Shown here in pieces: positions 1-64,000 of a DNA stretch of 64,000 bases. The notes under the pieces are model-generated. The model saw only the letters and a program-made list of their open reading frames with translations, did not search any database and was not told where the DNA came from. Source of the DNA: Kiritimatiellia bacterium (GTDB taxonomy: Bacteria > Verrucomicrobiota > Kiritimatiellia > RFP12 > UBA1067); contig JAZSLQ010000125.1 in the NCBI GenBank assembly GCA_045535455.1, positions 1,894 to 65,893 on the forward strand, written 5' to 3'. The position numbers and the translations under genes were made by a program. How positions within the stretch are numbered: the first letter of the stretch is position 1; every line of letters begins with the position of its first letter.

Positions 1-291
1 CGATCCGGCGATAATCTGGTTCCGATTGAAGTCAAGGCCGGGAACACGAAGGCAAAGTCAATGCGCACGCTGATAGACAGCACGCATTACAAGGATATTG
101 CCTGGGGGATAAAACTTGTGCGCGGAAACATCGGATTTTCCAGCGGGATATTGACAATTCCGCACTGGTGCGCCTTCTTCTTGAAGCGGCTTGTCAAAGA
201 CCGCTGCGGCGCTTTCGCTTGCGTCCGCCGCGTCTGCGGCGACCGTGACCGTTTCGCGGACGGCCTGCCGGCCGGGGGATACGACCGCTGA
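1..291 (+). CDS. C-terminal fragment, 5' truncated by the window edge, of an AAA+ ATP-binding protein (DUF4143-like)
   Basis: Frame 1 is open from nt 1 to TGA at 289-291. The translation ...VPIEVKAGNTKAKSMRTLIDS...ILTIPHW... resembles the conserved 'IEVK' C-terminal block of DUF4143 ATPases. Confidence 0.35.
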   Translation, partial: RSGDNLVPIEVKAGNTKAKSMRTLIDSTHYKDIAWGIKLVRGNIGFSSGILTIPHWCAFFLKRLVKDRCGAFACVRRVCGDRDRFADGLPAGGYDR

Positions 292-317
292 CGGTTTGCA
301 CACTAGAGAAGGAGTTT

Positions 318-515
318 ATGGACCTCCGCGCCATGGGCGCCAACCTCGTTCGCTACCATATGAACGCCGACTGGAAGCAGTTCGCCGGCGAGGCGGATCC
401 CGCCGCCGCGTTAAACAAGCGGCTGCTTTCGTCGGACGCTGAAACAGGCGCGACTTGTTGCGTGTATTGTCCGGGGATCAGTGGAAGATGGGCAGCGACG
501 GAGTTCAAGATATGA
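318..515 (+). CDS. small hypothetical protein (65 aa), possibly a gene remnant
   Basis: A strong Shine-Dalgarno GAAGGAG lies 6 nt upstream of the ATG. No recognisable domain. Confidence 0.25.
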   Translation: MDLRAMGANLVRYHMNADWKQFAGEADPAAALNKRLLSSDAETGATCCVYCPGISGRWAATEFKI

Positions 516-677
516 TGCGCAGGGCGCGAGTTTCAGCTTGTTTCGACCGCCGATTCGGCGGGTGAAGACTGAGCGGCAAGGCGACGGTCGCGTTTGCCGA
601 GTGAAACGACTATGTACGGCGCGGGAGAGTCAGGCGTTTTCAGCCGTAGGCATGGCGGGCGGGGAGTGCTTGCAATG

Positions 678-1109
678 TCACGTCATGGATGGATCGACTA
701 TCTTCAGGTCGGAAAACCATCGGCGCATGAAGCCTCTGTCACGCGTGACGAGTGCATCGGCGCATTCCAGTGCGTGTGCGCCGATGAGGAAGTCCGGGAC
801 GATGGCAAGCCGCAAAGCCTCTTTCTTCCGTGCCGCTTCAAGCCGCGCTTTCTTCCAAATTTCTCCTGCACGGATCGTCGCGGCTTCAGGCATCGGCGAG
901 AAGTCGATGTCGAACGCAGCCATCTGGCGGCGGAATGCCGACTTGTCAGCAAATCCCGCAGATGCCTCCGCCCAGACTACGTCACACGCGATGAGAGAAT
1001 GTCCGTCGGCATACAGACCCGTCACGAAATCTCGCGAGGATGGCCCAAATGCCGGGTCGGCCAGAAAGATGTCGTAGATGATGTTTGTATCTATTGCGTA
1101 GATCATCAA
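678..1109 (-). CDS. vapC: PIN-domain ribonuclease toxin (VapC)
   Basis: 143 aa protein MMIYAIDTNIIYDIF...DFLIGAHA... with PIN acidic residues. Overlaps the upstream antitoxin gene by 4 nt. Confidence 0.8.
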   Translation of the reverse strand: MMIYAIDTNIIYDIFLADPAFGPSSRDFVTGLYADGHSLIACDVVWAEASAGFADKSAFRRQMAAFDIDFSPMPEAATIRAGEIWKKARLEAARKKEALRLAIVPDFLIGAHALECADALVTRDRGFMRRWFSDLKIVDPSMT

Positions 1110-1339
1110 CAGCCCCTCATTTCACGGATCAGTTCGTCCGTGCTTATGCCTCCAAACGCGCCTTTCAGGCATCCGTACGCTTCCTCAAAAGGACTTCGCT
1201 TCTTTTTCTGCGCGGCGACCTTGAGGGTCTTGCCGTCGATTTTGAACGTGAGAACTGTGCCCGGCGTTAAGCCGAGCTTCGTGCGGAACTGCTTGGGTAT
1301 CGTCACCTGTCCGCGTTCGCAAAGTGTGGCTGTCGTCAT
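1106..1339 (-). CDS. vapB: AbrB/MazE/SpoVT-type antitoxin (VapB)
   Basis: MTTATLCERGQVTIPKQFRTKLGLTPGTVL... matches the swapped-hairpin AbrB motif. The internal ATG at 1339 is preferred over the longer ORF reaching 1384. Confidence 0.7.
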   Translation of the reverse strand: MTTATLCERGQVTIPKQFRTKLGLTPGTVLTFKIDGKTLKVAAQKKKRSPFEEAYGCLKGAFGGISTDELIREMRGC

Positions 1340-1522
1340 CTGAAGCTCCCAATGAGGTTGAAAAAGTATGCATAAGTATAACACGGTATGGATTTTCCGT
1401 CAAGTGAGCCGCGTTTTTCACACGAATTGCAAATGACCCCCGCAGCCCGGCTCCGCCGCGCCGCGCGGGCCATTTGCAATTCGTGGTAGGCATAGTATCG
1501 CGGCGGGCATTCCGCCAAAATA

Positions 1523-1531
1523 TGGTATAAT
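1523..1531 (+). promoter_or_regulatory. extended -10 promoter element TGGTATAAT upstream of queA
   Basis: tggtataat sits 20 nt upstream of the ATG at 1551. Confidence 0.5.
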
Positions 1532-1550
1532 ACACGGGAATTCCGGTTCT

Positions 1551-2660
1551 ATGAAGACAAGACAGTTCTGGTATCCGCTCCCTGAGCGGCTAATCGCGCA
1601 GCACCCCGCCGAGAAGCGCGGCACCGAGAAGATGATGGTGCTGCACCGCGCGACGGGCGTCGTCGAGCACAGGCATATTGCCGACATTGTCGAGTACATA
1701 ACGTCGAACGATCTGCTCGTCGTGAACGACACCAAGGTGTTCCCTGCGCGGCTCATCGGCGAGTGGCCCGACACGCACGGCGCAATCGAGCTTCTAATGG
1801 TCAACGCCGCGCCGATGGACGCCGACGACGAGCGGCCGAGCATGACGGCGGGGACCGATTCGCTCCGCTGGAACTGCATTATCGGCTCGGGGCGCAAGTG
1901 CCGCGAGGGACAGGTCGCCTCGTTCGGCCCCGCGGGCGAGCTTAAGGCGACGCTTGTGAAGCCGCTTTCTGGCATCGGTATGTGGCAGGTGGAGTTCTCG
2001 TGCGACCGCCCGCTCATGGACCTTCTCGACGAGTTCGGCCGCACGCCGGTCCCGCCTTACGTGAAGCGCGAAGGCACGGACGAGGAGGAGAAGGAAGACC
2101 GCGAGCGCTACCAGACAATCTACGCGCGCGAGGTCGGTTCGGTCGCCGCGCCGACTGCGGGGCTCCACTTCACGCCCGAGATCTTCGCTGCGCTTGACGC
2201 GAAGGGCGTCCAGCGCGTTGCCGTCACGCTCCATGTAGGTCCTGGCACCTTCCGCCCTGTGAAGGCCGACAACATCGAAGACCACCACATGGACTTCGAG
2301 GCGTTTACCGTGCCGCCCGAGACTGCCGAGGCGATCAACGAGTGCAAGGCGCGCGGCGGGCGTGTCTTCTGCGTCGGCTCCACGACCGTCAGGACGCTCG
2401 AAACCGTCGCCGCCGCAGTAGAGGGCAAGAACGGTCGCATTGTCGAGGCGGGGTCGGGCGCGAGCGATATATTCATCTACCCGCCGTACCGCTTTCGCGT
2501 GTGCGACTGCATGCTTACGAACTTCCATCTTCCGCAGTCTACGCTCCTTATGATGATTTCGGCGCTCGCGGGCCGCGAGCGGGTCCTCTGTTCCTATGCT
2601 CTTGCCGTAAGAAACAACTACATGTTCTTTTCATACGGCGATTGCATGCTCATCGTCTAA
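1551..2660 (+). CDS. queA: S-adenosylmethionine:tRNA ribosyltransferase-isomerase
   Basis: Matches E. coli QueA over its full length, for example YQTIYAREVGSVAAPTAGLHFT, VTLHVGPGTF and MFFSYGDCMLIV. Confidence 0.93.
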   Translation: MKTRQFWYPLPERLIAQHPAEKRGTEKMMVLHRATGVVEHRHIADIVEYITSNDLLVVNDTKVFPARLIGEWPDTHGAIELLMVNAAPMDADDERPSMTAGTDSLRWNCIIGSGRKCREGQVASFGPAGELKATLVKPLSGIGMWQVEFSCDRPLMDLLDEFGRTPVPPYVKREGTDEEEKEDRERYQTIYAREVGSVAAPTAGLHFTPEIFAALDAKGVQRVAVTLHVGPGTFRPVKADNIEDHHMDFEAFTVPPETAEAINECKARGGRVFCVGSTTVRTLETVAAAVEGKNGRIVEAGSGASDIFIYPPYRFRVCDCMLTNFHLPQSTLLMMISALAGRERVLCSYALAVRNNYMFFSYGDCMLIV

Positions 2661-2662
2661 TT

Positions 2663-2671
2663 TGATATAAT
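2663..2671 (+). promoter_or_regulatory. extended -10 promoter TGATATAAT with a near-leaderless start
   Basis: tgatataat ends 10 nt before the ATG at 2682. Confidence 0.45.
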
Positions 2672-2681
2672 ATTACCCAAT

Positions 2682-3392
2682 ATGCCGCTATTCGTGCCTA
2701 AAGACCGCAAATCGCTCTTCCGCCAGTTCCTGGCAGGAATGTACGATGCTGTCGTCATAACCGACCCGAATGGCCACATCATCGAGGTCAATCCCAGAGC
2801 CGAGGAACACTTTGGCTACACCCAGGACGAGGTGATCGACAGGCCGATTTCCTTCTACATCCCCGGGCTCGCGCCCGAGATAGTCCAGCGCATACGCCGC
2901 GGGCTCGAAGGCGACCGCCACATGATGATCGACGCGAACGGCCTCAACAAGGATGGCTCGAAGTTCTCCTGCGAGGTGACTGTCTCGATAATCGACTTGA
3001 TGGACCCGGGCGATCTCGTCTTCACCGTTCGCAACACCGAGCGCCGCCGCCGCATCAACACCATGCTTCGCGCGAAGGCCAACGCCTTCCAGGTCGCGCA
3101 GTGCGCGCTTTTCGCGTGCGACGCCGACGGCAACATCCGCGAGTGCAACACGGCGTTCTGCGAAATGTTCGACCTCAAGGATGAAGACGACGCGCGCACG
3201 CACACCTTCGCGGAATTCATGTCCGACGACCCGCTTCCCGAGAACTTCAAGAAGGCGCTCGCGGGAGAGACGACCGTAACCGGCATCGTCGCCGAGGGCG
3301 ACGACGACCAGGAGGAGGTCGAGGTCGTCCTTGCGCCCAACATGCTCGGCCACAAGTGCCAAGGCGTGGTTGGCAGCATCATCAAGGTCTGA
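2682..3392 (+). CDS. PAS-domain (S-box) sensor protein with two PAS folds and no output domain
   Basis: The segment FLAGMYDAVVITDPNGHIIEVNPRAEEHFGYTQDEVIDRP is a typical PAS signature. A second PAS-like block follows. Confidence 0.65.
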   Translation: MPLFVPKDRKSLFRQFLAGMYDAVVITDPNGHIIEVNPRAEEHFGYTQDEVIDRPISFYIPGLAPEIVQRIRRGLEGDRHMMIDANGLNKDGSKFSCEVTVSIIDLMDPGDLVFTVRNTERRRRINTMLRAKANAFQVAQCALFACDADGNIRECNTAFCEMFDLKDEDDARTHTFAEFMSDDPLPENFKKALAGETTVTGIVAEGDDDQEEVEVVLAPNMLGHKCQGVVGSIIKV

Positions 3393-3396
3393 CGCG

Positions 3397-4314
3397 ATGC
3401 GCCGCCCCTATCAGCATTCTGCGGGCATCGTATCCCTCTCCGTCAACAAGCCGGATCCAAAGATACTGCAGGATTTTCTCGTCCTCAAGTTTGCGCTTTC
3501 CCGTCGCGCGGCCAAGGCGGCGATAGATGGGCGCAGCGTGTGGGTCAACCGCAAGTGCGTGTGGATTGCGCGGTATGCGCTCAAGACAGGCGACCTTGTC
3601 GAGGTTCCGTCGGTTGTCGTGAAGGGCGCCCAGCGGCAGTCGGCCCAGAGCTCGCGCGAAAACGCGACGCCCGGCGCTCTCCCCGCAAAGCGCCATGTCA
3701 GGGTGCTTTGGCAGGACGACAACTATCTCGTGTGCGACAAGCCCGCCGGGCTCGTTTCTTGCGACGACCCAAAGAGCGTCGAGGCGATCCTGCGCGAGCA
3801 GGAGAAGGTCCCGACCCTCGAGGCGGTCCACCGTCTCGACCGCGACACGACCGGGTGCCTCATGTTCGCGAAGAACCACGCCGCGCTCGAGGCGGCGATA
3901 GAGGAATTCAAGACGCATGTCGTAACGAAGGTCTACCACGCCGTAGTCGTTGGCGAGTTCAAGTTCGCGCACCGGCTCGTCGACACTCCGCTTGACGGGC
4001 AGCCGGCGGTCTCTCGCGTGACGAGGGAGGCGAAGTCGGCAGACGCGAGCTTCCTGAGGGTTCGCATAGACACCGGCCGCACGAACCAGATTCGCCGCCA
4101 CCTCGCGTCGCTGCGCTTCCCGATAGTTGGCGACAGGGTGTTTGGGCTCAAGAACGCACGCGACCCACGGCTCATGCGCGTTCCGCGGCAGATGCTCCAC
4201 GCATCCACGCTTACGCTGCCGCATCCGCTGACGCGCAGCGCCGAGATTTCCGTACACTCGCCGCTTCCGGCCGACTTCAGGGCGGCGTTGAAGCTTTTTG
4301 GAATGGGGAAGTAG
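3397..4314 (+). CDS. RluA-family 23S rRNA pseudouridine synthase with an N-terminal S4 domain (RluD/RluC-like)
   Basis: An S4 motif (LQDFLVLKFALSRRAAKAAIDGRSVWVN) and the catalytic HRLDRDTTGCLMFAKN motif are present. Start set at the internal ATG after the upstream stop. Confidence 0.85.
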   Translation: MRRPYQHSAGIVSLSVNKPDPKILQDFLVLKFALSRRAAKAAIDGRSVWVNRKCVWIARYALKTGDLVEVPSVVVKGAQRQSAQSSRENATPGALPAKRHVRVLWQDDNYLVCDKPAGLVSCDDPKSVEAILREQEKVPTLEAVHRLDRDTTGCLMFAKNHAALEAAIEEFKTHVVTKVYHAVVVGEFKFAHRLVDTPLDGQPAVSRVTREAKSADASFLRVRIDTGRTNQIRRHLASLRFPIVGDRVFGLKNARDPRLMRVPRQMLHASTLTLPHPLTRSAEISVHSPLPADFRAALKLFGMGK

Positions 4315-4316
4315 CA

Positions 4317-4865
4317 ATGTCACAGGAATGGAACATCAAGTCACGCGGCCATGTATGCAGTCTATGCCAGAAGCCGCTCGTCGACCGCGCGCCGGTTGTG
4401 AGCGCGCTTAAAGAAACCCCCGAGGGGTATGAGCGTTTCGACTGTCACCCGGAGTGCTGGAAGACCGCCGAGCGCGACTGGGAGCCGTTTTCGCAGTGGG
4501 ACGGCGTCTATCTCGCGCCTGTGAAGGAAGAGAAGAAGGAGCCGCTTAAGAAGGAGGACGCGGGCGAACTTTTGCGCCAGCTCGTCACGCTCGACGACCC
4601 CGCGATGAAGAACGTCGTCTATGTCCTCGCCGTGATGCTCGAGCGCTCGAAGATACTCGTCGAGCGCGATGCGAAGGAGCTTGAGGACGGGAAGATACGC
4701 CGCGTTTACGAAGACCGCAAGCAGGGCGACACTTTCGTCATTCTCGATCCGCGTCTCCGTCTTGAGAACCTTGCAGAGGTGCAGTCCCAGGTCGTCGCGC
4801 TCCTCTCGGGCACGAAGACCCTCGGCGAAGTCGCCAATGAGGAAGACTGCGCCGCCGAGGCGTGA
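4317..4865 (+). CDS. hypothetical protein, N-terminal Cys/His-rich (zinc-ribbon-like)
   Basis: Clean ORF tightly packed after the rluA-like gene. Contains a CxxC...CHPEC arrangement. Confidence 0.5.
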   Translation: MSQEWNIKSRGHVCSLCQKPLVDRAPVVSALKETPEGYERFDCHPECWKTAERDWEPFSQWDGVYLAPVKEEKKEPLKKEDAGELLRQLVTLDDPAMKNVVYVLAVMLERSKILVERDAKELEDGKIRRVYEDRKQGDTFVILDPRLRLENLAEVQSQVVALLSGTKTLGEVANEEDCAAEA

Positions 4866-5022
4866 TATTGGCGCTAGCTCTTGGCGCTGGCGAAAATTTT
4901 TTCGGGGAAAGCGAGCAGACATCAGCGCGAGATCTTAGCCTACTCAACCGGGCTCCAGCCACGACTCAAAAGTGCGCATGTCCGAAACGTGTATTTACAG
5001 GTTTATTGTCCTTCGCAGACAT

Positions 5023-5033
5023 GTAGTATAATG
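5023..5033 (+). promoter_or_regulatory. extended -10 promoter TGTAGTATAAT with a leaderless start for the SIS gene
   Basis: TATAAT spans 5028-5033 and the ATG is at 5039. Confidence 0.45.
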
Positions 5034-5038
5034 AGCAC

Positions 5039-5647
5039 ATGAAAGATGCGCTTGAGGAGCTCTATTCGCGAAACCCATGTCTTGAACAATGCAGGGATGC
5101 CGTCGCTAACGCTTTTAACGTGCTTCTCTTTGCATTTCGCTCGGGTGGCAAGGTGCTTGTGTGCGGCAACGGCGGAAGTGCGGCGGACGCAGAGCATATC
5201 TGCGGCGAACTGCTGAAGAAGTTCAAGAGGCACCGTGCAGTCCCTGCGGAAATATCGTCGAAACTCAGGCCCGAACTCGCAGACAGGCTGGAAGGGGCGC
5301 TGCCGGCGATTTCGCTTGTTTCGATGAGCGGGATTCTCACCGCGTTTGCCAACGACGTTTCGTGGAAGACTGCCTTTGCGCAGCAGGTGCTTGCACTTGC
5401 GAAGCCGGATGACGTGCTGATCACGCTTTCTACGAGCGGCAACAGTGCCAACTGCATTGCCGCTGCGGAGGTGATGAAGGCCGTCGGAGGAAAGACGATA
5501 TCCTTTACGGGTAAGAACGCGTCGTGTCTCTCGGAAATATGCGACATCACCATTCGCGTCCCGGAAACGGAAACCTACAAAGTACAGGAACTGCACCTGC
5601 CAGTATATCATGCGCTATGCGCGGCAATCGAGGAGGAGATGTTTTAA
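5039..5647 (+). CDS. SIS-domain sugar-phosphate isomerase (GmhA phosphoheptose isomerase or DiaA-like)
   Basis: VLVCGNGGSAADAEHICGEL is the GmhA SIS signature. Protein is 202 aa. Confidence 0.8.
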   Translation: MKDALEELYSRNPCLEQCRDAVANAFNVLLFAFRSGGKVLVCGNGGSAADAEHICGELLKKFKRHRAVPAEISSKLRPELADRLEGALPAISLVSMSGILTAFANDVSWKTAFAQQVLALAKPDDVLITLSTSGNSANCIAAAEVMKAVGGKTISFTGKNASCLSEICDITIRVPETETYKVQELHLPVYHALCAAIEEEMF

Positions 5648-5680
5648 AGTGTAAAGTGTAAAATGTAAAGTGTAAAATTG
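5646..5680 (+). repeat. heptanucleotide tandem array, five copies of AAAGTGT/AAAATGT
   Basis: aaagtgt aaagtgt aaaatgt aaagtgt aaaattg begins inside the gmhA-like stop codon and ends 17 nt before the ROK start. Confidence 0.9.
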
Positions 5681-5697
5681 TCGGAGGGAAAAAGGAA

Positions 5698-6786
5698 GTG
5701 AAACTGAAAATAGGTTTGGATATTGGCGGAACGAAGTGCGCCATATCGACCGGGGAGTGCGAAGACGGCGCGATAAAGATACTCTCGCGCGAGGAGTTCC
5801 CTACCGCAGGACTTTCCTGGCAGCAGGTCCTCGACGAGTTCGCAAGGCGAATTGAAAAACTGGCGGACAATGGACATGCGACATGCGACGACCGACATGC
5901 GGTGGCGGCGATCGGAATCAGCTGCGGCGGGCCGCTCGATTCTAAGCGCGGCGTGATCATGTCGCCGCCGAATCTGCCGGGATGGGACGATGTGCCGGTC
6001 GTCAAGTTCTTCGAGGACCGCTTCCATGTGCCGACGGCGGTGCAGAACGACGCCAACGCCTGTGCGCTCGCAGAGTATCTCTATGGTTCCGGGCGCGGCG
6101 CGAAGAGCATGGTTTTCATGACATTCGGCACGGGCCTTGGCGCGGGAATCGTCATAGACGGGAAACTCTACTCCGGAGCGAACGACAACGCGGGCGAGAT
6201 CGGGCACATTCGCCTTGCTCCGACTGGCCCTGTCGGATACAACAAGGAGGGGAGCGCCGAAGGCTTTTGCTCCGGTGCCGGAATAGCGCGTCTCGCCAAG
6301 ATCAGGAAGGGGCTTGATCTTACGACAAAGGAGATATTTGCGCGCGTCCGCGCCGGAGACCCAGACTGCACGGAGGTCTTTCGGGAGTCGGCCGAAAAGC
6401 TTGCGGCGATTCTTGCGTTCACAATCGACATCCTCAATCCCGAGGTGATTGCGCTCGGCGGCGTGTTTATGCGCAACGCCGATCTGTTCATGCCGATAGT
6501 AGACCCGATCCTCAACCGCGAGGCTATGCCGCTTGCGAGGAAGGTCTGCCGGATTGTTCCGGCGGAGCTTGGCGAGACACTTGCGAAAATAGGCAAAGGC
6601 GCGGAGCGGATTCGGCTCGTGGGCTTCGACGATGTTGAGGTCGCGGCAAAGCTCAACATTACGTCGGCCCGCCAGCCGCTCGACGCCATTGCCGAAGTCG
6701 CCATGCAGACCCTCGTCTCTCGCATAAAGAAGCCCGATCTCCCGCCGCGCACGATTCTTCTCGACGCGGAGCTCGTCGTGCGGTAG
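5698..6786 (+). CDS. ROK-family sugar kinase, or repressor-less kinase, with a C-terminal extension
   Basis: GTG start. MKLKIGLDIGGTKCAIS... with the ROK glycine-rich motifs. Preceded by a GGAGGGA Shine-Dalgarno. Confidence 0.8.
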   Translation: MKLKIGLDIGGTKCAISTGECEDGAIKILSREEFPTAGLSWQQVLDEFARRIEKLADNGHATCDDRHAVAAIGISCGGPLDSKRGVIMSPPNLPGWDDVPVVKFFEDRFHVPTAVQNDANACALAEYLYGSGRGAKSMVFMTFGTGLGAGIVIDGKLYSGANDNAGEIGHIRLAPTGPVGYNKEGSAEGFCSGAGIARLAKIRKGLDLTTKEIFARVRAGDPDCTEVFRESAEKLAAILAFTIDILNPEVIALGGVFMRNADLFMPIVDPILNREAMPLARKVCRIVPAELGETLAKIGKGAERIRLVGFDDVEVAAKLNITSARQPLDAIAEVAMQTLVSRIKKPDLPPRTILLDAELVVR

Positions 6787-6829
6787 AGACGGATATGCCT
6801 GCATTTTGTTCACCACTGACACGCCGACA

Positions 6830-6840
6830 TGTGGTACAAT
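6830..6840 (+). promoter_or_regulatory. extended -10 promoter TGTGGTACAAT upstream of hicB
   Basis: Match to the TGnTAnAAT consensus 25 nt upstream of the ATG at 6865. Confidence 0.4.
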
Positions 6841-6864
6841 ATGCGGCGAAAGGACAAATAGTCG

Positions 6865-7068
6865 ATGCGCATATCGTACACGTACTGGCAGGACCCAAAA
6901 GATAAGCTCTGGGTTGGCTTCTGGAATGACTACCCAGACTATGTGACGCAGGGACATGACCTTGCGGAGCTTCAGTATATGCTACGTGACATCCGTGACG
7001 CGATTCGCGACGGCGACTTGCAGGACACGCGCCGTTCCATTGGCGTGATGGACATGGAGTATGCATGA
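6865..7068 (+). CDS. hicB: HicB-family antitoxin, short form (UPF0150)
   Basis: LWVGFWNDYPDYVTQGHDLAELQYMLRDIRDAI is the HicB N-domain pattern. Overlaps hicA by 4 nt. Confidence 0.65.
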   Translation: MRISYTYWQDPKDKLWVGFWNDYPDYVTQGHDLAELQYMLRDIRDAIRDGDLQDTRRSIGVMDMEYA

Positions 7069-7259
7069 AGCGCATAGATCTTCTGCGCAGACTTGAAGAG
7101 GAAGGGTGTGTCCTTGTTCGTTCTCGTGGCGGGCACGACATCTACCGTAATGTCATAACTGGCACTACTCAGCCTGTCCCGCTTCATCGGGAAATAAACG
7201 AAATAACGGCGAAGTCTATTATCAGGCATTTGTCCGCGCCAGAAGAATCGGAACAATAA
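7065..7259 (+). CDS. hicA: HicA toxin (YcfA-like mRNA interferase)
   Basis: MKRIDLLRRLEEEGCVLVRSRGGHDIYRN...PLHREI is the canonical HicA fold sequence. Confidence 0.75.
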   Translation: MKRIDLLRRLEEEGCVLVRSRGGHDIYRNVITGTTQPVPLHREINEITAKSIIRHLSAPEESEQ

Positions 7260-7450
7260 CACTTTTTCATCCTCTCTTTGGGCATAAGCCTATCCCGAGG
7301 GGTAAAGGGGGGCGGACCCTTCTGTATATGCTTAACTGTATATGAGTGGCTGCGTGTCCCGCGGAGCGGCTGTTTCCGTGCGGACGCTGAAACGGGCGCA
7401 TCATTTGGAATCCTTGATCCTTCCGCCCGCCCGTGCCGAAATATGGTAAA

Positions 7451-7461
7451 TGTGGTATAAT
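7451..7461 (+). promoter_or_regulatory. extended -10 promoter TGTGGTATAAT
   Basis: Followed by a GGAGG Shine-Dalgarno at 7472-7476 and the ATG at 7484. Confidence 0.5.
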
Positions 7462-7483
7462 ATGCGGCGTTGGAGGAAATGAC

Positions 7484-7843
7484 ATGGCTACATCGAGCAT
7501 AACGGCGAAGTTTGAGGCAAATGAGGCAAAGGCGATGGATGCACTTGCCTCTGGCATTGCCGCCGTGTTTCGCAGGATTGCTCCAGTTGATGGGAAAGCC
7601 ATTCTTTTCGGCTCACGCGCCCGAGGCAACGCCAGGCACGACAGCGACTGGGATGTTCTTGTGTTGCTTGGCAAAGACCGGATAACCGCATCGGATCAGG
7701 ACGCCGTCGCGTACCCGATTCACGAAATCGGCTGGGAGATTGACGAAATGGTCAACCCTGTAATGTACACGATGCGCGACTGGGAGTCAAAGCGCGGAAC
7801 GCCATTCTACGAAAATGTGATGAGAGATGGGATCGCGCTGTGA
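7484..7843 (+). CDS. minimal nucleotidyltransferase (MNT) antitoxin
   Basis: LFGSRARGNARHDSDWDVLVL is the classic polymerase-beta nucleotidyltransferase motif. Start set at the internal ATG after the Shine-Dalgarno. Confidence 0.8.
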   Translation: MATSSITAKFEANEAKAMDALASGIAAVFRRIAPVDGKAILFGSRARGNARHDSDWDVLVLLGKDRITASDQDAVAYPIHEIGWEIDEMVNPVMYTMRDWESKRGTPFYENVMRDGIAL

Positions 7844-8250
7844 GCATGACGAACGAAGAACGAGACGCGGTGGTGGAGCTGCGCATCGCCAAGGCCTATC
7901 GTGCATACGAAGAGGCAAAAGGCGTTGTGGTGCTGAAGTATTGGGAGACTGTTGCCAATCGGCTCTATTACGCAGCCTACAACGCCGTTACAGCTTTGCT
8001 GCTTGCCAATGGTGATACGGCGCAGACGCATAGCGGAGTGCGCCATATCTTCGGGCTTAAGTTCATCAAAACAGGCGTCTTGCCATCCGAAACAGGACGG
8101 CTCTATCACCGTCTTTTCTCAATGCGTCAGACGGGGGATTATGATGACACATACGATGTTGCCGCAGAAGACGTCCTGCCCAATATCGAACCTACCGGCA
8201 AGTTGCTTGATGTTGTTGTCGCAAAGGCAAGAGAACTGATTGCCGAGTGA
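7840..8250 (+). CDS. HEPN-domain toxin, partner of the MNT protein
   Basis: Overlaps the MNT gene by 4 nt. A helical protein with an R(X)4-6H-like motif region (MRQTGDYDD). The MNT-HEPN gene order is conserved. Confidence 0.7.
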   Translation: MSMTNEERDAVVELRIAKAYRAYEEAKGVVVLKYWETVANRLYYAAYNAVTALLLANGDTAQTHSGVRHIFGLKFIKTGVLPSETGRLYHRLFSMRQTGDYDDTYDVAAEDVLPNIEPTGKLLDVVVAKARELIAE

Positions 8251-8634
8251 GTACGGGGATTGTTGCGCCAATCACGTCGACTACATCCGGCACTTGGGAA
8301 TTGGTAGGAATCATATGGGGACAAGTCCCCGCCGCTGACGTTCTGGGCTGGGTGCGCCGAAAGTCGGACCTTTCGCATAATCCGCATTTTCTGCGATGGT
8401 GTGTGCTCACATAATTTGCATAATGCAATATAGGTGAGCGAAGTCAGGGAGGATGTTGTTTTTACATGTTGTCTTTGTTGTTTCCAATTCAACTTATAGG
8501 CAAGTCCTTGGATTCAACACGAAAGATGGTTGTGTCGTGGTTGGAGCGTGGTTGAGTCGGCCAATGTCTCGCGCTGATTTCTGTGCGCGTTCTCCAAAAT
8601 TCTGTAAAACTTTTTCGGAAAAAGTCGAAATGAT

Positions 8635-8680
8635 GCACCTTTACCTTGCGGCGGGAAAGAACCGCCAGAAAGGAAAGGTG
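8635..8680 (+). promoter_or_regulatory. 5'-leader stem-loop that sequesters the RBS, upstream of the toroid-protein gene
   Basis: CACCTTTACCTT at 8635-8646 can pair with the Shine-Dalgarno region AAAGGAAAGGTG at 8669-8680. An inner hairpin is formed by gcggcgg...ccgcc. Confidence 0.4.
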
Positions 8681-8684
8681 CAAC

Positions 8685-10346
8685 ATGAACGACGACAAAT
8701 ATACTGAAAAAGGATTCCTCCGTCGGCTTTTTGAGATGTTTCAAGGCCTCAGGATGCCTCGGGACACGCGCGAATACAAACTTGCGCGAATCGAGCTCCA
8801 GCGCCTCTCGGCGCCTCTTACGGCGATTGTCGTGCCGACTTTGTTCGTCATAGTGCTTTGTGTTGTGACGGCTATTTCGTCGCAAAAGACAGAATTGCCG
8901 CCCGTGCACATTGCAGATCCGATTGTGGATGATCCGCCACCCGTGGATCCGCCGGAGCCGACGCCTGAAGATCCTCCTACTCCGGAGCCGGTAGTTGAGT
9001 TTACCGTAGACGTTCCGACTCCTGCGCCTTTTACGCCGTTGCCGCCTACGCCTATCAATACATCTTCGACGGATCTCTCCGTGAAGCCCGCTTCTATTGA
9101 TGCCGTGATGAACATCAAATCTCCCGTGATGATGAAAACTATAAAGGTGAGCCGCACTCCGGGCACAATCGGCAGGGTGACAGGCGGCGGCGACAAGGGC
9201 GGTGGCGATCCGCGTACTGAGGCGACGGTGATGAAGGTTCTCTGGTGGCTCAAGGCGCACCAGAACACCGACGGCAGCTGGGGCAATGCAAACAAGGTTG
9301 CGAACACCGCCCTTGCCGTGCTTACCTACTTGGCTCACGGCGAATATCCGGGAAACCCTCTTTCGCCATACACGCGTGACTTCGGCCCGACTGTGCAATC
9401 TGCGCTTGACTATCTCATCGGCAGCATCTACGTCGGCAAAGACAACCTTCCTCACTTCCAGGGGACGGACGGCAACGAGTACAGCTTCCTCATCGGCACC
9501 TACGCGCTCTGTGAGGCGTTCGCCATGACGAAGAACCCCAACTGCAAGGAGGCGGCGACGACGTGCCTCTATCGCATCATCGAAAACCAGTCCTCGACGG
9601 GCGGCTGGGACTACAAGCTCAACAAGAACTCGACGCGTGACGACCTCTCCTTCGCGGGCTGGGCGATCCAGGCGCTCAAGGCAGGCAAGATGGCCGGGCT
9701 TCACCACGAGGGGATGCAGACTGCGATCAACAAGGCGGTGAACTGCCTTAAAAAGCGCGGCTACTCCAAGTCCGGCGGCTTCACATACACGCCGACGGCG
9801 AACAACAACGGCGGAAACACCGGTCTTGCCGGTGTCGGCACGCTTGCATTGCAGTTCCTTGGCCGCGGCACCGAAGCGGAGGCGCTGAACGCGCTCGACG
9901 TGATGCGTGACTGGATGCCAGCGTTCGAGTCGGAAAAACTTTCCGCAAAGAGGCCCGGCGGCAGCCCGCAGTACTACTGCTACTATGCGACGCAGTGCAA
10001 GTACCAGGCGGGCATGAAGCCAGGCGCGACGAAGCAAGATGTCGATTCGTGGGTGAAATGGAACCTCGAGATGAGAAAGCTCTACCCGGCCTCGATCATC
10101 GACCTCCCCGAAAAGGTTGCGGACGTCAAAGGGAAGGAGCATGCGCAGGGCTATTACCAGAACACCGACGCGCATTCGTCACGTCCCTACATGGACACGT
10201 GCCTCGCGGCGCTCCAGCTGATGGTATATTACCGCTATCTCCCGACGACGTCCACGAAGGCGGGCGAGAGCGACGCGGGCGAAAGCGCCGACATTAATGG
10301 CTTCGATAGCTCCAAGGACGTTCAGGTCGTCGTCTCCAATTTGTAA
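8685..10346 (+). CDS. membrane-anchored prenyltransferase/squalene-oxidase-repeat (alpha/alpha toroid) protein
   Basis: A TM segment (LTAIVVPTLFVIVLCVV) and a Pro-rich linker precede KVLWWLKAHQNTDGSWG. Further QxxDGxW-type toroid repeats follow. Confidence 0.65.
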   Translation: MNDDKYTEKGFLRRLFEMFQGLRMPRDTREYKLARIELQRLSAPLTAIVVPTLFVIVLCVVTAISSQKTELPPVHIADPIVDDPPPVDPPEPTPEDPPTPEPVVEFTVDVPTPAPFTPLPPTPINTSSTDLSVKPASIDAVMNIKSPVMMKTIKVSRTPGTIGRVTGGGDKGGGDPRTEATVMKVLWWLKAHQNTDGSWGNANKVANTALAVLTYLAHGEYPGNPLSPYTRDFGPTVQSALDYLIGSIYVGKDNLPHFQGTDGNEYSFLIGTYALCEAFAMTKNPNCKEAATTCLYRIIENQSSTGGWDYKLNKNSTRDDLSFAGWAIQALKAGKMAGLHHEGMQTAINKAVNCLKKRGYSKSGGFTYTPTANNNGGNTGLAGVGTLALQFLGRGTEAEALNALDVMRDWMPAFESEKLSAKRPGGSPQYYCYYATQCKYQAGMKPGATKQDVDSWVKWNLEMRKLYPASIIDLPEKVADVKGKEHAQGYYQNTDAHSSRPYMDTCLAALQLMVYYRYLPTTSTKAGESDAGESADINGFDSSKDVQVVVSNL

Positions 10347-10349
10347 AAA

Positions 10350-10358
10350 TGGTATAAT
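10350..10358 (+). promoter_or_regulatory. extended -10 promoter TGGTATAAT
   Basis: Located 8 nt upstream of the ATG at 10366, so the transcript is near-leaderless. Confidence 0.4.
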
Positions 10359-10365
10359 TAGGGCG

Positions 10366-11190
10366 ATGGGCGATGAGTTCACATGGAACGACCGCTACGC
10401 TGGTGACGAGGCCTGGACCGAATGGTTTGAAATCTGTTCGGTCGACCTCTGTCGTCCAGAGTTTGCCGCTCGGCTGCGCGAGCAGGTTTCCTCCGCCATG
10501 TACTCGCGGCTCGCCCGCGCCGGAATCTCGCGCGAAGACGCGGGAGGGGAAGATCCGGTCGCCTTCTTTGATTCGTATTTCAAGCTCAAGGGTTCGCGCG
10601 AGAAAAAGAAACCGCTCAAGTCCTATTTTGCGCACCGCATCAAGGACGAGGGGCTTAAGATGGTCGACTTCGTCTGCGGCACTTTTTTCGGTTCCGGCTC
10701 GGGCCGCGTCCGCGACATCGCCCTCGACTGGATATCCGTCCTCAAGGGCTGGAAGCCGCGCACTGTCGCAGGAGAGGACGGCCGCCGCCATCTCGTCTGG
10801 GAGAACGCAGGCGACGCGAACCTCGCAGCCGTCGAGCAGTCGGAAGAGCCGCAGTCGCTCGATTTCCTCGACGAAGAGCCGCTTCGCTATGACGCAGAGC
10901 GCGTCATCGCCGCAGTCGCGCAGCGCACTCGTCTCGCGCAAGACGCCGCGTCGCTTCTCCTCTATGCCACTTCTCACGACATCTCGCTCACCGAGCCCTG
11001 CATACTCGCCGCGCTTGGCGCGGGAAAGTCTCAGGCCTACGCCTTGCGGGAGAAGGTCATCGCGGCGCTTGAGCGGGAGCTTCGCGAAGTCGAGCTTGCG
11101 GACACGCCTCTTTTCGCGCGCGTCCTCGTCGCTGCTGTCGCGGCGCATTTGCCGCGCGACCTTCAAAAAGAACTGGGGGTGGAAGAATGA
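10366..11190 (+). CDS. hypothetical cytoplasmic protein, a possible divergent sigma-70 family factor (C-terminal region-4-like HTH)
   Basis: The C-terminal LLLYATSHDISLTEPCILAALGAGKSQAYALREKVIAALEREL resembles sigma region 4. There is no strong match to region 2. Confidence 0.3.
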   Translation: MGDEFTWNDRYAGDEAWTEWFEICSVDLCRPEFAARLREQVSSAMYSRLARAGISREDAGGEDPVAFFDSYFKLKGSREKKKPLKSYFAHRIKDEGLKMVDFVCGTFFGSGSGRVRDIALDWISVLKGWKPRTVAGEDGRRHLVWENAGDANLAAVEQSEEPQSLDFLDEEPLRYDAERVIAAVAQRTRLAQDAASLLLYATSHDISLTEPCILAALGAGKSQAYALREKVIAALERELREVELADTPLFARVLVAAVAAHLPRDLQKELGVEE

Positions 11191-12443
11191 ACGCCGCGTT
11201 TCTCAATGAGTGGCAGCTCTATCGGCGCGGCGCACAGCTTCCGCCAATCGTCGGGCTCGAGCCGAAGACCGATTCGGAGTTCGACGCCGATGTAGCCGTC
11301 GGGGAGATAAGGATATTCGCCGACACGAACCGCCCGCTTGTCGCGCTCGTCGTCGAAGACCGCCGTCTTTCTGGATGGCGCATTGTTCCCGTCTCACCGT
11401 TTTGCGCGCCCGCTTCCACTCGTGAGTTGATGGTGGGCGAGCGCGTCTTCCAGCTTTGGAACGCGACTGTCGTCTCGCGTCGCTTTGCGTCGCGCAGCTG
11501 GAGAGTTGATGCGATTTCCGATTCCGACCTTGCTGATATCCGCGGCGCAATTGCCGCGGCGAATCCTGGGCGCATCACTGCAGGCGACGGCGTGCAGGCG
11601 AAGTACGAGCGCGAGTTTCTCGTCGGAGAGGGAACGCTCGTGCCGTTTGCAGCGCCTCGCGCGGCGGATTTGCCGCGCTTTGCGTGGATGCAAGTCTCGT
11701 TCAAGATCGCGGCGTCGCTCGCGGTGTGTCTTTCGGCGTGGTATGTCCTGATGATGGACTCAGGCCGACAGATCGTCCGCAACTGGCGCGAGGGCTTCCA
11801 TGCCGTCGACATCGCGCAGGAAGACGCGGCCATCGAACTTGTCGACGCGCGCGAGGTGCGCGAGGCGCCGACGGAGATCGCGGAAGTAAATATAGACTTT
11901 ACGCCGCCCTCGGTAACATGGCACGGTCCTGCGCCAGAAGTCTTCCGCCTCGCGAAATTCGCGGACGTGAAGGGACCGAAGGTGCCGGAGAGTATCAAGA
12001 AGTTCACGCTCGACCGCGACAGGTTCGTTTCACCGATTTCCGCTCCGATGGATGTCGTGTTCCTGTCGGGTGGCGAAGGGAAGTCTCGCGCCTCTGCGCA
12101 GAGCGGTGAGCTCCGATATGCGGCTGCAATCGCGCCGCTCGCGGGGCCTCCGAAGGTGACGTGCCGGCTTGTGGACGACACGCGGAGCGGGCTCTGCGTC
12201 GACAAGATACTGCGGATTGAAGGAGAGGTCGCGGAAGGAGCGAAGATCACAGTGATGTTCGACGACGATGTCATCGAGGGATATGGCAGACTGTCCAGCA
12301 TTGCCTCCAACTGCAAGGTCTGGATCGATTACGAACTTATGGCATTCTCCGGCAAGACGATTTCCCCCGAGGATGTTTTCGTCACGCTCATCTGGCCAGC
12401 GAAGGATGGCGACGAGCGCACGCCCGTTCCAGTCGGCGAGTGA
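11187..12443 (+). CDS. hypothetical single-pass membrane protein with an anti-sigma-like topology
   Basis: Overlaps the upstream gene by 4 nt. A central TM helix (FKIAASLAVCLSAWYVLMM) separates domains of roughly 170 aa and 230 aa. Confidence 0.35.
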   Translation: MNAAFLNEWQLYRRGAQLPPIVGLEPKTDSEFDADVAVGEIRIFADTNRPLVALVVEDRRLSGWRIVPVSPFCAPASTRELMVGERVFQLWNATVVSRRFASRSWRVDAISDSDLADIRGAIAAANPGRITAGDGVQAKYEREFLVGEGTLVPFAAPRAADLPRFAWMQVSFKIAASLAVCLSAWYVLMMDSGRQIVRNWREGFHAVDIAQEDAAIELVDAREVREAPTEIAEVNIDFTPPSVTWHGPAPEVFRLAKFADVKGPKVPESIKKFTLDRDRFVSPISAPMDVVFLSGGEGKSRASAQSGELRYAAAIAPLAGPPKVTCRLVDDTRSGLCVDKILRIEGEVAEGAKITVMFDDDVIEGYGRLSSIASNCKVWIDYELMAFSGKTISPEDVFVTLIWPAKDGDERTPVPVGE

Positions 12444-12464
12444 AAATTATTGTCCGTTTGCCAT

Positions 12465-12493
12465 TGACGCGGCGACGGCAAAATTGATAGAAT
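12465..12493 (+). promoter_or_regulatory. sigma-70 promoter TTGACG-17-TAGAAT
   Basis: -35 at 12465-12470, -10 at 12488-12493. Drives a 5'UTR of about 65 nt for the RRM gene. Confidence 0.55.
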
Positions 12494-12562
12494 TTGCGGT
12501 GTCGAAGCGGCGAGGGCGCGTGCTTTCCCGGCGAGACGGAACACAAGAAGGAAAGAATCAAG

Positions 12563-12940
12563 ATGGAAATCTATGTTGGTAACCTCGCATACGCGACCAC
12601 CGACGATGGACTCAAGGCGGCGTTCGCGCAATTCGGCGAAGTTACCGCCGTTCGTGTCGTGACCGATCGCATGACCGGTCGCAGCAAGGGATTCGGCTTC
12701 GTCACGATGCCCGACGCCACCCAGGCGCAGGCCGCGATCGACGCCCTCAACGGACACGAACTCGACGGACGCACGGTCCGCGTCAATGAGTCGCAGCCCA
12801 AGCCTCGCGAAGAGCGTCGTGGCGGCTTCGGCGGCGGGCGCGGCGGTTATGGCGGGCGCGGCGGCTATGGTGATCGTGGCGGCTACGGCGACCGTGGCGG
12901 CTATGGCGATCGCGGCCCTCGTCGCGAGACTCGCTGGTAA
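12563..12940 (+). CDS. RRM-type RNA-binding protein with a Gly-rich (GGYGDRG) C-terminal tail
   Basis: MEIYVGNLAYATTDDGLKAAFAQFGEV...KGFGFVTM contains the RNP2 and RNP1 motifs. Followed by five GGYG(D)RG repeats. Confidence 0.85.
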   Translation: MEIYVGNLAYATTDDGLKAAFAQFGEVTAVRVVTDRMTGRSKGFGFVTMPDATQAQAAIDALNGHELDGRTVRVNESQPKPREERRGGFGGGRGGYGGRGGYGDRGGYGDRGGYGDRGPRRETRW

Positions 12941-12965
12941 TCGATGGTTCGTCGATTAAAACGGG

Positions 12966-12997
12966 AAGCGCGGCCCATTCGCCGCGCTTTTTGTTTT
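12966..12997 (+). terminator. rho-independent terminator
   Basis: AAGCGCGGC ccattc GCCGCGCTT forms a 9-bp stem, followed by TTTTTGTTTT. Confidence 0.7.
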
Positions 12998-13052
12998 CAG
13001 ATCGGTAGGGGCGTGTTTCCAACGCGCCCGCTGTTAAAAGACTAAAAATGCA

Positions 13053-13661
13053 GTGGCAGTTTCGCTTGAGATAGAGGAGTCGGTCGGCGATCCAGTTATG
13101 GGAATCGACGAGGCGGGGCGCGGCCCTCTTGCTGGCGGCGTATATGCCGCAGCCGTGTCTGTTCCACTTGCGCTTGCGGAGCAGCTGCTCGTCGGCGCGT
13201 GGAGTGAGATAAATGACTCGAAGAAGCTGACGGAGAAAAAGCGCGAGCGCCTTGCGGCGGTCATCAAGTCGACGGACGGCTGCAGGTGGGCCATTGCGAG
13301 CGCGAGCCCGAAGGAGATCGACGAGCTAAATATTTTGAACGCAACGCACCTCGCAATGCGAAGGGCGGCGGACGAAGTCGGCGCGGAGCATGTTCTCGTC
13401 GACGGGCTTCCCGTGAAGACGCTGCCGCACGCAGTGAACGTCGTGAAGGGCGACGCCAAGTCTCTCCTCATCGCGGCGGCGTCGATTCTCGCGAAGACGG
13501 CGCGAGACGCCGACTGCCTTCGCCTCGAGGCGCTTTACCCAGGCTACGGCTTTGCAAAGCACAAGGGCTATCCGACGAAGGACCATATAGAAGCGCTTTC
13601 GCGGCTCGGCCCGTGCCCCGAACACCGCAGGAGCTTCGGCCCCGTGGCCAATGTGATTTGA
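13053..13661 (+). CDS. rnhB: ribonuclease HII
   Basis: GIDEAGRGPLAGGV and DSKKLT are RNase HII motifs. Confidence 0.9.
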   Translation: MAVSLEIEESVGDPVMGIDEAGRGPLAGGVYAAAVSVPLALAEQLLVGAWSEINDSKKLTEKKRERLAAVIKSTDGCRWAIASASPKEIDELNILNATHLAMRRAADEVGAEHVLVDGLPVKTLPHAVNVVKGDAKSLLIAAASILAKTARDADCLRLEALYPGYGFAKHKGYPTKDHIEALSRLGPCPEHRRSFGPVANVI

Positions 13662-13667
13662 TATAAT
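13659..13667 (+). promoter_or_regulatory. extended -10 promoter TGATATAAT
   Basis: Located upstream of the thioredoxin-like gene whose ATG is at 13693. Confidence 0.4.
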
Positions 13668-13692
13668 ACCATTCAACACGAAAGGAACATCA

Positions 13693-14514
13693 ATGAAGAA
13701 TACGATTCCGATGCTGTGCGCCGCGCTCTTTGCGCTGGCTGCGTTCGCCAAGACCTCAACGCCCGAAGGATGGTTCGACGACTATGACGCCGCCCTCAAG
13801 AAGGCCGCCGCCGAAAACAAGCACGTCGTCATCGACTTCTCGGGGAGCGACTGGTGCGGATGGTGCAAGCGCCTCGACAAGGAAGTGTTTGCGACCGACG
13901 AGTTCCGCAAGGGCGCCGCGGAGAAATACGTTCTCCTTATGGTTGACTCTCCGAGCGACAAGTCGCTTCTTTCCGAGAAGGCGAAGAAGCAGAATCCGGA
14001 ACTCGTCAAGAAGTTCGGAGTCGAGGGCTTTCCGACTGTCGTAGTGCTAGATTCGAAGGGCGAGGAAGTGATGAGGACCGGCTATCAGGCGGGAGGTCCT
14101 GAGAAGTACCTCAAGATGCTCGACGAGGAGATACGCTTCGCCCCGGAGATAAAGAAGTACATCAAGCCGATCGAAGACGTCTTGAACCGCCACGACGAGC
14201 AGATGAGGAAAGACTCCGACGCGGCGATGGAGAAGGTCAAGGCGAAGTTCCCGAGGCCCGACAAGAAGATGTCGAAGTCCGAACGGCAGAAGTACCAGCA
14301 GGATGCCATGGCCTACGCCCAGAAGATCATGTTCGAGGAAGTGTACCCTAAGTATGTGCCGCTAATTGAGAAGTGCTTTGCCGAGGCGAAGGCGATGAAG
14401 GTTCCTGCGGCCCTGGAAGAGCGCAAGAAGGAACTTATCGAAGGAGAGGAAAAACGGTTCGACATGTTGCGCAAGGCGCTCAAGGAGCACGCAGAGAAGA
14501 AGAGCGAGAAGTAG
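13693..14514 (+). CDS. secreted thioredoxin-fold protein with a CxxC motif
   Basis: A signal peptide is present. DFSGSDWCGWCKRLDKEV carries the WCGWC active site. The C-terminal half is helical and Lys/Glu-rich. Confidence 0.65.
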   Translation: MKNTIPMLCAALFALAAFAKTSTPEGWFDDYDAALKKAAAENKHVVIDFSGSDWCGWCKRLDKEVFATDEFRKGAAEKYVLLMVDSPSDKSLLSEKAKKQNPELVKKFGVEGFPTVVVLDSKGEEVMRTGYQAGGPEKYLKMLDEEIRFAPEIKKYIKPIEDVLNRHDEQMRKDSDAAMEKVKAKFPRPDKKMSKSERQKYQQDAMAYAQKIMFEEVYPKYVPLIEKCFAEAKAMKVPAALEERKKELIEGEEKRFDMLRKALKEHAEKKSEK

Positions 14515-14518
14515 CGCC

Positions 14519-15264
<746 letters not shown>

Positions 15265-15268
<4 letters not shown>

Positions 15269-16203
15269 CGATTGCCGCGCTCGCCTTGTTTGCTGCGCTC
15301 GGTTTCTCCGACTCGAAGACGCTTGCAGTCCAGATTCATCTTGACCGCGCGGGCTTCTCGTGCAGCACGATTGACGGGCAGTGGGGCGTGAAGTCCGAAA
15401 GCGCGCTGAGGGCTTACGAGGCGTCGCGGACGAAAGACACCAAGCCCGCGCTCGCGACCACGCCTGAGCGGGCATACGACCGCTACTTTGCAGACGCGCC
15501 CAATCCATTTCGCATCGTCGAGGTGACGCAAGCCGACATCGATGCGCTCGTCAAGATCCCCGACGATCCTGCAGAACGCGCAAATCTTCCCCGCATGGGC
15601 TATGAGTCGATAAAGGAGATGTTCGCGGAGCGCGGGCATCTCTCGCAGATTGCGCTTTCGAAGATGAACCCGGGCGTCGACTGGGCGAACGTTAAGCCGG
15701 GGCTTAAGCTCGTCATTCCGAGTTTTCCTTCGATAGAGGAGGAACTTGCGGCGGGTGAGAGGGGGAATCCGAACCGTCCGAAGCGCCCCGAGGCCGCGCT
15801 TGTGAAAATATCCATTTCGTCGAGCCAGATCAGGGCGTATGACGACGAAGGGAAGCTCCTTGCGCTTTTCCCGTGCTCAATCGCGGCGGACAAGGCGAAG
15901 GTGCCGCCTCACGGCGAACTGAAGATTACGAGCTATATCGCGTGGCCGAACTTCACCTACACGCCTGACTTTACTCCGCCAGGGAAGAAGGTGCAGCGGC
16001 ACATCTGGCCGGAAGGGGAGAACTGCCCCGTCGGCGTCGCATGGTTGGGGCTCAACCTTCCCGGCTACGGGATTCACGGAACGCCGCGCCCCGAGTCAAT
16101 CGGCTTTACCGGCTCGCACGGATGCTTTCGCCTTGCGAACTGGAACGCCGCGCGGCTCTACGCGATGTGCCGCAGTGGAACGAAGGTGGTGATCGAGCCG
16201 TGA
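15265..16203 (+). CDS. L,D-transpeptidase (YkuD domain) with an N-terminal peptidoglycan-binding-like domain
   Basis: GYGIHGTPRPESIGFTGSHGCFRLANWNAARLY is the catalytic His/Cys motif. Overlaps folP by 4 nt. Confidence 0.85.
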
Positions 16204-16670
16204 ACTTCCTTGCGATAGACTTCGAGACGACGGGCTATGACTTCGGCTGCGACAACGAGCCGTGGCAGCTCGGGTTCGCGCGCGTCGAGGACGGCGCGAT
16301 AGTCGAGACGGGCGAGTGGTTCTTTGATGTCGAAGGAGCGCCAGCGCGCGCACATGAGCCAGATGCTCTCGGCACTTTGCAGAGTTCGTTCGAGACATGG
16401 GCGCCGAAGCTCATGGGCGTGCGGCTTGTCGCGCACAATATCGCGTGCGAACGTACGATCCTTACGCGCGTCGCGCCGCTGACGAAGTGGGGGCCGTGGG
16501 TCGACACGATGAAGCTCGCGAAGGCAAGATACCCGAAGCTTCCGTCGTACAAGCTCGGCGACCTCTGCGAGATGTTCGGCCAAGTGCCGCAGATCGAGGG
16601 CCGCACGTGGCACGACGGGCTCTACGACGCCGTCGCCTGCGCAAATCTCGCGCTCCTCCTGGGCATGTAG
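16200..16670 (+). CDS. DnaQ-like 3'-5' exonuclease (DEDDh)
   Basis: The GTG start overlaps the upstream stop as GTGA. FLAIDFETTG is the Exo I motif. Later blocks ...AHNIACE... and ...HDGLYDA... are less certain. Confidence 0.7.
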   Translation: MNFLAIDFETTGYDFGCDNEPWQLGFARVEDGAIVETGEWFFDVEGAPARAHEPDALGTLQSSFETWAPKLMGVRLVAHNIACERTILTRVAPLTKWGPWVDTMKLAKARYPKLPSYKLGDLCEMFGQVPQIEGRTWHDGLYDAVACANLALLLGM

Positions 16671-16748
16671 CTGAAGGAAAAAATACCCCCTTGCGGTGTG
16701 TGTACACCTTATGGTAAACTATACTCTCATAAGGCATAATAGGCAATC

Positions 16749-17039
16749 ATGGTACGACGTAAGAACAAAAATGGCGAATCACGTCATGGTAAACACGCCA
16801 TAGGCGCTTTTAGAGTCTCGCTCTACCTTTCTGCAGAGGAGAAGGCCATTGCCATTCTAACGGCCGAACGGCAGAAAAGGACTATCTCTGATGTTATAAG
16901 AAATGGAATAGTGAGCGAAGCAACGCGTTCCGGTGTGATGGTTGGGGGACAGATTGCCGGTAGATTCCGCGTTCGTATAGATGCATATAAGAATGTGCTC
17001 ACTGCGGATGCGCAAATCAAAAGGAGTACTGGCCTATGA
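16749..17039 (+). CDS. ribbon-helix-helix protein (CopG/MobC-like) in a low-GC islet
   Basis: FRVSLYLSAEEKAIAILTAERQKRTISDVIRNGI fits the RHH/MobC N-terminal pattern. Local GC is visibly lower than the surroundings. Confidence 0.4.
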   Translation: MVRRKNKNGESRHGKHAIGAFRVSLYLSAEEKAIAILTAERQKRTISDVIRNGIVSEATRSGVMVGGQIAGRFRVRIDAYKNVLTADAQIKRSTGL

Positions 17040-17218
17040 ACAGAGTCGAACAAATCATCGCATTTGTCGATAGGGAATCTCCGGGGGTGCTCGACAGTGT
17101 GGCGGAAGAAGATGGTATATCCAAGGAGGAGATAGTACGCAAGGTACTCGCTCTTTCTAATGGTCGCATGGTGTACACACACCAAGATCGGGATAGAGTC
17201 ACTACCGATGAATCATGA
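17036..17218 (+). CDS. small hypothetical protein (60 aa)
   Basis: Overlaps the RHH gene by 4 nt. No recognisable domain. Confidence 0.3.
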   Translation: MNRVEQIIAFVDRESPGVLDSVAEEDGISKEEIVRKVLALSNGRMVYTHQDRDRVTTDES

Positions 17219-18452
17219 CTTAAGAGTGAAACGGCGCAGGGGTTTTCCGACGGCATTGTTTGCCGCCTTGCTTTTCTCTGCCTGTTTTGGCGCGGAGATT
17301 ACGCAGCCGTCCTTTGGCAGCGACGGCATAGACCGTACTGACCCTAACTTCGTCACGGCGTCGTTACTTTGGATAGGGCCGGGCGAAGAGTTTTTTGGCT
17401 GTGCGGGGCATTCGAGCATCAGATTGGAGTGCCCGAAGTTCAACCTAGACTATTGTTTTTCATGTGAAAGCGAAAGTATTCGTGAAAACTTTGGCCGCTT
17501 TTTAATGGGTGGTCTGAAGACAGGAATGTTTGCAATTCCGACTAAAGAGTTTCTCAAGTTGTATGAAGACTTAGGACGGAGCGCGACGCAATACAAGTTG
17601 AATCTCCCGCCCGATGTGAAACAGCGGCTTTGGGAGATACTTGATAAACAGGTTGAGGATGGGCGTTGCCTGCCATACGACTATATTAAATACTGTTGCG
17701 TTCAGACGATGCTTCAGCCGTTGCTTAAAGCAATTCCACCCTATGAACTTAAGCCAGGTCCTTGGCCCGAAATCTATAAGTTGACGCGCCGTGAAGTGTT
17801 GGCGAATGATCTAGAATGGTGTCCGTGGACAAGATTCTTCCTTCACACGATTGCGGGTACGGAGGTGGATCGTGAGGTGTCTCCGTATAAGACAGTTATC
17901 CTATCCAGGGATTTCGTCAATCTTCTAAGAGATGCGACAATCAACGGGCAGCATATAATAGAAGGTGACGGGGAAGTCCTATTGCCTTTCCAGAAGCCAA
18001 AGAAGACGGCTATAGTAACGCCGGTCATGGCGGCGGCGTGTGTGCTTGTTGTGGCGTGTGTAAACTTGTTGTTGCGGACAAAGTGGATAGATTGGAGTTT
18101 CCTGATTTTCCAGTCGTTGCTTGGACTCTTAATCTCTCATCTTGTGTTAATCTCGCACTTGCCTGCAACTGACTGGAACTGGCTAATCGTGCCGTTCAAC
18201 ATCATTCCGCTTGTATTTTGGAAGTGGCGTCACAAGTGGGCTTTGTGGTTTGCAGGTCTGCTTGTAGCGTGGGATGCATTCATGATTTTCCATCCGCATC
18301 GCCTGACCGATCCTGCATATTTTGTATTGGTCGCCGCATATATCGTATTTTACATCAAGGTCTTTCTTGGCGGCCCCAAAATGTGTCAGGCGGTTTCAAA
18401 ATGGGCAGACAGTTTTTTGCCTAAGGCAGTGCAGTGGCTTAATGAGGAATAA
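17208..18452 (+). CDS. DUF4105-domain (Lnb N-terminal-like) protein with a C-terminal multi-TM region
   Basis: ASLLWIGPGEEFFGCAGHSSIRLECPKFNLDYCF matches the DUF4105 start (LL.cgPGde.ys.fGHsaiRv). At least four TM helices follow in the C-terminal third. Confidence 0.6.
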   Translation: MNHDLRVKRRRGFPTALFAALLFSACFGAEITQPSFGSDGIDRTDPNFVTASLLWIGPGEEFFGCAGHSSIRLECPKFNLDYCFSCESESIRENFGRFLMGGLKTGMFAIPTKEFLKLYEDLGRSATQYKLNLPPDVKQRLWEILDKQVEDGRCLPYDYIKYCCVQTMLQPLLKAIPPYELKPGPWPEIYKLTRREVLANDLEWCPWTRFFLHTIAGTEVDREVSPYKTVILSRDFVNLLRDATINGQHIIEGDGEVLLPFQKPKKTAIVTPVMAAACVLVVACVNLLLRTKWIDWSFLIFQSLLGLLISHLVLISHLPATDWNWLIVPFNIIPLVFWKWRHKWALWFAGLLVAWDAFMIFHPHRLTDPAYFVLVAAYIVFYIKVFLGGPKMCQAVSKWADSFLPKAVQWLNEE

Positions 18453-18486
18453 TCATTGAAACAACATGGGAACACAGGAAAAGAAC

Positions 18487-21400
18487 ATGAAAGAAAAAAC
18501 AATGAAAAAGATTACGATAATGGCGTTTCTGCTGGCGATACTCGCGCCTGTTATGCAGGTGTGGGCAGGAAGCGGCGGCTCTACGACATATTATGCTGCA
18601 TTGAAGGCGCAGGTGTCGTCCAATTCGTCTGGCATGGGTAAGGTCTATGCTGGAACGTCGAATTCAGCACCGTCGGCGAGTAGTTACAAAGCTGATTACT
18701 CGCAAAGCTCCAGTCAGAATTCTACGACGGAGAATGAAAAAAAGAATTTTTATGCTTTTGCGCAGGCGAATGATGGGTATGAGTTTGTCGGTTGGTCCAC
18801 CAGCAACAATGGCTCAACATCTTCATCTGCAAGTCCTTATACTGTTCAAGTGGCATGCACGTCCTCCACTGAATCCAGCCCTACGGTGACGACGGTTTAT
18901 GCAAATTTTAAGAAGAAGGTTCTTGCTGCGTTCAACATCACCTTTGAGACGAGTAGTGCGGGCAGTTATACTGTTGATGGCGCGGCACCGGCCAACAAGA
19001 CAGGATTGACGGAAGCGACTTCCATTACGTTGGCATCGTCCGATGACAAATTCTTAAACTGGGTTGTCAATGGTGCCGAGGTCACGACCAACCCCTATAC
19101 TGCAAGTTATACAGCGAACACGACTATCAGTGCGGTGTTCCTGACCGCAGACATGGTTACTTCTGTCACCACACTTAGCGACTTGACATCGGCACTGTCC
19201 AATGCTCAGTACAAGAAAGTCACCATTCCTTCAGGAACTACGATCCAGATTCCCAAGGGCTCGACGGTTACGGTTCCTTCTGGAAAGCAACTGGTGATGG
19301 ACGGAACGCTGATTGTCTTGGGGACGCTGTCGAACTCCGGTGCGATTTCTGGTAATGGAACGCTCTACAAGATTTCGTACAAGATTGATCAGGGCGATGT
19401 CATTACTGTTTACACGGCTGATGGCAAGGAGTGCGGTGCCATGACGTGTGCCTGCCAAGATTCCAAGATGCCGCGCTACTGCAAGACGACGGTTACGGCG
19501 AACACACCGACTGTCAGCGGAACAATTGGTTGCACGACAACGTGGGGCGTACTTCTTAACGGTACGACGGCATACGCAATCAGAAATCAGAGCCCGAAGG
19601 CGGTCAAGGTTAATGTTGATACGGCGAAGGATTCCAATGGAAAACAGAGCGTCGTCAACAAGATTACATCGGTTGTCGCAAATGGCAATGTGGATGCTTT
19701 GGATGCGAATGCCAACTATGTTCTCTTTGCTGATTGTAGCATGACGGGGCCGTTGGACAGCAGTAAACTTAGGAGCACGGCAACCGTAGATTGTGCAGGT
19801 AAAAAACTGTCTGCCGGTACCAATTCGCATTCGTCATTTGGCATTAGCGTGTTAAATGGTTCGTTTTCGGCTTCTGCTAGCCAGTGGCAGAACGCTCATG
19901 CTGCGTTCTTCAACATGTCCTCCGTGTCGCTTAGCAAAATCAAGGGCACGGTTTCTACCTATTACTTCTATGACTGTGGCACGTCGGCGTCGGCGTGTTC
20001 CCTTTCGTTCGCCTACTACAGTTCGACGCGCACTTCAGATTACCGAACTATCTATCTGTATAGCGGTTATTACAGCTATTCGTTCAACACAACAGACGAT
20101 TCTGGCAAATGCAATGTGTACGGTGGTTCGTTTACAAAAGATCCTTCAGCTTACATCCCGTCTACTTATGACGGAATTATCGACGCCAAGTACGATGGCA
20201 GCAAGTATTACGTCGTGGGGGCGGCACAGGTCGCTGAGACGCTGGCAACTATTGGCGATGCCAAGTATTCTTCTCTCGCAGATGCCGTGGAAGCAGCCAA
20301 TACCGGAGATGAAATTACGCTAAGCGCTGCAATAGACTTGACAGGGAAAACGATTACGATTCCATCTGGCAAGTCCATTACACTTACGCTTGAGAACCAT
20401 CAAATCACGGGCGGTAGAATTGTGAACTATGGAACTCTTATACTCACCGATTCCGCCACAGGGACAGGCACAACCAACGCCGATCCAAGCGGTGGCATCT
20501 TGAATAGCGATATAGATAACTATGGTACGCTTGATTTCGTTTTTGGTACCTACAATGGTGCAATATCTAATAAAGAGGGTACACTTACTACGCACAACGG
20601 CATCTTCAATGGTGCATTGGCAAAAGAAGGCGGCTCGGTCAATTTGCGGGGTGGACATTTTAAGCAGGATGTAACTTCATTTGTAACGTCTGACGCATTT
20701 ATCGTAATCCGAAAGAATAATCTTTATAGCGTTTGTGAACTTCCAGATGGGACGTTGCGCGACACGACAATCAATGGCGTTGCGGGGAGCGCCGCCACGC
20801 CCTATTCAGACGCCGATTACACGCTTATCGCCAATTGGTTCACTGGGACGAAATCTTTACGCACTGGCTACTCGGCGGAAACTTGGGAGCATCTTGCCGA
20901 ATTGCTGTGTTTCTATCAGGTGTTCAACAACAACGGACTTGATGCAACGCTCAAATTTGATCGTGATGTTGCCGCCAATACAATCACACTTCATGCGAGG
21001 ACGACGGCTGCAGCTTCTCGTGCAATTGCAAATGACCTTTCTGCAGATTCGCTCTATCGTGGATTGTCCGAAGTCTTGAATGGTGGAGGATATGCTTCTA
21101 AAACATACAAGGCGTTGTGGCAAGATGATATAAAAACTGTTGCATTGGCTGTTTCGGATTCAACTGTTGGTGCAAACGCAGGTACGGTTTGCACCGAGAT
21201 GATTGAGCTCTGGGAGGAGGTCCGTGCCTCTGACTACTCATCTACTGGGCATAAGTTGACGAATACAGTCCTTATTGTTGGTCAGAAGCGCTTTACCATT
21301 GGCGCTGGCAGCAATGTGGCGATGATTCGCCCCGATGTCGGCGCGGCGACGTTCTATGCGACACTTGACGCGGCGGTGGCGGCGGTCGTGGACGGCGGGA

Positions 21401-22737
21401 CTATCATGCTGGCTAATGATTGTGATAATAATGTGACTGTCGAAAAGGCTTGTACGATTGATACCAATGGATTCAAATTCACTGGTAAGATTGAGACCAC
21501 TGGAGGATATTCCATATCGGAATCTGACGGCGTTTATGTGGTCAAGGCCCCAGACCCCGCCGACTTGGTGAATGTCGAGAATGTCGTTTCGGATGTCGTT
21601 TCTGAAGAATGGCTGGAAGCGAACGAGATTTCGACCGAAGGCAAGACGACAGAAGAAATTCAGGCGGAGGTTCTGGAGAAGTTGAACGAAGAAGATACCA
21701 ACGGCAATGCCAAGTGGGAGAATCTTGTAATTGGCCAGAATGCCGATGAAAAGGCCGCTGTAACCGCTGCCAGCGGTGGTACCGAGACGACTGCCAATAT
21801 AGAGGTGTCCTTCGAAGTCCCGACTAACGCTGAGACGGGTGAGAAGATAGAAACTGGCTATACGGTCAAGTATGCGTTCGACAAGACCGACAGCACTGGG
21901 ACGCTTGAAGGCGAGGCACAAGACAACCCGACGATTGATCTCAAGGGTGTAAAGGAAAACGATCCGACTTACTTCACGATGCGCGCTGTGCTTGAGGCGA
22001 CTGATAACAGCGGAGTGACGGCGGAGGTGCCAGTCGAGAAGACCATTGGCGTCTTTAAGGTGGAGTCCGATGCGGCAGTTACGATTATTCCTGTGCCGTG
22101 GAAGTCGCTTGGCGACGAAGACATCAAGGCGACTGAGCTTGTCCATGCCGCGAGCCTCAGCGATGATGACGAGTTGATTGTCTATGGCGCTGATGGCAAA
22201 TCGCAGACTTGGATTGTGAAGAACGGCGAATGGACTGCTCCGGTTGCTGAATACACTATCGGTGACGATGTTTCCGAGCCGCAGCAAGAGGAACAGCAAG
22301 AGGCCGCTGAACTCTCGCGCGGGCAGGGCGCTATACTAAAGCGAAAGGACACAACCAAGGAGATCGTACTTATCGGACAGGCGGTCACGAGTGAGACGGT
22401 AGAGACGACAATTGCTGCTGCAGGCACAGAGCCGAGCTGGAATCTTGTCGCCTCGCCCAAGATGGAACAGGTTGCGGTTGATACCGTTGCAGGTGAAAAC
22501 ACGTCCGACGAGATTATCGTGCCGACAGCCGGTACGCCGAAGCATTATACCTACAAGGATAATGCGTGGGGTTATACTGGGAAGATCGGCGAAACAGAGG
22601 TGACATTGCCTGGTGGAGTGAAAACAACGGCTGTCCAGTTCGGACGCAAGACGGATGATACGAGCGTTCCCGCGGGTACGGGCTTCTGGTATTTGAACAA
22701 GGATTCCTCCAACAACGATAAGAAGATTACGTGGTAA
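18487..22737 (+). CDS. giant secreted surface protein 1 (about 1417 aa) with a right-handed beta-helix and a conserved C-terminal domain
   Basis: A signal peptide (MKEKTMKKITIMAFLLAILAPVMQVWA) and a Ser/Thr-rich region with a Listeria-Bacteroides-repeat-like block (YAFAQANDGYEFVGWS). Gly/Thr/Asn-rich beta-helix turns follow. The C-terminal 300 aa or so is paralogous to the C-terminus of the 23274-27098 protein. Confidence 0.7.
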   Translation: MKEKTMKKITIMAFLLAILAPVMQVWAGSGGSTTYYAALKAQVSSNSSGMGKVYAGTSNSAPSASSYKADYSQSSSQNSTTENEKKNFYAFAQANDGYEFVGWSTSNNGSTSSSASPYTVQVACTSSTESSPTVTTVYANFKKKVLAAFNITFETSSAGSYTVDGAAPANKTGLTEATSITLASSDDKFLNWVVNGAEVTTNPYTASYTANTTISAVFLTADMVTSVTTLSDLTSALSNAQYKKVTIPSGTTIQIPKGSTVTVPSGKQLVMDGTLIVLGTLSNSGAISGNGTLYKISYKIDQGDVITVYTADGKECGAMTCACQDSKMPRYCKTTVTANTPTVSGTIGCTTTWGVLLNGTTAYAIRNQSPKAVKVNVDTAKDSNGKQSVVNKITSVVANGNVDALDANANYVLFADCSMTGPLDSSKLRSTATVDCAGKKLSAGTNSHSSFGISVLNGSFSASASQWQNAHAAFFNMSSVSLSKIKGTVSTYYFYDCGTSASACSLSFAYYSSTRTSDYRTIYLYSGYYSYSFNTTDDSGKCNVYGGSFTKDPSAYIPSTYDGIIDAKYDGSKYYVVGAAQVAETLATIGDAKYSSLADAVEAANTGDEITLSAAIDLTGKTITIPSGKSITLTLENHQITGGRIVNYGTLILTDSATGTGTTNADPSGGILNSDIDNYGTLDFVFGTYNGAISNKEGTLTTHNGIFNGALAKEGGSVNLRGGHFKQDVTSFVTSDAFIVIRKNNLYSVCELPDGTLRDTTINGVAGSAATPYSDADYTLIANWFTGTKSLRTGYSAETWEHLAELLCFYQVFNNNGLDATLKFDRDVAANTITLHARTTAAASRAIANDLSADSLYRGLSEVLNGGGYASKTYKALWQDDIKTVALAVSDSTVGANAGTVCTEMIELWEEVRASDYSSTGHKLTNTVLIVGQKRFTIGAGSNVAMIRPDVGAATFYATLDAAVAAVVDGGTIMLANDCDNNVTVEKACTIDTNGFKFTGKIETTGGYSISESDGVYVVKAPDPADLVNVENVVSDVVSEEWLEANEISTEGKTTEEIQAEVLEKLNEEDTNGNAKWENLVIGQNADEKAAVTAASGGTETTANIEVSFEVPTNAETGEKIETGYTVKYAFDKTDSTGTLEGEAQDNPTIDLKGVKENDPTYFTMRAVLEATDNSGVTAEVPVEKTIGVFKVESDAAVTIIPVPWKSLGDEDIKATELVHAASLSDDDELIVYGADGKSQTWIVKNGEWTAPVAEYTIGDDVSEPQQEEQQEAAELSRGQGAILKRKDTTKEIVLIGQAVTSETVETTIAAAGTEPSWNLVASPKMEQVAVDTVAGENTSDEIIVPTAGTPKHYTYKDNAWGYTGKIGETEVTLPGGVKTTAVQFGRKTDDTSVPAGTGFWYLNKDSSNNDKKITW

Positions 22738-22744
22738 CCGCTTT

Positions 22745-23254
22745 ATGAAGAAAATTCTCGTAAAAAGTTGTCTGACCGTCGCGCTTGCGCTTTGCGCGCA
22801 AGCAACGATGGCGGATTATCTATATTTTCTCGTCGGTGACGATTCCGGAAATTCGCCTACATATAACGATGACCCTGTTGTCTACAGCTATGCAACAGTT
22901 AAGATGACGGGTGCTGGTGACAGCAGTGGTTATCTGGAACTCTATGCTGGTGGCGCTACTGAGTCGTCCGGCATTGCTATGATGTCCGGAAGCACCGCCC
23001 CAGCATACGCCAAGTTGCCGGACAATTATAAAAATGCTTACAGCACGTTCCTAGTCGAGCTGTGGAATGAAGATGCTAACCGTGTGGCGTGGCAGAGTTA
23101 TAACTTGGCTGGTGTAGGCGGGAATATAGTAGGCAGCAACGCGCAGGGATCTCAGCTTAATGTGACTACTGTTATACCTGAGCCGACTGGCGGGATGCTT
23201 ATGCTTCTCGGCATGGCGGTTTTGGCCATGAGACGCAAGGCAAGAATGTTTTAA
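22745..23254 (+). CDS. small PEP-CTERM sorting-domain protein (169 aa)
   Basis: Signal peptide present. The C-terminus VIPEPTGGMLMLLGMAVLAMRRKARMF has the PEP motif, a TM segment and RRK. Paralog of the 27133-27633 protein. Confidence 0.85.
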   Translation: MKKILVKSCLTVALALCAQATMADYLYFLVGDDSGNSPTYNDDPVVYSYATVKMTGAGDSSGYLELYAGGATESSGIAMMSGSTAPAYAKLPDNYKNAYSTFLVELWNEDANRVAWQSYNLAGVGGNIVGSNAQGSQLNVTTVIPEPTGGMLMLLGMAVLAMRRKARMF

Positions 23255-23273
23255 CTAAGGAAAGGACACAACA

Positions 23274-26200
23274 ATGAAAAAAATGAAGATGCTGATCGCA
23301 GGGTTTGTGCTGGCGCTCGCTGGCATGGCAACTGCGGCTATGGATACGGTGCTGACCTTTTCAACGGTTGGCCCAGACAGGTATGCCGACGGCGAAGACG
23401 TCGTTGACGGCGAGTGTTATGCGCTCGTCTGGACGTCTGATGTGGCTGGCTTTACCTTGTCAGACGACGGCACGGCTACTGGCGGGAAGGTTGTTCTTGT
23501 CGCACCTGTCGCCGAAGGCAGGCGCTGCCCGCCGGTTAAGCTGAACATCAAGGCGTCCGTCGCCCCTCAGTACGAGGGTGGCGTCTGGGGAGTGTACCTT
23601 CTCGACACGCGTGAATCTCCCGAAGGCGAGCGTGTAATTAGCGGAGTCAAGCTCATTCCCGATGCGACGGTTGATGTCGCGAGCGAGGGCTATCTTGTCC
23701 ATACGACCATGAAGTCGAAGGCGCTGCTCGGCGCTTCCGCCGGCGTGGTTGATGCCGAGAGCCTGGTCGCTGCGGTTGCCGCTGGTGGTGAGGTAACGGT
23801 CGCGGCCGATATCACGCTCAATGACGAGCTGGTTGTCGAAAAGGAAGTGACGCTTAATCTTGGAGAGTACAAGATCACTGCGGCGAACGGCAAGAACGCG
23901 ATTCAGGTCGCGGCCGGCGGAAACCTCACGATCAATGCGGAGTCGACGGGCGGTGTTTCGGCGTCCAACGCGCTGGCTGTCTATGCCGACTACGAGCTTT
24001 CGCCCGGCGTGAAGACGATCACGATCAATGGTGGCGTATTCGACGGTGCGCTGCAGTTCAACAAGTATCCGCTCCACACCTCTGAAGTGCAGTCCGGCGA
24101 GGCGGCTGTTCCGACGACGGTTGTTGTCGGTGGCGGTACGTTCAAAGGCCGCGTGAGCATTTACCACTGCCCGTTCACTGTGAATGGCGGTACGTTTGAG
24201 CAGGGCCTTGACACGTCTGACGGTAGCGTTACGGTCTATGCCAACTACAAGTGTCCGGTCACGTTCAACGGCGGTAGCTTCAAGGTCAGGCCGACGCCTG
24301 CAGGTTCGCGCGTTGTCGTCAATGGTGGCGTGTACTACGAGGGTGGTTACTTCAAGGTTGGCGACACAGCCGACTGCCAGGCGACGCGCAATGGCACATA
24401 CTATGCTTCGCTCGCCGAGGCGTTCCAGGACATCGGGCCTGGCACTGTGATCACCGTTCTTGGCGGTGATGAGGCGTCTATCTCTGTCGAGCTTGAACCC
24501 GGCCAGTCGCTGACGGTCCCGTCTACGTTCGCGGGTGCGATAGCGGGCAAGGGTGGTGCTGAACTTGTTGTCACGTATGTGGATGGCACAGCCATCTACA
24601 TGGTAAAGGCGGAGGGCGTGGCGCGTATTGGTGCGCAGTACTACGCCACGCTTCAGGCGGCGTTTGACGCAAGCAAGACCAATGACGTCATTACGCTTCT
24701 TGCCGATGACACGCTTGCGTTCACCTCGCTTGACCGTGCAATCACGCTTGACCTTAACGGCCACAACGTGACGGTGACGGGCGGTGCGGCGGACCTCTCC
24801 AATGGTGCGCTCACCATTGTCGGTAGTGGCCACATGACGGGCTTCGTCGAGCCTTCCGCTGGAAAGGTGAACCTTGTCCTCAAGGGCGGTACATACGGGT
24901 TCGATCCGTCTAAGTACGCTCCGTACGTCATTGAGGCGCTTCCGAACGAGCAGGATCCGGTAGACTGGAGCAATGATCGTCACTATGTGTTCAAGGATTA
25001 TGCGCTTGGCGTCTATGGCGGTTTCCCTTATTGGGCACCAGAAAAGGGCGTGTGGACGGTTGTTCCCGTGCCGAAGGCTTACGTGTCGGCCTATCCTACG
25101 AAGGAAGTCGGCATTGGCGACCCGCTCGACGCCGCTTATTCGTTCGGTGCGTTCAACGCCAACAATGGCGGTGCCAGCTATTGTTCTGACCGCGAAGTTG
25201 CCGACAAGGTTATTACAGGCGACGGAATGCTCAACCTCAACGCACTGACAGATCCGGAGGAGATCACCCGCGCTCTGGCGGTGCTGACCGAGGCGACGCC
25301 GTTCCTCGATTGGCACGCAGACTTCGCGGTGTCGTTCGACAAGCCAATCACGGCTGGTTCGCTCACGCTCGCCGGACAGTACAATGGTTGGTCGAGCAGC
25401 TGGGTATCGTATCCTGCGCCGGCTAATGTTGGAGCGAATGTGGTTCGCCGGCTCCTTGCGGACGAGGGCGGCGCTAGACCCTCCGACTGGCCGTATCAGC
25501 ATATCTGCACTAAGGTGAAAGACTTCAACTGCGGTGCGCGCATGGACGATAGCTCCATCATCGGGACGACGATGAAGGTCCAGCTCAGGCTCTACAAGCC
25601 GGACGGCGACGAGGGCACTGGTTCGCCGTCGATTCTCATCTGCGAGTACAAGTACACGTTCGGCGGCAAGGCGGCACGGATCGAGGACACATTCTACGAT
25701 TCGATTGACGAGGCCATTGCCGAAGTTCAGTCCAACGACGTCGTGGTCGTCCTCAACGACTACACTGGCGCGGTCGATATCAACAACTGCGACAAGCCGT
25801 TCACGGTCAACAGGAATGGCTTCGTGCTTGGAGTGACCGAAACGAACAACATCAATAAGGCAAAGGGCACCGATTGGCACTTCGACAGAATGAGCAACGG
25901 CAGCTGGAGCTACTACAACAAGCCGGCGCCTCCGTCCGAGGATGTGGCTGTCGTCATGGTCGAAGTCGTCGACGATGCGGGTGAGTCTATGTCACTCTCG
26001 GCGCTCACTCCTGATGCGGAGTGGCTGGACAAGAAGACGCAGGAAGGCGAGACGGCCGAGCAGGCTCTTGCCAAGGTCGAGGAGAACGGCAACCAGGCAT
26101 GGCAGAACTACGTGATCGGACAAGATCCGAGCGCGGCAGTCCGTGTCAACACCGCGCAGGCGGATATTGATAAAACACCTGTCGATAACACGCTTACCGA

Positions 26201-27098
26201 AAAGGTGAATGTGCCTACCAATTCCGGCTTCAAGGTGTCGTACGCCATCGACAAGATTGAAGCAGACGGAACGGTTAAAGAGGGTACTCCTCAGGCTTCG
26301 GCAGAAAACTTTACTGTCGATCTTGAGAATGCGACAGACAACGAATCCGGAGTCGCCTACTTCAAGATGACTGCGATCATCGAGGCCGAAGACGGCACTG
26401 GTGCGAAGACCAAGGTTACGTCCGAGAACACCCTCGGCGTCCTGAAGGTTGATGCAACCACTAAGAACACGCCGGTTGCAGTTCCGTGGTCGTCTCTCGC
26501 CGACGACAAGGACATTACCGTCGATCAGCTTGTTCGCACGGCGACGCTCACTCCTGGCGACACGATGACGGCCTACGACAACGAAACGGGCAAGTATAAT
26601 GCCTGGGAGCTGCAGGATAACGGCACGTGGAAGACGGTGCAGTCCGCTGGCGGAGCGGAAACGCAAGATGCTTCTGAGTTTTCGGTTCCTCGCGGCGCGG
26701 CCGTGTGGGTGACGCGTCAGGATCCCACTCAGCCGCTTTACCTTGTAGGCGAGGTGGCGGAGAAGGCGGCCGAGACGCAACTTGAGCCAGCTCCTTCCGA
26801 AGAGAAGAAGTCATGGAATCTCGTTGCGTCTCCTTCGGTAGAGCCTGCCAAAGTTGAAGACATTCTTGCCGGCAACGAGGACTTCGATGTCATCATGGTT
26901 CCGACCGACGCAGCCCCTAAGGTCTACATCTACCGCGATGGCAAGTGGGGCTACGAGACCACCGAAGAGGTTATCAGGGGGGGCCAAGTGGTTGGTGTCA
27001 GGTCAGTGTTCAAGACGGATGACACCGAGATTCCCGCAGGTGTCGGCTTCTGGTACCTCAATGGAAGTACCGATGGCAACAAGACTGTTGAATGGTAA
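23274..27098 (+). CDS. giant secreted surface protein 2 (1274 aa) with a beta-helix and the same conserved C-terminal domain
   Basis: Signal peptide present. Beta-helix repeats such as GGVFDGALQFNKYPLHT and GGTFKGRVSIYHCPF. The C-terminal blocks SWNLVASP and GFWYLN are shared with giant protein 1. Confidence 0.7.
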   Translation: MKKMKMLIAGFVLALAGMATAAMDTVLTFSTVGPDRYADGEDVVDGECYALVWTSDVAGFTLSDDGTATGGKVVLVAPVAEGRRCPPVKLNIKASVAPQYEGGVWGVYLLDTRESPEGERVISGVKLIPDATVDVASEGYLVHTTMKSKALLGASAGVVDAESLVAAVAAGGEVTVAADITLNDELVVEKEVTLNLGEYKITAANGKNAIQVAAGGNLTINAESTGGVSASNALAVYADYELSPGVKTITINGGVFDGALQFNKYPLHTSEVQSGEAAVPTTVVVGGGTFKGRVSIYHCPFTVNGGTFEQGLDTSDGSVTVYANYKCPVTFNGGSFKVRPTPAGSRVVVNGGVYYEGGYFKVGDTADCQATRNGTYYASLAEAFQDIGPGTVITVLGGDEASISVELEPGQSLTVPSTFAGAIAGKGGAELVVTYVDGTAIYMVKAEGVARIGAQYYATLQAAFDASKTNDVITLLADDTLAFTSLDRAITLDLNGHNVTVTGGAADLSNGALTIVGSGHMTGFVEPSAGKVNLVLKGGTYGFDPSKYAPYVIEALPNEQDPVDWSNDRHYVFKDYALGVYGGFPYWAPEKGVWTVVPVPKAYVSAYPTKEVGIGDPLDAAYSFGAFNANNGGASYCSDREVADKVITGDGMLNLNALTDPEEITRALAVLTEATPFLDWHADFAVSFDKPITAGSLTLAGQYNGWSSSWVSYPAPANVGANVVRRLLADEGGARPSDWPYQHICTKVKDFNCGARMDDSSIIGTTMKVQLRLYKPDGDEGTGSPSILICEYKYTFGGKAARIEDTFYDSIDEAIAEVQSNDVVVVLNDYTGAVDINNCDKPFTVNRNGFVLGVTETNNINKAKGTDWHFDRMSNGSWSYYNKPAPPSEDVAVVMVEVVDDAGESMSLSALTPDAEWLDKKTQEGETAEQALAKVEENGNQAWQNYVIGQDPSAAVRVNTAQADIDKTPVDNTLTEKVNVPTNSGFKVSYAIDKIEADGTVKEGTPQASAENFTVDLENATDNESGVAYFKMTAIIEAEDGTGAKTKVTSENTLGVLKVDATTKNTPVAVPWSSLADDKDITVDQLVRTATLTPGDTMTAYDNETGKYNAWELQDNGTWKTVQSAGGAETQDASEFSVPRGAAVWVTRQDPTQPLYLVGEVAEKAAETQLEPAPSEEKKSWNLVASPSVEPAKVEDILAGNEDFDVIMVPTDAAPKVYIYRDGKWGYETTEEVIRGGQVVGVRSVFKTDDTEIPAGVGFWYLNGSTDGNKTVEW

Positions 27099-27132
27099 TC
27101 GTCTCTAAACGCCAAAAGAGAGGAACTACGAC

Positions 27133-27633
27133 ATGAAATCGGTCAAACTTATCATTGCTGCAGCTGCCGTCGCAATTGCGACGACAGCTATGGCGGAGCC
27201 CGACAGCATACTCTACTGGATGGTAGACAAGCCGACATACGAAGATTCGGCCGTGGCTTTCGACCATGTGAAGATTAAGGCGGTTGACGGTGGAACCGGA
27301 AGCTACCTCTATATGTTCAACCAGGGAGCGAGCACGGGATACGATGTGGCCTTCGCGAAGGAGTCGGGCGACACCACTGGCGGCCTCTTCTCGGGGCTGT
27401 TCGACGGCAACGTGGATTACTTCCTCATCGAGCTGTTCGATGACTCGGATTCTCGAGTTGCCTGGCAGCGCGTCAGCTACCAGATGGCCTTTGACAACGG
27501 CAGCATATCGTCACCGTTGGCGGCTGGTGGCGCCACCGTGTATACCATAAGCCAGGTCGTGCCTGAGCCGACGAGCGGCATTCTTCTGCTGCTTGGTTTC
27601 GCCGGACTCGCCCTCCGTCGTAAAAAAGCATAA
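27133..27633 (+). CDS. small PEP-CTERM sorting-domain protein (166 aa), paralog of the 22745-23254 protein
   Basis: The C-terminus VVPEPTSGILLLLGFAGLALRRKKA carries the signal. The blocks LIELFDDSDSRVAWQRVSY and LVELWNEDANRVAWQSY are shared between the two proteins. Confidence 0.85.
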   Translation: MKSVKLIIAAAAVAIATTAMAEPDSILYWMVDKPTYEDSAVAFDHVKIKAVDGGTGSYLYMFNQGASTGYDVAFAKESGDTTGGLFSGLFDGNVDYFLIELFDDSDSRVAWQRVSYQMAFDNGSISSPLAAGGATVYTISQVVPEPTSGILLLLGFAGLALRRKKA

Positions 27634-27657
27634 CATCTGACAGAAAGGAATCATACA

Positions 27658-28401
27658 ATGAAGAAGACAGTATTCTCCGCGCTTGCGGCAATTCTTGTCG
27701 GAACTGCTTTCGCGGCAGCCAACGACAAGCTCGTCATGTTCTCGACCAAGGGACCCGATACCTACGCAGACGGCACCCAGGTTCTCGACAAGGAGTGCTA
27801 CGCACTTGTCTGGGACAAGGATTCCGAGCCGTTCAGCGTCGCGGCCGACGGCTCTACGACCGGCGGCGACATCGTGCTTTTCGCGCCATTTGCCGAAAAG
27901 GGACGTTGCCCGAAGGTGCTCTTCGAGGTGGACGCGGCGCTTGTCGAGAGCAAGTACACCAAGGGGGGCTCCTGGAAGGTCTATCTGCTTGACACGCGTC
28001 GCTTCGGCGACACGGTGACGCTCGCTCCGCTTGTGAACGGAAAGCCGTCGCTCATCAATGCGGCCGGTCTTGTCGGCAATGCGGCAATCAGCGTGGCCGC
28101 TGGCGCTCCAAACTCCGTGAATGTGGCCGCTGGCACTACGGCGGCCACGGCGACGGCTCTTCCGGCAGGCGATGGAAACGTCACGCCGAAGATCTCCGAC
28201 ATCAATGTCAGCGGCGATCTTGTCTACGTGACGGTTGAGAACACCCGCCCGTATCTCGCCTATGATCTGACGGAGGGCGCCAAGCCCGGTGAAGTGACGG
28301 AGCGCGTCAACAATCCGCGTACGGGCGGGGATGACGGCAAGGTCGTACTCGTCGCCCCGAAGAAGGACGGCGGCGCGTTCTTCCGCGTAAACCGCAAGTA
28401 A
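27658..28401 (+). CDS. secreted protein that is a stand-alone paralog of the N-terminal domain of giant protein 2
   Basis: VMFSTKGPDTYADGTQVLDKECYALVWDKD...GRCPKV...VYLLDTR aligns with residues 25-110 of giant protein 2. Confidence 0.6.
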   Translation: MKKTVFSALAAILVGTAFAAANDKLVMFSTKGPDTYADGTQVLDKECYALVWDKDSEPFSVAADGSTTGGDIVLFAPFAEKGRCPKVLFEVDAALVESKYTKGGSWKVYLLDTRRFGDTVTLAPLVNGKPSLINAAGLVGNAAISVAAGAPNSVNVAAGTTAATATALPAGDGNVTPKISDINVSGDLVYVTVENTRPYLAYDLTEGAKPGEVTERVNNPRTGGDDGKVVLVAPKKDGGAFFRVNRK

Positions 28402-28409
28402 GAAGCGGA

Positions 28410-30668
28410 GTGCAAGACACAAAGGCACTTGACGGTGGACTGGCCGCGCGGGATTTTATTCTCGCATCAGCGGCCGGTCTGCTTTCTTTTGCCGCGTTCT
28501 ACTGGCTCTCAATTCCGGGGCTCGACCCTTCGCAGTGGAGCGAGGTCGCCGTTGCCGCACGGCTTCGCCCGCCGCAGGCGATGTTGCCCGGGCTTTGGCG
28601 TGTGCTGACGTGCGGTTTCTTTTCCGCCGTCGGCATACCATTTGCGGTAAAGGCCCTTTCGCTGCTTGGCGCAGCCGTGGGCGGCATCTGCGTCGCCCTC
28701 GTCTATCTTGTGGTTCGCCAGTCGTTTCTGTTCCTGGCGCGCCTTGACGAGAAACATGCCGTCTGGACTAATTTCATCTCGCCGTTCTTTGCGATGGTCG
28801 CAGCGCTTTTTGTCGCCGTGGCCGACCCGATATGGCGAATAAGCCAGACCTTTTCGCCTGAACAGCTTCATTTGCTGTTGTTGCTTTTGGCGATATACGC
28901 CTGGCTCAGGTGGATTACGCTCGGCAGCAACTGGCGTCTTTATTCCCTGGTGGCGCTGCTGGGGGTGGCGTCCGCCGAAACGCCATTCGCGATTATCCTG
29001 ACTCCGCTGCTCCTTGCTGGTTACTGCCGCTTTCAGCGCTGCGTGGAGAACGGCATGGCCTTCAATCACAAGCTGGTGTACGCTCTGGGCCCCCTGCCCC
29101 GCTGGCGAATGTTCTTTATCTTCATCGGTTCGCTTGGCTTGGCCATCCGGATGAATGTCAAGATCTTCGCTGCGCTTGGCGGCGTAGCAGCCAACGGCTG
29201 GCGAATGGGCGATCTATACTTCCGGTACGGCATTGACTACTGGCACGTGCTGACGGGCTCTTCGAATCTTGCCGGTTGGGCGCTGGGCCTTGGCTTCGGG
29301 CTGTTTCCGCTTGTCGTGACGATGATGCTCCTGCCCCGTTCGATAAGAGACACCCGTCCGCTGGCGTTCCACCGCGGAGTCCTTCTCTTTTTTGTTTGCG
29401 CGCTCGCGGTCATGCAGTGCGGCGCATTCCCGGCGGCCCGGTTCTGGACGCTGGCGACGGAGACGGCTTCCGTCTCGTCCGGCTTTTTCCTGTCTTTCTA
29501 CGTGGTCTGCTCGGCCGTGACCATCGCCATGGTCGGGGCCACCTTCGCATTTGAATGCCAGCGGGTCTATCTATCCGTCGACGAGCCAAGGCCCGGCCTT
29601 GCGCTGCGCGGCCTTGTACCCGCAGTTGCGGTCGCGCTTTTTGCGCTCGCGGCCGCCCATGCTTCGCGGACGGTCGAGGCCGAGATGCAGCGGATTGTCC
29701 GTGACGCGCTGGAAGAGACGGTGCGCGAATGCGGCGATGCGAAGTGGATCTTCACGGACGGACGCCTCGACGACGGGCTTTCGCTTGTTGCCGCGGAGTC
29801 TGGACGGGAAATCGTGCCTCTCAACATGATGTCCGGCGCAACTCGCTGGGAACAGTCCTTGCGGGAGCGTCATTTCCCCGAGGGTAGCGCAGATCGCGAC
29901 AATGCGTCCATCGGCATACCGGCGCTTCTCAGGGTCTGGGCGGGCGAAAAGCCTGGCGGGATGGATGAGGCGGCGGTGCAGCTTGGCTTTGAATTCTGGA
30001 AGCGCGAGCATAAGTCGCCGCCAAAGGCGTCTGGCTTCGTTGCGCGTACAAGCGGCATGAGCGACGAAGAGGCGGCGAGAGGAATCGAGGCGGCCAAAGC
30101 GCTATCCGCGCGAATTTTTGAGCTTGAGGGCAAGAAGGAACGCGCCCATCCGTCTCCTGCGCTCGCGGACGCGCTTTCATTCGTTTCGTGGCGTCTTTCG
30201 CGCCTGGCTCGGTTTAGGAATGACGACGATACCGCTGACAGGCTTGACCGCGGCAACGCGGCACTCAAGAGGACGTTGTCCGTAGTAGATCATGAACGCC
30301 AGCGCACATTCATGCGCCTGACGCCGTTGGAAGGGTTGCGCCTCGCCTTGGGCCGTACCGACTTCGTCGAGGCGCGTCGCCATGCGTCGGCCGTCTTGAA
30401 AAGTGACGAGGATCATCCAGAAGCCAACTTCGGCATGGGCATGAGCTATCTTGTGGAGGGGCGTTTGAACGATGCGGAGCTTTACCTTAGGCGGTGTCTG
30501 AAGAAGTGTCCCAACGAGCCGGCGGTCCTAAACAACCTTTCGATAATTTGTCGCAAGACGAATCGCTACGAAGAGGCGGAGGAACTTGCGCGGAAGGCGC
30601 TCAAGGTGTTTCCCGATTCGCCAGAGGTCAAACAGACGCTGCAGGACGCAATAAACAGGGCTAAGTAG
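28410..30668 (+). CDS. polytopic membrane protein (10 or more TM helices) with a C-terminal TPR domain, possibly a glycosyltransferase or O-antigen-ligase-like (DUF2723/PMT-like) protein
   Basis: GTG start. The N-terminal 420 aa is hydrophobic and multi-helical. C-terminal TPRs include ANFGMGMSYLVEGRLNDAELYLRRCLKKCPNE. No exosortase CSG motif was seen. Confidence 0.45.
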   Translation: MQDTKALDGGLAARDFILASAAGLLSFAAFYWLSIPGLDPSQWSEVAVAARLRPPQAMLPGLWRVLTCGFFSAVGIPFAVKALSLLGAAVGGICVALVYLVVRQSFLFLARLDEKHAVWTNFISPFFAMVAALFVAVADPIWRISQTFSPEQLHLLLLLLAIYAWLRWITLGSNWRLYSLVALLGVASAETPFAIILTPLLLAGYCRFQRCVENGMAFNHKLVYALGPLPRWRMFFIFIGSLGLAIRMNVKIFAALGGVAANGWRMGDLYFRYGIDYWHVLTGSSNLAGWALGLGFGLFPLVVTMMLLPRSIRDTRPLAFHRGVLLFFVCALAVMQCGAFPAARFWTLATETASVSSGFFLSFYVVCSAVTIAMVGATFAFECQRVYLSVDEPRPGLALRGLVPAVAVALFALAAAHASRTVEAEMQRIVRDALEETVRECGDAKWIFTDGRLDDGLSLVAAESGREIVPLNMMSGATRWEQSLRERHFPEGSADRDNASIGIPALLRVWAGEKPGGMDEAAVQLGFEFWKREHKSPPKASGFVARTSGMSDEEAARGIEAAKALSARIFELEGKKERAHPSPALADALSFVSWRLSRLARFRNDDDTADRLDRGNAALKRTLSVVDHERQRTFMRLTPLEGLRLALGRTDFVEARRHASAVLKSDEDHPEANFGMGMSYLVEGRLNDAELYLRRCLKKCPNEPAVLNNLSIICRKTNRYEEAEELARKALKVFPDSPEVKQTLQDAINRAK

Positions 30669-30783
30669 AGTCTTTGCTTCCCGCAACACTCCCATCCCCC
30701 GTCAGTCGACGGGGGATTTATGCTACAATATGTGCGTCGCAAAAGCGGTTGTCGCGGAAGTTGGTGCACTGCGGAGTGGAAAA

Positions 30784-30794
30784 TGTGGTATAAT
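30784..30794 (+). promoter_or_regulatory. extended -10 promoter TGTGGTATAAT upstream of serA
   Basis: Match to the consensus about 60 nt upstream of the ATG at 30856. Confidence 0.4.
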
Positions 30795-30855
30795 ATCCGC
30801 TGTCGTCATGCGTGACGGCAAATTCCATGATAAACTCTACGGAAGAAAGCGAAAA

Positions 30856-32022
30856 ATGAACTACAAATACAACTGCCTCAATCCGATTGCGGATTGCGGG
30901 CTGGACAACCTGGGCGAAAACTACGCCCGTACCGAGAAATTCGAAGAGGCCGATGCCGTCTTCGTGAGAAGCGCCAAGATGGACGAGCTCGTCCCTGGCC
31001 CTAATCTCCTCGCCGTCGCGCGCGCTGGCGCGGGCGTCAACAACATCCCCCACGCCGAATACGCCAAGAAGGGAATCGTCGTGTTCAATACGCCCGGCGC
31101 GAACGCAAACGGCGTCAAGGAACTCGTGATTGCCGCGATGCTCCTCGCGAGCCGCGATATCTTGGGTGGCGTCGAGTGGGTCAAGGAGAACGCCGCCGAT
31201 CCCGCAATCGGCAAAGCCGCCGAGAAGGCCAAGAAGGCGTTTGCGGGAACCGAAATCCAGGGCAAGAAGCTCGGCGTCATCGGGCTTGGCGCAATCGGCC
31301 AGAAGGTCGCGAACGCCGCTGTCGAGCTCGGCATGGAGGTCTTCGGCTACGATCCCTACCTTTCCGTCGACGCCGCGTGGCAGCTCGACCATGCCGTGAA
31401 GCACTGCAAGAACGTCGAGGCTATCTACCGCTCCTGCGACTTCATCACCATCCACGTTCCCGCGCTCGATTCCACCAAGGGCATGATCAACGCCGACGCG
31501 CTTGCAATGATGAAGCGCGGCGTCATCATTATCAACGCGGCGCGCGACGCACTCGTCAACGAGAAGGACATGCTTGCCGCGATTGAGTCCGGCAAGGTCC
31601 GCAAGTACGTCTCCGACTTCCCCAACGCGACGACCGCCGGCCAGAAGGGCTGCATCGTGATCCCCCACCTCGGCGCCTCCACCGAGGAGTCAGAGGACAA
31701 CTGCGCGGTCATGGCCGTAAAGGAGATGCGCGACTTCCTCGAGAACGGAAACATCGTCAACTCCGTCAACTACCCGGCGTGCTCGCTCGGCATCCCCAGC
31801 AAGGCCGGACGCGTGGCGATCTGCCACAAGAACGAGGCGAACATGATCGGTACGTTCACGTCGATCCTCGGCAACGCCAAGGTCAACATCGACGCCATCG
31901 CAAACAAGAGCCGCGGCGACTTCGCCTACACGCTCATCGACACCGACTCCGCGATTCCGGCCGACGTCGTGAAGGCCCTTGAGGCCAGCGACGCTGTCAT
32001 TCGTGTCAGAATCGTGAAGTAA
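30856..32022 (+). CDS. serA: D-3-phosphoglycerate dehydrogenase with a C-terminal ACT domain
   Basis: KKLGVIGLGAIGQKVA is the NAD-binding GxGxxG motif. The 2-hydroxyacid dehydrogenase catalytic region and a C-terminal ACT-like 70 aa are present. Confidence 0.85.
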   Translation: MNYKYNCLNPIADCGLDNLGENYARTEKFEEADAVFVRSAKMDELVPGPNLLAVARAGAGVNNIPHAEYAKKGIVVFNTPGANANGVKELVIAAMLLASRDILGGVEWVKENAADPAIGKAAEKAKKAFAGTEIQGKKLGVIGLGAIGQKVANAAVELGMEVFGYDPYLSVDAAWQLDHAVKHCKNVEAIYRSCDFITIHVPALDSTKGMINADALAMMKRGVIIINAARDALVNEKDMLAAIESGKVRKYVSDFPNATTAGQKGCIVIPHLGASTEESEDNCAVMAVKEMRDFLENGNIVNSVNYPACSLGIPSKAGRVAICHKNEANMIGTFTSILGNAKVNIDAIANKSRGDFAYTLIDTDSAIPADVVKALEASDAVIRVRIVK

Positions 32023-32031
32023 TATCTGACA

Positions 32032-33210
32032 ATGGGCTACGCGAAGAGAAAGACGTCTGGAGCCGGCGCAGAAACCGCGCTGGAAAAGGCGTCTTCCTCT
32101 CGCGCAGTCCAGTCTTCCAAGTCGTCGCAGTCGATCTGGAACCTCCAGTTTGGAGGCTCGAAGCAGAAGACGTCGATGAAGTCCGTCGAGGTCCTTCTCT
32201 TCACTTCCGAACTTGCGGACCTGATCGAAGCCGGCATGACTCTTGGCCAGGCGCTTCAGGCGCTCGCCAACCAGGGCGAGGAGGACTCTGCCCAGCGCTA
32301 CGTCTGCCAGGACCTTTGCGACCGCATCGTTCGTGGCGAGACGTTTTCCGACGCCTGCGCGCACCATCCGAAGACGTTTCAGCCGCTCTATTCGAACATG
32401 ATCCGCGCCGGCGAGGCGTCGGGCGCTCTCGTCGAGGTGCTGCGCCGCCTGGCCGACCACTACGAACGCTACGACAACATGCGCGGCAAGATCAAGAGCG
32501 CGATGTCGTATCCGGTGATCGTCCTCTGCTTTGGCGTCGCCGCCGTCATAGGCGCGCTAGTGTGGATTATCCCGAAGTTCAAGAAGGTGTTCGATTCGAT
32601 GGGCGCGGCCTTGCCTCTCCCGACCCGGATGCTCATCGGGCTTTCCGAGTTCCTGATCCACTACGGCTGGACGCTCGCCATCGCCGCCGTCTTGTTCTTC
32701 ATCTGGTTCAGGAAGTGGAAGGATACGCCCGCCGGCCGCGCGAAGATCGACGGCTGGAAGCTCAAGGCGCCGCTCGTCAAGGGCATCGTCGCGGCAGGTG
32801 CGTATTCTTCGCTTGCCTACACGCTCAAGACTCTTCTCACAAACGGCGTGAACGTCCTTCAGGCGCTGAAAATATCTGAAGAGACGTGCAACAACGCCGT
32901 GATCGCCGAGGCGCTTGCGACGGCTCGTCGCCGCGTTACCGACGGCACTTCGATTTCGGGGCCTCTCGCGTCGTCGGGCGTCTTCCCGCGCATGATGACA
33001 GACATGCTCGCCGTCGGCGAACAGGCCGGCGACATGGCGGCTTCTCTTGAACACATCGGCAAACGCTACCAGAAGGATATGGACCGCAACATCACGGCCT
33101 TCACGAACGCGCTCGAGCCGATTCTGATCGTAATGATCGCCGGCGCCGTCGGCTTTGTCGCGATAGCGATTCTGATGGCGGTATTCCAGGTCTCATCGTC
33201 GCTTGGGTAA
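32032..33210 (+). CDS. type II secretion / type IV pilus platform protein (GspF/PilC family)
   Basis: Two GspF-domain repeats, for example LIEAGMTLGQALQALA and MLAVGEQAGDMAASLEHIGKRY, and three TM segments. Confidence 0.8.
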   Translation: MGYAKRKTSGAGAETALEKASSSRAVQSSKSSQSIWNLQFGGSKQKTSMKSVEVLLFTSELADLIEAGMTLGQALQALANQGEEDSAQRYVCQDLCDRIVRGETFSDACAHHPKTFQPLYSNMIRAGEASGALVEVLRRLADHYERYDNMRGKIKSAMSYPVIVLCFGVAAVIGALVWIIPKFKKVFDSMGAALPLPTRMLIGLSEFLIHYGWTLAIAAVLFFIWFRKWKDTPAGRAKIDGWKLKAPLVKGIVAAGAYSSLAYTLKTLLTNGVNVLQALKISEETCNNAVIAEALATARRRVTDGTSISGPLASSGVFPRMMTDMLAVGEQAGDMAASLEHIGKRYQKDMDRNITAFTNALEPILIVMIAGAVGFVAIAILMAVFQVSSSLG

Positions 33211-33215
33211 AACGC

Positions 33216-34130
33216 ATGGAGCGCACCATCGAGGACATCGGCGCTAAGATGGACGCCCTCGGGGTGTGGGAGACGGTTGCACCCTACAACTGGGTCGTCT
33301 GTCCGAAGGGAACCGTGTTTCCCTATTTCTGCTGCGTGATGAAGGGCGACGGCAATCCCGTCAATGTGCGCTTCATGATGGTCGAGGGCTGGCAGAGCTT
33401 TCATGACTTCGTGAGGACTCGCATCGACGTGAATTTCGGCTTCTACTCGACCCCGATGGAGATTCCCCATTTCGAGCTCGTGTTCGTCTCGGGCGGCGAA
33501 GTGCGGCTTTTCAGGCACGACCCGTGCTTCATGCCGCGCCTCGCGAACGACGCCGAGCGCGCTCTTTGCGCGAAGATTCTCTGGGAGTCGTTTGGCGTTA
33601 TGATGCGTGTCGAGTCCGACGCGGAACTTCCCATGAAGTTTGCCTCCGAAAAGGCGATGTTCGCGCGTGTAGAGGGCGAGGACGGCGAATGGTTCGACAA
33701 GGCGCTTCCTATTCCAGACCCTCGTCCGCACGTCGAGAGCGTCACTTTCGCCAAGGCCGACCTTGCGAAGGCGAAGGACCTTCCGTTTGCCGCAGAGGAG
33801 AAGATCGCCGTAGATTTTTCGCTTGTCGTCGGGCTTTCGACGAAGGAACCGCGCCCGCGCTGCGTCTATCGCCTTTCCGCGTGTGACGCCACGACAGGTG
33901 AGCAGTTTATAGCCGACACCGTGTCTCCAGTTCCGGATGGCGGGCTTCGCGCCATGTGGGAGGGCGTTGCGCCACGGCTTTTGAAGCACCTTCTTGCGCG
34001 CGGGCGCATACCTGGCGAGATAATGGTTTGTTCGCAGCGGCTTTTCAGGATGCTGCGCCCGCTTTGCCTCGACATCCCGCTGAAGCTTTCGCTTCACGAC
34101 AAGTTGCCAGGAGTGAACGCCAATGCTTGA
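33216..34130 (+). CDS. hypothetical protein (304 aa)
   Basis: Clean ORF 5 nt after the gspF stop. No recognisable domain. Confidence 0.45.
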   Translation: MERTIEDIGAKMDALGVWETVAPYNWVVCPKGTVFPYFCCVMKGDGNPVNVRFMMVEGWQSFHDFVRTRIDVNFGFYSTPMEIPHFELVFVSGGEVRLFRHDPCFMPRLANDAERALCAKILWESFGVMMRVESDAELPMKFASEKAMFARVEGEDGEWFDKALPIPDPRPHVESVTFAKADLAKAKDLPFAAEEKIAVDFSLVVGLSTKEPRPRCVYRLSACDATTGEQFIADTVSPVPDGGLRAMWEGVAPRLLKHLLARGRIPGEIMVCSQRLFRMLRPLCLDIPLKLSLHDKLPGVNANA

Positions 34131-34794
34131 GACAATCGCATCGCACCTCGATTCAATTGCCGCCCTTGCGCCGACATGGGGGCTCGTGTTCGTCTTCGTC
34201 TTCATGGCGATTGAGTCGAGCTTCATTCCTTTTCCGAGCGAAGTCGTGATGGTTCCCGCTGGCTTTCTCGCGGCGCGTGGCGAACTCGGGCTTCCCCCGA
34301 TGGCTGCGCTTGCAGCCGCAGTCGCAGTCGGCGTCGTCGGCTCGCTTGCGGGCGCATTCGCAAACTACTATCTCGCGCACTGGCTCGGAAGGCCGTTCCT
34401 CGAGAAGTACGGGAAGTATTTCTTCGTGAAGCCAGAGCCCCTTGCTCGCGCCTGCGAGGTGTTCAACAAGTACGGTGCTGCGACGACGTTCGTGTGTCGC
34501 CTCGTTCCAGTCATACGCCAGCTGATCTCGATTCCGGCGGGGATATCGCGCATGCCCATTTTCTCCTTTGCGCTCTTCACGGGGCTCGGCGCCGGGATAT
34601 GGACGGCGATTCTCGCGGCAATCGGCTTCGGCATCGGGCGCTCGACCGCGGACATCACTTATCTCGAACTTTGCGAGAAGGGGAAGGAAATGGCCTCCGT
34701 GCATCTCCCGCTTGTAATAGGCGGTGCGGTCCTGCTCGTAGCGCTTTACTTCATCGCCTCGAAGCTCGTCATGGGAAAGGGAGCTCGCAAATGA
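34123..34794 (+). CDS. DedA-family (VTT/SNARE-associated) membrane protein
   Basis: FMAIESSFIPFPSEVVMVPAGF and YGAATTFVCRLVPVIRQLISIPAG are DedA motifs. Confidence 0.8.
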   Translation: MLETIASHLDSIAALAPTWGLVFVFVFMAIESSFIPFPSEVVMVPAGFLAARGELGLPPMAALAAAVAVGVVGSLAGAFANYYLAHWLGRPFLEKYGKYFFVKPEPLARACEVFNKYGAATTFVCRLVPVIRQLISIPAGISRMPIFSFALFTGLGAGIWTAILAAIGFGIGRSTADITYLELCEKGKEMASVHLPLVIGGAVLLVALYFIASKLVMGKGARK

Positions 34795-35171
34795 CAGGAC
34801 AACGTCTCAAGCCGCTTCTCTTTCGTGCTGCAGTCTTTTTAGCGCTGGCGCTGCTTGTCGCCGTCTCGGCGACGGTGATCGGCCGTCGCAACGCGGCGAC
34901 ACCGGTCGATACGCGCCAGATCCTGTCTATCACGCGCAACGGGCGCACCGTGACATTCGTGGAATGCCCAGAATGCGAGAAGAGCATGCGCATCGCTTCT
35001 GACGGAATGTCTGCGACTATCAACCTCTGCCGCCTCAGGGACGGCAATCCAGATGCGAAGGAGTTTGCGCGGCGTCGCGACGCGGCGGTTGAACAGGCGT
35101 TTCTGCTTATGGCCGGAAAGGGCGGAGATGCAGCTCAATCCAATGAACCGGACAAAGGGAAGGACAAGTGA
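34791..35171 (+). CDS. small exported hypothetical protein (126 aa)
   Basis: Signal or TM segment LLFRAAVFLALALLVAVSA. Overlaps dedA by 4 nt. Confidence 0.45.
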   Translation: MTGQRLKPLLFRAAVFLALALLVAVSATVIGRRNAATPVDTRQILSITRNGRTVTFVECPECEKSMRIASDGMSATINLCRLRDGNPDAKEFARRRDAAVEQAFLLMAGKGGDAAQSNEPDKGKDK

Positions 35172-35172
35172 C

Positions 35173-36051
35173 ATGTTGCTTGAAGTCGAACATCTGCGTG
35201 TGGCGTTTCGCATGGAGGGGAAGCTTTCCGTTCCTGTGCGCGACGTATCGTTCACAGTTCCCGAGAACGGACGCGTCGCGCTCGTCGGCGAGTCGGGCTG
35301 CGGCAAGTCTTTGACTTCGCTCGCCGTCGGCGGGCTTGTCGATCGCGCAGAGATCACGGGAAAGATAACCGGCTCTCCGCATATCGCCTACATTTTCCAG
35401 AATCCGATGCAGTCGCTCAATCCCGTGATGCGCGTCGGCAAGCAGATAGCCGAGGGCCTTCGTGCGTCGAGAAAGGCGACTGCGCCGACTGGCAAGCAAG
35501 AAGAGGAGCGCGTCGCAACGCTGCTCGAATCCGTCGGGCTTACGCGTGCGACGATCCGCAAGTTTCCGTGCGAACTCTCCGGCGGGCAGCAGCAGCGCGT
35601 GATGATCGCGATGGCGCTTGCACAGGATCCCGACCTTCTCATCGCCGACGAGCCGACGACTGCGCTTGACGTGACGACGCAGAAGGAAGTGCTTGACCTC
35701 GTGAACCGCGTCGCAGACGAACACAAGACGGCGGTCCTTCTTATCACGCACAATCTCGGGCTTGTCGCGCAGTATTCCAAGTACGTCAACGTAATGTACG
35801 CGGGCGAAATCATCGAGAGGGGAACTGTTCCAGAAGTCCTTGGAAGTCCGATACATCCATATACGCAGGGACTTCTCGCCGCCGTGCCGCGTCTTGATCT
35901 TCCAAAGGATTCTCCGCTCGTCGGAATTCCGGGAACAGTGCCTCCGCCGACCGACTGGCCGAGTGGATGTGCGTTCCATCCTCGTTGCCCCAAAGCGACG
36001 GAGGAATGCTCGCGCGTTGTCGCCAAATCTTGTATGGCGGCGCTTCGTTGA
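35173..36051 (+). CDS. ABC transporter ATP-binding protein (DppD/OppD-like), with no adjacent permease gene
   Basis: Walker A GESGCGKS, signature LSGGQQQRV and Walker B LLIADEPTTALD, plus an oligopeptide-type C-terminal extension. Confidence 0.75.
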   Translation: MLLEVEHLRVAFRMEGKLSVPVRDVSFTVPENGRVALVGESGCGKSLTSLAVGGLVDRAEITGKITGSPHIAYIFQNPMQSLNPVMRVGKQIAEGLRASRKATAPTGKQEEERVATLLESVGLTRATIRKFPCELSGGQQQRVMIAMALAQDPDLLIADEPTTALDVTTQKEVLDLVNRVADEHKTAVLLITHNLGLVAQYSKYVNVMYAGEIIERGTVPEVLGSPIHPYTQGLLAAVPRLDLPKDSPLVGIPGTVPPPTDWPSGCAFHPRCPKATEECSRVVAKSCMAALR

Positions 36052-36141
36052 CATCAATAGGCGGTGGCGTATTTCTCGGATTCGGGCTAAGGGGGCCACA
36101 ATAGGTTGTGGAAGAAAAAATAAAAAAACACAATTTCCCCC

Positions 36142-36170
36142 TTGCGCACCACAACAAATATTGGTATATT
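36142..36170 (+). promoter_or_regulatory. sigma-70 promoter TTGCGC-17-TATATT in an AT-rich stretch upstream of the HU gene
   Basis: -35 at 36142-36147, -10 at 36165-36170 with TGG immediately upstream. An A-rich upstream region is present. Confidence 0.5.
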
Positions 36171-36239
36171 ATGGGTCAAAGCACAAGGGATAGTATCTCG
36201 AGTGCATCACTTAAGTGAAAAACAAAAGGATCAAAAAAA

Positions 36240-36533
36240 ATGGCTAAGAAAGTTCCCGCTACCAAGTCCGAGATCATGGCTGCCATCGCTGAGGCCGCTG
36301 GCATCAGCAAGAAGCAGGCCGTTGCCGCGTACGACGAACTCCTCAAGATCGCCTACGCTGGCGCCAAGGGCCCGAAGGGCATCATGCTCCCTGGCCTCGG
36401 CAAGATGCTCAAGGCGAAGAGCAAGGCCCGCCTCGGCCGCAATCCCGCGACTGGCGAGACGATCAAGATTCCTGCCCGCACGAAGGCGAAATTCCGCCTC
36501 TGCAAGGCCGCGAAGGACGCTGTCCTCGCCTAA
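36240..36533 (+). CDS. HU-family nucleoid DNA-binding protein
   Basis: GRNPATGETIKIPARTKAKFR is the HU/IHF arm signature. Protein is 97 aa. Confidence 0.85.
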   Translation: MAKKVPATKSEIMAAIAEAAGISKKQAVAAYDELLKIAYAGAKGPKGIMLPGLGKMLKAKSKARLGRNPATGETIKIPARTKAKFRLCKAAKDAVLA

Positions 36534-36542
36534 GGCAAGGAG

Positions 36543-36595
36543 CATCATCCAATGATGCATCGGACGCGGGTTCCACGGAGCCCGCGTTTGTTTTT
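36543..36595 (+). terminator. tandem hairpins followed by a rho-independent terminator
   Basis: GCATCAT cca ATGATGC, then ACGCGGG...CCCGCGT followed by TTTGTTTTT. Confidence 0.65.
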
Positions 36596-36601
36596 GGAAT
36601 C

Positions 36602-39139
36602 ATGGTTAAGTCCGGCATAACTCAAGACGAGGTGATCTCGTGGGGCGGCGCAGAGGTGTTCAACCAGGCGCTGGCAATCGTCAATTCCGGCGACGTGAAG
36701 GATGTCGCCTACGACGACGAGACGCTTGAGATTCGCGGCAAGATCGAGCAGCCGAGCGGATGGGATATGCCGGTTTCGTTCTTTCTTAAGCCCGGCGGTC
36801 GCATAGAGTCGCATTGCCCCTGCGACACCAACAGGCGCTTCGGCATGGTGTGCCAGCACGTAGTGGCAGTGGGCTATGCTCTCGCCTTGAGCGAGATGGA
36901 CGATGTCGAGGAAGGGAAGCCACGCGGCGTGCGCGAGGAAGAGCCGGACGAGCCGCAGGAGGAAGAGGACTTCATCGAAGTCGAGACGAAGCCGAAGTTC
37001 TCGGCGTTCGTCGCCGGTTCGCGCGCGTCGCTTTCGATAGAGATTGACGCGCACTACGGCGAGATTGAGTTCCCGGTCTGTTCGGTGCAGAGTGCGCGGA
37101 CAGTCTATCTTCCCGATCCCGACGATCCGCTTGTGCGTCGTGTGCGCTCGATGAAGACGGAGCGCGAGGCGGTGAAGGCCGTCGAGAAGTGGGGCTTCTC
37201 TCCTGGATACAACGACGGCGACTTGCGGCTTTACATCACCGATCCGCAGAAGGTGCTCAACTTCCTCGGTGCGGGGCTTCCCGCTCTCCGGCGCAAGGGC
37301 TGGCGCATAGACCTCGCCGACAAACTGATGGAGCTTACGGACGCTATGCCGTCCGTCGTGCCTGTCGTCACGGTGCGCGACGCTCCGAACGGCGCGTTCG
37401 ACGTCTCCTATACTTTTGACGCGATGGGTTACGAGGTGTCGCCTGTCGAGATACAGGCCGCGCTGAACCGTGGCGACGGCTACATCATGAAGGACGGGGC
37501 AGTTGTCCTTCTCGACAACTCAGCTATTGAGGTGATGCACGGCGTATTTCGTGACTGTGCACCGTCGCAGAACGGTGCGGCGGCTGGATGGTTCCGCGTC
37601 GATTCCGTCCACGCGCCATACGTCAAGGCATCGCTCGATCTCCTTGACTGCATTGACCTCGACGATTCTGCCGCGCGGCGCTGGCGCGAGACTGCGGCAG
37701 CGAGGAACCGCGACTCCGGCGCGAAGTTCGAGCCAGTCGCGCTTGGTCCGCTCGACAACATCTTGAGGCCTTACCAGAAGCAAGGCGTATATTGGATGCG
37801 TTTTCTCGAGAACGCGGGGCTGTCGGGTCTTCTCGCAGACGAGATGGGTCTTGGAAAGACGCTACAGACTTTGACATGGCTCTCGCTCCCACACTCCTCC
37901 ACTCCACCACTCCCACACTCCTCCACTCATCTTCCCTCGCTCATTGTTTGCCCGACTTCGCTTGTCAGGAACTGGGAAGCGGAGGCGAAGAAGTTTACGC
38001 CGTGGCTAAAGGTCCTTGTTGTGTCTGGGCCTGATCGTGCTGACACCTTTGGGCTTATAGACGCGTCCGATGTCGTCGTCACTTCCTACGCGCTTCTCCA
38101 GCGTGACTTCGAGGACGCATATCTCGGACACAAGTTTTCCGCCGTCGTGCTCGACGAGGCGCAGCACATCAAGAACAGGCAGACGAAAAACGCGAAGTCT
38201 GTGAAGATGCTCGACGCCGAGCGGCGACTCGTTCTCACAGGCACGCCTGTGGAGAACTCGGTCGCTGACGTTTGGTCGATCTTCGACTTCCTCATGCCCG
38301 ACTACCTTGGCGACTACGAGACGTTCAAGGCGAATTTCGAGGAGCCGATTGCCGACGGCGGCGCGGCGGGAGAGGAGGCGCAGGCGCGGCTTAAGCGCAA
38401 GCTGCATCCTTTCATTATGCGTCGTCTCAAGAAGACTGTCGCGAAGGACCTTCCCGACAAGATTGTGAAGGTTTCCTACTGCCCGATGTCGGAGGACTCG
38501 CAGCGCGAATACAACGAGGCGCTTGCAAAGACGCGGCGTCAGGCGGGCGACGCGATACGCGAGAAGGGTTTTGCGAAGTCGAAGTTCGAGATACTTGCGA
38601 TGCTGATGAAGTTGCGGCAGATCGCGTCGCGCGCGAAACTCGATGCGTTCCTGGAACAGCTCGAGAGCGCGATAGAGGGCGGGCACAAGATCCTCGTCTT
38701 CTCGCAGTTCGTGAAGATGCTCGGGACGATAGCCGAGGAGCTGAAGGAACGCGGTGTGCCGTTCTGCTATCTCGATGGCTCGACGAAAGACCGCCTTGGC
38801 GAGTGCAACCGATTCAACCATTCGCCCGAGATACCGGTATTTCTCATCTCGCTTATGGCGGGCGGCACGGGTCTCAACCTCACTGGCGCCGACATGGTGA
38901 TGCACTACGACCCGTGGTGGAACCCTGCGGTAGAAGACCAGGCGACGGATCGCGCCCACCGCATCGGGCAGAAGAAGACGGTCTACGTCATGAAGATGAT
39001 TGCGTCGGGTTCAATCGAAGAGAAGGTTCTCGCGCTTCAGCGTCGCAAGCAGGCGGTGATTTCCGCGACAGTCTCGACGACCGACGAGGCGGTAATGGAG
39101 CGCCTCACCGCCGACGACCTCGCCTCGCTCCTGTCGTAG
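36602..39139 (+). CDS. SNF2-family helicase with an N-terminal SWIM zinc finger
   Basis: SWIM motif CPCDTNRRFGMVCQHV. SNF2 motif I LADEMGLGKTLQ. DEAQHIKN and the helicase C-terminal blocks are present. Contains an in-frame duplicated PHSST segment. Confidence 0.85.
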   Translation: MVKSGITQDEVISWGGAEVFNQALAIVNSGDVKDVAYDDETLEIRGKIEQPSGWDMPVSFFLKPGGRIESHCPCDTNRRFGMVCQHVVAVGYALALSEMDDVEEGKPRGVREEEPDEPQEEEDFIEVETKPKFSAFVAGSRASLSIEIDAHYGEIEFPVCSVQSARTVYLPDPDDPLVRRVRSMKTEREAVKAVEKWGFSPGYNDGDLRLYITDPQKVLNFLGAGLPALRRKGWRIDLADKLMELTDAMPSVVPVVTVRDAPNGAFDVSYTFDAMGYEVSPVEIQAALNRGDGYIMKDGAVVLLDNSAIEVMHGVFRDCAPSQNGAAAGWFRVDSVHAPYVKASLDLLDCIDLDDSAARRWRETAAARNRDSGAKFEPVALGPLDNILRPYQKQGVYWMRFLENAGLSGLLADEMGLGKTLQTLTWLSLPHSSTPPLPHSSTHLPSLIVCPTSLVRNWEAEAKKFTPWLKVLVVSGPDRADTFGLIDASDVVVTSYALLQRDFEDAYLGHKFSAVVLDEAQHIKNRQTKNAKSVKMLDAERRLVLTGTPVENSVADVWSIFDFLMPDYLGDYETFKANFEEPIADGGAAGEEAQARLKRKLHPFIMRRLKKTVAKDLPDKIVKVSYCPMSEDSQREYNEALAKTRRQAGDAIREKGFAKSKFEILAMLMKLRQIASRAKLDAFLEQLESAIEGGHKILVFSQFVKMLGTIAEELKERGVPFCYLDGSTKDRLGECNRFNHSPEIPVFLISLMAGGTGLNLTGADMVMHYDPWWNPAVEDQATDRAHRIGQKKTVYVMKMIASGSIEEKVLALQRRKQAVISATVSTTDEAVMERLTADDLASLLS
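37887..37928 (+). repeat. imperfect 24-nt tandem duplication (TCCCACACTCCTCCACTC twice) inside the SNF2 helicase gene
   Basis: Two 18-nt identical cores are separated by caccac. They encode PHSSTPPL and PHSSTHLP between helicase motif I and motif Ia. Confidence 0.8.
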
Positions 39140-39191
39140 CGAGTAAGCTACCGCAATGGTCCACGAACGATCGCTCGGCCAATGTTGAATT

Positions 39192-39200
39192 TGCTATAAT
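39192..39200 (+). promoter_or_regulatory. extended -10 promoter TGCTATAAT upstream of rmuC
   Basis: GGGAGG Shine-Dalgarno at 39225-39230 and the ATG at 39239. Confidence 0.4.
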
Positions 39201-39238
39201 ATAGCCATGAAAATCAAGGTTGCTATGGGAGGTGGACA

Positions 39239-40387
39239 ATGATCGTCCTGGTTGGCGTTGGCGCGGCGCTTGTGGCGGCTGTAGTTGTCTATGCCCTGAT
39301 GCGCGGCGCAATTGCCGCGGCAAGAGCAGAGGCACGCGCGACGGATAGGAGCGTGGAGGGTCTTCGCGCCGAGTTCGCGTCTCTCGCGGCGGCGACTCTC
39401 GAAGGCAAGGCCAAGTCGCTAGCCGAGCAGAACGCCGCGCAGGTGCGCCCGCTCTTCGAACAGCTTGCCACGCGCTTCGGCGAGCTTCGCCAGGCGTCGG
39501 AGCAGGCACGAGAGGCGAACGTGCGTCTCGGGGAAAGTCTCAAGGTCAAGCTCGACGAAGTCGGTCTCAAGGCGCAGTCGCTCGGTCGCCAGGCGGATGA
39601 GTTCGTCGCCGCGCTCAAGGGTAGCAACAAGAGTCAGGGAAACTGGGGCGAGGGAATCGTGAGAAATGTCCTTGAGAGCGCGGGACTTAGACCTGGTACA
39701 GACTTCATCGAGCAGCAGGGCTCAAATGACGCGTTGCCCGACTTCACCATCCTCGACGGGATACACCGCAAGATCCTCATCGACTCGAAGGTGAACATCG
39801 ACGCCTTTCTCGCCGCTGACGAGGCGGAGAGGGAGAACCGCCCCGAGGACGCGGCGAAGTTCCGCGCCGAGCATGCGAAGAGGGTGCGGGTGCAGATCGT
39901 GAACTTGTCAGACAAGAAGTATCCCGAACGGCTCAAGGCGCACGATGCCGACGCCGAAGCGGATTACTCGCCCGTCGTAATCATGGCCATGCCGAGCGAG
40001 GCGACGTATTCGGCGGCCATCTCCGCAGACCCGCAGCTCGTGGCGTTTGCAAACGAACGCGCCGTGGTGCTTGCATCGCCTCAGATGCTCTTCGGCTATC
40101 TCGTTCTCTTCAAGATCGGCATGGACCGGCTGAAGGTCGACCGCAACAACCAGGAAATCGCCAACCGCGCGAGGCAGCTCTTGGAGCGCATGGATGCCGC
40201 GTTCGCCGCTCTCGAAAAGGTCGGCAAGTCACTTGGAGTCGCGCAGGATCAGTATCACGAGGCCATGCGTAAGCTCGGGGGCGAAGAGGGCGGGCAGAAT
40301 ATTCTCGCGCCTGCGCGTGCGCTTGCGAAACTTGCCACGACAACGAGAAAGTGCGCGTCGCTCGCAATGCAGCAGCCACAGGAGTGA
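39239..40387 (+). CDS. rmuC: DNA recombination protein RmuC
   Basis: An N-terminal TM segment and a coiled coil, followed by the RmuC C-terminal block (NWGEGIVRNVLE...LIDSKV...). Confidence 0.75.
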   Translation: MIVLVGVGAALVAAVVVYALMRGAIAAARAEARATDRSVEGLRAEFASLAAATLEGKAKSLAEQNAAQVRPLFEQLATRFGELRQASEQAREANVRLGESLKVKLDEVGLKAQSLGRQADEFVAALKGSNKSQGNWGEGIVRNVLESAGLRPGTDFIEQQGSNDALPDFTILDGIHRKILIDSKVNIDAFLAADEAERENRPEDAAKFRAEHAKRVRVQIVNLSDKKYPERLKAHDADAEADYSPVVIMAMPSEATYSAAISADPQLVAFANERAVVLASPQMLFGYLVLFKIGMDRLKVDRNNQEIANRARQLLERMDAAFAALEKVGKSLGVAQDQYHEAMRKLGGEEGGQNILAPARALAKLATTTRKCASLAMQQPQE

Positions 40388-40444
40388 CGTCCCGTTTGCG
40401 CGGCGAAAAATTGCGCTGGCTTCTTGCCGCAAAAGGACATTAAA

Positions 40445-40453
40445 TGGTATAAT
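40445..40453 (+). promoter_or_regulatory. extended -10 promoter TGGTATAAT
   Basis: Located upstream of the FMN-binding protein gene whose ATG is at 40481. Confidence 0.4.
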
Positions 40454-40480
40454 TGCCCCTACTTACCGGAGCTTTAACAA

Positions 40481-40936
40481 ATGAAAAAAATCATCGGACT
40501 CGTAGTCAGCTTAACAATCATCAGCGGCGTATGTGCCGCAGTGCTCGCGTATGTCAATTCCATCACTGCCGATCCGATCAAGGCGACGGCCGAGAAGGCG
40601 AAGGAGGCCGCGAAGCTCGCCGTCCTCTGCGGCGAGGAAGGATACACCGCCGAGGGTCGCTCCAACGAAGGGTACGGCGGCGACATCGTCCTCATGGTCG
40701 GCTTCAAGAAGGACAAGAAGACGGTCATTTCCTACAAGGTGCTTCAGGCGACCGAGACCCCCGGCCTCGGCATGAAGCTCAAGACGCCCGAATTTGCCGA
40801 CCAGTTCGCCGGCAAGGACGGCTCTTCTCTCAAGGTGAAGAAGGACGGCGGCGAGATCGAGGCGATCACGTCCGCGACGATCACATCCCGCGCAGTCTGC
40901 AAGGCCATTGCCGACGCGCAGAAGAAGCTTCAGTAA
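40481..40936 (+). CDS. exported FMN-binding domain protein (RnfG/NqrC-like)
   Basis: A signal peptide, then TETPGLG and EIEAITSATITSRAV, the FMN-attachment Thr motif. Confidence 0.6.
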   Translation: MKKIIGLVVSLTIISGVCAAVLAYVNSITADPIKATAEKAKEAAKLAVLCGEEGYTAEGRSNEGYGGDIVLMVGFKKDKKTVISYKVLQATETPGLGMKLKTPEFADQFAGKDGSSLKVKKDGGEIEAITSATITSRAVCKAIADAQKKLQ

Positions 40937-40991
40937 GCAGGCGGCCCGCCCGAAGAGGGCTTTGCCGCAGTATCACGAAAGGACAAGGTCA

Positions 40992-42422
40992 ATGGCCTCG
41001 AAAAAGACGTTCATAAACGACGACTTCCTTCTCACGACAAAGGCGGCTAAGGAGCTCTATCACCGCCACGCAGAGAAGATGCCCATCATCGACTACCACT
41101 GCCATCTCCCGCCGGTGGAGATTGCGGAGGACAAGCGCTGGGACGATATCGCAGACGTGTGGCTTGGCGGCGACCACTACAAGTGGCGCCAGATGAGGTC
41201 GAACGGCTTTGAGGAACGGCTCTGCTCTGGGCGCGGCAAGGATGGCTGCGCATCTGGCTGGGAGAAGTTCGAGGCGTTCGCGAAGTCGATGGAGCGCATG
41301 GTCAAGAACCCGCTCTTCGACTGGTCGCATCTCGAGCTCGCGCGTTATTTCGGCGTGACCGAGCGCCTCTCGGGGGCGAGCGCGAAGCGCATCTACGAGA
41401 AGTGCAATCGCCAGTTAAAGGCGAAGTGGTTCTCCGCGCGCGGGCTCATGAAGAAGTCGAACGTCAAGGTCGTCTGCACGACGGACGATCCGGTTGACTC
41501 GCTCGAGCACCATCTCGCGATTGCGAAAAAGCCGTTCTGGACGCAGATACGCCCTGCGTGGCGCAGCGACAAGGCGTCGAAGGTCGAGAACCTGAAGGCC
41601 TGGAACGAGTGGATCGACAAGCTCTCCAAGGCCGCGAAGATGCCGGTCAAGACGATGGACGACTTCCGCGAGGCGATGGCGAAGCGCCATGCTTTCTTCG
41701 AGAAGGCGGGGTGCGTCGTTTCCGACTACGGCATAACCGAGGTCTTCGCCGCTCCCTACACCGAGGCCGAGCTCAAGGCGATCTTCAAGAAGGCGAGAGC
41801 CGGCAAGAAGCTCACGCCGCAGGAGGCGCTCAAGTTCAAGAGCGCGTGGCTCTACGAAGGGCTTAAGGCCGACGCGAAGTCGAACTGGTCCACGCAGCTC
41901 CACTACAACTGCCTGCGCGACCTCAACGGCGCGATGTACGACGTGATGGGGCCCGACACCGGCTTCGACGCGATCGGCGACTGGTCCGTCACAGAGTCGC
42001 TTGCGCGTCTCTTCGACCGCCTCGAGCGCGAAGACTCGCTCCCGCGCTGCATCCTCTACTCCCTCAACCCGAAGGACAACGAGATGCTTGCGACTGTCAT
42101 GGGGTGCTTCCAGAAGGCCCCGTACCGCGGCAAGATACAGCTCGGCGCGGCGTGGTGGTTCCTTGACCAGAAGGACGGCATGAGAAAGCAGATCGAGGCG
42201 CTCGCGGCGCTCGGCTCTCTCGGCAACTTCGTTGGCATGCTCACCGACTCGCGCTCGTTCCTCAGCTACACGCGCCACGAGTACTTCCGCCGCCTCCTCT
42301 GCCAGAAGCTTGGCGAGGAAGTCGAGAAGGGCGAGATCCCGAACGACCTCAAGTGGCTTGGCGGTATCGTCGAGGACATCTCGTTCAACAACGCCAACCG
42401 CTACTTTGGATTTGGCGCATGA
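40992..42422 (+). CDS. uxaC: glucuronate (uronate) isomerase
   Basis: Matches E. coli UxaC along its length, including IIDYHCHLPP, GDHYKWRQMRSNG and MLTDSRSFLSYTRHEYFRR. Confidence 0.93.
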   Translation: MASKKTFINDDFLLTTKAAKELYHRHAEKMPIIDYHCHLPPVEIAEDKRWDDIADVWLGGDHYKWRQMRSNGFEERLCSGRGKDGCASGWEKFEAFAKSMERMVKNPLFDWSHLELARYFGVTERLSGASAKRIYEKCNRQLKAKWFSARGLMKKSNVKVVCTTDDPVDSLEHHLAIAKKPFWTQIRPAWRSDKASKVENLKAWNEWIDKLSKAAKMPVKTMDDFREAMAKRHAFFEKAGCVVSDYGITEVFAAPYTEAELKAIFKKARAGKKLTPQEALKFKSAWLYEGLKADAKSNWSTQLHYNCLRDLNGAMYDVMGPDTGFDAIGDWSVTESLARLFDRLEREDSLPRCILYSLNPKDNEMLATVMGCFQKAPYRGKIQLGAAWWFLDQKDGMRKQIEALAALGSLGNFVGMLTDSRSFLSYTRHEYFRRLLCQKLGEEVEKGEIPNDLKWLGGIVEDISFNNANRYFGFGA

Positions 42423-43780
42423 TAATCAATCCGAGCGACAACGTCGAGATTCGCGAGGACGGGCACAAGTACGCTCTCCGCGACATTGCCGAGGGCGAGA
42501 ACGTCGTCAAGTACGGCATGCCTATTGGCCACGCGACAAAGCCGATTGCGAAGGGCGAGCACGTCCACGTCCATAACGTCAAGACGAACCTCGGTGAAGT
42601 CCTCGAATACAAATACGAGCCGGACGAGGCCGCGATCAACGGTTGGAAGACTGTCGAGCCGAAGGAGACTTTCCTCGGCTACCGCCACGCCGACGGGCGC
42701 GTCGGTATTCGCAACGACATCTGGGTCATTCCCCTCGTCGGCTGCGTGAACCGCCTCGCAGAGCGTCTCGCGCAGTCGTGCGGCGGGCTTGCGCTGACGC
42801 ACCCCTACGGATGCTCGCAGATGGGCAAGGACCACGAGACGACGGCGAACATGCTCGCGCAGTTCTGCCATCACCCGAACGCGGGCGGCGTGCTCGTCGT
42901 CTCTCTCGGCTGCGAGAACAACACGCTTGAGTCGTTCAAGGCTCGGCTCGGCGACTATTCGTCGCTAAACATCCGCTTTATGAGGGCTCAGGACCCGGGC
43001 GACGAATATGAACGCGGGCTTGAGCTTCTCAAGGAACTCGACGCGGCGCGTCCTAAGGAGCGCGTCGAAGTCTCGGTGCGGGAGCTCGTCGTTGGTTTGA
43101 AGTGCGGCGGATCAGACGGTTTTTCAGGGCTCACCGCGAATCCGCTCGTCGGGCGTTTTTCCGACTGGCTCGCCGCGCGTGGCGGCGCGACGGTGCTCAC
43201 CGAGGTTCCGGAGATGTTCGGCGCGGAGACGCTTTTGATGAAGCGTTGCCGCACGCGTGCCGTCTTTGACAAGTGCGTCGAGATGATCAACGGCTTCAAG
43301 GACTACTACACCTCGCACAACCAGGTGTGCTACGAGAACCCGAGCCCCGGCAACAAGGCGGGCGGCATCACGACGCTCGAGGACAAGTCGCTCGGCTGCA
43401 TCCAGAAGGGCGGCTCGTCGCCAGTTGAGGACGTGCTCCTGTACGGCGAGAGCGTGAAGGCGCACGGACTTTCGCTCATGACGGGCCCCGGCAACGATCT
43501 CGTCGCGTCAACGGTGCTCGCCGCGGCGGGCTGCCACTTGATCCTCTTCACGACGGGGCGCGGCACTCCCTTCGGGTGCGTCATTCCTACGATGAAGGTG
43601 GCGACGAACAACACGCTCGCCGCGAACAAGTCCAACTGGATTGATTGGAACGCAATGTCGAATCCCGACGTCGAGGAGTTCGCTAAGAAGGTCCTCGCCG
43701 TCGCCTCGGGCGAGAAGGCGAAGAACGAACTTTCAGGCGCACAGGGCATCGCAATCTTCAAGGACGGCGTTACGCTGTAG
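42419..43780 (+). CDS. uxaA: altronate dehydratase
   Basis: The start overlaps the uxaC stop. Matches E. coli UxaA, including GEHVHVHN, TVLTEVPEMFGAE, ENPSPGNKAGGITTLEDKSLGC and the C-terminal FKDGVTL. Confidence 0.92.
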   Translation: MIINPSDNVEIREDGHKYALRDIAEGENVVKYGMPIGHATKPIAKGEHVHVHNVKTNLGEVLEYKYEPDEAAINGWKTVEPKETFLGYRHADGRVGIRNDIWVIPLVGCVNRLAERLAQSCGGLALTHPYGCSQMGKDHETTANMLAQFCHHPNAGGVLVVSLGCENNTLESFKARLGDYSSLNIRFMRAQDPGDEYERGLELLKELDAARPKERVEVSVRELVVGLKCGGSDGFSGLTANPLVGRFSDWLAARGGATVLTEVPEMFGAETLLMKRCRTRAVFDKCVEMINGFKDYYTSHNQVCYENPSPGNKAGGITTLEDKSLGCIQKGGSSPVEDVLLYGESVKAHGLSLMTGPGNDLVASTVLAAAGCHLILFTTGRGTPFGCVIPTMKVATNNTLAANKSNWIDWNAMSNPDVEEFAKKVLAVASGEKAKNELSGAQGIAIFKDGVTL

Positions 43781-43790
43781 GCGGGCGGGG

Positions 43791-44828
43791 ATGAGGGTCT
43801 TCGCTCTTCTCCTCATGGTGCTTTTGGCGAGTGGCGCATCGGCCCTCGACATCTCCAGTCGCTACCGAAGCCCCCGCAACCCCGAGCGGAGAGTGCGCAA
43901 GACCACCGAGCTCATCGTGCTTCACACGACAGAGGCGCCGGAGCGTAGTTCCCTCAACAAGCTGTGCGACCGCGGCGAGGCGCACTATTGCGTAACCGAG
44001 GTCGGCAATATCTACCGCATCGTCGACCGCGACCGAGTGGCATTCCACGCCGGGCGCTCGATGTGGAACGGCAAGGAGGATGTAGATGAGTTCTCCATCG
44101 GAATCGAGTGCGTCGGTTACCACGACAAGGCGATGGGCATGGCGCAGATCAAGGCGATACACGACCTCGTTAAGGAACTGCAGAAGATGTACAAGATTCC
44201 TGATGAGCGCGTAGTTTGCCACAGCCATGTCGCCTATGGCGCACCGAACAAGTGGCAGAAGAAGAACCACCGCGGCAGGAAACGCTGTGGGATGCTTTTC
44301 GCAATGCCGTCGGTGCGTGCGCAACTCGGGCTTGCGAGGCGTCCGGCGAGCGATGCCGACGTGCGCGCGAAGCGACTCGTCGTCGGAGACGACTACTTGA
44401 GGCGAGTCCTCTACGGGAACGTTGACACGATGAAGTCTTCCTACCCGAAAACTCCTTCGCAGTCGCAGGGGCAGGAAGGCGGAGGGCTCCTCGCGTGGCT
44501 GCGCGGGGGTCCGAAGAAGGCCGACACTAAGAAACCCGACGCTGGGAAGACACAGATATCGGCGAAGAACCCGAAGGATCATAAGAAACTTGTTCCTGCT
44601 TTAGTCACGCCAGTTACGCCGCAAGCGCCGCCGAAGTCAATAGCCGAGCTCAAGGCCAGGGGCTATGTGCTCAAGGGGTCGGTCACGAAGGGCGTAACGG
44701 CGAGCAAGATAGCGGGTGGCCGCTGGAATTCGAAGGACACTTACTACACCATTCGCAACAAGGTGATTCCAGGCGACGCAATCGATCCGGCGCGCATCGA
44801 GAACGGGATGGGCATTTGGATGAAGTGA
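43791..44828 (+). CDS. N-acetylmuramoyl-L-alanine amidase (amidase_2/PGRP fold, AmpD/AmiD-like) with a C-terminal extension
   Basis: Signal peptide present. IVLHTTEAP...HYCV...GIECVGYHD...CHSHVA is the amidase_2 zinc-ligand pattern. Confidence 0.7.
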   Translation: MRVFALLLMVLLASGASALDISSRYRSPRNPERRVRKTTELIVLHTTEAPERSSLNKLCDRGEAHYCVTEVGNIYRIVDRDRVAFHAGRSMWNGKEDVDEFSIGIECVGYHDKAMGMAQIKAIHDLVKELQKMYKIPDERVVCHSHVAYGAPNKWQKKNHRGRKRCGMLFAMPSVRAQLGLARRPASDADVRAKRLVVGDDYLRRVLYGNVDTMKSSYPKTPSQSQGQEGGGLLAWLRGGPKKADTKKPDAGKTQISAKNPKDHKKLVPALVTPVTPQAPPKSIAELKARGYVLKGSVTKGVTASKIAGGRWNSKDTYYTIRNKVIPGDAIDPARIENGMGIWMK

Positions 44829-44833
44829 GCTAT

Positions 44834-44862
44834 TGACGCCAGCGGACGGGTTTTGATATACT
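44834..44862 (+). promoter_or_regulatory. sigma-70 promoter TTGACG-17-TATACT driving the tRNA pair
   Basis: -35 at 44834-44839, -10 at 44857-44862. The tRNA starts 19 nt downstream. Confidence 0.6.
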
Positions 44863-44880
44863 ATCCACTCACAAGTCATG

Positions 44881-44956
44881 GCCAGGTTAGCACAGTTGGT
44901 AGTGCGGCTCATTCGTAATGAGCAGGTCGGGGGTTCGAGTCCCTTACCTGGCTCCA
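44881..44956 (+). tRNA. tRNA-Thr, anticodon CGU
   Basis: Cloverleaf with a fully Watson-Crick acceptor stem GCCAGGT/ACCTGGC, anticodon loop TTCGTAA, T-loop TTCGAGT and an encoded CCA. Confidence 0.85.
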
Positions 44957-44960
44957 AGAT

Positions 44961-45038
44961 GGCGGGAGTAGATCAATTGGTTAGATCAACAGATTGTGAT
45001 TCTGTGGGTTGCGGGTTCGAGTCCCGTCTCCTGCCCCA
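44961..45038 (+). tRNA. tRNA-His, anticodon GUG, with an encoded G-1
   Basis: An extra 5' G pairs with discriminator C73. Anticodon loop TTGTGAT, T-loop TTCGAGT and an encoded CCA. Confidence 0.85.
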
Positions 45039-45068
45039 GGCGAGAAACTTAGGGAGAGGGGATTGTAG

Positions 45069-45773
45069 ATGACAGTCGTTCAGTCTTTGATTGATCTTCA
45101 GGAAGTTGATGGGCGCATTCGCGAGCTTGAGCTCGAGTTAAAGGATCTCCCCCGCCGCAAGGCTCAGGAAACAGCGCGGCTTTCGGGCGTTTCTGCCGAT
45201 CTTCAGGCGGCGAAGACGAATCAGGAGCTCGCCAACCAGCGAGTCAAGGGCTTTGAGGAAGACGCGAAGGCGCTTAGGGAGAAGATTCAGCAGCTTAAGA
45301 CGACCCAGATGGGGCTCAAGTCGAACAAGGAGTACCAGCAGTACTCGATTCAGATCGATCTTGTCTCCCACGACCTCGAGACGACCGAGAACAGTCAGCT
45401 CGCCGCGATGGACGACCTTCCTTCGGCCGAGGCCAGGATTGCCGATGCGCAGGCAAAGTTCGATCAGGAGGCGGGCGGCGTCAAGGCGTTTTGCGACGAA
45501 ATCGACGAGCGCATCGCGGCGGTGACGGCAGAGCTCGCGGAGGCCCAGAAGGAGCGCGCCGAGAAGGCGAAGCTTGTGACGGACCCGCGCTTCATGCTCT
45601 ACTACGAGCGCCTGCGCACGAAGAGGTGGCCGGTTGTCGTCACGCTTACCCACGACGGTGTGTGCGACGGTTGCCATCTCGTCCAGCCGCCGAGCGTGTC
45701 GCAGCTCGTCGACCACAATGCGGGCCTCGTCGCCTGCACGATGTGCGGTCGCATCCTGTATCGCGATATTTGA
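45069..45773 (+). CDS. C4-type zinc-ribbon protein with an N-terminal coiled coil (COG1579-like)
   Basis: A long coiled coil is followed by CDGCHL...ACTMCGRIL, four Cys in a zinc-ribbon arrangement. Confidence 0.65.
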   Translation: MTVVQSLIDLQEVDGRIRELELELKDLPRRKAQETARLSGVSADLQAAKTNQELANQRVKGFEEDAKALREKIQQLKTTQMGLKSNKEYQQYSIQIDLVSHDLETTENSQLAAMDDLPSAEARIADAQAKFDQEAGGVKAFCDEIDERIAAVTAELAEAQKERAEKAKLVTDPRFMLYYERLRTKRWPVVVTLTHDGVCDGCHLVQPPSVSQLVDHNAGLVACTMCGRILYRDI

Positions 45774-45784
45774 CAATTTCTCCT

Positions 45785-46238
45785 GAAGCGGCGCGCGAGC
45801 GACCGGTCGCTGCCGCAAGGCAGAGGAAAGTCCGGACTCCGCAGGGCAGAGGATCCGCTCGTCAAGGGCGGAGGGCGCACGGCAATCGTGCGTGACGGAA
45901 AGTGCCACAGAGAATAGACGGCGAAGGGTTCGCGTAGCGAGGAAGAAATTCCGAGCGCGGGAGCGAGTGAGCAAGGGCGCAAGCCCGAACGGAACGAACG
46001 ACCAAGCGAGCTCCGCAATGGTGAAAGGGCGGTGTAAGAGACCACCGGCGCGGCTGAAACGCCGCGCGCAGGGCAAACCCTCCTCGGAGCAAGATCAAAT
46101 AGGGGATCGAACGGGCGGCCCGCTCGGTTGGCGCCGTAAAGGATGCCATGAGATTCCGGGTTGATTGCTTAGAGGAATGACCGGAGCACGCCGCAAGGCG
46201 TGTGAACAGAATCTGGCTTACTCGCCGCGCGCCGCTTC
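45785..46238 (+). ncRNA. rnpB: RNase P RNA, bacterial type A
   Basis: GAGGAAAGTCCGGACTCC, GACGGAAAGTGCCACAGAGAA, GCAAACCCTCCTCGGAGCAAG and ACAGAATCTGGCTTA are present. P1 is closed by GAAGCGGCGCGCGAG paired with CTCGCCGCGCGCCGCTTC. Confidence 0.88.
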
Positions 46239-46276
46239 AGGAGAAAGCTTTTGCAGGGAATCCTGCATTTGGAAGG

Positions 46277-46351
46277 GTGGGCGATACTGGACTCGGACCA
46301 GTGACCCCTACCGTGTGAAGGTAATGCTCTAACCAACTGAGCTAATCGCCC
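46277..46351 (-). tRNA. tRNA-Val, anticodon CAC
   Basis: Reverse complement GGGCGATTAGCTCAGTTGGTTAGAGC...TTCACAC...TCCGAGT...ATCGCCCACC. CCA is not fully encoded. Confidence 0.85.
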
Positions 46352-46420
46352 GGGGTGAAAACGCGGATAGTATACCATACTCTGCCGATGCTTTCAAGTA
46401 GCCGCCGACACCGAATTATA

Positions 46421-46429
46421 TGATATAAT
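46421..46429 (+). promoter_or_regulatory. extended -10 promoter TGATATAAT, near-leaderless
   Basis: Ends 9 nt before the ATG at 46439. Confidence 0.4.
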
Positions 46430-46438
46430 ATTCCAACT

Positions 46439-47599
46439 ATGAAGATTACCGATGACATTCTCTATGTCGGCGTCAACGACCACGACGTCGATCTCTTCGA
46501 AGGCCAGTTCGAGGTTCCGCTTGGCATGGCCTACAATTCCTACGTCGTCAAGGGCGGGAAGGTCGCCGTGATGGACACAGTCGATGCGCGCTTTGGCGAC
46601 GAGTGGCTGAAGAACGTCGCGGCCGCGACCGACAAGGTCGACTATCTCGTCGTCCACCACATGGAGCCCGACCACTCCTCGAACATCGCGCGCTTTGCAG
46701 AGGCGTACCCGAATGCGAAGATCGTCTCTTCCATGCAGGCGTTCGCAATCATGAAGAACTACTTCGGCACCGATTTCGCCGACCGTCGCGTCGTCGTCAA
46801 GGAAGGCGACACGCTCGACCTCGGCGGGCACACGCTTGCGTTCGTCGGCGCTCCGATGGTGCACTGGCCCGAAGTCGTAGTCAGCTACGACACGGCGACG
46901 AAGACGCTTTTCTCCGCCGACGGCTTCGGCAAGTTCGGCGCGAACGACAAGGTCGATCCCGAGGGGTGGGACTGCGAGGCGCGTCGCTACTACTTCGGCA
47001 TCGTCGGCAAGTTCGGCATGCAGGTGCAGGCGCTTCTCAAGAAGGCGGCGACGCTCGACATCGCGCGCATCTGCCCGCTTCACGGTCCTGTGCTCCAGAC
47101 GCCAGAGGAAATTGCCCATGTCGTCAAGCAGTACCAGACCTGGAGCTCCTATGGTGTCGAGACCGAGGGTGTTTGCGTCGCCTACACTTCTGTATATGGC
47201 CACACTAAGGCCGTCGTCGAGAAGTTCTGCGAGATCCTGAAGGCGAAGGGCTGCCCCAAGGTCGCGTGCGCCGATCTCGCTCGCGACGACATGTACGAGA
47301 CGATCGAGGATGGCTTCCGCTATGGACGGCTCGTTCTCGCGACTACGACTTACAACACCGGCGTCTTCCCGAAGATGGAGGAGTACATCCGTCATCTCCT
47401 TCGGCGCAACTACCAGAACCGCAAGGTCGGTTTCATCGAGAACGGCTCGTGGGGCCCGATGGCCGCGAAGGGCATGAAGGACCTTCTCGCCGCCGCGAAG
47501 GGGCTCTCGTTCTGCGAGGCGACCGTCACGGTGAAGGGCGCGATGACGGACGACACCGTCGCGCAGCTCGAGAAGCTTGCCGACGAAATACTGAAGTAG
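46439..47599 (+). CDS. FprA-family A-type flavoprotein (flavodiiron protein: metallo-beta-lactamase plus flavodoxin domains)
   Basis: HHMEPDHSSN di-iron ligand motif. The C-terminal flavodoxin-like block is CVAYTSVYGHTKAVV. Confidence 0.85.
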   Translation: MKITDDILYVGVNDHDVDLFEGQFEVPLGMAYNSYVVKGGKVAVMDTVDARFGDEWLKNVAAATDKVDYLVVHHMEPDHSSNIARFAEAYPNAKIVSSMQAFAIMKNYFGTDFADRRVVVKEGDTLDLGGHTLAFVGAPMVHWPEVVVSYDTATKTLFSADGFGKFGANDKVDPEGWDCEARRYYFGIVGKFGMQVQALLKKAATLDIARICPLHGPVLQTPEEIAHVVKQYQTWSSYGVETEGVCVAYTSVYGHTKAVVEKFCEILKAKGCPKVACADLARDDMYETIEDGFRYGRLVLATTTYNTGVFPKMEEYIRHLLRRNYQNRKVGFIENGSWGPMAAKGMKDLLAAAKGLSFCEATVTVKGAMTDDTVAQLEKLADEILK

Positions 47600-47619
47600 G
47601 ATTAGCCGCAGCACGCGAA

Positions 47620-48816
47620 ATGAGAAACAGGGTCGCAGAGCACGTCGCAGCGCTGCCGAAGAGCGGAATAAGGAAGTTCTTCGACATCGTCGCCCAGTCG
47701 AAGGACATCGTGTCCCTCGGCGTAGGCGAGCCTGACTTCGACACGCCCTGGCACATTTCCCGCGCCGCGGTCACCTGTCTCGAAAACGGCGGCACGCACT
47801 ACACCTCAAATCTCGGAACGCCCGAGCTGAGGCAGGCGATATGCCGCTATCTCGACCGCCGCTTCTGCGCGAAGTTCGACTGGAAGTGCGAGGTGCTTGC
47901 GACGGTTGGCGTTTCCGAGGCGATAGACCTCGCGATACGCGCCATCTGCTCGCCAGGCGACGAAGTGCTCTACCACGAACCGTGCTTCGTGTCGTATGCG
48001 CCGACGATCCGCCTCGCCCATGCAGTTCCCGTCTGTGTCGAGACGCGCGTGGAGGACGAGTTCCGCCTTACCGTAGATGAACTCGAGAAGAAGGTCACGC
48101 CGAAGACTAAGGCCGTGCTCCTGAACTTCCCCTGCAATCCGACTGGCGCGACTCTTTCGCGCGACGACATGGCGGCGATCCTCGACTTCTGCGAGAAGCA
48201 CGATCTTCTTCTTCTCGCGGACGAGGTCTACTCGGAGCTCAACTACGATGTAGAGGACGGGACGGACGGGACATCCGGGACAAATGGGACATTGCCGTCT
48301 TTTGCGGCGTTTCCGGAATACCGAGATCGCGTGATTTTGCTGAACGGCTTTTCAAAGTCGTGGGCGATGACTGGCTACCGCCTCGGCTATGCGTGCGGGC
48401 CTACCGACGTCATCGACGCGATGATGAAGATTCACCAGTACGGCATAATGTCCGCGCCGACGCTTGCGCAGGCGGCGGGAGTCGAGGCGATGGATTTCGG
48501 CGACAAGGACGTCGATCGCATGCGCCGCGAATACAAGAAGCGCCGCGACTGGCTCGTTCCCGTGCTGAACGAAATGGGTCTCAAGACGCTTATGCCGAAG
48601 GGCGCGTTCTACCTTTTCGTCGATGTGCGTTCCACTGGGCTTACCGACGAGGAATTTGCGTTGAAGCTCCTCAAGGAGTTTGGCGTCGCCTGTGTTCCTG
48701 GCACCGCGTTCGGCGCGTGCGGCGCCGGGTTCGTTCGTATGTCCTATGCGACGTCGCTCGACAAGATCAAGCTTGCGGCATCGCGCATCGCGAAGATGCT
48801 TAAGTCGATTTCGTAG
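47620..48816 (+). CDS. PLP-dependent aminotransferase, class I/II (aspartate or aromatic aminotransferase-like)
   Basis: GVGEPDFDTP...NPTGA...SKSWAMTGYRLGY, including the Lys of the Schiff base. Confidence 0.85.
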   Translation: MRNRVAEHVAALPKSGIRKFFDIVAQSKDIVSLGVGEPDFDTPWHISRAAVTCLENGGTHYTSNLGTPELRQAICRYLDRRFCAKFDWKCEVLATVGVSEAIDLAIRAICSPGDEVLYHEPCFVSYAPTIRLAHAVPVCVETRVEDEFRLTVDELEKKVTPKTKAVLLNFPCNPTGATLSRDDMAAILDFCEKHDLLLLADEVYSELNYDVEDGTDGTSGTNGTLPSFAAFPEYRDRVILLNGFSKSWAMTGYRLGYACGPTDVIDAMMKIHQYGIMSAPTLAQAAGVEAMDFGDKDVDRMRREYKKRRDWLVPVLNEMGLKTLMPKGAFYLFVDVRSTGLTDEEFALKLLKEFGVACVPGTAFGACGAGFVRMSYATSLDKIKLAASRIAKMLKSIS

Positions 48817-48824
48817 GTGATGGC

Positions 48825-49463
48825 ATGCGCGGCGAACGGACAGTGCTTGTGACTGGAGGTACGAAGCGCATCGGCAAGGCGATTTCCGACGCCTTGCGCG
48901 CCGACGGATGGCGTGTCATAACGAGTTCCCACCGCGAAGACTCAGGCGCAGACATTGTCGCCGACCTTGCGGAACCGCTTGGTGCAGCAAAACTATACTC
49001 TGCGTGTCTGCGGATGCTTGGCGGCAACCCGCCTGATGCGCTCGTCAACAACGCGGCGCTTTTCGTCGGCGACGACGCGACGCTTGAGGCAGTAAATTTC
49101 GAGGCGCCGCGCAAACTCACGACCTTGATGGCGGGGCGGGAGACTGGGCGTGGCGCGGTAGTGAACATTCTCGACTGCCGCGTGCTTGGCAATGTCGAGC
49201 CGCGCGATGCATACGAAAGGTCGAAGCGCGAGCTCCTTGAGAACACGACGAAATCCGCGGCGCTTTTTGCCGATACGATTCGAGTAAACGCCATCGCTCC
49301 CGGCCCTGTGCTTGCGCCGGAGGACGTGAGCGAGAAAGCGGGCGAGATGCCGCTTGGAAGGCCTCGTCTTGAAGACGTCGCTCGCGCAGTCGTCTTTCTT
49401 CTCGAGGCGAACGCCACAACCGGCTGCATCATTCCCGTCGACGGCGGGCAATCGATCTTATAG
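48825..49463 (+). CDS. SDR-family oxidoreductase, short form
   Basis: TVLVTGGTKRIGKAI is the Rossmann motif. NAIAPGPV lies near the catalytic region. Confidence 0.7.
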   Translation: MRGERTVLVTGGTKRIGKAISDALRADGWRVITSSHREDSGADIVADLAEPLGAAKLYSACLRMLGGNPPDALVNNAALFVGDDATLEAVNFEAPRKLTTLMAGRETGRGAVVNILDCRVLGNVEPRDAYERSKRELLENTTKSAALFADTIRVNAIAPGPVLAPEDVSEKAGEMPLGRPRLEDVARAVVFLLEANATTGCIIPVDGGQSIL

Positions 49464-49500
49464 AACGCGGCTCTGCGGAACAATTGGAAATACTTGAGTC

Positions 49501-50067
49501 ATGAAAGAACTGAGATATCCATTTGACGAGAAGAAGATTCGTTCGCTGAAGGCGGGCGATTCCGTTAGCATCTCCGGCATTGTCCATACTGGGCGCGACA
49601 AGTTCCACAAGTTCTTCGCGGACGGCGGGAAGATTCCCGTCGATTTTCACGACGGTGCGCTCTACCACTGCGGGCCGGTTTGCGTCAAGCGCGAGGACGG
49701 CTGGACGGTTGTCTCGGCAGGTCCGACGACGAGCGTCAGGGAAAATCCATACGAGCCCGCTTTCATAAAGTCGTCTGGCGTCCGCATCATCATCGGGAAG
49801 GGTGGCATGGACGACGCGACTCTAGCCGCCATGAAGAAGTGCGGTTGCGTCTATGTGCAGGCAGTTGGCGGCGCGGGCGCGCTTTACGCCGCTTCGGTGA
49901 AGAAGGTCGCCGGCGTTGACCTTCTCGACAAGTTTGGCGCAGCCGAGGCGTGCTGGCATTTCGAGGTGGAGGGCTTTCGCGGCGTAGTCGCGATGGACGC
50001 GCATGGAAATTCGCTTTTCGACAAGGTTGCCGCTGCCGCAGACAAGCAACTTAAGAAGATTCTCTGA
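49501..50067 (+). CDS. Fe-S hydro-lyase beta subunit (class I fumarate hydratase / L(+)-tartrate dehydratase beta, FumB-C/TtdB-like)
   Basis: ISGIVHTGRDKFHKFF...GALYHCGP...IIGKGGM is the conserved beta-subunit pattern. No alpha subunit gene is adjacent. Confidence 0.7.
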   Translation: MKELRYPFDEKKIRSLKAGDSVSISGIVHTGRDKFHKFFADGGKIPVDFHDGALYHCGPVCVKREDGWTVVSAGPTTSVRENPYEPAFIKSSGVRIIIGKGGMDDATLAAMKKCGCVYVQAVGGAGALYAASVKKVAGVDLLDKFGAAEACWHFEVEGFRGVVAMDAHGNSLFDKVAAAADKQLKKIL

Positions 50068-50220
50068 TATTTACGTTGGCCGTGTAGGGAGATTCTACAT
50101 GTTCTGCGGGGTTTTAACGCAGAGACGCGTAACCGCCGCGCAAGCGGGGCTCGCGATTTGTAGCGAGCCAAGCCGAGCAGAGCGAGTGCCGAGAGGCGCG
50201 AAGTACGCAGAGGGGTGTTT

Positions 50221-50958
50221 TCAAGCTTTGGCTTTGTGCTCAACATCTTGGATGACGAGTCCTGCGAGCGCGAAGCCGAAGATCGCCGTTATGTGCGCGA
50301 CCGTTCCGTTGACGCGCTTCTTTGATTCGCTGTCGTTGTCCGCCGGTCCAAGGTTCTCGCGGCGTTCCGGACTCCACACGCATTTGAATTTTCGCGTTGG
50401 CATGCCGCCGGTCTTCTTGAACTTGGTGCGGAGCGCACGCGCAAGGCCGTCGCCTTCGACCTTGCGGAACTCCGTCGCGCGGATCTGGAAGGGGTCGATC
50501 TTCAGCGCCGCGCCCATCGAGGAGAAGAGCGTCGCCGATGGGATCGATAGCGCGTGGCGTATAAGCGCCGCTTTGCAGTCGAGGGAGTCTATCGCGTCGA
50601 TTACGTAGTCGTATTCGTCCAGCGCGAACTCCCCGGCTGTCTCGGACGAGTATATCTGCTGGCGCACATCAAGCTCGACGAGGGGGTTGATCTCCTTTAG
50701 ACGCGTTGCGAGGACATCCGCCTTGACCTGCCCCGCGGTCTTCGTCGTGGCCATCAGCTGCCGGTTCACGTTCGTGATGCAGACGCGGTCGGAGTCCACG
50801 AGGAGCAGTTTCCCGATGCCTGACCTGACGAGCGACTCGGCGCACCAGCTGCCCACGCCGCCGAGCCCGAATACAGCGACTTTCGTGCGCGCGAGCGCTT
50901 CAAGCGCCGTGGTGCCGAGCATAAGCTCCGTTCGGCTGAATATGGCCGGATGGTTCAT
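50221..50958 (-). CDS. tcdA: tRNA threonylcarbamoyladenosine dehydratase (ThiF/E1-like)
   Basis: VFGLGGVGSWCAESLVRSGIGKLLLVDSDRVCITNVNRQ and YVIDAIDS match E. coli TcdA. Start set at the internal ATG (MNHPAIF). Confidence 0.8.
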   Translation of the reverse strand: MNHPAIFSRTELMLGTTALEALARTKVAVFGLGGVGSWCAESLVRSGIGKLLLVDSDRVCITNVNRQLMATTKTAGQVKADVLATRLKEINPLVELDVRQQIYSSETAGEFALDEYDYVIDAIDSLDCKAALIRHALSIPSATLFSSMGAALKIDPFQIRATEFRKVEGDGLARALRTKFKKTGGMPTRKFKCVWSPERRENLGPADNDSESKKRVNGTVAHITAIFGFALAGLVIQDVEHKAKA

Positions 50959-51037
50959 CTGCGATTTAGCGGGGCCGGCATTCGCCGGCCCCGCCGTATT
51001 CGGGACGGCAACAGCGCGTCCCGTCTTGGATTCGTCC

Positions 51038-51253
51038 TTACTTCGCGAGCGAATCGACGGCCTTGCCGGCTTCGTCTGCGGCCTTGTTGGCAGCTTTGTC
51101 CGCGTCCTTTGCGGCCTTGTCGGCGGCCTTCGAGAGGTCCTTGCCGGCCTGCTCCATCTTTTCGGAGAGCGTAGGCTCCTTCTTCTCGCATCCGGTGAAG
51201 AGGACGGAGGAAGCGAGAGCGGCCGCGACTGCGGCGACATACATGCACTTCAT
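51038..51253 (-). CDS. small Lys/Ala-rich lipoprotein
   Basis: Signal peptide with lipobox LFTGC, followed by a repetitive helical AADKAAKDADKAANKAADEAGKA segment. Confidence 0.55.
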   Translation of the reverse strand: MKCMYVAAVAAALASSVLFTGCEKKEPTLSEKMEQAGKDLSKAADKAAKDADKAANKAADEAGKAVDSLAK

Positions 51254-51350
51254 TTTTGTTTTCCTTTCGATTGCGAGCCGTGGCGGACACTGTGTCCGTT
51301 CCGTGCAGGCGCGAGTATTATACCATATTCCGGCCCCGGCTTTCCCGCCG

Positions 51351-52484
51351 CTATGCTTCCCGTTTCCCTTCCTTTGCCGACTGGCGGCGGTATTCGCGCA
51401 TGGTCATGCCGGTTCGCTTCAGGAAGAACCGCTTTGCGTATCCGTCCGATTCGTATCCGCTGCGCTCCACCACCATCGCGATGGGAAGTGTGCTGCTCGA
51501 CAGGAGTTCGCGCATTTTCTGTAGACGTATTTCATGGATTTCGTCTAGGATTGAACGGCCCGTTTCCTTTCTGAACCGGCTTGTCGCAAGCGCGCGCGAG
51601 CAGTTCATTTCGGCGGCGATGGCGTCAATGGAAAGTCCTGGCTCGCAGGCGTGGCGCCTGATGAACTCGCGCGCACGGCGCACACGTGCGCTGACTCCCG
51701 GAGTTGTGTCCGTGGAGCCGCGACGCACGATGCGCAGCGGGCCATAGTATTCGGTGCGTACGCTTGTGCCGTTGTCGATTTCCTCCGCGAGCATCTGGGC
51801 CATGCGCCATCCGGCGCCCTCGAAGTCGGGTTCGACGCTCGTGATGCCGGGTTTCACGGCCTCGCAGTACGCCTCGTCGTTGTCGATTCCGACGATGCGC
51901 ACTTCATCGGGCACTGAAAGCCCCACCTTTGTCGCTGCGTTATATGCCTCCATGGCGCAATAGTCGTTCGCACCGAGTATGCCACACGGTTTAGGCAAAT
52001 CCCTTAGTGTCTCTTCGAGAGACGCGAGCGCCAACGTGACAAGCGTCTGCCCGGCAGCGGCAGTATCGGACTTGAAGCGTTTAAAGCGCGCCTTGTCCCA
52101 GTGAATGCCCTTGCCTGTGCCGAGGTAGGCGTAGGATTTGCATTTGCACCTCAGGAGGTCCTTGACGGCCAATGCCGCGGAAGCGGCGGAATCGTGCAGA
52201 AGGCACGGATGTTCCTTCGACGGCATCTCGGGGTTCTGGTCGAGGTATATGGTCGGGATTCCCCTGAAGACGTTGTCGGGCGCGCTCGCCGTGCGCATTG
52301 CGCGATCCACAAGACAGCCGATGGGAGCCCATGTTTTCAGTGCTCGGCGGATATCCGAGGTGGTCGCGAATCGCTCCACGACCTGCACGAACCAGTCGCG
52401 CTCCTGTGCAAAGCGGTGGACGCCCGAGAGCTTCTGTAGCCAGCTCTTACGTGTTGTGGACTGGAAGAAAAGTACTGTTTTCAT
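51351..52484 (-). CDS. AraC/XylR-family transcriptional regulator with an N-terminal periplasmic-binding-protein-like sugar-sensing domain
   Basis: The C-terminal AraC HTH pair (GLSIDAIAAEMNCSRALATSRFRKETG...MREYR) and an N-terminal LacI/PBP-like fold. Divergent from the DUF5107/TPR gene. Confidence 0.8.
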   Translation of the reverse strand: MKTVLFFQSTTRKSWLQKLSGVHRFAQERDWFVQVVERFATTSDIRRALKTWAPIGCLVDRAMRTASAPDNVFRGIPTIYLDQNPEMPSKEHPCLLHDSAASAALAVKDLLRCKCKSYAYLGTGKGIHWDKARFKRFKSDTAAAGQTLVTLALASLEETLRDLPKPCGILGANDYCAMEAYNAATKVGLSVPDEVRIVGIDNDEAYCEAVKPGITSVEPDFEGAGWRMAQMLAEEIDNGTSVRTEYYGPLRIVRRGSTDTTPGVSARVRRAREFIRRHACEPGLSIDAIAAEMNCSRALATSRFRKETGRSILDEIHEIRLQKMRELLSSSTLPIAMVVERSGYESDGYAKRFFLKRTGMTMREYRRQSAKEGKREA

Positions 52485-52508
52485 TGTGAGTATAGCATAT
52501 CATAATCC

Positions 52509-52538
52509 TGTCCGATTGACTATGTTTTATTTGTCCTA
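52509..52538 (+). promoter_or_regulatory. conserved 30-bp cis-element TGTCCGATTGACTATGTTTTATTTGTCCTA, a candidate AraC/XylR operator
   Basis: A near-identical copy is at 58569-58598. It contains TGTCC half-sites 22 bp apart and sits about 30 bp upstream of the -10 element. Confidence 0.5.
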
Positions 52539-52564
52539 TGGGATAACACATCGAGCAGGCGTCT

Positions 52565-52573
52565 TGGTACAAT
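52565..52573 (+). promoter_or_regulatory. extended -10 promoter TGGTACAAT, near-leaderless
   Basis: Located 12 nt upstream of the ATG at 52585. Confidence 0.4.
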
Positions 52574-52584
52574 TATGGCCAGAT

Positions 52585-55500
52585 ATGAAAGCGAAGAACA
52601 GTCTGATAATTGCGATCCTTGCATCATCCGCTTTGGCATCCGCCTACGCTGGCGAGGTGTTGATGAACGAAGACACGATCGTCCTTCCGACGTATGCGCC
52701 CGGCGGATACGACAAGACGCCGCTTTTCTATACCGGGCGCGTCTACCAGGGCGCGCAGGGGCGCGTCTACCCGTATCCGATGCAGGACGTCCTGCACGAC
52801 GAGAAGTTCGACGAGACGTACAAGTACCTGACGCTCGAGAACGACTGGCTCCAGATGGGGCTTCTACCCGAGCACGGCGGGCACCTCCTCAACTTCACCG
52901 ACAAGGCGACCGGATTCGAGACGTTCTACCGCCAGCATGTCATAAAGCCCGCGCTCATCGGAATGCTCGGCGCGTGGATATCCGGCGGCGTCGAATGGAA
53001 CTTCCCGCACCACCACCGCGCGACGACGGCGATGCCCATCGACTGGCGAGCGGTCGAGAACGCGGACGGATCGAAGACGATCTGGATCGGCGAGACAGAG
53101 CTCAGGCGCCGCCTCAAGTGGACGATAGGTCTTTCGCTCCTCCCCGACCGCGCCGTGTTGAAAGCGGAGAACGTCTTCATGAACCGCCAGCCGTGGATCG
53201 AGTCGATGATCTACTGGGCAAACGTGTCCGTCCACTGTGGCGACGACTACCAGATTCTCTTTCCGCCTTCGATGCACCTCGGCTTCGACCACCACAAGAA
53301 CTACTGGACGAGCTTCCCGATCGGACCGAGGAAGGAGGAAGTCGAGCTCCTTCCGTCGCAACGCTCGAAATACGCGAACGACATCTCCGGCACGATGGAC
53401 CTCAGCTGGTGGAAGAACTTCACCATTGAATCGCGCTCCATCTTCGGCATGGATCCCGACAACTCCTTCATGGCCGGATACGACCACAAGAAACAGTGCG
53501 GTACGGCGCACGTCTCGAACAGGCACATCACCGTCGGCAAGAAGTTCTTCCTCTGGGGCAACTTCCCCGAGGCGCACGTGTGGGACAAGGTGCTTACGGA
53601 CAATGACGGACCGTATCTCGAGCTGATGGTCGGATGCTGGTCCGACAACCAGCCCGACTATTCGTGGATAGCGCCCTACGAGACGCGCAAGGTCGAGCAG
53701 TTCTGGTTCCCGGTGAAGGGGATTGGCGGCATCAAGAACGTGACGATTGACGGTGCGGTGAACGTCGACCGCCTTTCGGATGACAAGATGCTAGTCGGTT
53801 TCCACTCAACGCGCGTGCTAAAGGGGTGTACGATTACTCTCTTCAAGGATCGCGAGGCGGTCTTCGCCGAGAAGGGCGTCGCCATTGATCCGAATAGACC
53901 ATGGTGCAAGACTGTCGCCGTCGAGAATGGTGTTGCCGATCAGCGTTACACGGCTACAATCGCCGATGCTTCAGGCAAGGTATTCCTCTCCTACACGCCC
54001 GTTCCGCCGCAGGGAGACGTGGAACTGCCGCCGAAGGTGGAGAATCCGAAAGAGCCGAAGGAATACACGAGCGCCGAGCTCGCCTACGAGGTCGGTCTTC
54101 GCCTCGATCAGTTCCAGAACGGGCTCATCGATCCCGAGCCATACTACAAGAGGGCGCTCGAGATTGACCCAGACTATTCGAAGCCGAATCTTGCGATGGG
54201 CGTACGGCTGGCGAAGAACGGAAGCTACGTCGAGGCGAAGCCGTATCTAGAGAGGGCAGTTGCGCGCGCAACGCAGAACCACACGCGTGCGCTCGACGCC
54301 GCGCCGGAGTACTACCTCGCGCTCGTGGAGCGATATCTCGGCAACCTGAAGCGAGCGGAAGACCTCTTCTGGCGCTGCACCTGGCGGCTTACGCACAAGA
54401 AGGAGTCGTATGTCGAACTTGCCAGAATTGCCGCGCTCAAGGGCGACTGGACTGAGGCGCTTGCGCGAATTGACGATGCGCTTACGCTTGGGTCTGACGA
54501 GGCAAAGCTCTGGACGATGAAGGGGATATTCCTTCGGAAGTTGAAAGTTGAAAGTGAAAAGTGTAAAGTTGGGGATTCATACGGCAACTCTAAACTTTCA
54601 ACTTTAAACTTTAAACTTGCGCTCGACAGAGCGCAACAGTGCGATCCGCTGGAATATTGGGCGGTCGTGGAGCGCGACGGTTTTGCCGCGGCCGAGAAGA
54701 ATCGCGGGCTCAAGGCGCAGCAGCTTCTGGAGTGCATCAGTGACTACTGGGGAATCGGCTGCTATGACGAGGTGATCGCGCTCTGCGACGCCGCGCTTGC
54801 GAAAGCCGCCACAGAGAAGCCCTACGCTACCGAGGGCGCGCTTCCGCTCAAGGACACCATCGCCGCGTGCGACAGCTACAAGAACGCGCTCTTCGGCTAC
54901 TTCAAAGGAGCGGCGATTGAAAAGTTGAAAGTTGAAAGTGAAAAGTGTAAAGTTGAAAGGAGTGTCGACAGCAACTTTAAACTTTCCACTTTAAACTTTA
55001 AACTCGCGCAAGCGGCGTTTGCCGCCGCTGCCGCGATGCCGACGGACTACTGCTTCCCGAACCGGCTCGAAGAGGAAGAGGTTCTGAAGATCGCAGCGGT
55101 CGCCGCGCCCGAACTCGCGAACACATGGTACTACCTCGGATGCTGCGAGTGGAACCATGACCGCAAGGACGCGGGACTCTCCGACTGGAAGAAGTGCGTA
55201 GAGCTGATGCCGGAGCACGCGCTCGCTTTGCGCTGCATCGGCTTCGCTCTTTCGCATCCCGGGACGTACTTCACGAACACCGGTATTCCGTCCGGCGTGC
55301 CGAGCAAGGAAGCATACGAATACTACCTCAAGTCGCTTGCCGCCGATCCCGGCAACTTCCGCACGCTCGACGAGGCGGGCAAGCTCGCGGAGAAGCTGAA
55401 GCTCCCGGCGGCGGAACGCCTTGCGCTGATGGAGAAATATCGCGCGACGGTCGACAAGTACGATCCGTGCATTCTGCGATATGCCTACACCTTGAACGCA

Positions 55501-56127
55501 GTCGGGCGTTTCGCCGAGGCGCACGAGATACTCACAACGCGCCGCTTCCACGTATGGGAAGGAGCGGACGGACTTCTCGCGCCATTCGTCGAGTCCTGCA
55601 TCGGCCTCGGGCTCAAGGCTATGGAGGACGGCAGGGCGCTCTCGACGAGAGCGCCGGACGGCGGTTTCATCGAAACCGCCCTACCGGATGCGGCTGCCGG
55701 GAAATACCGTCTCGCTTTGGCGTATTTCGAGGAGTCGACGACTTATCCCGAAAACCTCCAGGCGGGGCGTCCGGGCGACGCAGGCACCGAGCCGAAGAGC
55801 CGCTACTTCATGGCTCAGTGCAAGAAGGCGCTGGGCGACGAGGCGGGATACCGCGCGGAGCTCGAAAACTCCCTCAAGGGATGGATCCATGCGGGCGAGA
55901 TGGACTACTGGCGCGTCAAGGCCCTGCGCGAACTCGGACGAGACGCCGAGACCGCTCCTCTCATCGCGGAAATGAAACAGGCGATAAAGGAGCTTGAGAC
56001 GCCGCAGCCCGTCGTCATCAACGCATACGCGAAGTTCGCGGGCGACAATTCTGCGATGGAGCGCGCGGCCAAGGCCCGCGAAAAGGCCGGCTTCCTCCGT
56101 TCGCTCCTCTCCGAGATCGACAGGTAG
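52585..56127 (+). CDS. large exported protein with a DUF5107-like N-terminal domain and C-terminal TPR repeats, carrying two in-frame hairpin-repeat insertions
   Basis: Signal peptide MKAKNSLIIAILASSALASAYA. The conserved N-terminal 500 aa or so is followed by TPR-like helical repeats. The low-complexity KLKVESEKCKV...KLSTLNFKL segments appear twice. Confidence 0.65.
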   Translation: MKAKNSLIIAILASSALASAYAGEVLMNEDTIVLPTYAPGGYDKTPLFYTGRVYQGAQGRVYPYPMQDVLHDEKFDETYKYLTLENDWLQMGLLPEHGGHLLNFTDKATGFETFYRQHVIKPALIGMLGAWISGGVEWNFPHHHRATTAMPIDWRAVENADGSKTIWIGETELRRRLKWTIGLSLLPDRAVLKAENVFMNRQPWIESMIYWANVSVHCGDDYQILFPPSMHLGFDHHKNYWTSFPIGPRKEEVELLPSQRSKYANDISGTMDLSWWKNFTIESRSIFGMDPDNSFMAGYDHKKQCGTAHVSNRHITVGKKFFLWGNFPEAHVWDKVLTDNDGPYLELMVGCWSDNQPDYSWIAPYETRKVEQFWFPVKGIGGIKNVTIDGAVNVDRLSDDKMLVGFHSTRVLKGCTITLFKDREAVFAEKGVAIDPNRPWCKTVAVENGVADQRYTATIADASGKVFLSYTPVPPQGDVELPPKVENPKEPKEYTSAELAYEVGLRLDQFQNGLIDPEPYYKRALEIDPDYSKPNLAMGVRLAKNGSYVEAKPYLERAVARATQNHTRALDAAPEYYLALVERYLGNLKRAEDLFWRCTWRLTHKKESYVELARIAALKGDWTEALARIDDALTLGSDEAKLWTMKGIFLRKLKVESEKCKVGDSYGNSKLSTLNFKLALDRAQQCDPLEYWAVVERDGFAAAEKNRGLKAQQLLECISDYWGIGCYDEVIALCDAALAKAATEKPYATEGALPLKDTIAACDSYKNALFGYFKGAAIEKLKVESEKCKVERSVDSNFKLSTLNFKLAQAAFAAAAAMPTDYCFPNRLEEEEVLKIAAVAAPELANTWYYLGCCEWNHDRKDAGLSDWKKCVELMPEHALALRCIGFALSHPGTYFTNTGIPSGVPSKEAYEYYLKSLAADPGNFRTLDEAGKLAEKLKLPAAERLALMEKYRATVDKYDPCILRYAYTLNAVGRFAEAHEILTTRRFHVWEGADGLLAPFVESCIGLGLKAMEDGRALSTRAPDGGFIETALPDAAAGKYRLALAYFEESTTYPENLQAGRPGDAGTEPKSRYFMAQCKKALGDEAGYRAELENSLKGWIHAGEMDYWRVKALRELGRDAETAPLIAEMKQAIKELETPQPVVINAYAKFAGDNSAMERAAKAREKAGFLRSLLSEIDR
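54541..54619 (+). repeat. inverted pair of heptamer arrays (GAAAGTT-type arm, 16-nt spacer, AACTTTM-type arm), a hairpin-forming element inside a CDS
   Basis: tgaaagt tgaaagt gaaaagt gtaaagt then the spacer, then aactcta aactttc aacttta aacttta aacttgc. Confidence 0.9.
54918..55007 (+). repeat. second inverted pair of heptamer arrays inside the same CDS
   Basis: Six forward units (tgaaaag ttgaaag ...) then a 13-nt spacer, then five reverse units (aacttta aactttc ...). Confidence 0.9.
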
Positions 56128-56320
56128 CTCGTCGGATTATAGTACCATGCTCGCCGCTTGCGGAGAGTGTGACGCCTTTTTGGCTACATGGCTGAAGCAG
56201 TCCTGGGCACAAGGGTCGTATGTTCGCATATTTGTGCCCGAACTTATTGGTGAAACGGGCACAAGTTTTGATTTGTTGTAAAGTTGTGCCCATTTACTAT
56301 TGACCAAATGCACAATTAAA

Positions 56321-56329
56321 TGATATAAT
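56321..56329 (+). promoter_or_regulatory. extended -10 promoter TGATATAAT
   Basis: Located upstream of the ATPase gene, with a GGAG at 56332-56335. Confidence 0.4.
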
Positions 56330-56339
56330 TTGCCCAAAA

Positions 56340-57785
56340 TTGGAGATAATTATGTTTGTGGGACGATTAGAAGAGCTTGATCTGCTAAAAGGACTTTGGA
56401 ATAAAGTCACAAAAACCTCGTTAGTGACGGTTAGAGGGCGAAGGCGCATTGGGAAATCGACTCTTGTTGCGCACTTTGCTGATGTCTCGAATGCACGATT
56501 TCTTAAGATTGAAGGGCTTTCGCCACGAACGGCCAAGTCGAACGCAGACCAGTTAAAGGGCTTTTATTCGCAGCTTCAGCTTCAAAGCGGAAAGACATAC
56601 GAAGTCGTTGACTGGCTTAAAGCGTTCAAGGACGTCGACGCAGAGATTGTTGACGGACAGCGGACGGTTCTTCTTTTGGACGAGATATCGTGGATGGCGT
56701 ATTACGATGCCTCTTTCCCGGGGCTTCTGAAGATTGCCTGGGATAATTTCTTTCACAAGCACCCCAATCTGATTTTGTTTCTGTGCGGGAGCGTCTCAAG
56801 TTGGATAAGGGAGAACATACTTGAGGACGGAGGTTTTCTTGGAAGGCCCTCTGCCGACATTGTGCTGAAGGAGCTTTCCGCAAGGGACTGTCTGTCTTTC
56901 TGGGGTGGTGCGGCGAAGCGCCTTTCGTCTCGTGAACTCTTCGACATGCTTTCCGTCTGCGGTGGGGTGCCGCGATATCTTGAGGAGATAGATCCGTCGC
57001 TGACCGTCGATGAATCGCTGCGTAGGTCGTGCTTTACGCCGCAGGGATACCTTTTCAGGGACTTCGACCTGATGTTCGACGAACTGTACGACAAAAGTTC
57101 GGCTGAAAGAAAGTCCGTGCTTAACGCGCTGGCGAAGAAACCGATGACTGTCAGCGAGGTTGCCGCAGCGACAGGGCGTAGTCGTAACGGACATCTTGTG
57201 GAACTTCTGAAGGATCTTGTCCAGGCAGGATTCCTCGCTCAGGAGCGCGGAATCAATCCACAAACTGGGGAGTTGCGCCAGGAAACGCGGTATCGGATAT
57301 GCGACAACTACGTGCGGTTCTATCTTCATGCCATCTTGCCGCGAAGGGCAATGATAGAGGACGGCACATATCGCTTTGAGTCATTGGAGCGACTGCCCGG
57401 ATGGGAGACGATATTGGGATTCCAGTTTGAGAATCTTGTGCTCGGTTCGTTGCCAGCGCTTGTCGCGAGGCTTCATCTCGACAGGTCGAGAATCCTCTCG
57501 ATGGCCCCATACCGCAGAACCTCGGCCGACAAGGATCGCGGTTGCCAGATAGACTGCCTTATACAGACGCGGCGGTCGATGTATGTCGTCGAGATAAAGC
57601 GGAAGGCGAATATAGGAACGGAGATAATTGACGAAGTCGAAAATAAGATTGACCGACTTGGATATTCGGGCAAAACGTCCGTAAGGCCGGTTCTTGTCTA
57701 TGACGGCAACCTTTCTCCGATGGTTGAGGAAGACGGATATTTCGCGGCGATCATTCCCGCTTCAGAATTGTTCGGACTTGACTAA
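56340..57785 (+). CDS. AAA+ ATP-binding protein (archaeal-ATPase/DUF234-type) in a lower-GC islet
   Basis: Walker A GRRRIGKST and Walker B LLLDEISW. Protein is 481 aa. The local base composition is visibly AT-richer. Confidence 0.7.
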   Translation: MEIIMFVGRLEELDLLKGLWNKVTKTSLVTVRGRRRIGKSTLVAHFADVSNARFLKIEGLSPRTAKSNADQLKGFYSQLQLQSGKTYEVVDWLKAFKDVDAEIVDGQRTVLLLDEISWMAYYDASFPGLLKIAWDNFFHKHPNLILFLCGSVSSWIRENILEDGGFLGRPSADIVLKELSARDCLSFWGGAAKRLSSRELFDMLSVCGGVPRYLEEIDPSLTVDESLRRSCFTPQGYLFRDFDLMFDELYDKSSAERKSVLNALAKKPMTVSEVAAATGRSRNGHLVELLKDLVQAGFLAQERGINPQTGELRQETRYRICDNYVRFYLHAILPRRAMIEDGTYRFESLERLPGWETILGFQFENLVLGSLPALVARLHLDRSRILSMAPYRRTSADKDRGCQIDCLIQTRRSMYVVEIKRKANIGTEIIDEVENKIDRLGYSGKTSVRPVLVYDGNLSPMVEEDGYFAAIIPASELFGLD

Positions 57786-57810
57786 CTGCCGGGAGGACCT
57801 ATCTGCGTTG

Positions 57811-58503
57811 ATGAAAATACGAAGTGGCAGAACAATTCCATGGCGGGTTGGCTGGGAGTCAATAAAGGCGAACTGGCTGCCGATGGTCGTCTTGTGGCTG
57901 CTTGCAGCGGCGTTGGTTGCGGGCTATACATACGTGCCCTGCGTTCGGGCGGCGCTGCAGCCCGTCTTCGATTTCCAGACCGGCGGAGGGTGGAAGGCGG
58001 CGGTCCTTAACAGAATCGTCTTCTGCGGACTTCTCCCCGGAGCGTTTCTGCTGACGATAAGATCGATACGACCGCCGCGTCCTCTGCTTACGGTGCTCGC
58101 CAACTGCGTGTGGATGGGGGCGTGGGGCGTTGCGAGCAATGCGTTCTTCACGCTCCAGACGCAGATGTTCGGCTCGGGGCACGACATCGCGACTCTTGTC
58201 GCAAAGGTGCTTGTCGACAAGTGCGTGTGGTCTGCGCTCCTGTGCGTTCCGCTCAACTCCGTGTTCTTCTTCTGGGAGGGGCGAGACTTCTCCCTCGCGA
58301 GGTGCCGTGCGGAATGGCCGCGCAGCTATCTGCGGCAGATATACCTCCCGATTCTTCTCGCCGATTTCTCCGTCTGGATTCCGGTGCAGTTCGCAGTGTA
58401 CATCTTTCCTCTGCCGCTCCAGATACAGCTTGTCGGCTTCGCCGGCGCATTCTGGTCCCTCGTCGGTCTCTCGTCTGGCATCCGCCTCGCACGTAGTGTG
58501 TGA
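57811..58503 (+). CDS. hypothetical integral membrane protein with about six TM segments
   Basis: The start at the internal ATG follows the ATPase stop. The protein is hydrophobic throughout. Confidence 0.45.
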   Translation: MKIRSGRTIPWRVGWESIKANWLPMVVLWLLAAALVAGYTYVPCVRAALQPVFDFQTGGGWKAAVLNRIVFCGLLPGAFLLTIRSIRPPRPLLTVLANCVWMGAWGVASNAFFTLQTQMFGSGHDIATLVAKVLVDKCVWSALLCVPLNSVFFFWEGRDFSLARCRAEWPRSYLRQIYLPILLADFSVWIPVQFAVYIFPLPLQIQLVGFAGAFWSLVGLSSGIRLARSV

Positions 58504-58568
58504 TGACATCTCGTCATGCATCGGAGGCGCAGATGCTTGCGGCGAGGTGATAGGCGGATGGGTCGTTG

Positions 58569-58598
58569 TGTCCGATAGGATATGTTTTACTTGTCCTA
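58569..58598 (+). promoter_or_regulatory. second copy of the conserved 30-bp cis-element (TGTCCGATAGGATATGTTTTACTTGTCCTA)
   Basis: 26 of 30 nt are identical to 52509-52538. Located 25 bp upstream of a -10 element. Confidence 0.5.
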
Positions 58599-58622
58599 AC
58601 GAATAGCTTTGGGGGGCTGGAA

Positions 58623-58633
58623 TGTGGTAAGAT
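58623..58633 (+). promoter_or_regulatory. extended -10-like element TGTGGTAAGAT
   Basis: Located upstream of the small ORF at 58674. Confidence 0.3.
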
Positions 58634-58673
58634 ATTGTGCGTCAGGCATGAAAATAAGAAATGTCCAAATAAC

Positions 58674-58895
58674 ATGAAAAAACTGATGATGATTGGTGGT
58701 GCGGTTGTCGCGATTCTCTCGATTGAGGCGAAGGCTTCGACGGTCGCATACTGGCCGCTTACGCAAGCGAACGGAGTGCGAACGACCTCATCCACCGTCT
58801 TCGCCAATGAGGGCGACAACTCGGCGATGGAGCGTGCGGCCAAGGCGCGCGAAAAGGCAGGCTTCCTCCGCACCCTCCTCGCAGAACTCGAGTAA
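58674..58895 (+). CDS. small secreted protein (74 aa). Its N-terminus resembles the LamG protein leader and its C-terminus resembles the DUF5107/TPR protein C-terminus. Possibly a remnant.
   Basis: ASTVAYWP is shared with the 60441-62096 protein. GDNSAMERAAKAREKAGFLR(T/S)LL is shared with residues 1300-1329 of the 52585-56127 protein, at about 85 percent nucleotide identity. Confidence 0.45.
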   Translation: MKKLMMIGGAVVAILSIEAKASTVAYWPLTQANGVRTTSSTVFANEGDNSAMERAAKAREKAGFLRTLLAELE

Positions 58896-58912
58896 CATAA
58901 AGGACAACGCGC

Positions 58913-60394
58913 ATGGGAAAATTGCTTGGACATATATCAAGTGCGGCGGCCTGCGCGGCGGCGATGCCGGCACTGGCGTTTTCCGCGATGGTGATGCCGC
59001 TTCTGCCAAAGCCGGCCGAGTGTCGCTTCACCGGAGGAACGTGCCGCAACGCGGCGGTAAAGACGGTGCTCGACAAGTCGATACCGCCGCAGGGGTATGC
59101 GCTTACCGTCGCGCCGGGCGCAATAACGATCAAATCGTCGGACGAGGCGGGCGCTTTCTACGCGCGCATGACGCTCCGCCAGCTGGAGACGAAAGACGCG
59201 AAGGGGAAGAACGTTTCGTATCCAAATTGCGAGATAAAGGACGCGCCGGCGTTCAAGTGGCGCGGCATGATGCTGGACGAAGCGCGGCACTTCTTCGGCA
59301 AGGAGGCGGTCTGCGGCATTCTCGAACGCATGGCGCAATACAAACTCAACGTCTTCCACTGGCATCTTACGGACGACCAGGGCTGGCGCATCGACATACC
59401 GGAACTCCCGGAGCTGGCGAGGAAGGGCTCATGGCGCGAAGGACGCTGCGAAAGCGAGACCCCGCTTTTCTACACGGAGAAGGATATAAAGGAGATTCTC
59501 GACTTCGCGAAGGCCCGCTACATAACCGTCGTGCCGGAAATCGATTTCCCCGGACACTTCGGCGCGGCGCTCCGGGCGTATCCGCATCTGGCTTGCGGAA
59601 CGGGCAGAAAGAATATCTTGTGTCTGGGGAATCCCGAGGCGGTCCGCTTGGCGGAAAAGGTTCTCGACAGAGTGTGCGAACTGTTCCCCGGCGAAGTCGT
59701 CCATATCGGCGGCGACGAGTGCCCGGTGGCGAACTGGGCGAAGTGTCCGAAATGCAAGGCTCTCATGGAGCGCGAGAGAATCGGAGACCTGAAGGGTCTG
59801 CAGCCGTGGCTCACGCGCCGCCTGGCCGCGCATCTCAAGAAGAAGGGCAAGCGGATGTCGGGATGGGAGGAGATTGCGGTCGGCCTGGGCAAGCTCGACA
59901 AATGGGGCGAGAGCGAAAACCTGGCCTCACTGCCCGACGAGTATCTGCCGCCGAAGTCTTCGCTCGTCATGGGCTACCATGCGCGCCCCGCGGCGCTCGC
60001 CGCGAATACCGGCTTCGACGTCGTCAGCTGCCCGACCTGGCATTGCTACTTCGACTACCAGCAGAAGCTGCCCGAAGATCCCCATCGCTACCACCGCCCG
60101 GACATAAGGTGGTGCCCGCTCGAATCCGTTTACAACTTCGATCCCTACGAAGGCGTGAATCCCCAGGCGCGCGGGCGCATCGCCGGCGTGGAATGCTGCA
60201 GCTGGACGGAGAAGACGCGCAACGTCACCGAACTCGAATGGAAAATCTGGCCGCGGACGCTGGCCTTCGCCGAAGTCGCATGGCGCAACGAAGAGCCGCA
60301 AAAGCGCGACTTCAAGGAGTTCTGCGAGCGTGCCGCCGCGCACCGCCGCCGCCTCGTCGCGGAGCACGTCAACTGCGCGCCTGTCGGGCGATAA
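58913..60394 (+). CDS. beta-N-acetylhexosaminidase, glycoside hydrolase family 20
   Basis: FKWRGMMLDEARHFF, NVFHWHLTDDQGWRIDI and VHIGGDE are the GH20 catalytic motifs. Confidence 0.88.
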   Translation: MGKLLGHISSAAACAAAMPALAFSAMVMPLLPKPAECRFTGGTCRNAAVKTVLDKSIPPQGYALTVAPGAITIKSSDEAGAFYARMTLRQLETKDAKGKNVSYPNCEIKDAPAFKWRGMMLDEARHFFGKEAVCGILERMAQYKLNVFHWHLTDDQGWRIDIPELPELARKGSWREGRCESETPLFYTEKDIKEILDFAKARYITVVPEIDFPGHFGAALRAYPHLACGTGRKNILCLGNPEAVRLAEKVLDRVCELFPGEVVHIGGDECPVANWAKCPKCKALMERERIGDLKGLQPWLTRRLAAHLKKKGKRMSGWEEIAVGLGKLDKWGESENLASLPDEYLPPKSSLVMGYHARPAALAANTGFDVVSCPTWHCYFDYQQKLPEDPHRYHRPDIRWCPLESVYNFDPYEGVNPQARGRIAGVECCSWTEKTRNVTELEWKIWPRTLAFAEVAWRNEEPQKRDFKEFCERAAAHRRRLVAEHVNCAPVGR

Positions 60395-60440
60395 AGAATT
60401 TTGGTTAAAGCCAATAACAAAACCATAAAGGAGAAGAACA

Positions 60441-62096
60441 ATGAAAAAGATGCTGATGAAAGCGGGATTGCTCGTGATATGCGCCCTGGGGGGTGGGGGA
60501 GGGATGGCCTCCACCGTCGCCTACTGGCCCATGGCCGGTGAAAACGGCGCGAGGATGCAGAAAGACGAAGTGATCCAGAACCTCGCCAATCCCGGCGTGA
60601 TGGACGCCGAAGCGGCTTATGTGCGAAGCTACTACGGGACGGTGAACGACACCTCGGCCACGCCCGTAGTCTGCTATCCGATGGGAACGAATGCGTTCCC
60701 GGAGGCATACGGCGTGTACGATCCGGCGGCGGGGGCGAACCGTGCGGCGGCGACGGGATTGGATTTCACGGCGCGGCACTTGAGCAGCAACTGGAACGGC
60801 GGCGGCAAATATTGCTGGTGGCAGGGGGTGCTGCGCGTCGAGGATCCGGATGCAATCAAGACGACGTCTTTCACAATAGAATTTTTCTTCCGTCCGGAGG
60901 AGACTTCGTCCGGGCTTTGGCAGTATCTTGCGGCGATGCCGATGAGGAATGTTGCAAACGGAAGCACTGGAACGGAGAGCTGGTCGATAGGGATCAACAA
61001 TACCAAGCAGATTTTCGCAGTGTTCGGCATGGTGGACGAGAGCGGTGCGCAGACGGGGCGCGAAACATTCAAGTCTATCGCGTTGCCGCAGATATACGAC
61101 GGGCGGTGGCATCATTTCGCGATGACGGTTGACGGCACGGCGATGAAGATGTATGTCGATTATGCATTGGCGGGGAACGGAACGCTGCCGCGAAACGTCC
61201 AATACAAGGACGACGGCGATCTGTTCATCGGCGGGACGACGCACGCGGTGTATTCGTATTATGGTTCGATGGCGCATTTCAGGATTTCGGACGAGGCGCT
61301 GGCGAGCGAGGAGTTTCTGCATTTCACGCAGACGGCGCGGTCCGAAGGGGAGGCTGCGGACGTGGCGTTGCACATAGACTTCGAGGAGGTGGAGGGGATT
61401 TCGACGAACAAGGTGTTTTTCAACAAGGCGGCGTACGGTGCGGCGGTGCATTTCGGCGCGACGAACAGCACTGCCAGCGCGGCTGCCGCCGGTCTCGACA
61501 CGGATGTGGCGGCGGGGAGGCTCTACCATTCGCACCGGGACGCGGGGGGATACGCGAACCGTGTTTCTCTGGACCACGGCGCCACCGAGGGCGGCGATCC
61601 GCACATTTCGTGGAAGCCCGGCGAAGACGTGTTTCTGGGAGGTTCGTTCACGTTCGAGATGTTCCTCAAGGCGACGGCGATCAAGGCGTGGTCGGTCGTT
61701 GCGAAGCGGCGCACGGAGGCGAGCGACAGCGACACGCAGTTCTGGATGGGCGCGAACGGCACGGCGAACGCTTTGAACTTCGGTTTTGCATCGTCGCGAT
61801 TCGGCGACAATGCGGTGGTGGACGGCGAATGGCACCACGTCGCGCTGGTGTACGACGCGGAGACGAAGAAGATGACGTACTATCGCGACCGGAAGCAGGT
61901 GGGCGAAAAGACCGCGACGGCCGGCGAGCTTGCGAAGTATTCGGTCACGAAGCCGTTGTATCTTCTTGGCGGGCAGACCGGCGGGGATGGGACGGTGTGC
62001 AAGATCGACGAAGTGCGGCTGACGAAGCGGGCGCTTTCGCCGAGGGAGTTTCTTTCGGCGGAGGGGTTGAAAGGGTTCATGATCATCTTCAAATGA
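60441..62096 (+). CDS. secreted protein with two LamG/concanavalin-A-like lectin domains
   Basis: Signal peptide present. DGRWHHFAMTVDGTAMKMYVD and DGEWHHVALVYDAETKKMTYYRD are LamG/pentraxin-like core motifs. Confidence 0.75.
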   Translation: MKKMLMKAGLLVICALGGGGGMASTVAYWPMAGENGARMQKDEVIQNLANPGVMDAEAAYVRSYYGTVNDTSATPVVCYPMGTNAFPEAYGVYDPAAGANRAAATGLDFTARHLSSNWNGGGKYCWWQGVLRVEDPDAIKTTSFTIEFFFRPEETSSGLWQYLAAMPMRNVANGSTGTESWSIGINNTKQIFAVFGMVDESGAQTGRETFKSIALPQIYDGRWHHFAMTVDGTAMKMYVDYALAGNGTLPRNVQYKDDGDLFIGGTTHAVYSYYGSMAHFRISDEALASEEFLHFTQTARSEGEAADVALHIDFEEVEGISTNKVFFNKAAYGAAVHFGATNSTASAAAAGLDTDVAAGRLYHSHRDAGGYANRVSLDHGATEGGDPHISWKPGEDVFLGGSFTFEMFLKATAIKAWSVVAKRRTEASDSDTQFWMGANGTANALNFGFASSRFGDNAVVDGEWHHVALVYDAETKKMTYYRDRKQVGEKTATAGELAKYSVTKPLYLLGGQTGGDGTVCKIDEVRLTKRALSPREFLSAEGLKGFMIIFK

Positions 62097-62122
62097 TGGA
62101 AGAAGGATGCTGAAAGGAGAAT

Positions 62123-64000
62123 ATGTTTAGAGTGCAGGGAGCGCAGGGAAGGCGCGGAGTTCCACAGGGTCCGTCTTCACGGGGTTTGCAGAGGTTTTGC
62201 GTTTTTTTGCGGGGCTTCTGCGGGTTCCTTGTTCCGAACATGTTTTCCATTGCGGCGGCGGGGGGGCTCGAGGAGGGGTTTCGCTCGCCGCCGCCGGGTG
62301 CGCGGCCGCAGGTGGTGTACACGATAATGAACGGCAACGCGACGAAGGAAGGGTTGACGCTGGACTTCGAGGCGATGGCGGAGGCGGGGATCGGGGGTAT
62401 GCAGATATTCGACGTCGGGTGCGACGTGCCGGCGGGGGCGCTGGAGTTCAACACTCCGGAATGGTTCGATTTGATGCGGCACGCGCATTGCGAGGCGAAG
62501 AGGCTGGGGCTTGCGATGGGGGTGGCGAACTGTTCGGGGTGGTCGGCGTCCGGGGGCCCTTGGGTGAAGCCGGAGGACGCGATGAAGGTGGTCGTAGCCG
62601 CCGAAACCTCAGTGAAAGGCCCGTCGCGCTTTTCCGGAGCCCTTGCGCGCACGAAGAATGACAACGGCTTTTACGAGGACATAGCCGTCCTCGCATACCC
62701 GACGCCGGAGAAAGGCGCGTGGATCGCGGACTTGCCGGCGAAGTGCGGCAAGGTCCGCAAAACAGGATTCAAACGCCAGCCGAAGGCGTTCGCGCCGGAA
62801 GAGGTCGTGGCGAAAGATGCGATACGCGACCTTTCCGGGCGCATGGCGCCGGACGGGACGCTTGACTGGGACGTGCCGGAAGGGGATTGGACCATTCTGC
62901 GCGTCGGGTTCGTCTGCAACGGGAAGAAGAACCATCCGGCGTCGAAGAACGGATGGGGGTTGGAGGTGGACAAGTTTTCGGAGGGGGCGCTTGGGAGGCA
63001 TTTCGAGGGGTACGCGGGGAGGCTTTGCCGGGAGCTTGGGGTAAGCGCGGCGACGGACAACCGGACGGGTTTGGGGAACGTGCATGTGGATTCGTGGGAA
63101 GTCGGATGCCAGAATTGGACGCGTGGGCTGGAGGGGGAGTTCGAGAAGCGCGCGGGGTATCCGATAACGCCGTATCTGCCGGTCTTCGCAGGGCGCGTCG
63201 TCGGGTCGGTCGAAGAGACGGAGCGGTTCCTCGCATCGTTCCGGCGCGTGCTGGCGGAGCTTTTCGAGGAGCGGCATGTCCGTGCGCTGGCGCGGCTCTG
63301 CCATGAAAACGGTTTGACGCTTTCGGCGGAGCCGTACGGCAACAGCAATGCGGACAACATCGCCTTTGCGCGGGAGCTGGACGAGCCGATGGGATGCTTC
63401 TGGGCGAAGGGGACGTGCGGGAGCGGATGGGATTTCGACAACACGCACGCGGTGGCGGCGGTGGCGCGCGTTTTGGGGAAGCGGATAGTGGCGGTGGAGG
63501 CGTGCACGTCGGGCCCGCCCGGCGGGGGGCGGTGGCTGGAGACGCCGTATTCGGTGAAAGCGGATTGCGACCGTTCGTTCGCGGCGGGGGGCAACAGGTT
63601 TTGTTTCCACCGCTACGCGCACCAGCCGTGGACCGCTCCGCCGCGTATGCCGGGGATGACGATGGGACGCTGGGGGATGCATCTCGAACGGACGCAGACC
63701 TGGTGGCCGTACGCGAAGGGGTTTTTCGAGTACGTCGCGCGGTGCCAGTGGATGCTGCAGGAAGGGAAGGGGGCGGCGGACGTATTGTACTGGTGCGGCG
63801 ACGCCTCCCCGAACGACGGCACGGCGAAAGTTTCGCTCCCTGCCGGCTTCGACTACGACATTTGCGATACGAAGGCGCTGGAGGCGATGCGTTGCGCGGG
63901 CGGCCGCCTCGTCGCGCCAAGCGGCGCGGAATATCGTCTGCTCGTGCTGCCGAAGGGGGCGCGGCGTCCCGCCGCCTGCAAGGAAGACTGGCCGTGCGCG
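62123..64000 (+). CDS. glycoside hydrolase, 3' truncated by the window edge, possibly GH106-like
   Basis: A frame with no stop runs from the ATG at 62123 to the window end. The ORF track did not list it because it has no stop. ARPQVVYTIMNGNATKEGLTLDFEAMAEAGIGGMQIFDVG resembles the N-terminal block of GH106-type hydrolases. A GGAG Shine-Dalgarno is present. Confidence 0.55.
   Translation, partial: MFRVQGAQGRRGVPQGPSSRGLQRFCVFLRGFCGFLVPNMFSIAAAGGLEEGFRSPPPGARPQVVYTIMNGNATKEGLTLDFEAMAEAGIGGMQIFDVGCDVPAGALEFNTPEWFDLMRHAHCEAKRLGLAMGVANCSGWSASGGPWVKPEDAMKVVVAAETSVKGPSRFSGALARTKNDNGFYEDIAVLAYPTPEKGAWIADLPAKCGKVRKTGFKRQPKAFAPEEVVAKDAIRDLSGRMAPDGTLDWDVPEGDWTILRVGFVCNGKKNHPASKNGWGLEVDKFSEGALGRHFEGYAGRLCRELGVSAATDNRTGLGNVHVDSWEVGCQNWTRGLEGEFEKRAGYPITPYLPVFAGRVVGSVEETERFLASFRRVLAELFEERHVRALARLCHENGLTLSAEPYGNSNADNIAFARELDEPMGCFWAKGTCGSGWDFDNTHAVAAVARVLGKRIVAVEACTSGPPGGGRWLETPYSVKADCDRSFAAGGNRFCFHRYAHQPWTAPPRMPGMTMGRWGMHLERTQTWWPYAKGFFEYVARCQWMLQEGKGAADVLYWCGDASPNDGTAKVSLPAGFDYDICDTKALEAMRCAGGRLVAPSGAEYRLLVLPKGARRPAACKEDWPCA

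Follow-up and report, generated by a model that had tools for sequence, protein, structure and literature searches.

The stretch of DNA analysed here (the window, 64 kb in all), from an uncultured rumen/gut bacterium of the Kiritimatiellae, carries a sugar-phosphate isomerase gene of the SIS-domain type followed by a ROK-family sugar kinase gene, with a short array of heptanucleotide repeats at their junction. The features of the locus are:

5027-5032, plus strand: TATAAT, 6 nt upstream of the SIS ATG (sequence)
5039-5647, plus strand: gene of a SIS-domain (GmhA-like) sugar-phosphate isomerase, 202 aa (list of open reading frames, Pfam, NCBIfam)
5645-5704, plus strand: lineage-specific insert of 60 nt (alignment A2 and junction listings)
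5646-5681, plus strand: heptamer array, whole (sequence, Tandem Repeats Finder, chance tests)
5646-5652, plus strand: array unit 1, AAAGTGT (sequence)
5653-5659, plus strand: array unit 2, AAAGTGT (sequence)
5660-5666, plus strand: array unit 3, AAAATGT (sequence)
5667-5673, plus strand: array unit 4, AAAGTGT (sequence)
5674-5681, plus strand: array unit 5, AAAATTGT, 8 nt (sequence)
5683-5688, plus strand: Shine-Dalgarno GGAGGG, 9 nt before the ROK start (sequence and allele comparison)
5698-6786, plus strand: ROK-family sugar kinase reading frame with a GTG start (Pfam ROK, 1.1e-53)

The gene labels of the original prediction are confirmed by Pfam, which finds SIS_2 (2.4e-20) and SIS (4.6e-14) domains in the first protein and a ROK domain in the second. 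The likeness to GmhA also holds, but the score against the NCBIfam gmhA model is 142.6 bits, under the cut-off of 209.45, so the protein can be called no more than GmhA-like. Both genes beside the array are metabolic (isomerase and kinase), and not of a surface, host-interaction or restriction-modification type. The ROK protein also contains a Peripla_BP_3 domain at aa 303-362; its C-terminal 60 aa come from a LacI-type regulator after a deletion of about 2.1 kb (BLAST against L081, L001 and L002; gene order of L081). In relatives, an MFS transporter and a regulator follow the SIS-ROK pair. The TATAAT at 5027-5032 is probably the promoter -10 element of the SIS-ROK unit, and the same layout upstream of SIS recurs in L005 and L104. 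An exact-protein look-up of the window's SIS, ROK and FolP found no identical protein on record; the strain loci compared below came from members of their protein clusters. In the folP neighbourhood of close relatives SIS-ROK is not syntenic within 10 kb.

The array consists of four clean heptamers and one unit with an additional T, and the five copies of AAAGTGT first described are a fair count. Tandem Repeats Finder reports it at 5645-5676 with period 7, 4.6 copies, 92% matches and a score of 57. The SIS stop codon is the TAA at 5645-5647, made by the first repeat unit, and the array therefore begins inside the stop codon, as had been predicted. Read in the phase TNTAAAR, it starts at 5642, within the last Phe codon of the SIS gene. 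Since each unit contains TAA, any three successive units close all three plus-strand frames. The distance from the SIS stop to the ROK start is 50 nt (5648-5697), with no stop/start overlap; the predicted length of this gap is correct, 5682-5697 (CGGAGGGAAAAAGGAA) is non-repeat sequence that includes the Shine-Dalgarno, and the array ends 16 nt, not 17 nt, before the GTG.

The SIS/ROK array is real and lies well beyond chance. Under one fixed criterion applied to the whole window, six arrays of period 7 and one of period 8 were found, and none of periods 4-6 or 9-12; 200 third-order Markov simulations of the window gave a mean of 0.005 period-7 arrays. The sequence AAAGTGTAAAGTGTAAA (up to 3 mismatches) matches the window 12 times against 0.02 expected. 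All these matches fall in the junction array and in arrays at 54.5-55.0 kb, and the proposal that the junction array belongs to the unit family of the intragenic arrays therefore holds. Eight related period-7 arrays are present in the window, the junction array among them, and seven of the eight are located within coding sequence. Arrays away from the junction include:

5873-5901, plus strand: GACATGC x4, in frame in a ROK loop (Tandem Repeats Finder)
14735-14769, plus strand: AACTCTC x5, in frame in folP
14928-14969, plus strand: AACTCTC x6, in frame in folP
54536-54620, plus strand: palindromic heptamer-array element, in frame in a 1329-aa reading frame
54918-55006, plus strand: palindromic heptamer-array element, in frame in the same 1329-aa reading frame

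The two folP arrays are of the junction array's unit family in reverse orientation, and one variant unit is common to both. The elements at 54.5 and 54.9 kb contain AAAGTGT/AAAGTTG units, form DNA hairpins (z -5.3 and -5.1) and have left arms identical at 34/34 positions. At the ROK loop of the 5873-5901 array, other lineages have unrelated heptamer arrays. Within the same operon, a GTTAGTN array is placed just 5' of the Shine-Dalgarno of the next gene. Beyond the window, period-7 arrays with three or more copies were counted 57 times in 497 kb of Kiritimatiellae-like loci versus 6 times in 895 kb of other bacteria, counts that are not independent because many of the compared Kiritimatiellae-like loci are homologous. 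Period-7 arrays are a lineage trait, abundant in rumen/gut Kiritimatiellae.

Searches of the spacer for other signals were negative. The array has no RNA structure (z -0.95) and no DNA structure (MFE -0.7 kcal/mol). Rfam covariance models gave no match in 4800-7400 at E up to 1, and a consensus scan of the plus strand of the spacer gave no promoter or terminator. There is no inverted partner of the array within 2.6 kb, no second copy of it in the 64-kb window, and no match pointing to a phage origin. A G-quadruplex, which needs four or more G-tracts of at least 3 G, is excluded by units without G runs, and the TAACTGA unit known from other bacteria is absent, the units being AAAGTGT/AAAATGT. 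In L104, a 72-aa reading frame beside a palindromic array was considered as IS200/RAYT-like and rejected without Pfam support; neither the window nor the other loci contain a homologue.

Comparison with related loci places the array in an evolutionary order. In about 25 of them, reading ..CTGTTTTGAACATCGG.., the SIS stop and the ROK start overlap as TTGA with no spacer, and loci of this type make up the deep branches of the SIS tree and most of the remaining ones. The junction is thus reconstructed as ancestrally a 4-nt TTGA stop/start overlap. Stop/start overlaps of the ATGA or TTGA kind are a mark of translational coupling, and the ancestral overlap makes coupling, one of the two roles originally proposed, the right theme for this junction. 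Relative to the overlap-type junction, the 60-nt insert lies between ..TGTTT and TGAAxATxGG.., and its boundaries come out exactly in alignment A2, where the window is set beside three allele types and four loci of the overlap type. Besides the array, the insert brings a Shine-Dalgarno and a GTG start, both new, and two additional codons; the former TTG start of ROK corresponds to the CTG at 5704-5706 in the window. Sister alleles have an ATG at the position of the window's GTG, and GGAGG upstream of the new start is found in both the window-clade and the GGGGAAY alleles. Three further contigs gave no junction: L184 begins just past the array, L185 stops within SIS, and L186 runs into adapter sequence.

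Unrelated arrays occur at the same SIS/ROK junction in other lineages: GGGGAAY, a GTAGAAC palindrome, CACAAAT and a purine-rich tract. Every one of these independently arisen arrays goes with a stronger start codon and with an initiation region that is more open. As plain means that ignore kinship, the 23 overlap loci (TTG start in 23/23) have a local MFE of -11.7 kcal/mol and an unpaired probability of 0.47, versus -5.1 kcal/mol and 0.63 in 16 spaced loci with ATG or GTG starts. The ROK initiation region of the window is at the top of the compared set (0.85). ROK initiation is accordingly predicted to be kept or improved in spaced alleles.

Unit number differs among close relatives, and these differences can be followed through an allelic series. 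L169 (ERZ27317913), 99.7% identical to the window, has 5 units; L168 (ERZ27256852), 99.0% identical, has 3. A sister allele built on the unit GAGAGTT has 3 units in L082, L180 and L181, 4 in L183, 5 in L001, L002 and L170-179, and 6 in L003. The strain comparison that the original prediction had proposed as its check was run and gave variation in both types (5 versus 3; 3, 4, 5 and 6). Length differences among close relatives are whole units with gaps confined to the array; between L168 and the window, the 14 gap positions are the sole small indel in a 4.4 kb alignment.

The position of the SIS stop changes by allele: it keeps its native place, 50 nt ahead of the ROK start, lies inside the array, forms a 4-nt ATGA overlap with the ROK ATG (the 3-unit sister alleles L180 and L181), or is lost. 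SIS tails of 0, 7, 12 and 16 aa result, plus a fusion. The fusion is a single 577-aa SIS-ROK reading frame in the 3-unit L168, known from this one metagenome contig, where the TAA is lost through a 7-nt unit change combined with a point change in the stop codon, which reads TAC. The expectation that copy-number change alters the intercistronic arrangement is borne out in this respect, the SIS stop being moved, overlapped with the ROK ATG or removed; the ROK Shine-Dalgarno and start codon are present in all alleles compared. A general "three-state frame cycle", in which SIS ribosomes would leave the array in another frame with every added unit, was rejected because in-frame stops in the first units end translation early, the 3-unit alleles excepted.

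Changes in repeat-tract length drive gene fusion and fission, the known cases being mostly homopolymer tracts in host-adapted pathogens. The SIS/ROK series resembles them in its shifting SIS stop, the restored ATGA of the 3-unit sister allele and the fused reading frames of L168; unlike the homopolymer cases, it involves a 7-nt unit and, in L168, a point change in the stop codon. As read from the aligned sequences, one repeat has yielded separate, re-overlapping or fused genes among close strains, and the series is a clear natural case of repeat-driven gene-boundary plasticity.

Sequence divergence of the array follows a different pattern from that of its flanks. Between window-type and sister alleles the coding flanks are >95% identical and the spacer about 60%, alignable without gaps. 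L081 has a 5-unit array identical to the window's between flanks that are 92% identical, an identity that was considered as a sign of purifying selection; this was rejected, since the flanks are mosaic (L081 shares variants with L001, the window with L002/L003) and recombination accounts for the shared array. The mosaic flanks point to recombination at the SIS/ROK locus. Allele C (L182) begins with the ancestral TGAAG, and the 3' tail is common to three allele types.

The array is probably, though by no means certainly, a slippage-prone heptanucleotide simple sequence repeat (SSR) that uncoupled two once-overlapping cistrons and is now a mutable, near-neutral spacer. It has the properties of such repeats: head-to-tail units of 1-9 nt in at least 3 copies, an abundance above expectation, and length polymorphism in whole units. 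The 60-nt insert, chiefly array, split SIS and ROK at the former TTGA overlap. SIS now terminates at the TAA supplied by the first unit, and ROK has gained the Shine-Dalgarno GGAGGG and a GTG start that precedes the former TTG by two codons, in an A-rich initiation region predicted to be unstructured. Differences in unit number would arise by slipped-strand mispairing, and allele divergence suggests that the unit sequence has been homogenised with time. Unit changes shift or delete the SIS stop, so that SIS keeps its native end, acquires a short tail encoded by the repeat, overlaps ROK as ATGA or is fused to it.

The array would be a mutable spacer of little or no selected function, which may tune the SIS:ROK ratio weakly at most and would not act as an on/off switch. 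The location of seven of the eight arrays inside coding sequence argues for a genome-wide mutational habit and not for a placed regulatory element. Selection for uncoupling could explain the repeated junction arrays as well as a permissive site could. Birth of the array in place is not secure, as it matches an element of L104/L005 better than it matches the sister allele.

That match leads to a second reading, which is rather unlikely: the array would derive from a heptamer-array element, dispersed and possibly mobile (MITE/REP-like and in many cases palindromic), of which a copy was inserted here or overwrote an older array by ectopic conversion, and would not have grown in place. Array and edge (TTTTAAAGTGT..AAAATTGTCGGAG) align at 39/45 positions with an element that lies 3' of another gene in L104/L005. 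Each of the two has five units and a TG(N)CGGAG edge, and the L104 match is one arm of a palindromic pair. The window array aligns poorly with the allelic GAGAGTT array, array pairs in the window share an idiosyncratic unit order (the identical left arms at 54.5 and 54.9 kb; the folP variant unit), and L084 and L111, far apart in the SIS tree, have one palindromic element at the junction. However, the window and L104/L005 loci both start at a Phe-TAA gene end (TTTTAAAG) that already amounts to one repeat unit, so that the two arrays may have grown convergently from a shared seed. The TGAAG of allele C is what growth in place predicts, and the 3' tail is shared by three alleles. The window array is also a single copy with neither nearby inverted partner nor hairpin, no clear target-site duplication was found, and no transposase is linked to it, the L104 reading frame having failed Pfam. 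In-frame insertion into genes is known from MITEs, the palindromic elements of Rickettsia among them. The 54.5- and 54.9-kb elements, palindromes of about 85 nt in frame in a protein gene, resemble them, but their arms are heptamer arrays and the junction array is non-palindromic.

The slippage-prone spacer also has to be weighed against a selected role in expression. A contingency switch, as originally suggested, is not demonstrated, nor is it the favoured reading: the Shine-Dalgarno and start do not change, the genes are metabolic and nearly all the window's arrays are in coding sequence. It is unlikely to be a tunable or phase-variable coupling element, in which selected unit changes would reset SIS termination against the ROK start and so alter ROK output or the SIS:ROK ratio between cells. 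Such an element would agree with a unit number that differs between 99%-identical strains and ranges from 3 to 6 in the sister allele, with the allele-dependent place of the SIS stop (50 nt upstream, in the array, overlapping as ATGA, or absent), with a coupled TTGA overlap as ancestral state and with repeated array gain at the junction; a heptamer SSR in the 5' UTR controls hmw1A expression in Haemophilus influenzae (PMC12721329). In the window allele, however, SIS is closed by an in-frame TAA from the first unit, and a different unit number therefore alters spacer length only, and ROK, with GGAGG and a start codon in every allele, need not rely on coupling. The few units (3-6), the absence of RNA structure, the metabolic nature of SIS and ROK and the mostly intragenic location of same-family arrays also weigh against it.

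There is little likelihood that the array is a selected cis-element for ROK translation, with its A-rich open leader serving as a ribosome standby site, an S1-type enhancer or the site of an RNA-binding regulator. The window's initiation region is by prediction the most accessible (0.85 versus the mean of 0.47 in overlap loci), but this is a trivial outcome of AT-rich sequence in a genome of 58-60% G+C, and the loci compared are not phylogenetically independent. Other arrays of the operon also lie just 5' of a Shine-Dalgarno (e.g. GTTAGTN before the next gene), and a similar role was hypothesised for TAACTGA repeats upstream of start codons (PMC4679880). Junction arrays elsewhere are nevertheless unrelated, including the G-rich GGGGAAY and a palindrome, and neither a common motif nor a common physical property is conserved.

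A broader proposal, which must be considered speculative and improbable, is that an active lineage-specific process in rumen Kiritimatiellae makes and copies heptamer arrays, as single arrays and as palindromic pairs, placing them in frame in essential genes (e.g. folP) and repeatedly at junctions. The SIS/ROK array would be one copy, and its unit changes, 7 not being a multiple of 3, would serve as a heritable dial between coupled, uncoupled and fused genes. If true, it would define small self-propagating repeats of a new class, with a part in remodelling gene boundaries. An antisense promoter (minus-strand TTTACA-17 nt-TACACT, driving antisense RNA into SIS) is very improbable: its one sigma-70-like match, at 5676-5648 of the minus strand with 9/12 positions, compares with 1.1 in shuffles of the same 3.2 kb, the sigma-70 consensus may not be that of the phylum, and the corresponding hexamers are missing in sister alleles.

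The slippage-prone SSR has its closest parallels in the heptanucleotide long SSRs of bacteria, including cyanobacterial STRR, for which polymerase slippage is the accepted mechanism (PMC4679880, citing Mrazek 2007; PMC4692102). Long SSRs and the junction array share tandem 7-nt units in few to several copies, over-representation in particular lineages only and changes by whole units. Unlike those repeats, whose non-multiple-of-3 units are reported to avoid coding sequence, many arrays of the present window are in frame inside genes, and the junction array takes the place of a stop/start overlap. The literature search yielded no relevant report of heptanucleotide repeats in Kiritimatiellae.

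Three regulatory or gene-proximal repeats are comparable in part. The (ATCTTTC)n repeats of hmw1A/hmw2A in H. influenzae are likewise transcribed heptamers upstream of a start with strain-variable number; they lie in the 5' UTR, whereas the junction array is intercistronic (PMC12721329, PMC8262952). There, 11 or more units make up one arm of a long hairpin processed by RNase III, expression of this adhesin of a host-adapted pathogen drops as unit number rises (PMC12721329, PMC8262952), and the junction array differs in its 3-6 units, its lack of a hairpin and its metabolic genes. The TAACTGA repeats of marine Beggiatoaceae, cyanobacteria and Bacteroidetes are also heptamer direct repeats (2-6 copies) just 5' of start codons, with some copies inside reading frames (PMC4679880). 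They use one unit genome-wide, overlap the ribosome-binding region and usually lack a canonical Shine-Dalgarno (PMC4679880), whereas units in the present lineage vary by site and allele and a canonical GGAGG follows the array. The GGGNATC quadruplex repeats of Xanthomonas and Nostoc, like the array, are transcribed and occur in variable number between co-oriented reading frames, at most 50 bp from a stop or start (PMC4692102). The window unit has no G runs and differs from them in this; the GGGGAAY arrays at the SIS/ROK junction of other lineages do resemble this class.

The near-neutral spacer and the regulatory readings differ in what they imply for use of the locus. A dependence of expression on unit number would make the array the first heptamer dial between cistrons to set enzyme stoichiometry; if expression is independent of it, the locus would be a useful neutral marker for strain typing of these bacteria. 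Genome annotation is affected as well, since gene callers will yield variable C-termini and fusions at heptamer arrays, housekeeping genes included. In the protein collection, the SIS and ROK proteins share one cluster with the fused reading frame.

The spacer between the SIS gene (a GmhA-like sugar-phosphate isomerase) and the ROK sugar kinase gene carries a tandem heptamer repeat that varies in whole units among strains; depending on the variant, the SIS stop is shifted, made to overlap ROK or lost, and the Shine-Dalgarno and start of ROK stay constant. The relevant features of the window are:

5039–5647, plus strand: SIS gene, stop TAA at 5645–5647
5646–5681, plus strand: heptamer array, read from the sequence as AAAGTGT, AAAGTGT, AAAATGT, AAAGTGT, AAAATTGT
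5683–5688, plus strand: Shine-Dalgarno GGAGGG, 9 nt upstream of the ROK GTG
5698, plus strand: GTG start of the ROK ORF (SIS–ROK gap 50 nt)
5645–5704, plus strand: 60-nt insert (array, Shine-Dalgarno, GTG start, two new codons)

The five-copy array at this junction is real, with the 50-nt gap as predicted, and it begins within the SIS stop codon, since TAA occupies 5645–5647. The interval originally given was 5646–5697; the repeat itself ends at 5681, and the final 16 nt of that interval (CGGAGGGAAAAAGGAA) are non-repeat sequence containing the Shine-Dalgarno. Tandem Repeats Finder reports 5645–5676 (period 7, 4.6 copies, 92% matches, score 57). Pfam confirms the SIS and ROK domains, in agreement with the predicted labels; the SIS protein scores 142.6 bits against NCBIfam gmhA, below the cut-off of 209.45, and is therefore only GmhA-like.

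The array is far beyond chance. A single fixed criterion picks out six arrays of period 7 and one of period 8 in the window, with periods 4–6 and 9–12 unrepresented; 200 third-order Markov simulations yield on average 0.005 period-7 arrays. A probe of two and a half units (at most three mismatches) gives 12 matches where 0.02 are expected, and because all fall here or in arrays at 54.5–55.0 kb, the predicted unit family shared with intragenic arrays is correct. The array shows no RNA structure (z -0.95), no DNA structure (-0.7 kcal/mol), no inverted partner within 2.6 kb, no Rfam match and no phage similarity.

Unit number varies among close relatives, as the originally proposed comparison of related strains shows (related loci are numbered L). 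The five units of the window recur in L169, which is 99.7% identical to it over 1.6 kb. In L168 (99.0% identity over 4.4 kb, unchanged gene order) there are three (TACAGTG, TAAAGTG, TAAAATTG); the sole small indel in the alignment is a 14-nt loss in the array, which together with TAA>TAC fuses the SIS and ROK frames into a single 577-aa ORF (..EEEMFYSVKCKIVGGKKEVKLKIG..). Strains with a sister allele (GAGAGTT/AAGAGTT units; 86–94% identical to the window) carry three (L082, L180, L181), four (L183), five (L001, L002, L170–179) or six units (L003). With three units, SIS is 16 aa longer and ends in a TGA overlapping the ROK ATG (ATGA; in L180, genes at 848–1504 and 1501–2436); with four to six, the SIS stop lies within the array, giving tails GELRVKS, GELRVES or GELRVKSGELRV. 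A third allele (L182) has AAGTTCR units and begins with the ancestral TGAAG. The 3' tail, GGAGGAT..ATGAAA.., is common to all three alleles.

Between window-type and sister alleles, coding flanks are more than 95% identical and the equally long spacers about 60% identical, the pattern expected if a few unit-level changes were spread through the array by repeated slippage. L081 has five units identical to the window within flanks 92% identical; flank variants are shuffled across allele types, so this identity is attributed to recombination, and selection as its cause was rejected.

Unit changes would arise through slipped-strand mispairing, the accepted model for such repeats, of which heptamers are the commonest long-SSR class (PMC4679880 citing Mrazek 2007; PMC4692102). 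In the window allele the first unit supplies an in-frame TAA, and unit number would alter just the spacer ahead of an independent initiation site, so that the effect on ROK is likely small. A slippage-driven repeat of this kind is the reading we consider probable.

Where SIS and ROK formerly overlapped, the array is an insert specific to the lineage. In about 25 related loci (SIS identity 65–84%) the junction reads ..GAGGAGGAGCTGTTTTGAACATCGG..: SIS stop TGA and ROK start TTG share TTGA, and the Shine-Dalgarno GAGGAGG lies within SIS coding sequence. In a SIS tree these overlap loci account for the deep branches and most of the others, and array-bearing loci form scattered derived groups. When the window is aligned with three allele types and four overlap loci, the insert falls exactly between ..TGTTT and TGAAxATxGG.., and the ancestral ROK TTG corresponds to CTG at 5704–5706. 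Other lineages carry unrelated arrays at the same junction, each followed by a purine-rich Shine-Dalgarno and ATG, so the junction was colonised several times:

GGGGAAY units, 3–5, some interrupted
GTAGAAC array plus inverted copy (L084, L111)
CACAAAT units (L089/L090)
purine-rich tract (L102/L103)

Such arrays are a habit of the lineage. By their record titles the related loci belong to Kiritimatiellae assembled from rumen and gut metagenomes, and one folP homologue is named Kiritimatiellae. In the sequences compared, 497 kb of Kiritimatiellae-like loci hold 57 period-7 arrays with three or more copies, whereas 895 kb from other bacteria hold 6; for period 8 the counts are 23 and 0. Many loci are homologous and the counts not independent, yet the contrast is clear. 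Seven of eight window arrays lie in frame within genes, the junction array being the only intergenic one:

5873–5901, in frame: array in the ROK loop
14735–14769 and 14928–14969, in frame: AACTCTC arrays in folP (14519–15268)
54536–54620 and 54918–55006, in frame: two palindromic elements of ~85 nt in a 1329-aa ORF (52138–56127)

The array could instead derive from a dispersed heptamer-array element, an unlikely origin, and one compatible with SSR behaviour of the repeat. Taken with its 3' edge, it matches at 39/45 positions an element that follows another gene in L104/L005; both have five units, the edge TG(N)CGGAG and a start at a Phe-TAA gene end, and the L104 element is an arm of a palindromic pair. 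The likeness reflects either convergent growth out of one shared seed, TTTTAAAG being a unit in its own right, or copying between sites. Array pairs within the window share odd unit order, a further hint of copying or conversion. In L104 (476–601 and 721–936) the palindromic pair, after a gene end, consists of TNTAAAG arrays around a 58-nt centre and adjoins a 72-aa ORF that lacks a Pfam match and has ATTGATACAG inverted repeats on either side; L005 has the left arm only. The two window elements (array, 14–17-nt loop, inverted array) occupy non-homologous sites of the protein, have left arms identical at 34/34 positions, form DNA hairpins (z about -5) and look like copies of one element.

The original proposal of a contingency or coupling element is partly supported: unit variation and its effect on intercistronic geometry are shown, a contingency function is not, and selection of the array as a coupling dial or contingency element is rather improbable. 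ROK initiation regions are more open in 16 spaced loci (start ATG or GTG; mean local MFE -5.1 kcal/mol, mean unpaired probability 0.63; window 0.85) than in 23 overlap loci (TTG; -11.7 kcal/mol, 0.47), with Mann-Whitney p of 1e-4 and 3e-5 that are no formal test because the loci are related; this accessibility follows automatically from AT-rich sequence in a 58–60% G+C genome. Among known systems, the closest class is the bacterial heptanucleotide long SSR and the closest functional example (ATCTTTC)n in the H. influenzae hmw1A 5' UTR, whose effect depends on a long hairpin of 11 or more units that RNase III cuts (PMC12721329); all of these features are absent here. The TAACTGA repeats that precede start codons (PMC4679880) and the quadruplex-forming GGGNATC repeats (PMC4692102) occupy similar positions, yet differ from the array in sequence and properties. 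That the array serves as a translational enhancer or as a binding site for a protein is improbable. An antisense promoter is scarcely credible: the single weak minus-strand match occurs at chance rate, and no promoter or terminator consensus was found on the plus strand.

A literature search found no report of such heptamer repeats in Kiritimatiellae; what stands out is the allelic series of separate, overlapping and fused SIS/ROK, together with in-frame arrays in housekeeping genes. In folP (dihydropteroate synthase) both arrays are translated (NSQLSTLNFQL and KLSTLNSQLSTFSS), the first lengthening the chain by just 3 aa compared with solved DHPS structures. The 249-aa length is kept in ~30 homologues at least 93% identical; more distant ones have different repeat peptides, and one pair (242 vs 235 aa) differs by 7 aa, or three heptamers. 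The ROK loop before IGISCGGP holds unrelated units by lineage (GACATGC, AACTTCA, CAACTCN, AGCTTCA; window 5873–5901, L003 4084–4115, L004 4223–4263, L100 5751–5782, L106 1545–1573, L111 1205–1244, L089 1060–1117) and differs between L081 and the window, though they share the intergenic array. GTTAGTN/GTCGTTG arrays recur downstream of ROK, directly before the next gene's Shine-Dalgarno (L004 4965–5004, L087 2493–2527, L089 1837–1879, L100 6495–6521, L113 1442–1466, L002 11595–11638). A period-8 array lies at 37892–37928 (CACTCCTC, 4.6 copies), a period specific to Kiritimatiellae-like loci in the sample.

The window ROK ORF (5698–6786) combines ROK sequence, up to about aa 293, with the C-terminal ~60 aa of a GntR-HTH/LacI-type regulator in one fused gene. 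In the relatives L081, L001 and L002 the proteins are separate, with lengths of 308 aa for ROK, 400 aa for an MFS transporter and 352 aa for the regulator; about 2.1 kb of this stretch is missing from the window, where the two parts are joined at an ELGE microhomology (6562–6577). L168 carries the same fusion, which is therefore not an assembly error, and the operon may be decaying in the window's species. The window SIS protein cluster (309 members, 90% identity) contains SIS proteins, ROK proteins and the fused ORF, the probable link between them. Upstream, TATAAT lies 6 nt before the SIS start codon and TTTACA about 27 nt further upstream (4995–5041), a layout conserved in distant relatives (L005 296–345; L104 956–1005) that may indicate leaderless mRNA and unusual promoter spacing. 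The L184 contig (1–21) begins directly after the array, and that of L186 (767–799) ends in Illumina adapter sequence. Downstream of ROK lie HicB-like/HicA and NTP_transf_2/HEPN pairs (6865–8250); L168 (2900–2980) lacks 151 nt inside hicA, corresponding to window 7149–7299.

Follow-up and report, generated by a model that had tools for sequence, protein, structure and literature searches.

The locus described here appears to be a doubled version of a surface-protein cassette that is conserved in Kiritimatiellia and relatives, and we consider this reading, taken with the full anchoring explanation given below, to be evenly balanced between right and wrong. In gut Kiritimatiellae the cassette is conserved and unannotated and looks like an undescribed mode of cell-surface protein display. 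The basic cassette would consist of four genes, the first for a secreted two-domain protein of about 250 aa (the p247 family), the second for a secreted protein with a module at its C-terminus (Cmod) and a passenger of none to thousands of residues, the third for a secreted protein of about 165 aa with a PEP-CTERM sorting signal, and the fourth for a GT-C glycosyltransferase that resembles TMEM260 and has TPR repeats in the periplasm (the p752 family). The original prediction had been a two-partner unit of a giant protein and a PEP-CTERM protein, and its conserved 1:1 pairing stands, but the defining unit is the C-terminal module of about 230 aa and not the giant protein. The features of the locus are listed in Table 1, in positions of the window, which is the whole stretch of 64,000 nucleotides that was analysed.

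Table 1. Features of the cassette locus and of the gene upstream of it
Feature	Position	Strand	Description
Lnb-family (DUF4105) membrane protein	17160..18452	+	PF13387 Lnb_N 30 bits, cut-off 22.2
giant1	18466..22737	+	secreted; 1423 aa counted from first ATG
Cmod1, giant1 C-terminal module	21568..22734	+	minimal module of ~236 aa 22027-22734
small1	22745..23254	+	169 aa; signal peptide, ~120-aa beta-rich core, PEP-CTERM tail ~23174-23251
giant2	23274..27098	+	secreted; 1274 aa
Cmod2, giant2 C-terminal module	25941..27095	+	385 aa; minimal 236-aa module 26388-27095
small2	27133..27633	+	166 aa; signal peptide, predicted beta-sandwich core, canonical PEP-CTERM tail VPEPTSGILLLLGFAGLALRRKKA ~27559-27630
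p247	27658..28401	+	247 aa; secreted, two domains
p752	28410..30668	+	752 aa; membrane domain ~28410-29669, TPR repeats ~30327-30644

From giant1 through p752 the gaps between the genes are, in order, 7, 19, 34, 24, and 8 nt, and no terminator-like sites were found in them; this packing supports an operon-like arrangement. The predicted succession of two giant secreted paralogs, each followed by a paralogous PEP-CTERM protein of 166-169 aa, was borne out, with gaps of 7 and 34 nt between giant and small gene. The first giant protein had been given as 1417 aa from position 18487 and there is indeed a giant ORF, but 18487 is an internal ATG, the first ATG being at 18466. The true start is likely to be the ATG at 18502 (MKKITIMAFLL...) because the orthologs begin there and because the start region repeats that of giant2. 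When the window was searched with HMMs for an exosortase (EpsH/Xrt) there was no match, in agreement with its predicted absence, and neither a polytopic membrane protein among the window ORFs without a Pfam family nor a PrsK/R/T or EPS gene was found within the window. In the syntenic loci L001-L003, L010, L014-L016, and L019 the Lnb-family gene lies 5' of giant1, in L056 and L066 it directly follows the module gene, and it is missing in L011-L013 and in most other cassettes; it recurs as a neighbour, and as a member of the cassette it is a candidate only.

The two giants are 31% identical across their C-terminal ~600 aa (E 3e-55). The first ~900 aa of giant1 are a mosaic among relatives (22-86% identity) while its C-terminus remains conserved, and its GC content is 0.49 compared to about 0.60 in the flanking sequence. 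In giant2 a p247-like N-terminal domain (23274-23615) is followed by a repeat-rich middle and the C-terminal module, and its full-length homologs were found in gut Kiritimatiellae only. Matches to InlB B-repeats in giant1 were weak in HMM searches and no Beta_helix or pectate-lyase HMM matched the giants. For the predicted beta-helix there was nothing beyond a short similarity, in cap repeats of the passenger region, to SLH surface proteins of Firmicutes, which is a likeness to Gram-positive anchors. The giants had been predicted to carry no recognisable anchor signal and this held, as no HMM of a T9SS CTD, an autotransporter, or another sorting domain matched them at E<=0.1.

What the giants do have in common is a C-terminal module of 385 aa, the final ~236 aa of which match 869 protein clusters (representative hits); the jackhmmer E-value for Cmod1 was 3e-106. 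Among the matches listed (150 of the 869) the module is at the extreme C-terminus in all 150 and the proteins that bear it span 131-6935 aa. The alignment has the invariant motifs VPW..L, WNL, VPT..P, WGY, and PAGxGFWY, the Pfam and NCBIfam models gave no match to the tail module, and the AF2 model had structural matches only to FN3/Ig-like beta-sandwich domains, with no barrel. As modelled, Cmod is a beta-sandwich tail module of about 230 aa, multi-domain in its full extent (230-385 aa). Because it is always at the extreme C-terminus of passengers of widely varying size, it can be likened to a sorting or docking module, and it would seem to behave like one. Module-only proteins of ~235-290 aa are the commonest form of the cassette and probably its ancestral form, and since module-only proteins of about 250 aa exist too, giant size is not essential. 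The position of the module and the diversity of its passengers also recall the logic of a T9SS CTD or an autotransporter, and Cmod could instead direct secretion by some further export route, with the small PEP-CTERM protein and p247 acting as a membrane-tethered periplasmic escort or chaperone and not as the final anchor. It agrees with this that the small protein, from the topology of PEP-CTERM proteins (PMC1569441), would sit anchored in the inner membrane until it is processed, and that the window has a T2SS F gene 1.4 kb farther downstream. However, the T2SS gene does not recur as a neighbour, no transporter gene is conserved across the cassettes, and a multi-domain module of 230-385 aa would be a large one if it were no more than a signal, and we consider a secretion signal quite unlikely.

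The pairing was surveyed in 59 loci from GTDB species genomes, which hold 61 Cmod genes with enough downstream sequence, and it is conserved in the relatives: a PEP-CTERM gene directly adjoins about 52 of the 61. The PEP-CTERM ORF is immediately downstream in 45 and immediately upstream in 3 more; L057, L019, L022, and L023 were counted as paired after inspection, in addition to the 45. The nine Cmod genes that have no adjoining PEP-CTERM gene are those of L036, L037, L041, L054, L058, and L056, the last of which has little downstream sequence, and three that are the first of two (in L019, L025, and L064). When a strict PEP-CTERM pattern was used, 49 ORFs were found in 801,562 nt, every one of them adjoining a Cmod gene and none elsewhere. 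In the window and in each of L001-L006 the Cmod and the small gene are present twice, p247 once, and the GT-C gene at most once. A local accident, that is, a tandem duplication in one lineage and a pairing without functional meaning, might be argued for the closest relatives (L001-L006 and L010), which could have the arrangement by descent alone, but it has next to no probability considering that the pairing, with proteins from 235 to >3600 aa, recurs in other genomic contexts, other gene orders, and distant lineages including environmental metagenomes.

The tail module and the small partner also diverge together. When the identity matrices of Cmod and of the adjoining small protein were compared for 57 pairs, the Mantel r was 0.775, which was not reached in any of 2000 permutations. 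The identity of small1 tracks the C-terminus of giant1 and not its N-terminus; small1 is 93% identical to its counterpart in L002 whereas the giant1 N-termini there are only ~25% identical. The 1:1 pairing, the co-duplication, and the co-divergence of tail module and small partner support a specific two-partner relationship, though the co-divergence and the adjacency would be equally expected from simple genetic linkage. The evidence for association is all genomic, and the proteins may instead be co-expressed but independent components of a coat or matrix, with regulation in common and perhaps glycosylation by the GT-C enzyme too, in which case Cmod would not bind the small protein and the giants would be released or otherwise retained. 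PEP-CTERM proteins are generally tied to exopolysaccharide/matrix loci (Haft et al., PMC1569441), and Cmod occurs without an adjoining partner in five of the loci named above (L036, L037, L041, L054, and L058), as independent components would. What makes this explanation unlikely, in our judgement, is that the duplicated loci are strictly 1:1 while p247 and the GT-C gene stay single, that the strict PEP-CTERM genes in the 0.8 Mb adjoin Cmod without exception, and that the position of Cmod is the same on every kind of passenger.

The small partners are a real family. The two in the window are 34% identical (E 9e-16), and when the cores were compared without signal peptide and PEP tail, 51 of 63 unique ones fell in one phmmer cluster. 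The N-terminal signal peptide, the PEP motif, the hydrophobic helix, and the basic cluster at the very C-terminus, in which they are like the proteins of the PEP-CTERM system, are invariant in 16 small homologs. The tails of the two are VPEPTSGILLLLGFAGLALRRKKA and IPEPTGGMLMLLGMAVLAMRRKARMF; small2 passes both cut-offs, with 25.9 bits for TIGR02595 (cut-off 16) and 23.6 bits for PF07589 (cut-off 20.7), whereas small1 is above the first with 17.1 bits and below the second with 17.2 bits. Apart from the PEP-CTERM tail the searches matched the small proteins to no characterised family. Their structure was modelled with low confidence only (pLDDT 64). In PEP-CTERM/exosortase sorting every cargo bears its own PEP-CTERM tail (Haft et al. 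2006, PMC1569441; TIGR02595, PF07589). Here, unlike in that system, the large proteins have in place of such a tail a C-terminal module of another kind that is unannotated, each is encoded 1:1 next to a small PEP-CTERM protein dedicated to it, and a GT-C glycosyltransferase homolog and a third secreted protein are linked to the pair.

That third protein, p247, has an N-domain in common with giant2, which a linker joins to a C-domain with FFRV at its end, and the family had no match in Pfam and NCBIfam. Its first 113 aa share 50% identity with the giant2 N-terminus (E 1e-28) and have no match in giant1, so that the description of it as a stand-alone copy of the N-terminal domain of the giants holds for giant2 only. 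The domain is fused to the N-terminus of giant2 and of its orthologs. Homologs of p247 adjoin the module/small pair in L001-L006, L010-L018, L021, L038, L042, L048, L050, L051, L062-L072, and L074-L084. The 247-aa and 752-aa genes had been put down as accessories; they are present as predicted, but because both recur beside the module/small pair, both families are conserved core components and not accessory ones. It is conceivable that p247, module-only Cmod, and the small protein form a fibre or a pilus-like heteropolymer, with the PEP-CTERM protein at its base and the giants as tip variants of the Cmod subunit. We find this distinctly improbable, as structurally the proteins match beta-sandwiches of a generic kind, a sorting signal is present in just one of the three, and the cassette has no linked gene for an assembly protease, an usher, or a polymerising sortase.

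The predicted 752-aa polytopic protein with TPR repeats was confirmed: p752 has 11 predicted hydrophobic TM segments at residues 16-415 and TPR matches at residues 644-745. A gene of this family follows the small gene directly in about 30 loci. In a reverse search from the GT-C gene the order p247, Cmod, small, GT-C was found in 9 environmental loci, and in L073 and L081 the order is kept as far as the upstream sequence reaches; L078 has no cassette gene within 2 kb upstream of the GT-C gene and L079 is without upstream sequence. The GT-C gene is absent from many giant-type cassettes, e.g. L001-L006 and L011-L018. PF11028 (DUF2723) matches 10 of the 12 environmental cassette members (best E 4.8e-13) and does not match p752 even at E<=10. 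When the gut clade was aligned with the environmental set by hhalign, the probability was 97.6% (E 4.6e-12, 421 columns), and by such profile-profile comparison p752 is homologous to cassette proteins with PF11028 and PMT_2 matches. TMEM260 O-mannosylates Ig-like IPT domains and has 11 TM helices and a non-cytoplasmic TPR domain (PMC10214176). Like the protein O-mannosyltransferases TMEM260, PMT, and TMTC, which combine a GT-C fold with TPR, p752 has a TPR region on the non-cytoplasmic side after its 11 TM helices, and its neighbours are predicted beta-sandwich proteins, comparable to the Ig-like (IPT) domains that TMEM260 modifies. It differs from them in that it is itself below every Pfam threshold and in that the loop-1 Asp conserved in the environmental clade is Arg in the gut clade. 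It is best described as a divergent homolog of TMEM260-like GT-C glycosyltransferases and as a probable protein-glycosylating membrane enzyme. D56 (GLDV), invariant in the environmental clade, aligns with Arg in 21 of 24 gut-clade sequences including that of the window (GLRPP), and for this reason the window homolog may be altered or inactive; acidic residues are common 8-12 positions upstream. As an exosortase p752 was rejected, with no Pfam/NCBIfam exosortase match at E<=1 and no invariant Cys/His in the membrane domain.

From these comparisons we infer how the cassette might work, including the binding, the anchoring, the glycosylation, and the dependence on an exosortase. Sec would export the three soluble components, p247, the Cmod protein, and the small protein, and the PEP-CTERM helix would hold the small protein in the inner membrane, where it would then be processed and sorted by an exosortase whose gene lies in another part of the genome. 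Through its Cmod tail the large protein would dock specifically onto its cognate small partner, so that the adhesin-like passenger would be tethered at the cell surface although it has no sorting signal itself, p247 would be a shared third subunit or adaptor, and the GT-C/TPR enzyme would glycosylate at least one of the Ig-like domains of the cassette in the periplasm. The principle is that of anchoring scaffoldins on Gram-positive surfaces (cohesin-dockerin cellulosomes; SLH/sortase-anchored), where a small protein, sorted by a covalent or membrane signal, tethers a large one through a C-terminal docking module, and here it is only proposed; cohesin and dockerin resemble the cassette proteins in neither sequence nor fold, the host is diderm, and the interaction is a predicted one. 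Two-partner secretion (TpsA/TpsB) similarly places a giant adhesin-like secreted protein beside a dedicated partner gene, but in the cassette this partner is a PEP-CTERM protein of 165 aa and not an Omp85-type beta-barrel, the putative recognition element is C-terminal and not an N-terminal TPS domain, and no TPS or POTRA HMM matched the cassette proteins. The giants were rejected as autotransporter or Omp85-dependent proteins, as no HMM match to a C-terminal beta-barrel translocator or TPS domain was found. Cmod was likewise rejected as a T9SS C-terminal domain, there being no CTD HMM match and a length far above ~80 aa; the T9SS CTD (e.g. PMC7468200) is a single Ig-like domain of ~80 aa and Cmod has several domains in 230-385 aa, the structural match between them is no better than to generic FN3 domains, and T9SS belongs to Bacteroidota with PorU/PorV as partner whereas here the lineage is PVC and the partner a PEP-CTERM protein.

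Our tentative proposal, which we think somewhat less probable than its negation, is that Cmod represents a new class of C-terminal surface-display domain, with passengers of none to ~6,700 residues, that docks non-covalently, in a 'piggy-back' manner, onto a small protein sorted by exosortase, and that the Ig-like components are modified by a bacterial O-glycosyltransferase of the TMEM260 type. If this is true, the cassette would be a two-component anchoring system without a described counterpart in diderm bacteria, and p752 would be the first TMEM260 homolog from bacteria for which genomic linkage points to candidate substrates.

Seven tightly packed ORFs lie on the + strand between 17160 and 30668, and since the gaps between them are only 7-34 nt long and no terminator-like site was found in these gaps, they probably form a single operon. 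The first encodes an Lnb-family membrane protein. It is followed by the genes for two large secreted paralogs, giant1 and giant2, each with its small PEP-CTERM partner (small1, 169 aa, and small2, 166 aa), for a 247-aa secreted protein (p247) and for a 752-aa membrane/TPR protein (p752). The ORF of giant1 opens upstream of what is likely to be its true start, the ATG at 18502, because the orthologs begin with MKK...IMAFLL and because the start region is repeated in giant2. The paralogy proposed in the original prediction was borne out for the giants, which are 31% identical across the C-terminal ~600 aa (E 3e-55), and for the small proteins, which are 34% identical (E 9e-16). It was also proposed that p247 is a copy of the N-terminal domain of the giants, and this holds for giant2 (first 113 residues, 50% identity) but not for giant1, with which there was no match. 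The DNA belongs to a Kiritimatiellae bacterium of an animal gut, as homologs up to 98% identical carry this annotation. No exosortase match was found within the window, and none of its ORFs without a Pfam family encodes a polytopic membrane protein. Elsewhere in the window there is an adjoining pair of genes for an NTP_transf_2 nucleotidyltransferase and a HEPN-domain protein of 136 aa each (7433-8250), which resembles an MNT-HEPN toxin-antitoxin module, and a gene for a 148-aa protein with a strong eukaryote-type RRM_1 RNA-recognition motif (12494-12940; E 3.9e-24).

ORFs of the putative operon in the window
Feature	Position	Strand	Basis
Lnb-family (DUF4105, lipoprotein N-acyltransferase-like) membrane protein	17160-18452	+	PF13387
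giant1	18466-22737	+	ORF
small1	22745-23254	+	ORF
giant2	23274-27098	+	ORF
small2	27133-27633	+	ORF
p247	27658-28401	+	ORF
p752	28410-30668	+	ORF

A C-terminal region of ~385 aa is common to giant1, giant2 and the remoter giants P0039 (2113 aa) and P0040 (1872 aa), and its alignment shows the invariant motifs VPW..L, WNL, VPT..P, WGY and PAGxGFWY. When the last 236 aa of this tail module were used as the query in an exhaustive phmmer search, 869 cluster representatives matched at E<=1e-3 and 452 at E<=1e-10, and in all 150 matches listed the module was at the extreme C-terminus of proteins that ranged from 131 to 6935 aa. This position, kept across proteins of such different lengths, suggests that the tail module acts as a C-terminal sorting or docking domain does. 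Neither the module, nor the partner family apart from its PEP-CTERM tail, nor the third subunit, p247, is covered by any Pfam or NCBIfam model. Known sorting domains (T9SS CTD, autotransporter, TPS, LPXTG and SLH) were rejected for the giants as no HMM matched, and the module is like T9SS CTDs and autotransporters in position only and qualifies as neither. Full-length relatives of giant2 were found in gut Kiritimatiellae only, and its remoter matches are Firmicutes SLH surface proteins with which it shares only short cap repeats. In giant1 the tail is conserved and the N-terminal ~900 aa are mosaic among close relatives (22-86% identity). The identity of small1 tracks that of the giant1 tail; between the window and the related locus L002 the small1 proteins are 93% identical and the giant1 N-termini only ~25%. 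The GC content of the giant1 region (18000-22000) is 0.49 compared to ~0.60 elsewhere in the window, and this low GC together with the mosaic N-terminus suggests that passenger domains have been swapped, or acquired horizontally, ahead of a stable tail-plus-partner unit. Two other large secreted-type proteins of the window, one of 1329 aa with DUF5107 and TPR (52138-56127) and a Laminin_G_3 (concanavalin-like lectin) protein of 551 aa (60441-62096), have neither the tail module nor a PEP-CTERM tail.

Both small1 and small2 finish in a canonical PEP-CTERM tail, and small2 exceeds the curated cut-offs of TIGR02595 and PF07589. Sec signal peptides are present, and the PEP-CTERM tail is found on the partner only. 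In related metagenome contigs the contexts of small2 homologs repeat the order Lnb, giant, small, giant, small, p247, and giant, small, p247 is also the order around remote giants whose genomic contexts are unrelated. The module alignment was used to scan GTDB, with each species represented by a single genome, and 59 loci were obtained. Almost all of them come from Kiritimatiellae MAGs of the gut (ruminant, horse or human), one belongs to a Lentisphaerales MAG, and in these loci 61 module genes had adequate downstream sequence for judging. A PEP-CTERM ORF starts about -40 to +80 nt from the stop codon in 45 of the 61, L057, L019, L022 and L023 were added to these after inspection, and in 3 of the 61 the PEP-CTERM ORF is immediately upstream. 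Across the 801,562 nt that these loci comprise, 49 ORFs fit a strict PEP-CTERM pattern, and every one of them adjoins a module gene, with none elsewhere. The predicted pairing of a giant with a PEP-CTERM protein is real and conserved. Of 63 unique partner cores, stripped of signal peptide and tail, 51 fell into a single phmmer cluster, which argues that the partner is a protein family and not just any PEP-CTERM protein. In duplicated loci module and partner are retained 1:1, and p247 and p752 remain single. The identity matrices of modules and adjacent partners are correlated (Mantel r 0.775, reached by none of 2000 permutations), but linkage alone would yield this too, and the correlation is therefore best read as co-inheritance of a unit rather than as contact. 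That these are coat proteins which are co-regulated yet do not interact is an alternative that we consider unlikely.

Nine module genes are without an adjacent PEP-CTERM partner. Such partnerless module proteins include those of L036, L037, L041 and L054 (~1100-1500 aa) and of L058 (280 aa), and they may rely on a partner gene at another site in the genome; in L054 and L058 a p752-type (GT-C) gene comes directly after the module gene. A 'Rosetta' fusion of the small protein to p247 in L019, L022 and L023 was considered and rejected as a domain fusion, as it is an in-frame read-through beyond an intact PEP-CTERM tail. In these loci (L019:10850-12241, L022:11072-12340, L023:4644-5912) the small ORF lacks a stop after the basic cluster and runs on into the p247 homolog at its signal peptide; a genuine fusion, a start within the ORF or an artefact of assembly could explain this. 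Among the small-protein homologs P0015 is the farthest removed (32% identity; L007:3485-8288, also L008 and L009), and it was rejected as a member of the cassette because its context is different, with no detectable gene for the tail module or p247. Its neighbours are a 206-aa internal-repeat protein, two unknowns and a polytopic membrane protein of 605 aa whose C-terminal region is helical; none of them has a Pfam match, and this context may represent another form of the cassette.

When families were built by jackhmmer over all loci, p247 homologs were found just 5' of the module gene or just 3' of the partner, and p752 homologs (760-1100 aa) directly 3' of the partner in about 30 loci. The commonest compact order is p247 (~250 aa), a module-only protein (~235-290 aa), the PEP-CTERM partner (~165 aa) and the membrane/TPR protein, as in L042, L048, L051, L062, L070 and L071. 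Since the module-only proteins of these cassettes are so short, giant size is optional, and the defining unit is the tail module and not the giant as had been assumed. In a reverse test, the membrane domain of the L070 and L071 proteins was searched against JGI/ENA metagenomes and gave 12 loci, 9 of which, from digesters, activated sludge and other sources, repeat the four-gene order. L073 and L081 show this order as far as their upstream sequence extends, the 2 kb upstream in L078 contain no cassette gene, and the L079 locus lacks upstream sequence. The p247 and p752 genes had been regarded as accessories, and their recurrence beside the pair makes both of them core. The N-domain of p247 is fused at the N-terminus of giant2 and its orthologs, which ties p247 functionally to the module proteins. 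A chance arrangement is scarcely credible, being contradicted by the GTDB species loci, by the adjacency of all strict PEP-CTERM ORFs to module genes and by the environmental four-gene loci. The Lnb gene and the gene for a T2SS protein F (32032-33210, 1.4 kb 3' of p752 and not recurrent beside other cassettes) were rejected as members, as neither is kept across cassettes. The Lnb gene is directly 5' of the cassette in the window and in its syntenic relatives, and directly 3' of the module gene in two unrelated loci (L056:2170-2721; L066:2277-3494); this link might be functional or merely reflect a favoured insertion site.

In p752, 11 predicted TM segments precede a soluble region that contains TPR repeats. 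Direct assignment to a Pfam family failed, as p752 itself matches TPR models only, and the word-indexed homolog search retrieved nothing beyond close relatives, which bear the annotation 'tetratricopeptide repeat protein'. Its link to a named family was obtained through the environmental cassette orthologs, 10 of 12 of which match PF11028 (TMEM260-like protein O-mannosyltransferase; best E 4.8e-13) and 4 of 12 PMT_2. When 21 gut-clade membrane domains, including that of the window, were compared by hhalign with the 12 environmental ones, the two alignments having no sequence in common, they matched with 97.6% probability (E 4.6e-12, 421 columns). TMEM260, an enzyme that O-mannosylates IPT domains, which are Ig-like, has the same architecture, a GT-C module with 11 TM helices and then luminal TPR repeats (PMC10214176). 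As judged from the profile-profile homology and the shared architecture, p752 is a divergent TMEM260-like GT-C homolog. In loop 1 the environmental clade has an invariant Asp (GLDV motif), whose counterpart in the gut clade, p752 included, is an Arg (GLRPP; window 28410-28620, p752 residues ~39-63; alignments A4 and A6), and the gut clade may have an altered chemistry or may have lost catalysis. p752 was also considered as an exosortase or rhombosortase and rejected, as no exosortase HMM matched. Rhombosortases act on a different type of C-terminal sorting signal; the p752 membrane-domain profile searched against the PDB gave the rhomboid protease GlpG at E~0.3 over ~135 residues, which was treated as noise.

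The locus would be an exosortase-linked surface display system in which the cargo module is untagged and a dedicated partner bears the tag, accompanied by a third subunit and a TMEM260-like glycosyltransferase. To our knowledge, no partner-module arrangement has been described for PEP-CTERM sorting, and a literature search, full text included, found nothing relevant on exosortase or PEP-CTERM in Kiritimatiellae. In the described system every cargo bears its own tag, and the small partner of the window is a bona fide PEP-CTERM protein (PMC1569441). The proposed course of events in such a system is that an exosortase whose gene lies elsewhere processes the partner, which then acts as a cell-bound anchor, that the module docks on its cognate partner so that the passenger is tethered, that p247 is a shared subunit or adaptor, and that the GT-C/TPR enzyme glycosylates Ig-like components in the periplasm. 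The docking idea is similar to that of Gram-positive anchoring scaffoldins, with no homology behind the likeness. Direct observation provides the four families in conserved order, the module-partner pairing at 1:1, the C-terminal module position and the GT-C homology; counted against docking are the partnerless module genes and the many giant-type cassettes from which the GT-C gene is missing. On balance we give the docking model as a whole about an even chance, and place well below it, and somewhat below the coat-protein alternative, the possibility that the partner is an export escort; a heteropolymeric fibre is more doubtful still.

Kiritimatiellae are abundant, mostly uncultured polysaccharide degraders of ruminant, horse and human guts, and their largest proteins are unannotated. 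The present analysis defines for them a tail module that occurs in at least 869 protein clusters, together with its partner family, the third subunit and the glycosyltransferase linked to them. The human homolog of TMEM260-type glycosyltransferases underlies SHDRA syndrome, and if docking is true the cassette would offer a tractable bacterial setting for these enzymes. Docking would also account for the retention of giant adhesin-like proteins on these cells, and it would widen exosortase biology from cargo that bears its own tag to one tagged anchor for each untagged cargo.

Follow-up and report, generated by a model that had tools for sequence, protein, structure and literature searches.

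A C-terminal domain of large exported Kiritimatiellae proteins, encoded next to small PEP-CTERM proteins, suggests a new means of surface-protein attachment

The window analyzed here is a stretch of 64,000 nucleotides from a Kiritimatiellia bacterium (assembly GCA_045535455.1, contig JAZSLQ010000125.1). It encodes two large proteins with signal peptides, A and B, together with two small PEP-CTERM proteins (partners 1 and 2) and two further proteins that we call X and T (Table 1). The gene of partner 1 starts 7 nt past the stop codon of A, and the gene of partner 2 starts 34 nt past the stop codon of B. The leader of A is MKKITIMAFLLAILAPVMQVWA, and a Pfam/NCBIfam scan found weak Flg_new_2 and List_Bact_rpt matches near its N-terminus. 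An earlier note on this DNA had placed A at 18487-22737; the end was right, and position 18487 is the second in-frame ATG of an open reading frame that opens at 18466. An arrangement orthologous to that of B is present in another locus, L001. A promoter/terminator scan of the 16.5-31 kb region gave no excess over shuffled sequence (11 vs 9.0; 13 vs 14.8).

Table 1. Features of the locus (positions in the window)
Feature	Position	Strand	Description	Basis
Large protein A	18466..22737	+	1423 aa; Sec signal peptide, fibre-like passenger, C-terminal domain	ORF and translation
A, N-terminal sub-domain	21688..22041	+	Ig/FN3-like, ~118 aa	
A, C-terminal core sub-domain	22042..22734	+	231 aa, TIGVFKV to GFWYLN..KITW; homologous to B core	
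Small partner 1	22745..23254	+	169 aa; signal peptide, ~120-aa body, IPEP + TM helix + RRK	
Large protein B	23274..27098	+	1274 aa; signal peptide, N-terminal X domain, beta-helix-like motifs in passenger, C-terminal domain	
B, N-terminal X domain	23337..23650	+	~105 aa; common to B and the 247-aa X protein	Alignment
B, N-terminal sub-domain	26073..26429	+	Ig/FN3-like	
B, C-terminal core sub-domain	26430..27095	+	222 aa, TLGVLKV to GFWYLN..TVEW	
Small partner 2	27133..27633	+	166 aa; signal peptide, body, VPEP + TM helix + RRKK	
Cassette protein X	27658..28401	+	247 aa; signal peptide, X domain, ~70-aa C-terminal domain ending ..GGAFFRVNRK	
Cassette protein T	28410..30668	+	752 aa; 11 TM-like segments (aa 17-415), conserved soluble region, TPRs (aa 644-745)	Translation, hydropathy

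The C-terminal regions of A and B, which the earlier note had described as a common domain, are indeed homologous. BLASTP aligned them with E=3e-55 and 31% identity over 647 columns (A 826-1423, B 683-1274), and the similarity peaks over the last ~340 residues. The sequence blocks named before were all found: the pairs WENLVIGQ/WQNYVIGQ, YFTMRA/YFKMTA, and VPWKSL/VPWSSL, and SWNLVASP and GFWYLN in both proteins. The proposed terminal (T/K)W held in part, since both proteins end in tryptophan but the preceding residue is threonine in A (..KITW) and glutamate in B (..TVEW). A family profile places the conserved domain at residues 1075-1423 of A (nt 21688-22734) and 934-1274 of B (nt 26073-27095, E=1e-159), close to the spans proposed earlier (21600-22737 and about 25990-27098). 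The A/B likeness runs ~250 aa further upstream, and that stretch lies outside the widely conserved domain.

This shared region is a previously undescribed C-terminal module, which consists of a spacer resembling Ig/FN3 domains, followed by an autonomous all-beta core of ~225 aa. The structure model of the B core has a pLDDT of 89.3, and a structure search with it found no fold neighbor in the PDB. The strands in the structure models are short (3-12 residues) and contain many charged residues. The likeness of the N-terminal sub-domain to fibronectin type III and Ig-like spacers is generic, does not cover the conserved core, and is not accompanied by a match to the fn3 or Big models of Pfam. The domain matched no Pfam or NCBIfam model at E<=0.1, and 11 family members had none at E<=1; a sequence search of the PDB was also empty. 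The domain was thus assigned to no known secretion or anchor family. In particular, the models of the T9SS C-terminal domain (CTD; type A TIGR04183, type B TIGR04131), the autotransporter beta-barrel (PF03797), and the PEP-CTERM signal were unmatched, which agrees with the earlier view that the domain resembles none of the three. Outer-membrane barrels were absent among its structural neighbors. Its terminal aromatic residue is the sole likeness to the beta-signal of outer-membrane proteins. We found no paper describing the domain and none linking Kiritimatiellae with PEP-CTERM.

The domain family is large and is not confined to this genome. A profile search returned 1,269 representative clusters (50% identity) at E<=1e-3 and 1,082 at E<=1e-10. 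We collected 47 domain loci from gut and rumen metagenome-assembled genomes (MAGs) of Kiritimatiellae type, representing roughly 40 species. The MAGs are labeled Kiritimatiellae, 'Verrucomicrobia', or Lentisphaerae, with the exception of a 2-kb contig labeled 'Gemmiger', probably a contaminant from binning. The domain is always C-terminal: its end lies no more than 20 aa from the C-terminus of the host in 154 of 156 matches, and the last residue is tryptophan in 72 of 82. The hosts are diverse exported, fibre-like proteins of 151-6,935 aa, and a signal-peptide-like leader is present in 93 of the 117 full-length ones. Their passengers are mostly without annotation and show sporadic adhesin-type modules (Flg_new, GLUG, discoidin, Big_2, MBG). 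No catalytic domain was found by a Pfam scan in the passengers of 29 full-length hosts. The core sub-domain also stands alone, and 23 of 24 such stand-alone proteins have a signal peptide; the core-profile search behind this count returned short proteins only, owing to its word prefilter. Two proteins with a pseudopilin or TetR N-terminus joined to half a domain (P0003 and P0010), on contigs of ~1.2 kb, were taken as assembly chimeras.

The C-termini of A (..GFWYLNKDSSNNDKKITW) and B (..GFWYLNGSTDGNKTVEW) have no PEP motif, hydrophobic helix, or RR cluster, and neither protein carries its own anchor in the form of a PEP motif, TM helix, or lipobox. The small partners do carry the signal, and their tails are VIPEPTGGMLMLLGMAVLAMRRKARMF and VVPEPTSGILLLLGFAGLALRRKKA. 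Partner 2 scored above the cutoffs of both PF07589 (23.6 bits, cutoff 20.7) and TIGR02595 (25.9 bits, cutoff 16). Partner 1 was above the cutoff for TIGR02595 (17.1 bits) and below it for PF07589 (17.2 bits), and a body-only HMM assigned it to the small-partner family with E=1e-36. The nearest NCBI relative of partner 2, at 98% identity, is named 'PEP-CTERM sorting domain-containing protein [Kiritimatiellae bacterium]'. The partners are small (155-250 aa) and fast-evolving, and HMM comparison groups their bodies, stripped of signal peptide and tail, in a single homologous family. The conserved motifs are few (LYWMV, YLxLY, FxxEL, W), and a conserved hydrophobic strand, (S/D)xLYWMV, comes right after the signal peptide. 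Homology between partner and core was considered and rejected (hhalign probability 0.2%).

The domain genes are linked to this one PEP-CTERM family, as the co-occurrence suspected in the earlier note would have it. By strict detection, a PEP-CTERM ORF starts -41 to +79 nt from the stop codon of 36 of the 52 domain ORFs. When lenient or HMM detection and fusions are included, about 47 of 52 domain genes have an adjacent partner, 44 of them downstream and 3 upstream. Three to five domain genes (L025, L029, and L030, perhaps also L027 and L041) have no adjacent partner. Conversely, all 40 ORFs with a signal peptide and a PEP-CTERM signal in the 710-kb sample adjoin a domain gene, a statistic that is local and not genome-wide because the loci were gathered around domain genes. 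The stand-alone core proteins keep the pairing, which indicates that it involves the core itself and that the core has its own role. One protein, P0011, contains a partner and a short domain protein within one reading frame, a Rosetta-stone-like arrangement.

The identity matrices of domains and partners are correlated (r=0.81; null 0.00 +/- 0.04). Such a mirror-tree correlation can come from co-inheritance alone. The A-type domains of the window and L001 are 81% identical, and their partners are 30% identical. The much faster evolution of the partners would be unusual for a tight specific interface, unless the contacts are confined to the few conserved motifs.

The X and T proteins belong to a wider cassette. 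The X-domain alignment reads FSTxGPDRYADGxxVxDGECYALVW ... CPxV ... WxVYLLDTR, and the HMM of family X also matches B. The X protein has no Pfam or NCBIfam match, and its family occurs in 23 loci and in 4 in-frame fusions, always inside the cassette. The T family is found in at least 16 loci, directly after the small PEP-CTERM gene, and two loci (L031 and L037) contain a minimal four-gene cassette, X-C-S-T. The T protein matches TPR models alone. T has no clear match to exosortases or GT-C glycosyltransferases: no exosortase model matches it, its first loop lacks an invariant acidic residue, and a weak TMEM260-like match appeared in only 1 of 15 members (E=0.029). Membership in PrsT was rejected, with a score of 45.7 bits (cutoff 312) that is confined to the TPR part. 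No exosortase was found among 18 other window ORFs that were scanned with Pfam, nor was one identified in the loci with their +/-10 kb surroundings.

From the position of the domain, the diversity of its hosts, and the gene linkage, we infer a role in secretion or attachment, as was suggested before. In our main reading, with a probability of roughly 0.5, the domain serves to dock large surface proteins onto a mini-anchor sorted by exosortase. The large protein would be exported by Sec, and its C-terminal core would then bind the body of the small PEP-CTERM protein encoded directly downstream. The PEP-CTERM helix would hold the mini-protein in the membrane until the exosortase pathway processes and sorts it. 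Lacking its own anchor, the large protein would be kept in trans at the cell surface or within the matrix, and its variable N-terminal passenger would face outward. The ~250-aa X protein and the 11-TM/TPR protein probably also take part in assembly.

T9SS CTDs are Ig-like beta-sandwiches of about 70-100 residues, and their partner genes typically lie beside the cargo gene. The Kiritimatiellae domain has neither this size nor this fold: it is 2-4 times larger and shows no likeness in sequence. The closest analogue of the domain with its partner is the T9SS type B CTD with a PorP/SprF partner. In PMC9143113, type B CTD proteins are described as binding cognate PorP/SprF-like partners for surface anchorage, for example SprB-SprF of Flavobacterium johnsoniae and PG1035-PorP of Porphyromonas gingivalis. 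In both systems, adhesins that are exported by Sec and often giant carry a conserved domain at their very C-terminus, and non-covalent anchorage to a dedicated partner is proposed. They differ in that the partner here is a small PEP-CTERM protein instead of an outer-membrane beta-barrel, the binding here is predicted, and the hosts are Kiritimatiellae of the PVC group and not Bacteroidota.

In diderm bacteria, the PEP-CTERM/exosortase (EpsH) system is predicted to deliver proteins to the cell surface or the matrix (Haft et al. 2006, PMC1569441). The small partners resemble its substrates in having a bona fide signal with PEP motif, TM helix, and basic cluster. The large proteins, however, lack the signal, and sorting would act on them in trans through the mini-protein. 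The gene arrangement is also different. According to Haft et al. (2006, PMC1569441), PEP-CTERM genes mostly form operons of a single gene and have long upstream regions, whereas those described here lie -41 to +79 nt behind another gene. The docking we propose is similar in concept to the cohesin-dockerin system of cellulosomes, where diverse exported proteins carry a conserved terminal module that docks to a partner module anchored on the cell. Dockerins are Ca-binding helical modules of ~70 aa. The domain has no homology or fold likeness to this system (neither cohesin nor dockerin appeared among its Pfam matches or structural neighbors), and each cargo gene has one small partner instead of a multi-cohesin scaffold.

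A different and unlikely reading is that the domain serves, like the T9SS CTD, as an export or recognition signal for an outer-membrane translocation route, with the PEP-CTERM and 11-TM/TPR proteins as secretion cofactors and not an anchor. Its strict place at the extreme C-terminus and the conserved terminal tryptophan, despite very different host lengths, would fit such a signal, and the Sec leaders imply that a second step is needed across the outer membrane. At 225-340 aa, with a compact and confident fold, the domain is nevertheless much larger than known C-terminal secretion signals. The cassette does include a conserved polytopic membrane protein, and a T2SS-F gene lies three genes downstream in the window. 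This T2SS-F neighbor is not conserved at other loci, though, and no secretin or Omp85-type gene recurs near the domain loci. The many exported core-only proteins without cargo would be pointless for a pure export tag, and these copies favor attachment or assembly instead.

Still less likely, the core would be a lectin-like module for glycan binding, either self-anchoring to exopolysaccharide or LPS of the same cell or, as the adhesive end, attaching to host or dietary glycans; the PEP-CTERM protein would then be a co-expressed matrix protein that is not its direct ligand. No CBM or lectin family was significant against the core by sequence or structure. One would not expect a tip that binds ligands to be the most conserved part, to lie invariably at the C-terminus, and to pair one-to-one with a partner gene, and the variable N-terminal passengers fit a conserved end that is proximal to the cell. 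Least likely is a subunit-subunit assembly domain of a pilus- or S-layer-like fibre or lattice that the small protein joins by strand complementation as a minor or base subunit: the stand-alone core proteins, the hydrophobic (S/D)xLYWMV strand, and the resemblance of the X-C-S-T cassette to a small assembly operon would suit it, but the core folds confidently alone (pLDDT 89) with no sign of a missing strand, and we found no likeness to chaperone-usher, type V pilin, or S-layer folds and no chaperone or usher gene.

Animal guts harbor abundant Kiritimatiellae, which degrade polysaccharides and are mostly uncultured. The pairing of the domain with its PEP-CTERM partner suggests that these bacteria have a new means of holding big surface proteins on the cell. 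If docking onto the mini-anchor is correct, a C-terminal family of more than 1,000 clusters, paired gene-for-gene with a PEP-CTERM mini-protein, would provide the first indication that other proteins can use exosortase substrates as adaptors. The PEP-CTERM pathway, which is poorly understood, could also be approached through a tractable assay of two proteins, the domain and its partner. Annotation gains four new families (domain, partner body, X protein, and 11-TM/TPR protein), and the domain offers a rule for recognizing surface proteins of these genomes that are now labeled hypothetical in databases.

More tentatively, the whole cassette might be a surface-display system of gut and rumen Kiritimatiellae based on exosortase sorting in trans. 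The mini PEP-CTERM protein would be the dedicated anchor or adaptor for the novel-fold docking domain, which is carried by hundreds of large fibre proteins and by cargo-less mini-proteins. X would help the assembly, and so would the 11-TM/TPR protein as a new membrane protein unrelated to known exosortases. The in-frame fusions, which have a second signal peptide after a PEP-CTERM signal, would be polyproteins that exosortase and signal peptidase separate.

The two large exported proteins of the window, A and B, carry a common C-terminal region, as the earlier note had proposed from block-by-block similarity. BLASTP bore this out far beyond chance (E=3e-55, 31% identity over 647 columns), the similarity being densest over the last ~340 residues, and the five motif blocks quoted in that note were all found in both proteins. 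Two details needed correction. The final W is present in both proteins, but it is preceded by T in A and by E in B, which makes the proposed ending (T/K)W slightly inexact; the proposed start of A, 18487, is the second in-frame Met of an ORF that begins at 18466. The G+C content is 0.49 across large gene A (18000-22000) versus about 0.58-0.62 in most of the window, which would fit a hypervariable surface gene that was acquired recently or has a biased composition (S/T/N/K-rich).

Features of the cassette in the window and in-frame fusions of the partner in related loci
Feature	Sequence	Coordinates	Strand	Description
Large protein A	window	18466-22737	+	ORF, 1423 aa
Small PEP-CTERM partner 1	window	22745-23254		directly after A
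Large protein B	window	23274-27098	+	ORF, 1274 aa
Small PEP-CTERM partner 2	window	27133-27633		directly after B
Family X	window	27658-28401		247 aa: signal peptide, ~105-aa domain, ~70-aa C-terminal domain
Family T	window	28410-30668		752 aa: 11 TM-like segments (aa 17-415), conserved soluble region, C-terminal TPRs
Partner fusion	L005	10850-12241		in-frame
Partner fusion	L011	734-2062		in-frame
Partner fusion	L012	11027-12295		in-frame
Partner fusion	L013	4644-5912		in-frame
Partner fusion	L049	3169-4677		in-frame; database protein P0011

The domain region of A and B had no match in Pfam-A (2025) or NCBIfam 20.0, 11 family members had none in Pfam-A or NCBIfam at E<=1, and PDB sequences gave none with a single sequence or a profile. 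There is no recognisable fold relative; HMM and fold ruled out a PEP-CTERM signal, a T9SS CTD, an autotransporter barrel and a dockerin. A word-indexed search of 5.8 billion clusters returned only 11 domain relatives. The profile built from them was compared with every one of 1.84 billion representatives (50% identity) and recovered 1,269 proteins at E<=1e-3, of which 1,082 reached E<=1e-10 and 326 reached E<=1e-30. When one genome per GTDB species was scanned, 47 domain loci emerged, nearly all in MAGs that carry the label Kiritimatiellae/Kiritimatiellia or in older bins named 'Verrucomicrobia' or 'Lentisphaerae', with rumen, ruminant gut, horse faeces and one 'Hadza' (presumably human gut) as labelled sources. 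The new-domain interpretation thus survives both of its own refutation tests, since neither a known secretion or anchor family nor confinement to one genome was found. In the literature searched, no paper connects this clade with PEP-CTERM or describes the domain. The domain is a new family, widespread in one clade, within a conserved cassette of three to four genes that includes PEP-CTERM mini-proteins.

In 154 of the best 156 matches, no more than 20 residues separate the end of the domain from the host C-terminus, and in 65 there are none. Where the domain extends to the host end, 72 of 82 finish on W. The hosts are 151-6,935 aa long (median 1,257), and 93 of the 117 full-length ones have a Sec-type leader, as do A and B. 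In 29 hosts scanned with Pfam, the N-terminal passengers were mostly without a match and none contained a catalytic domain. Scattered matches were to adhesin or fibre modules (Flg_new, Flg_new_2, GLUG, F5/8-type C, Big_2, MBG, Fn3_assoc, CHB_HEX_C_1, M26 N-terminal region). Two further large exported-looking window proteins are without the domain: a 1329-aa DUF5107 and TPR protein (52138-56127) and a 551-aa double LamG (Laminin_G_3) protein (60441-62096).

The gene neighbourhood is the strongest clue to the role of the domain. The arrangement of a large gene followed by a small PEP-CTERM gene is repeated in L001, a related metagenomic contig. Co-occurrence with such small paralogs, raised in the earlier note, was followed through 52 domain-bearing ORFs from the window and 48 loci. 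A strict PEP-CTERM ORF (155-223 aa) starts -41 to +79 nt from the stop codon in 36 of the 52, and about 47 of 52 have an adjacent partner when lenient or HMM detection, three upstream cases and four in-frame fusions are added. No partner was found in L025, L029 and L030, whose domains also have no terminal W, beside the leading member of the tandem pair of large genes in L005, or beside a 95-aa fragment. All 40 ORFs with a signal peptide and PEP-CTERM in 710 kb lie beside a domain gene, a local statistic because the loci were chosen around domain genes. An HMM from the bodies only, with signal peptide and PEP-CTERM tail removed, grouped the partners as one family, whose members share the skeleton LYWMV ... 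YLxLY ... sFxxEL ... W ... VPEP. This family had no detectable relationship to PDB sequences, and no ancestry shared with the core, the last ~225 aa of the domain, was detectable (hhalign probability 0.2%). One window partner protein is 98% identical to an NCBI protein of a Kiritimatiellae MAG, which identifies the source of the window as a Kiritimatiellae bacterium of the gut type.

Pairwise identities of domains and adjacent partners are correlated (r=0.81, permutation null 0.00 +/- 0.04), so that domain-partner pairs diverge and duplicate as units. The partners evolve much faster: the A-type pair of the window and L001 has 30% identity in the partner versus 81% in the domain, a hint that the partner is an exposed protein under diversifying selection. 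The in-frame fusion ORFs contain the whole PEP-CTERM protein (signal peptide, body, PEP, TM helix, RR cluster) and run without a stop into a second signal-peptide-like stretch, which leads into a family-X protein or a short domain protein. This suggests polyprotein-like ORFs or recurrent stop-codon loss between tightly packed genes. The fusion locus L011, a 2-kb contig (CAVFWY010000279.1, labelled Gemmiger sp.) in a Firmicutes bin with the end of a domain gene and a partner-X fusion, most likely derives from a Kiritimatiellae genome and contaminates that bin.

It is established that this conserved module, always C-terminal, sits on diverse exported fibre-like proteins without a membrane anchor of their own, that its core can exist alone, and that it is matched almost one-to-one by small PEP-CTERM proteins of a dedicated family. 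Docking in trans is the simplest mechanism, and we give it a probability of about 0.5. The core would dock onto the partner, whose PEP-CTERM helix would tether it to the membrane before sorting by the exosortase pathway (Haft et al., 2006, PMC1569441). In this way the partner would attach the large protein, whose variable passenger would be distal. That the two proteins bind, that they lie at the surface and that an exosortase takes part are inferences. The nearest known parallel in logic is the T9SS type B CTD, for which anchoring of SprB and PG1035 through cognate PorP/SprF-like proteins that it binds has been proposed (PMC9143113). The Kiritimatiellae domain, however, has no homology to it and differs in partner type and phylum. 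On this reading the domain would belong with C-terminal surface-anchoring domains that have a cognate partner.

The domain splits into two sub-domains, a possibly Ig/FN3-like spacer preceding the core. Several loci encode proteins of 245-310 aa made up of a signal peptide and the last ~225 aa alone (profile positions ~107-338), and the same layout is found in about 25 database proteins. These cargo-less exported copies weaken the reading of the domain as a pure export signal, which we consider unlikely. The conserved residues are mainly aromatic or polar (VPW, D44, W59, W67, RG, R96, WN, P158, W173-x-Y, PAGTGFWY-x-N). A lectin-like binder of self or host glycan would agree with such an aromatic-rich surface, but similarity to a CBM or lectin was not detected, and this role is less probable still. 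A fibre or lattice assembly domain is the most doubtful of these alternatives. Two database proteins on ~1.2-kb contigs have a foreign N-terminus fused to the second half of the domain, a prepilin N-methyl pseudopilin in P0003 and TetR in P0010; both junctions lie at or close to an ATLT(P/E)GDT motif. They are probably metagenome assembly chimeras, and a near-identical spot twice is odd.

All-against-all clustering of the locus ORFs yielded two further cassette families, X and T. The window order is C-S-C-S-X-T, where C is the domain gene and S the partner, and a minimal cassette of X, short domain protein, partner and T occurs in L031 and L037. In 23 loci X either directly precedes the domain gene or directly follows the partner; with four fusions in addition, the family recurs in at least 27 cassettes. 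The 247-aa window member has no Pfam or NCBIfam match. Its ~105-aa domain (FSTxGPDRYADGxxVxDGECYALVW...WxVYLLDTR) also forms the N-terminus of B (23337-23650), and its C-terminal domain has the pattern ..VYVTV..PYLxYxL..LVAPxKxGGAFFRVxR. T directly follows the partner gene in at least 16 loci. Its soluble region has invariant E440, D450, G451 and D454 and near-invariant C441. Matches to Pfam, NCBIfam or PDB entries are confined to its TPR part, apart from a weak TMEM260-like match of the membrane part in 1 of 15 members. No exosortase model matches T, and PrsT scores 45.7 bits against a cutoff of 312, in the TPR part only. T could be a dedicated processing or assembly enzyme.

No exosortase was found among the window ORFs scanned. 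The rest of the window is ordinary chromosomal DNA (RNase HII, DHPS, YkuD, Lnb-like acyltransferase, PGDH, T2SS-F, SNF2 helicase, uronate catabolism and others). At 17160-18452, directly upstream of the cassette, lies a homologue of Lnb-like lipoprotein N-acyltransferases (Lnb_N E=5e-7; NF051878 71.6 bits, far below the cutoff of 550). This Lnb-like family (405-434 aa) precedes the cassette in four loci, for example at 876-2180 in L005.
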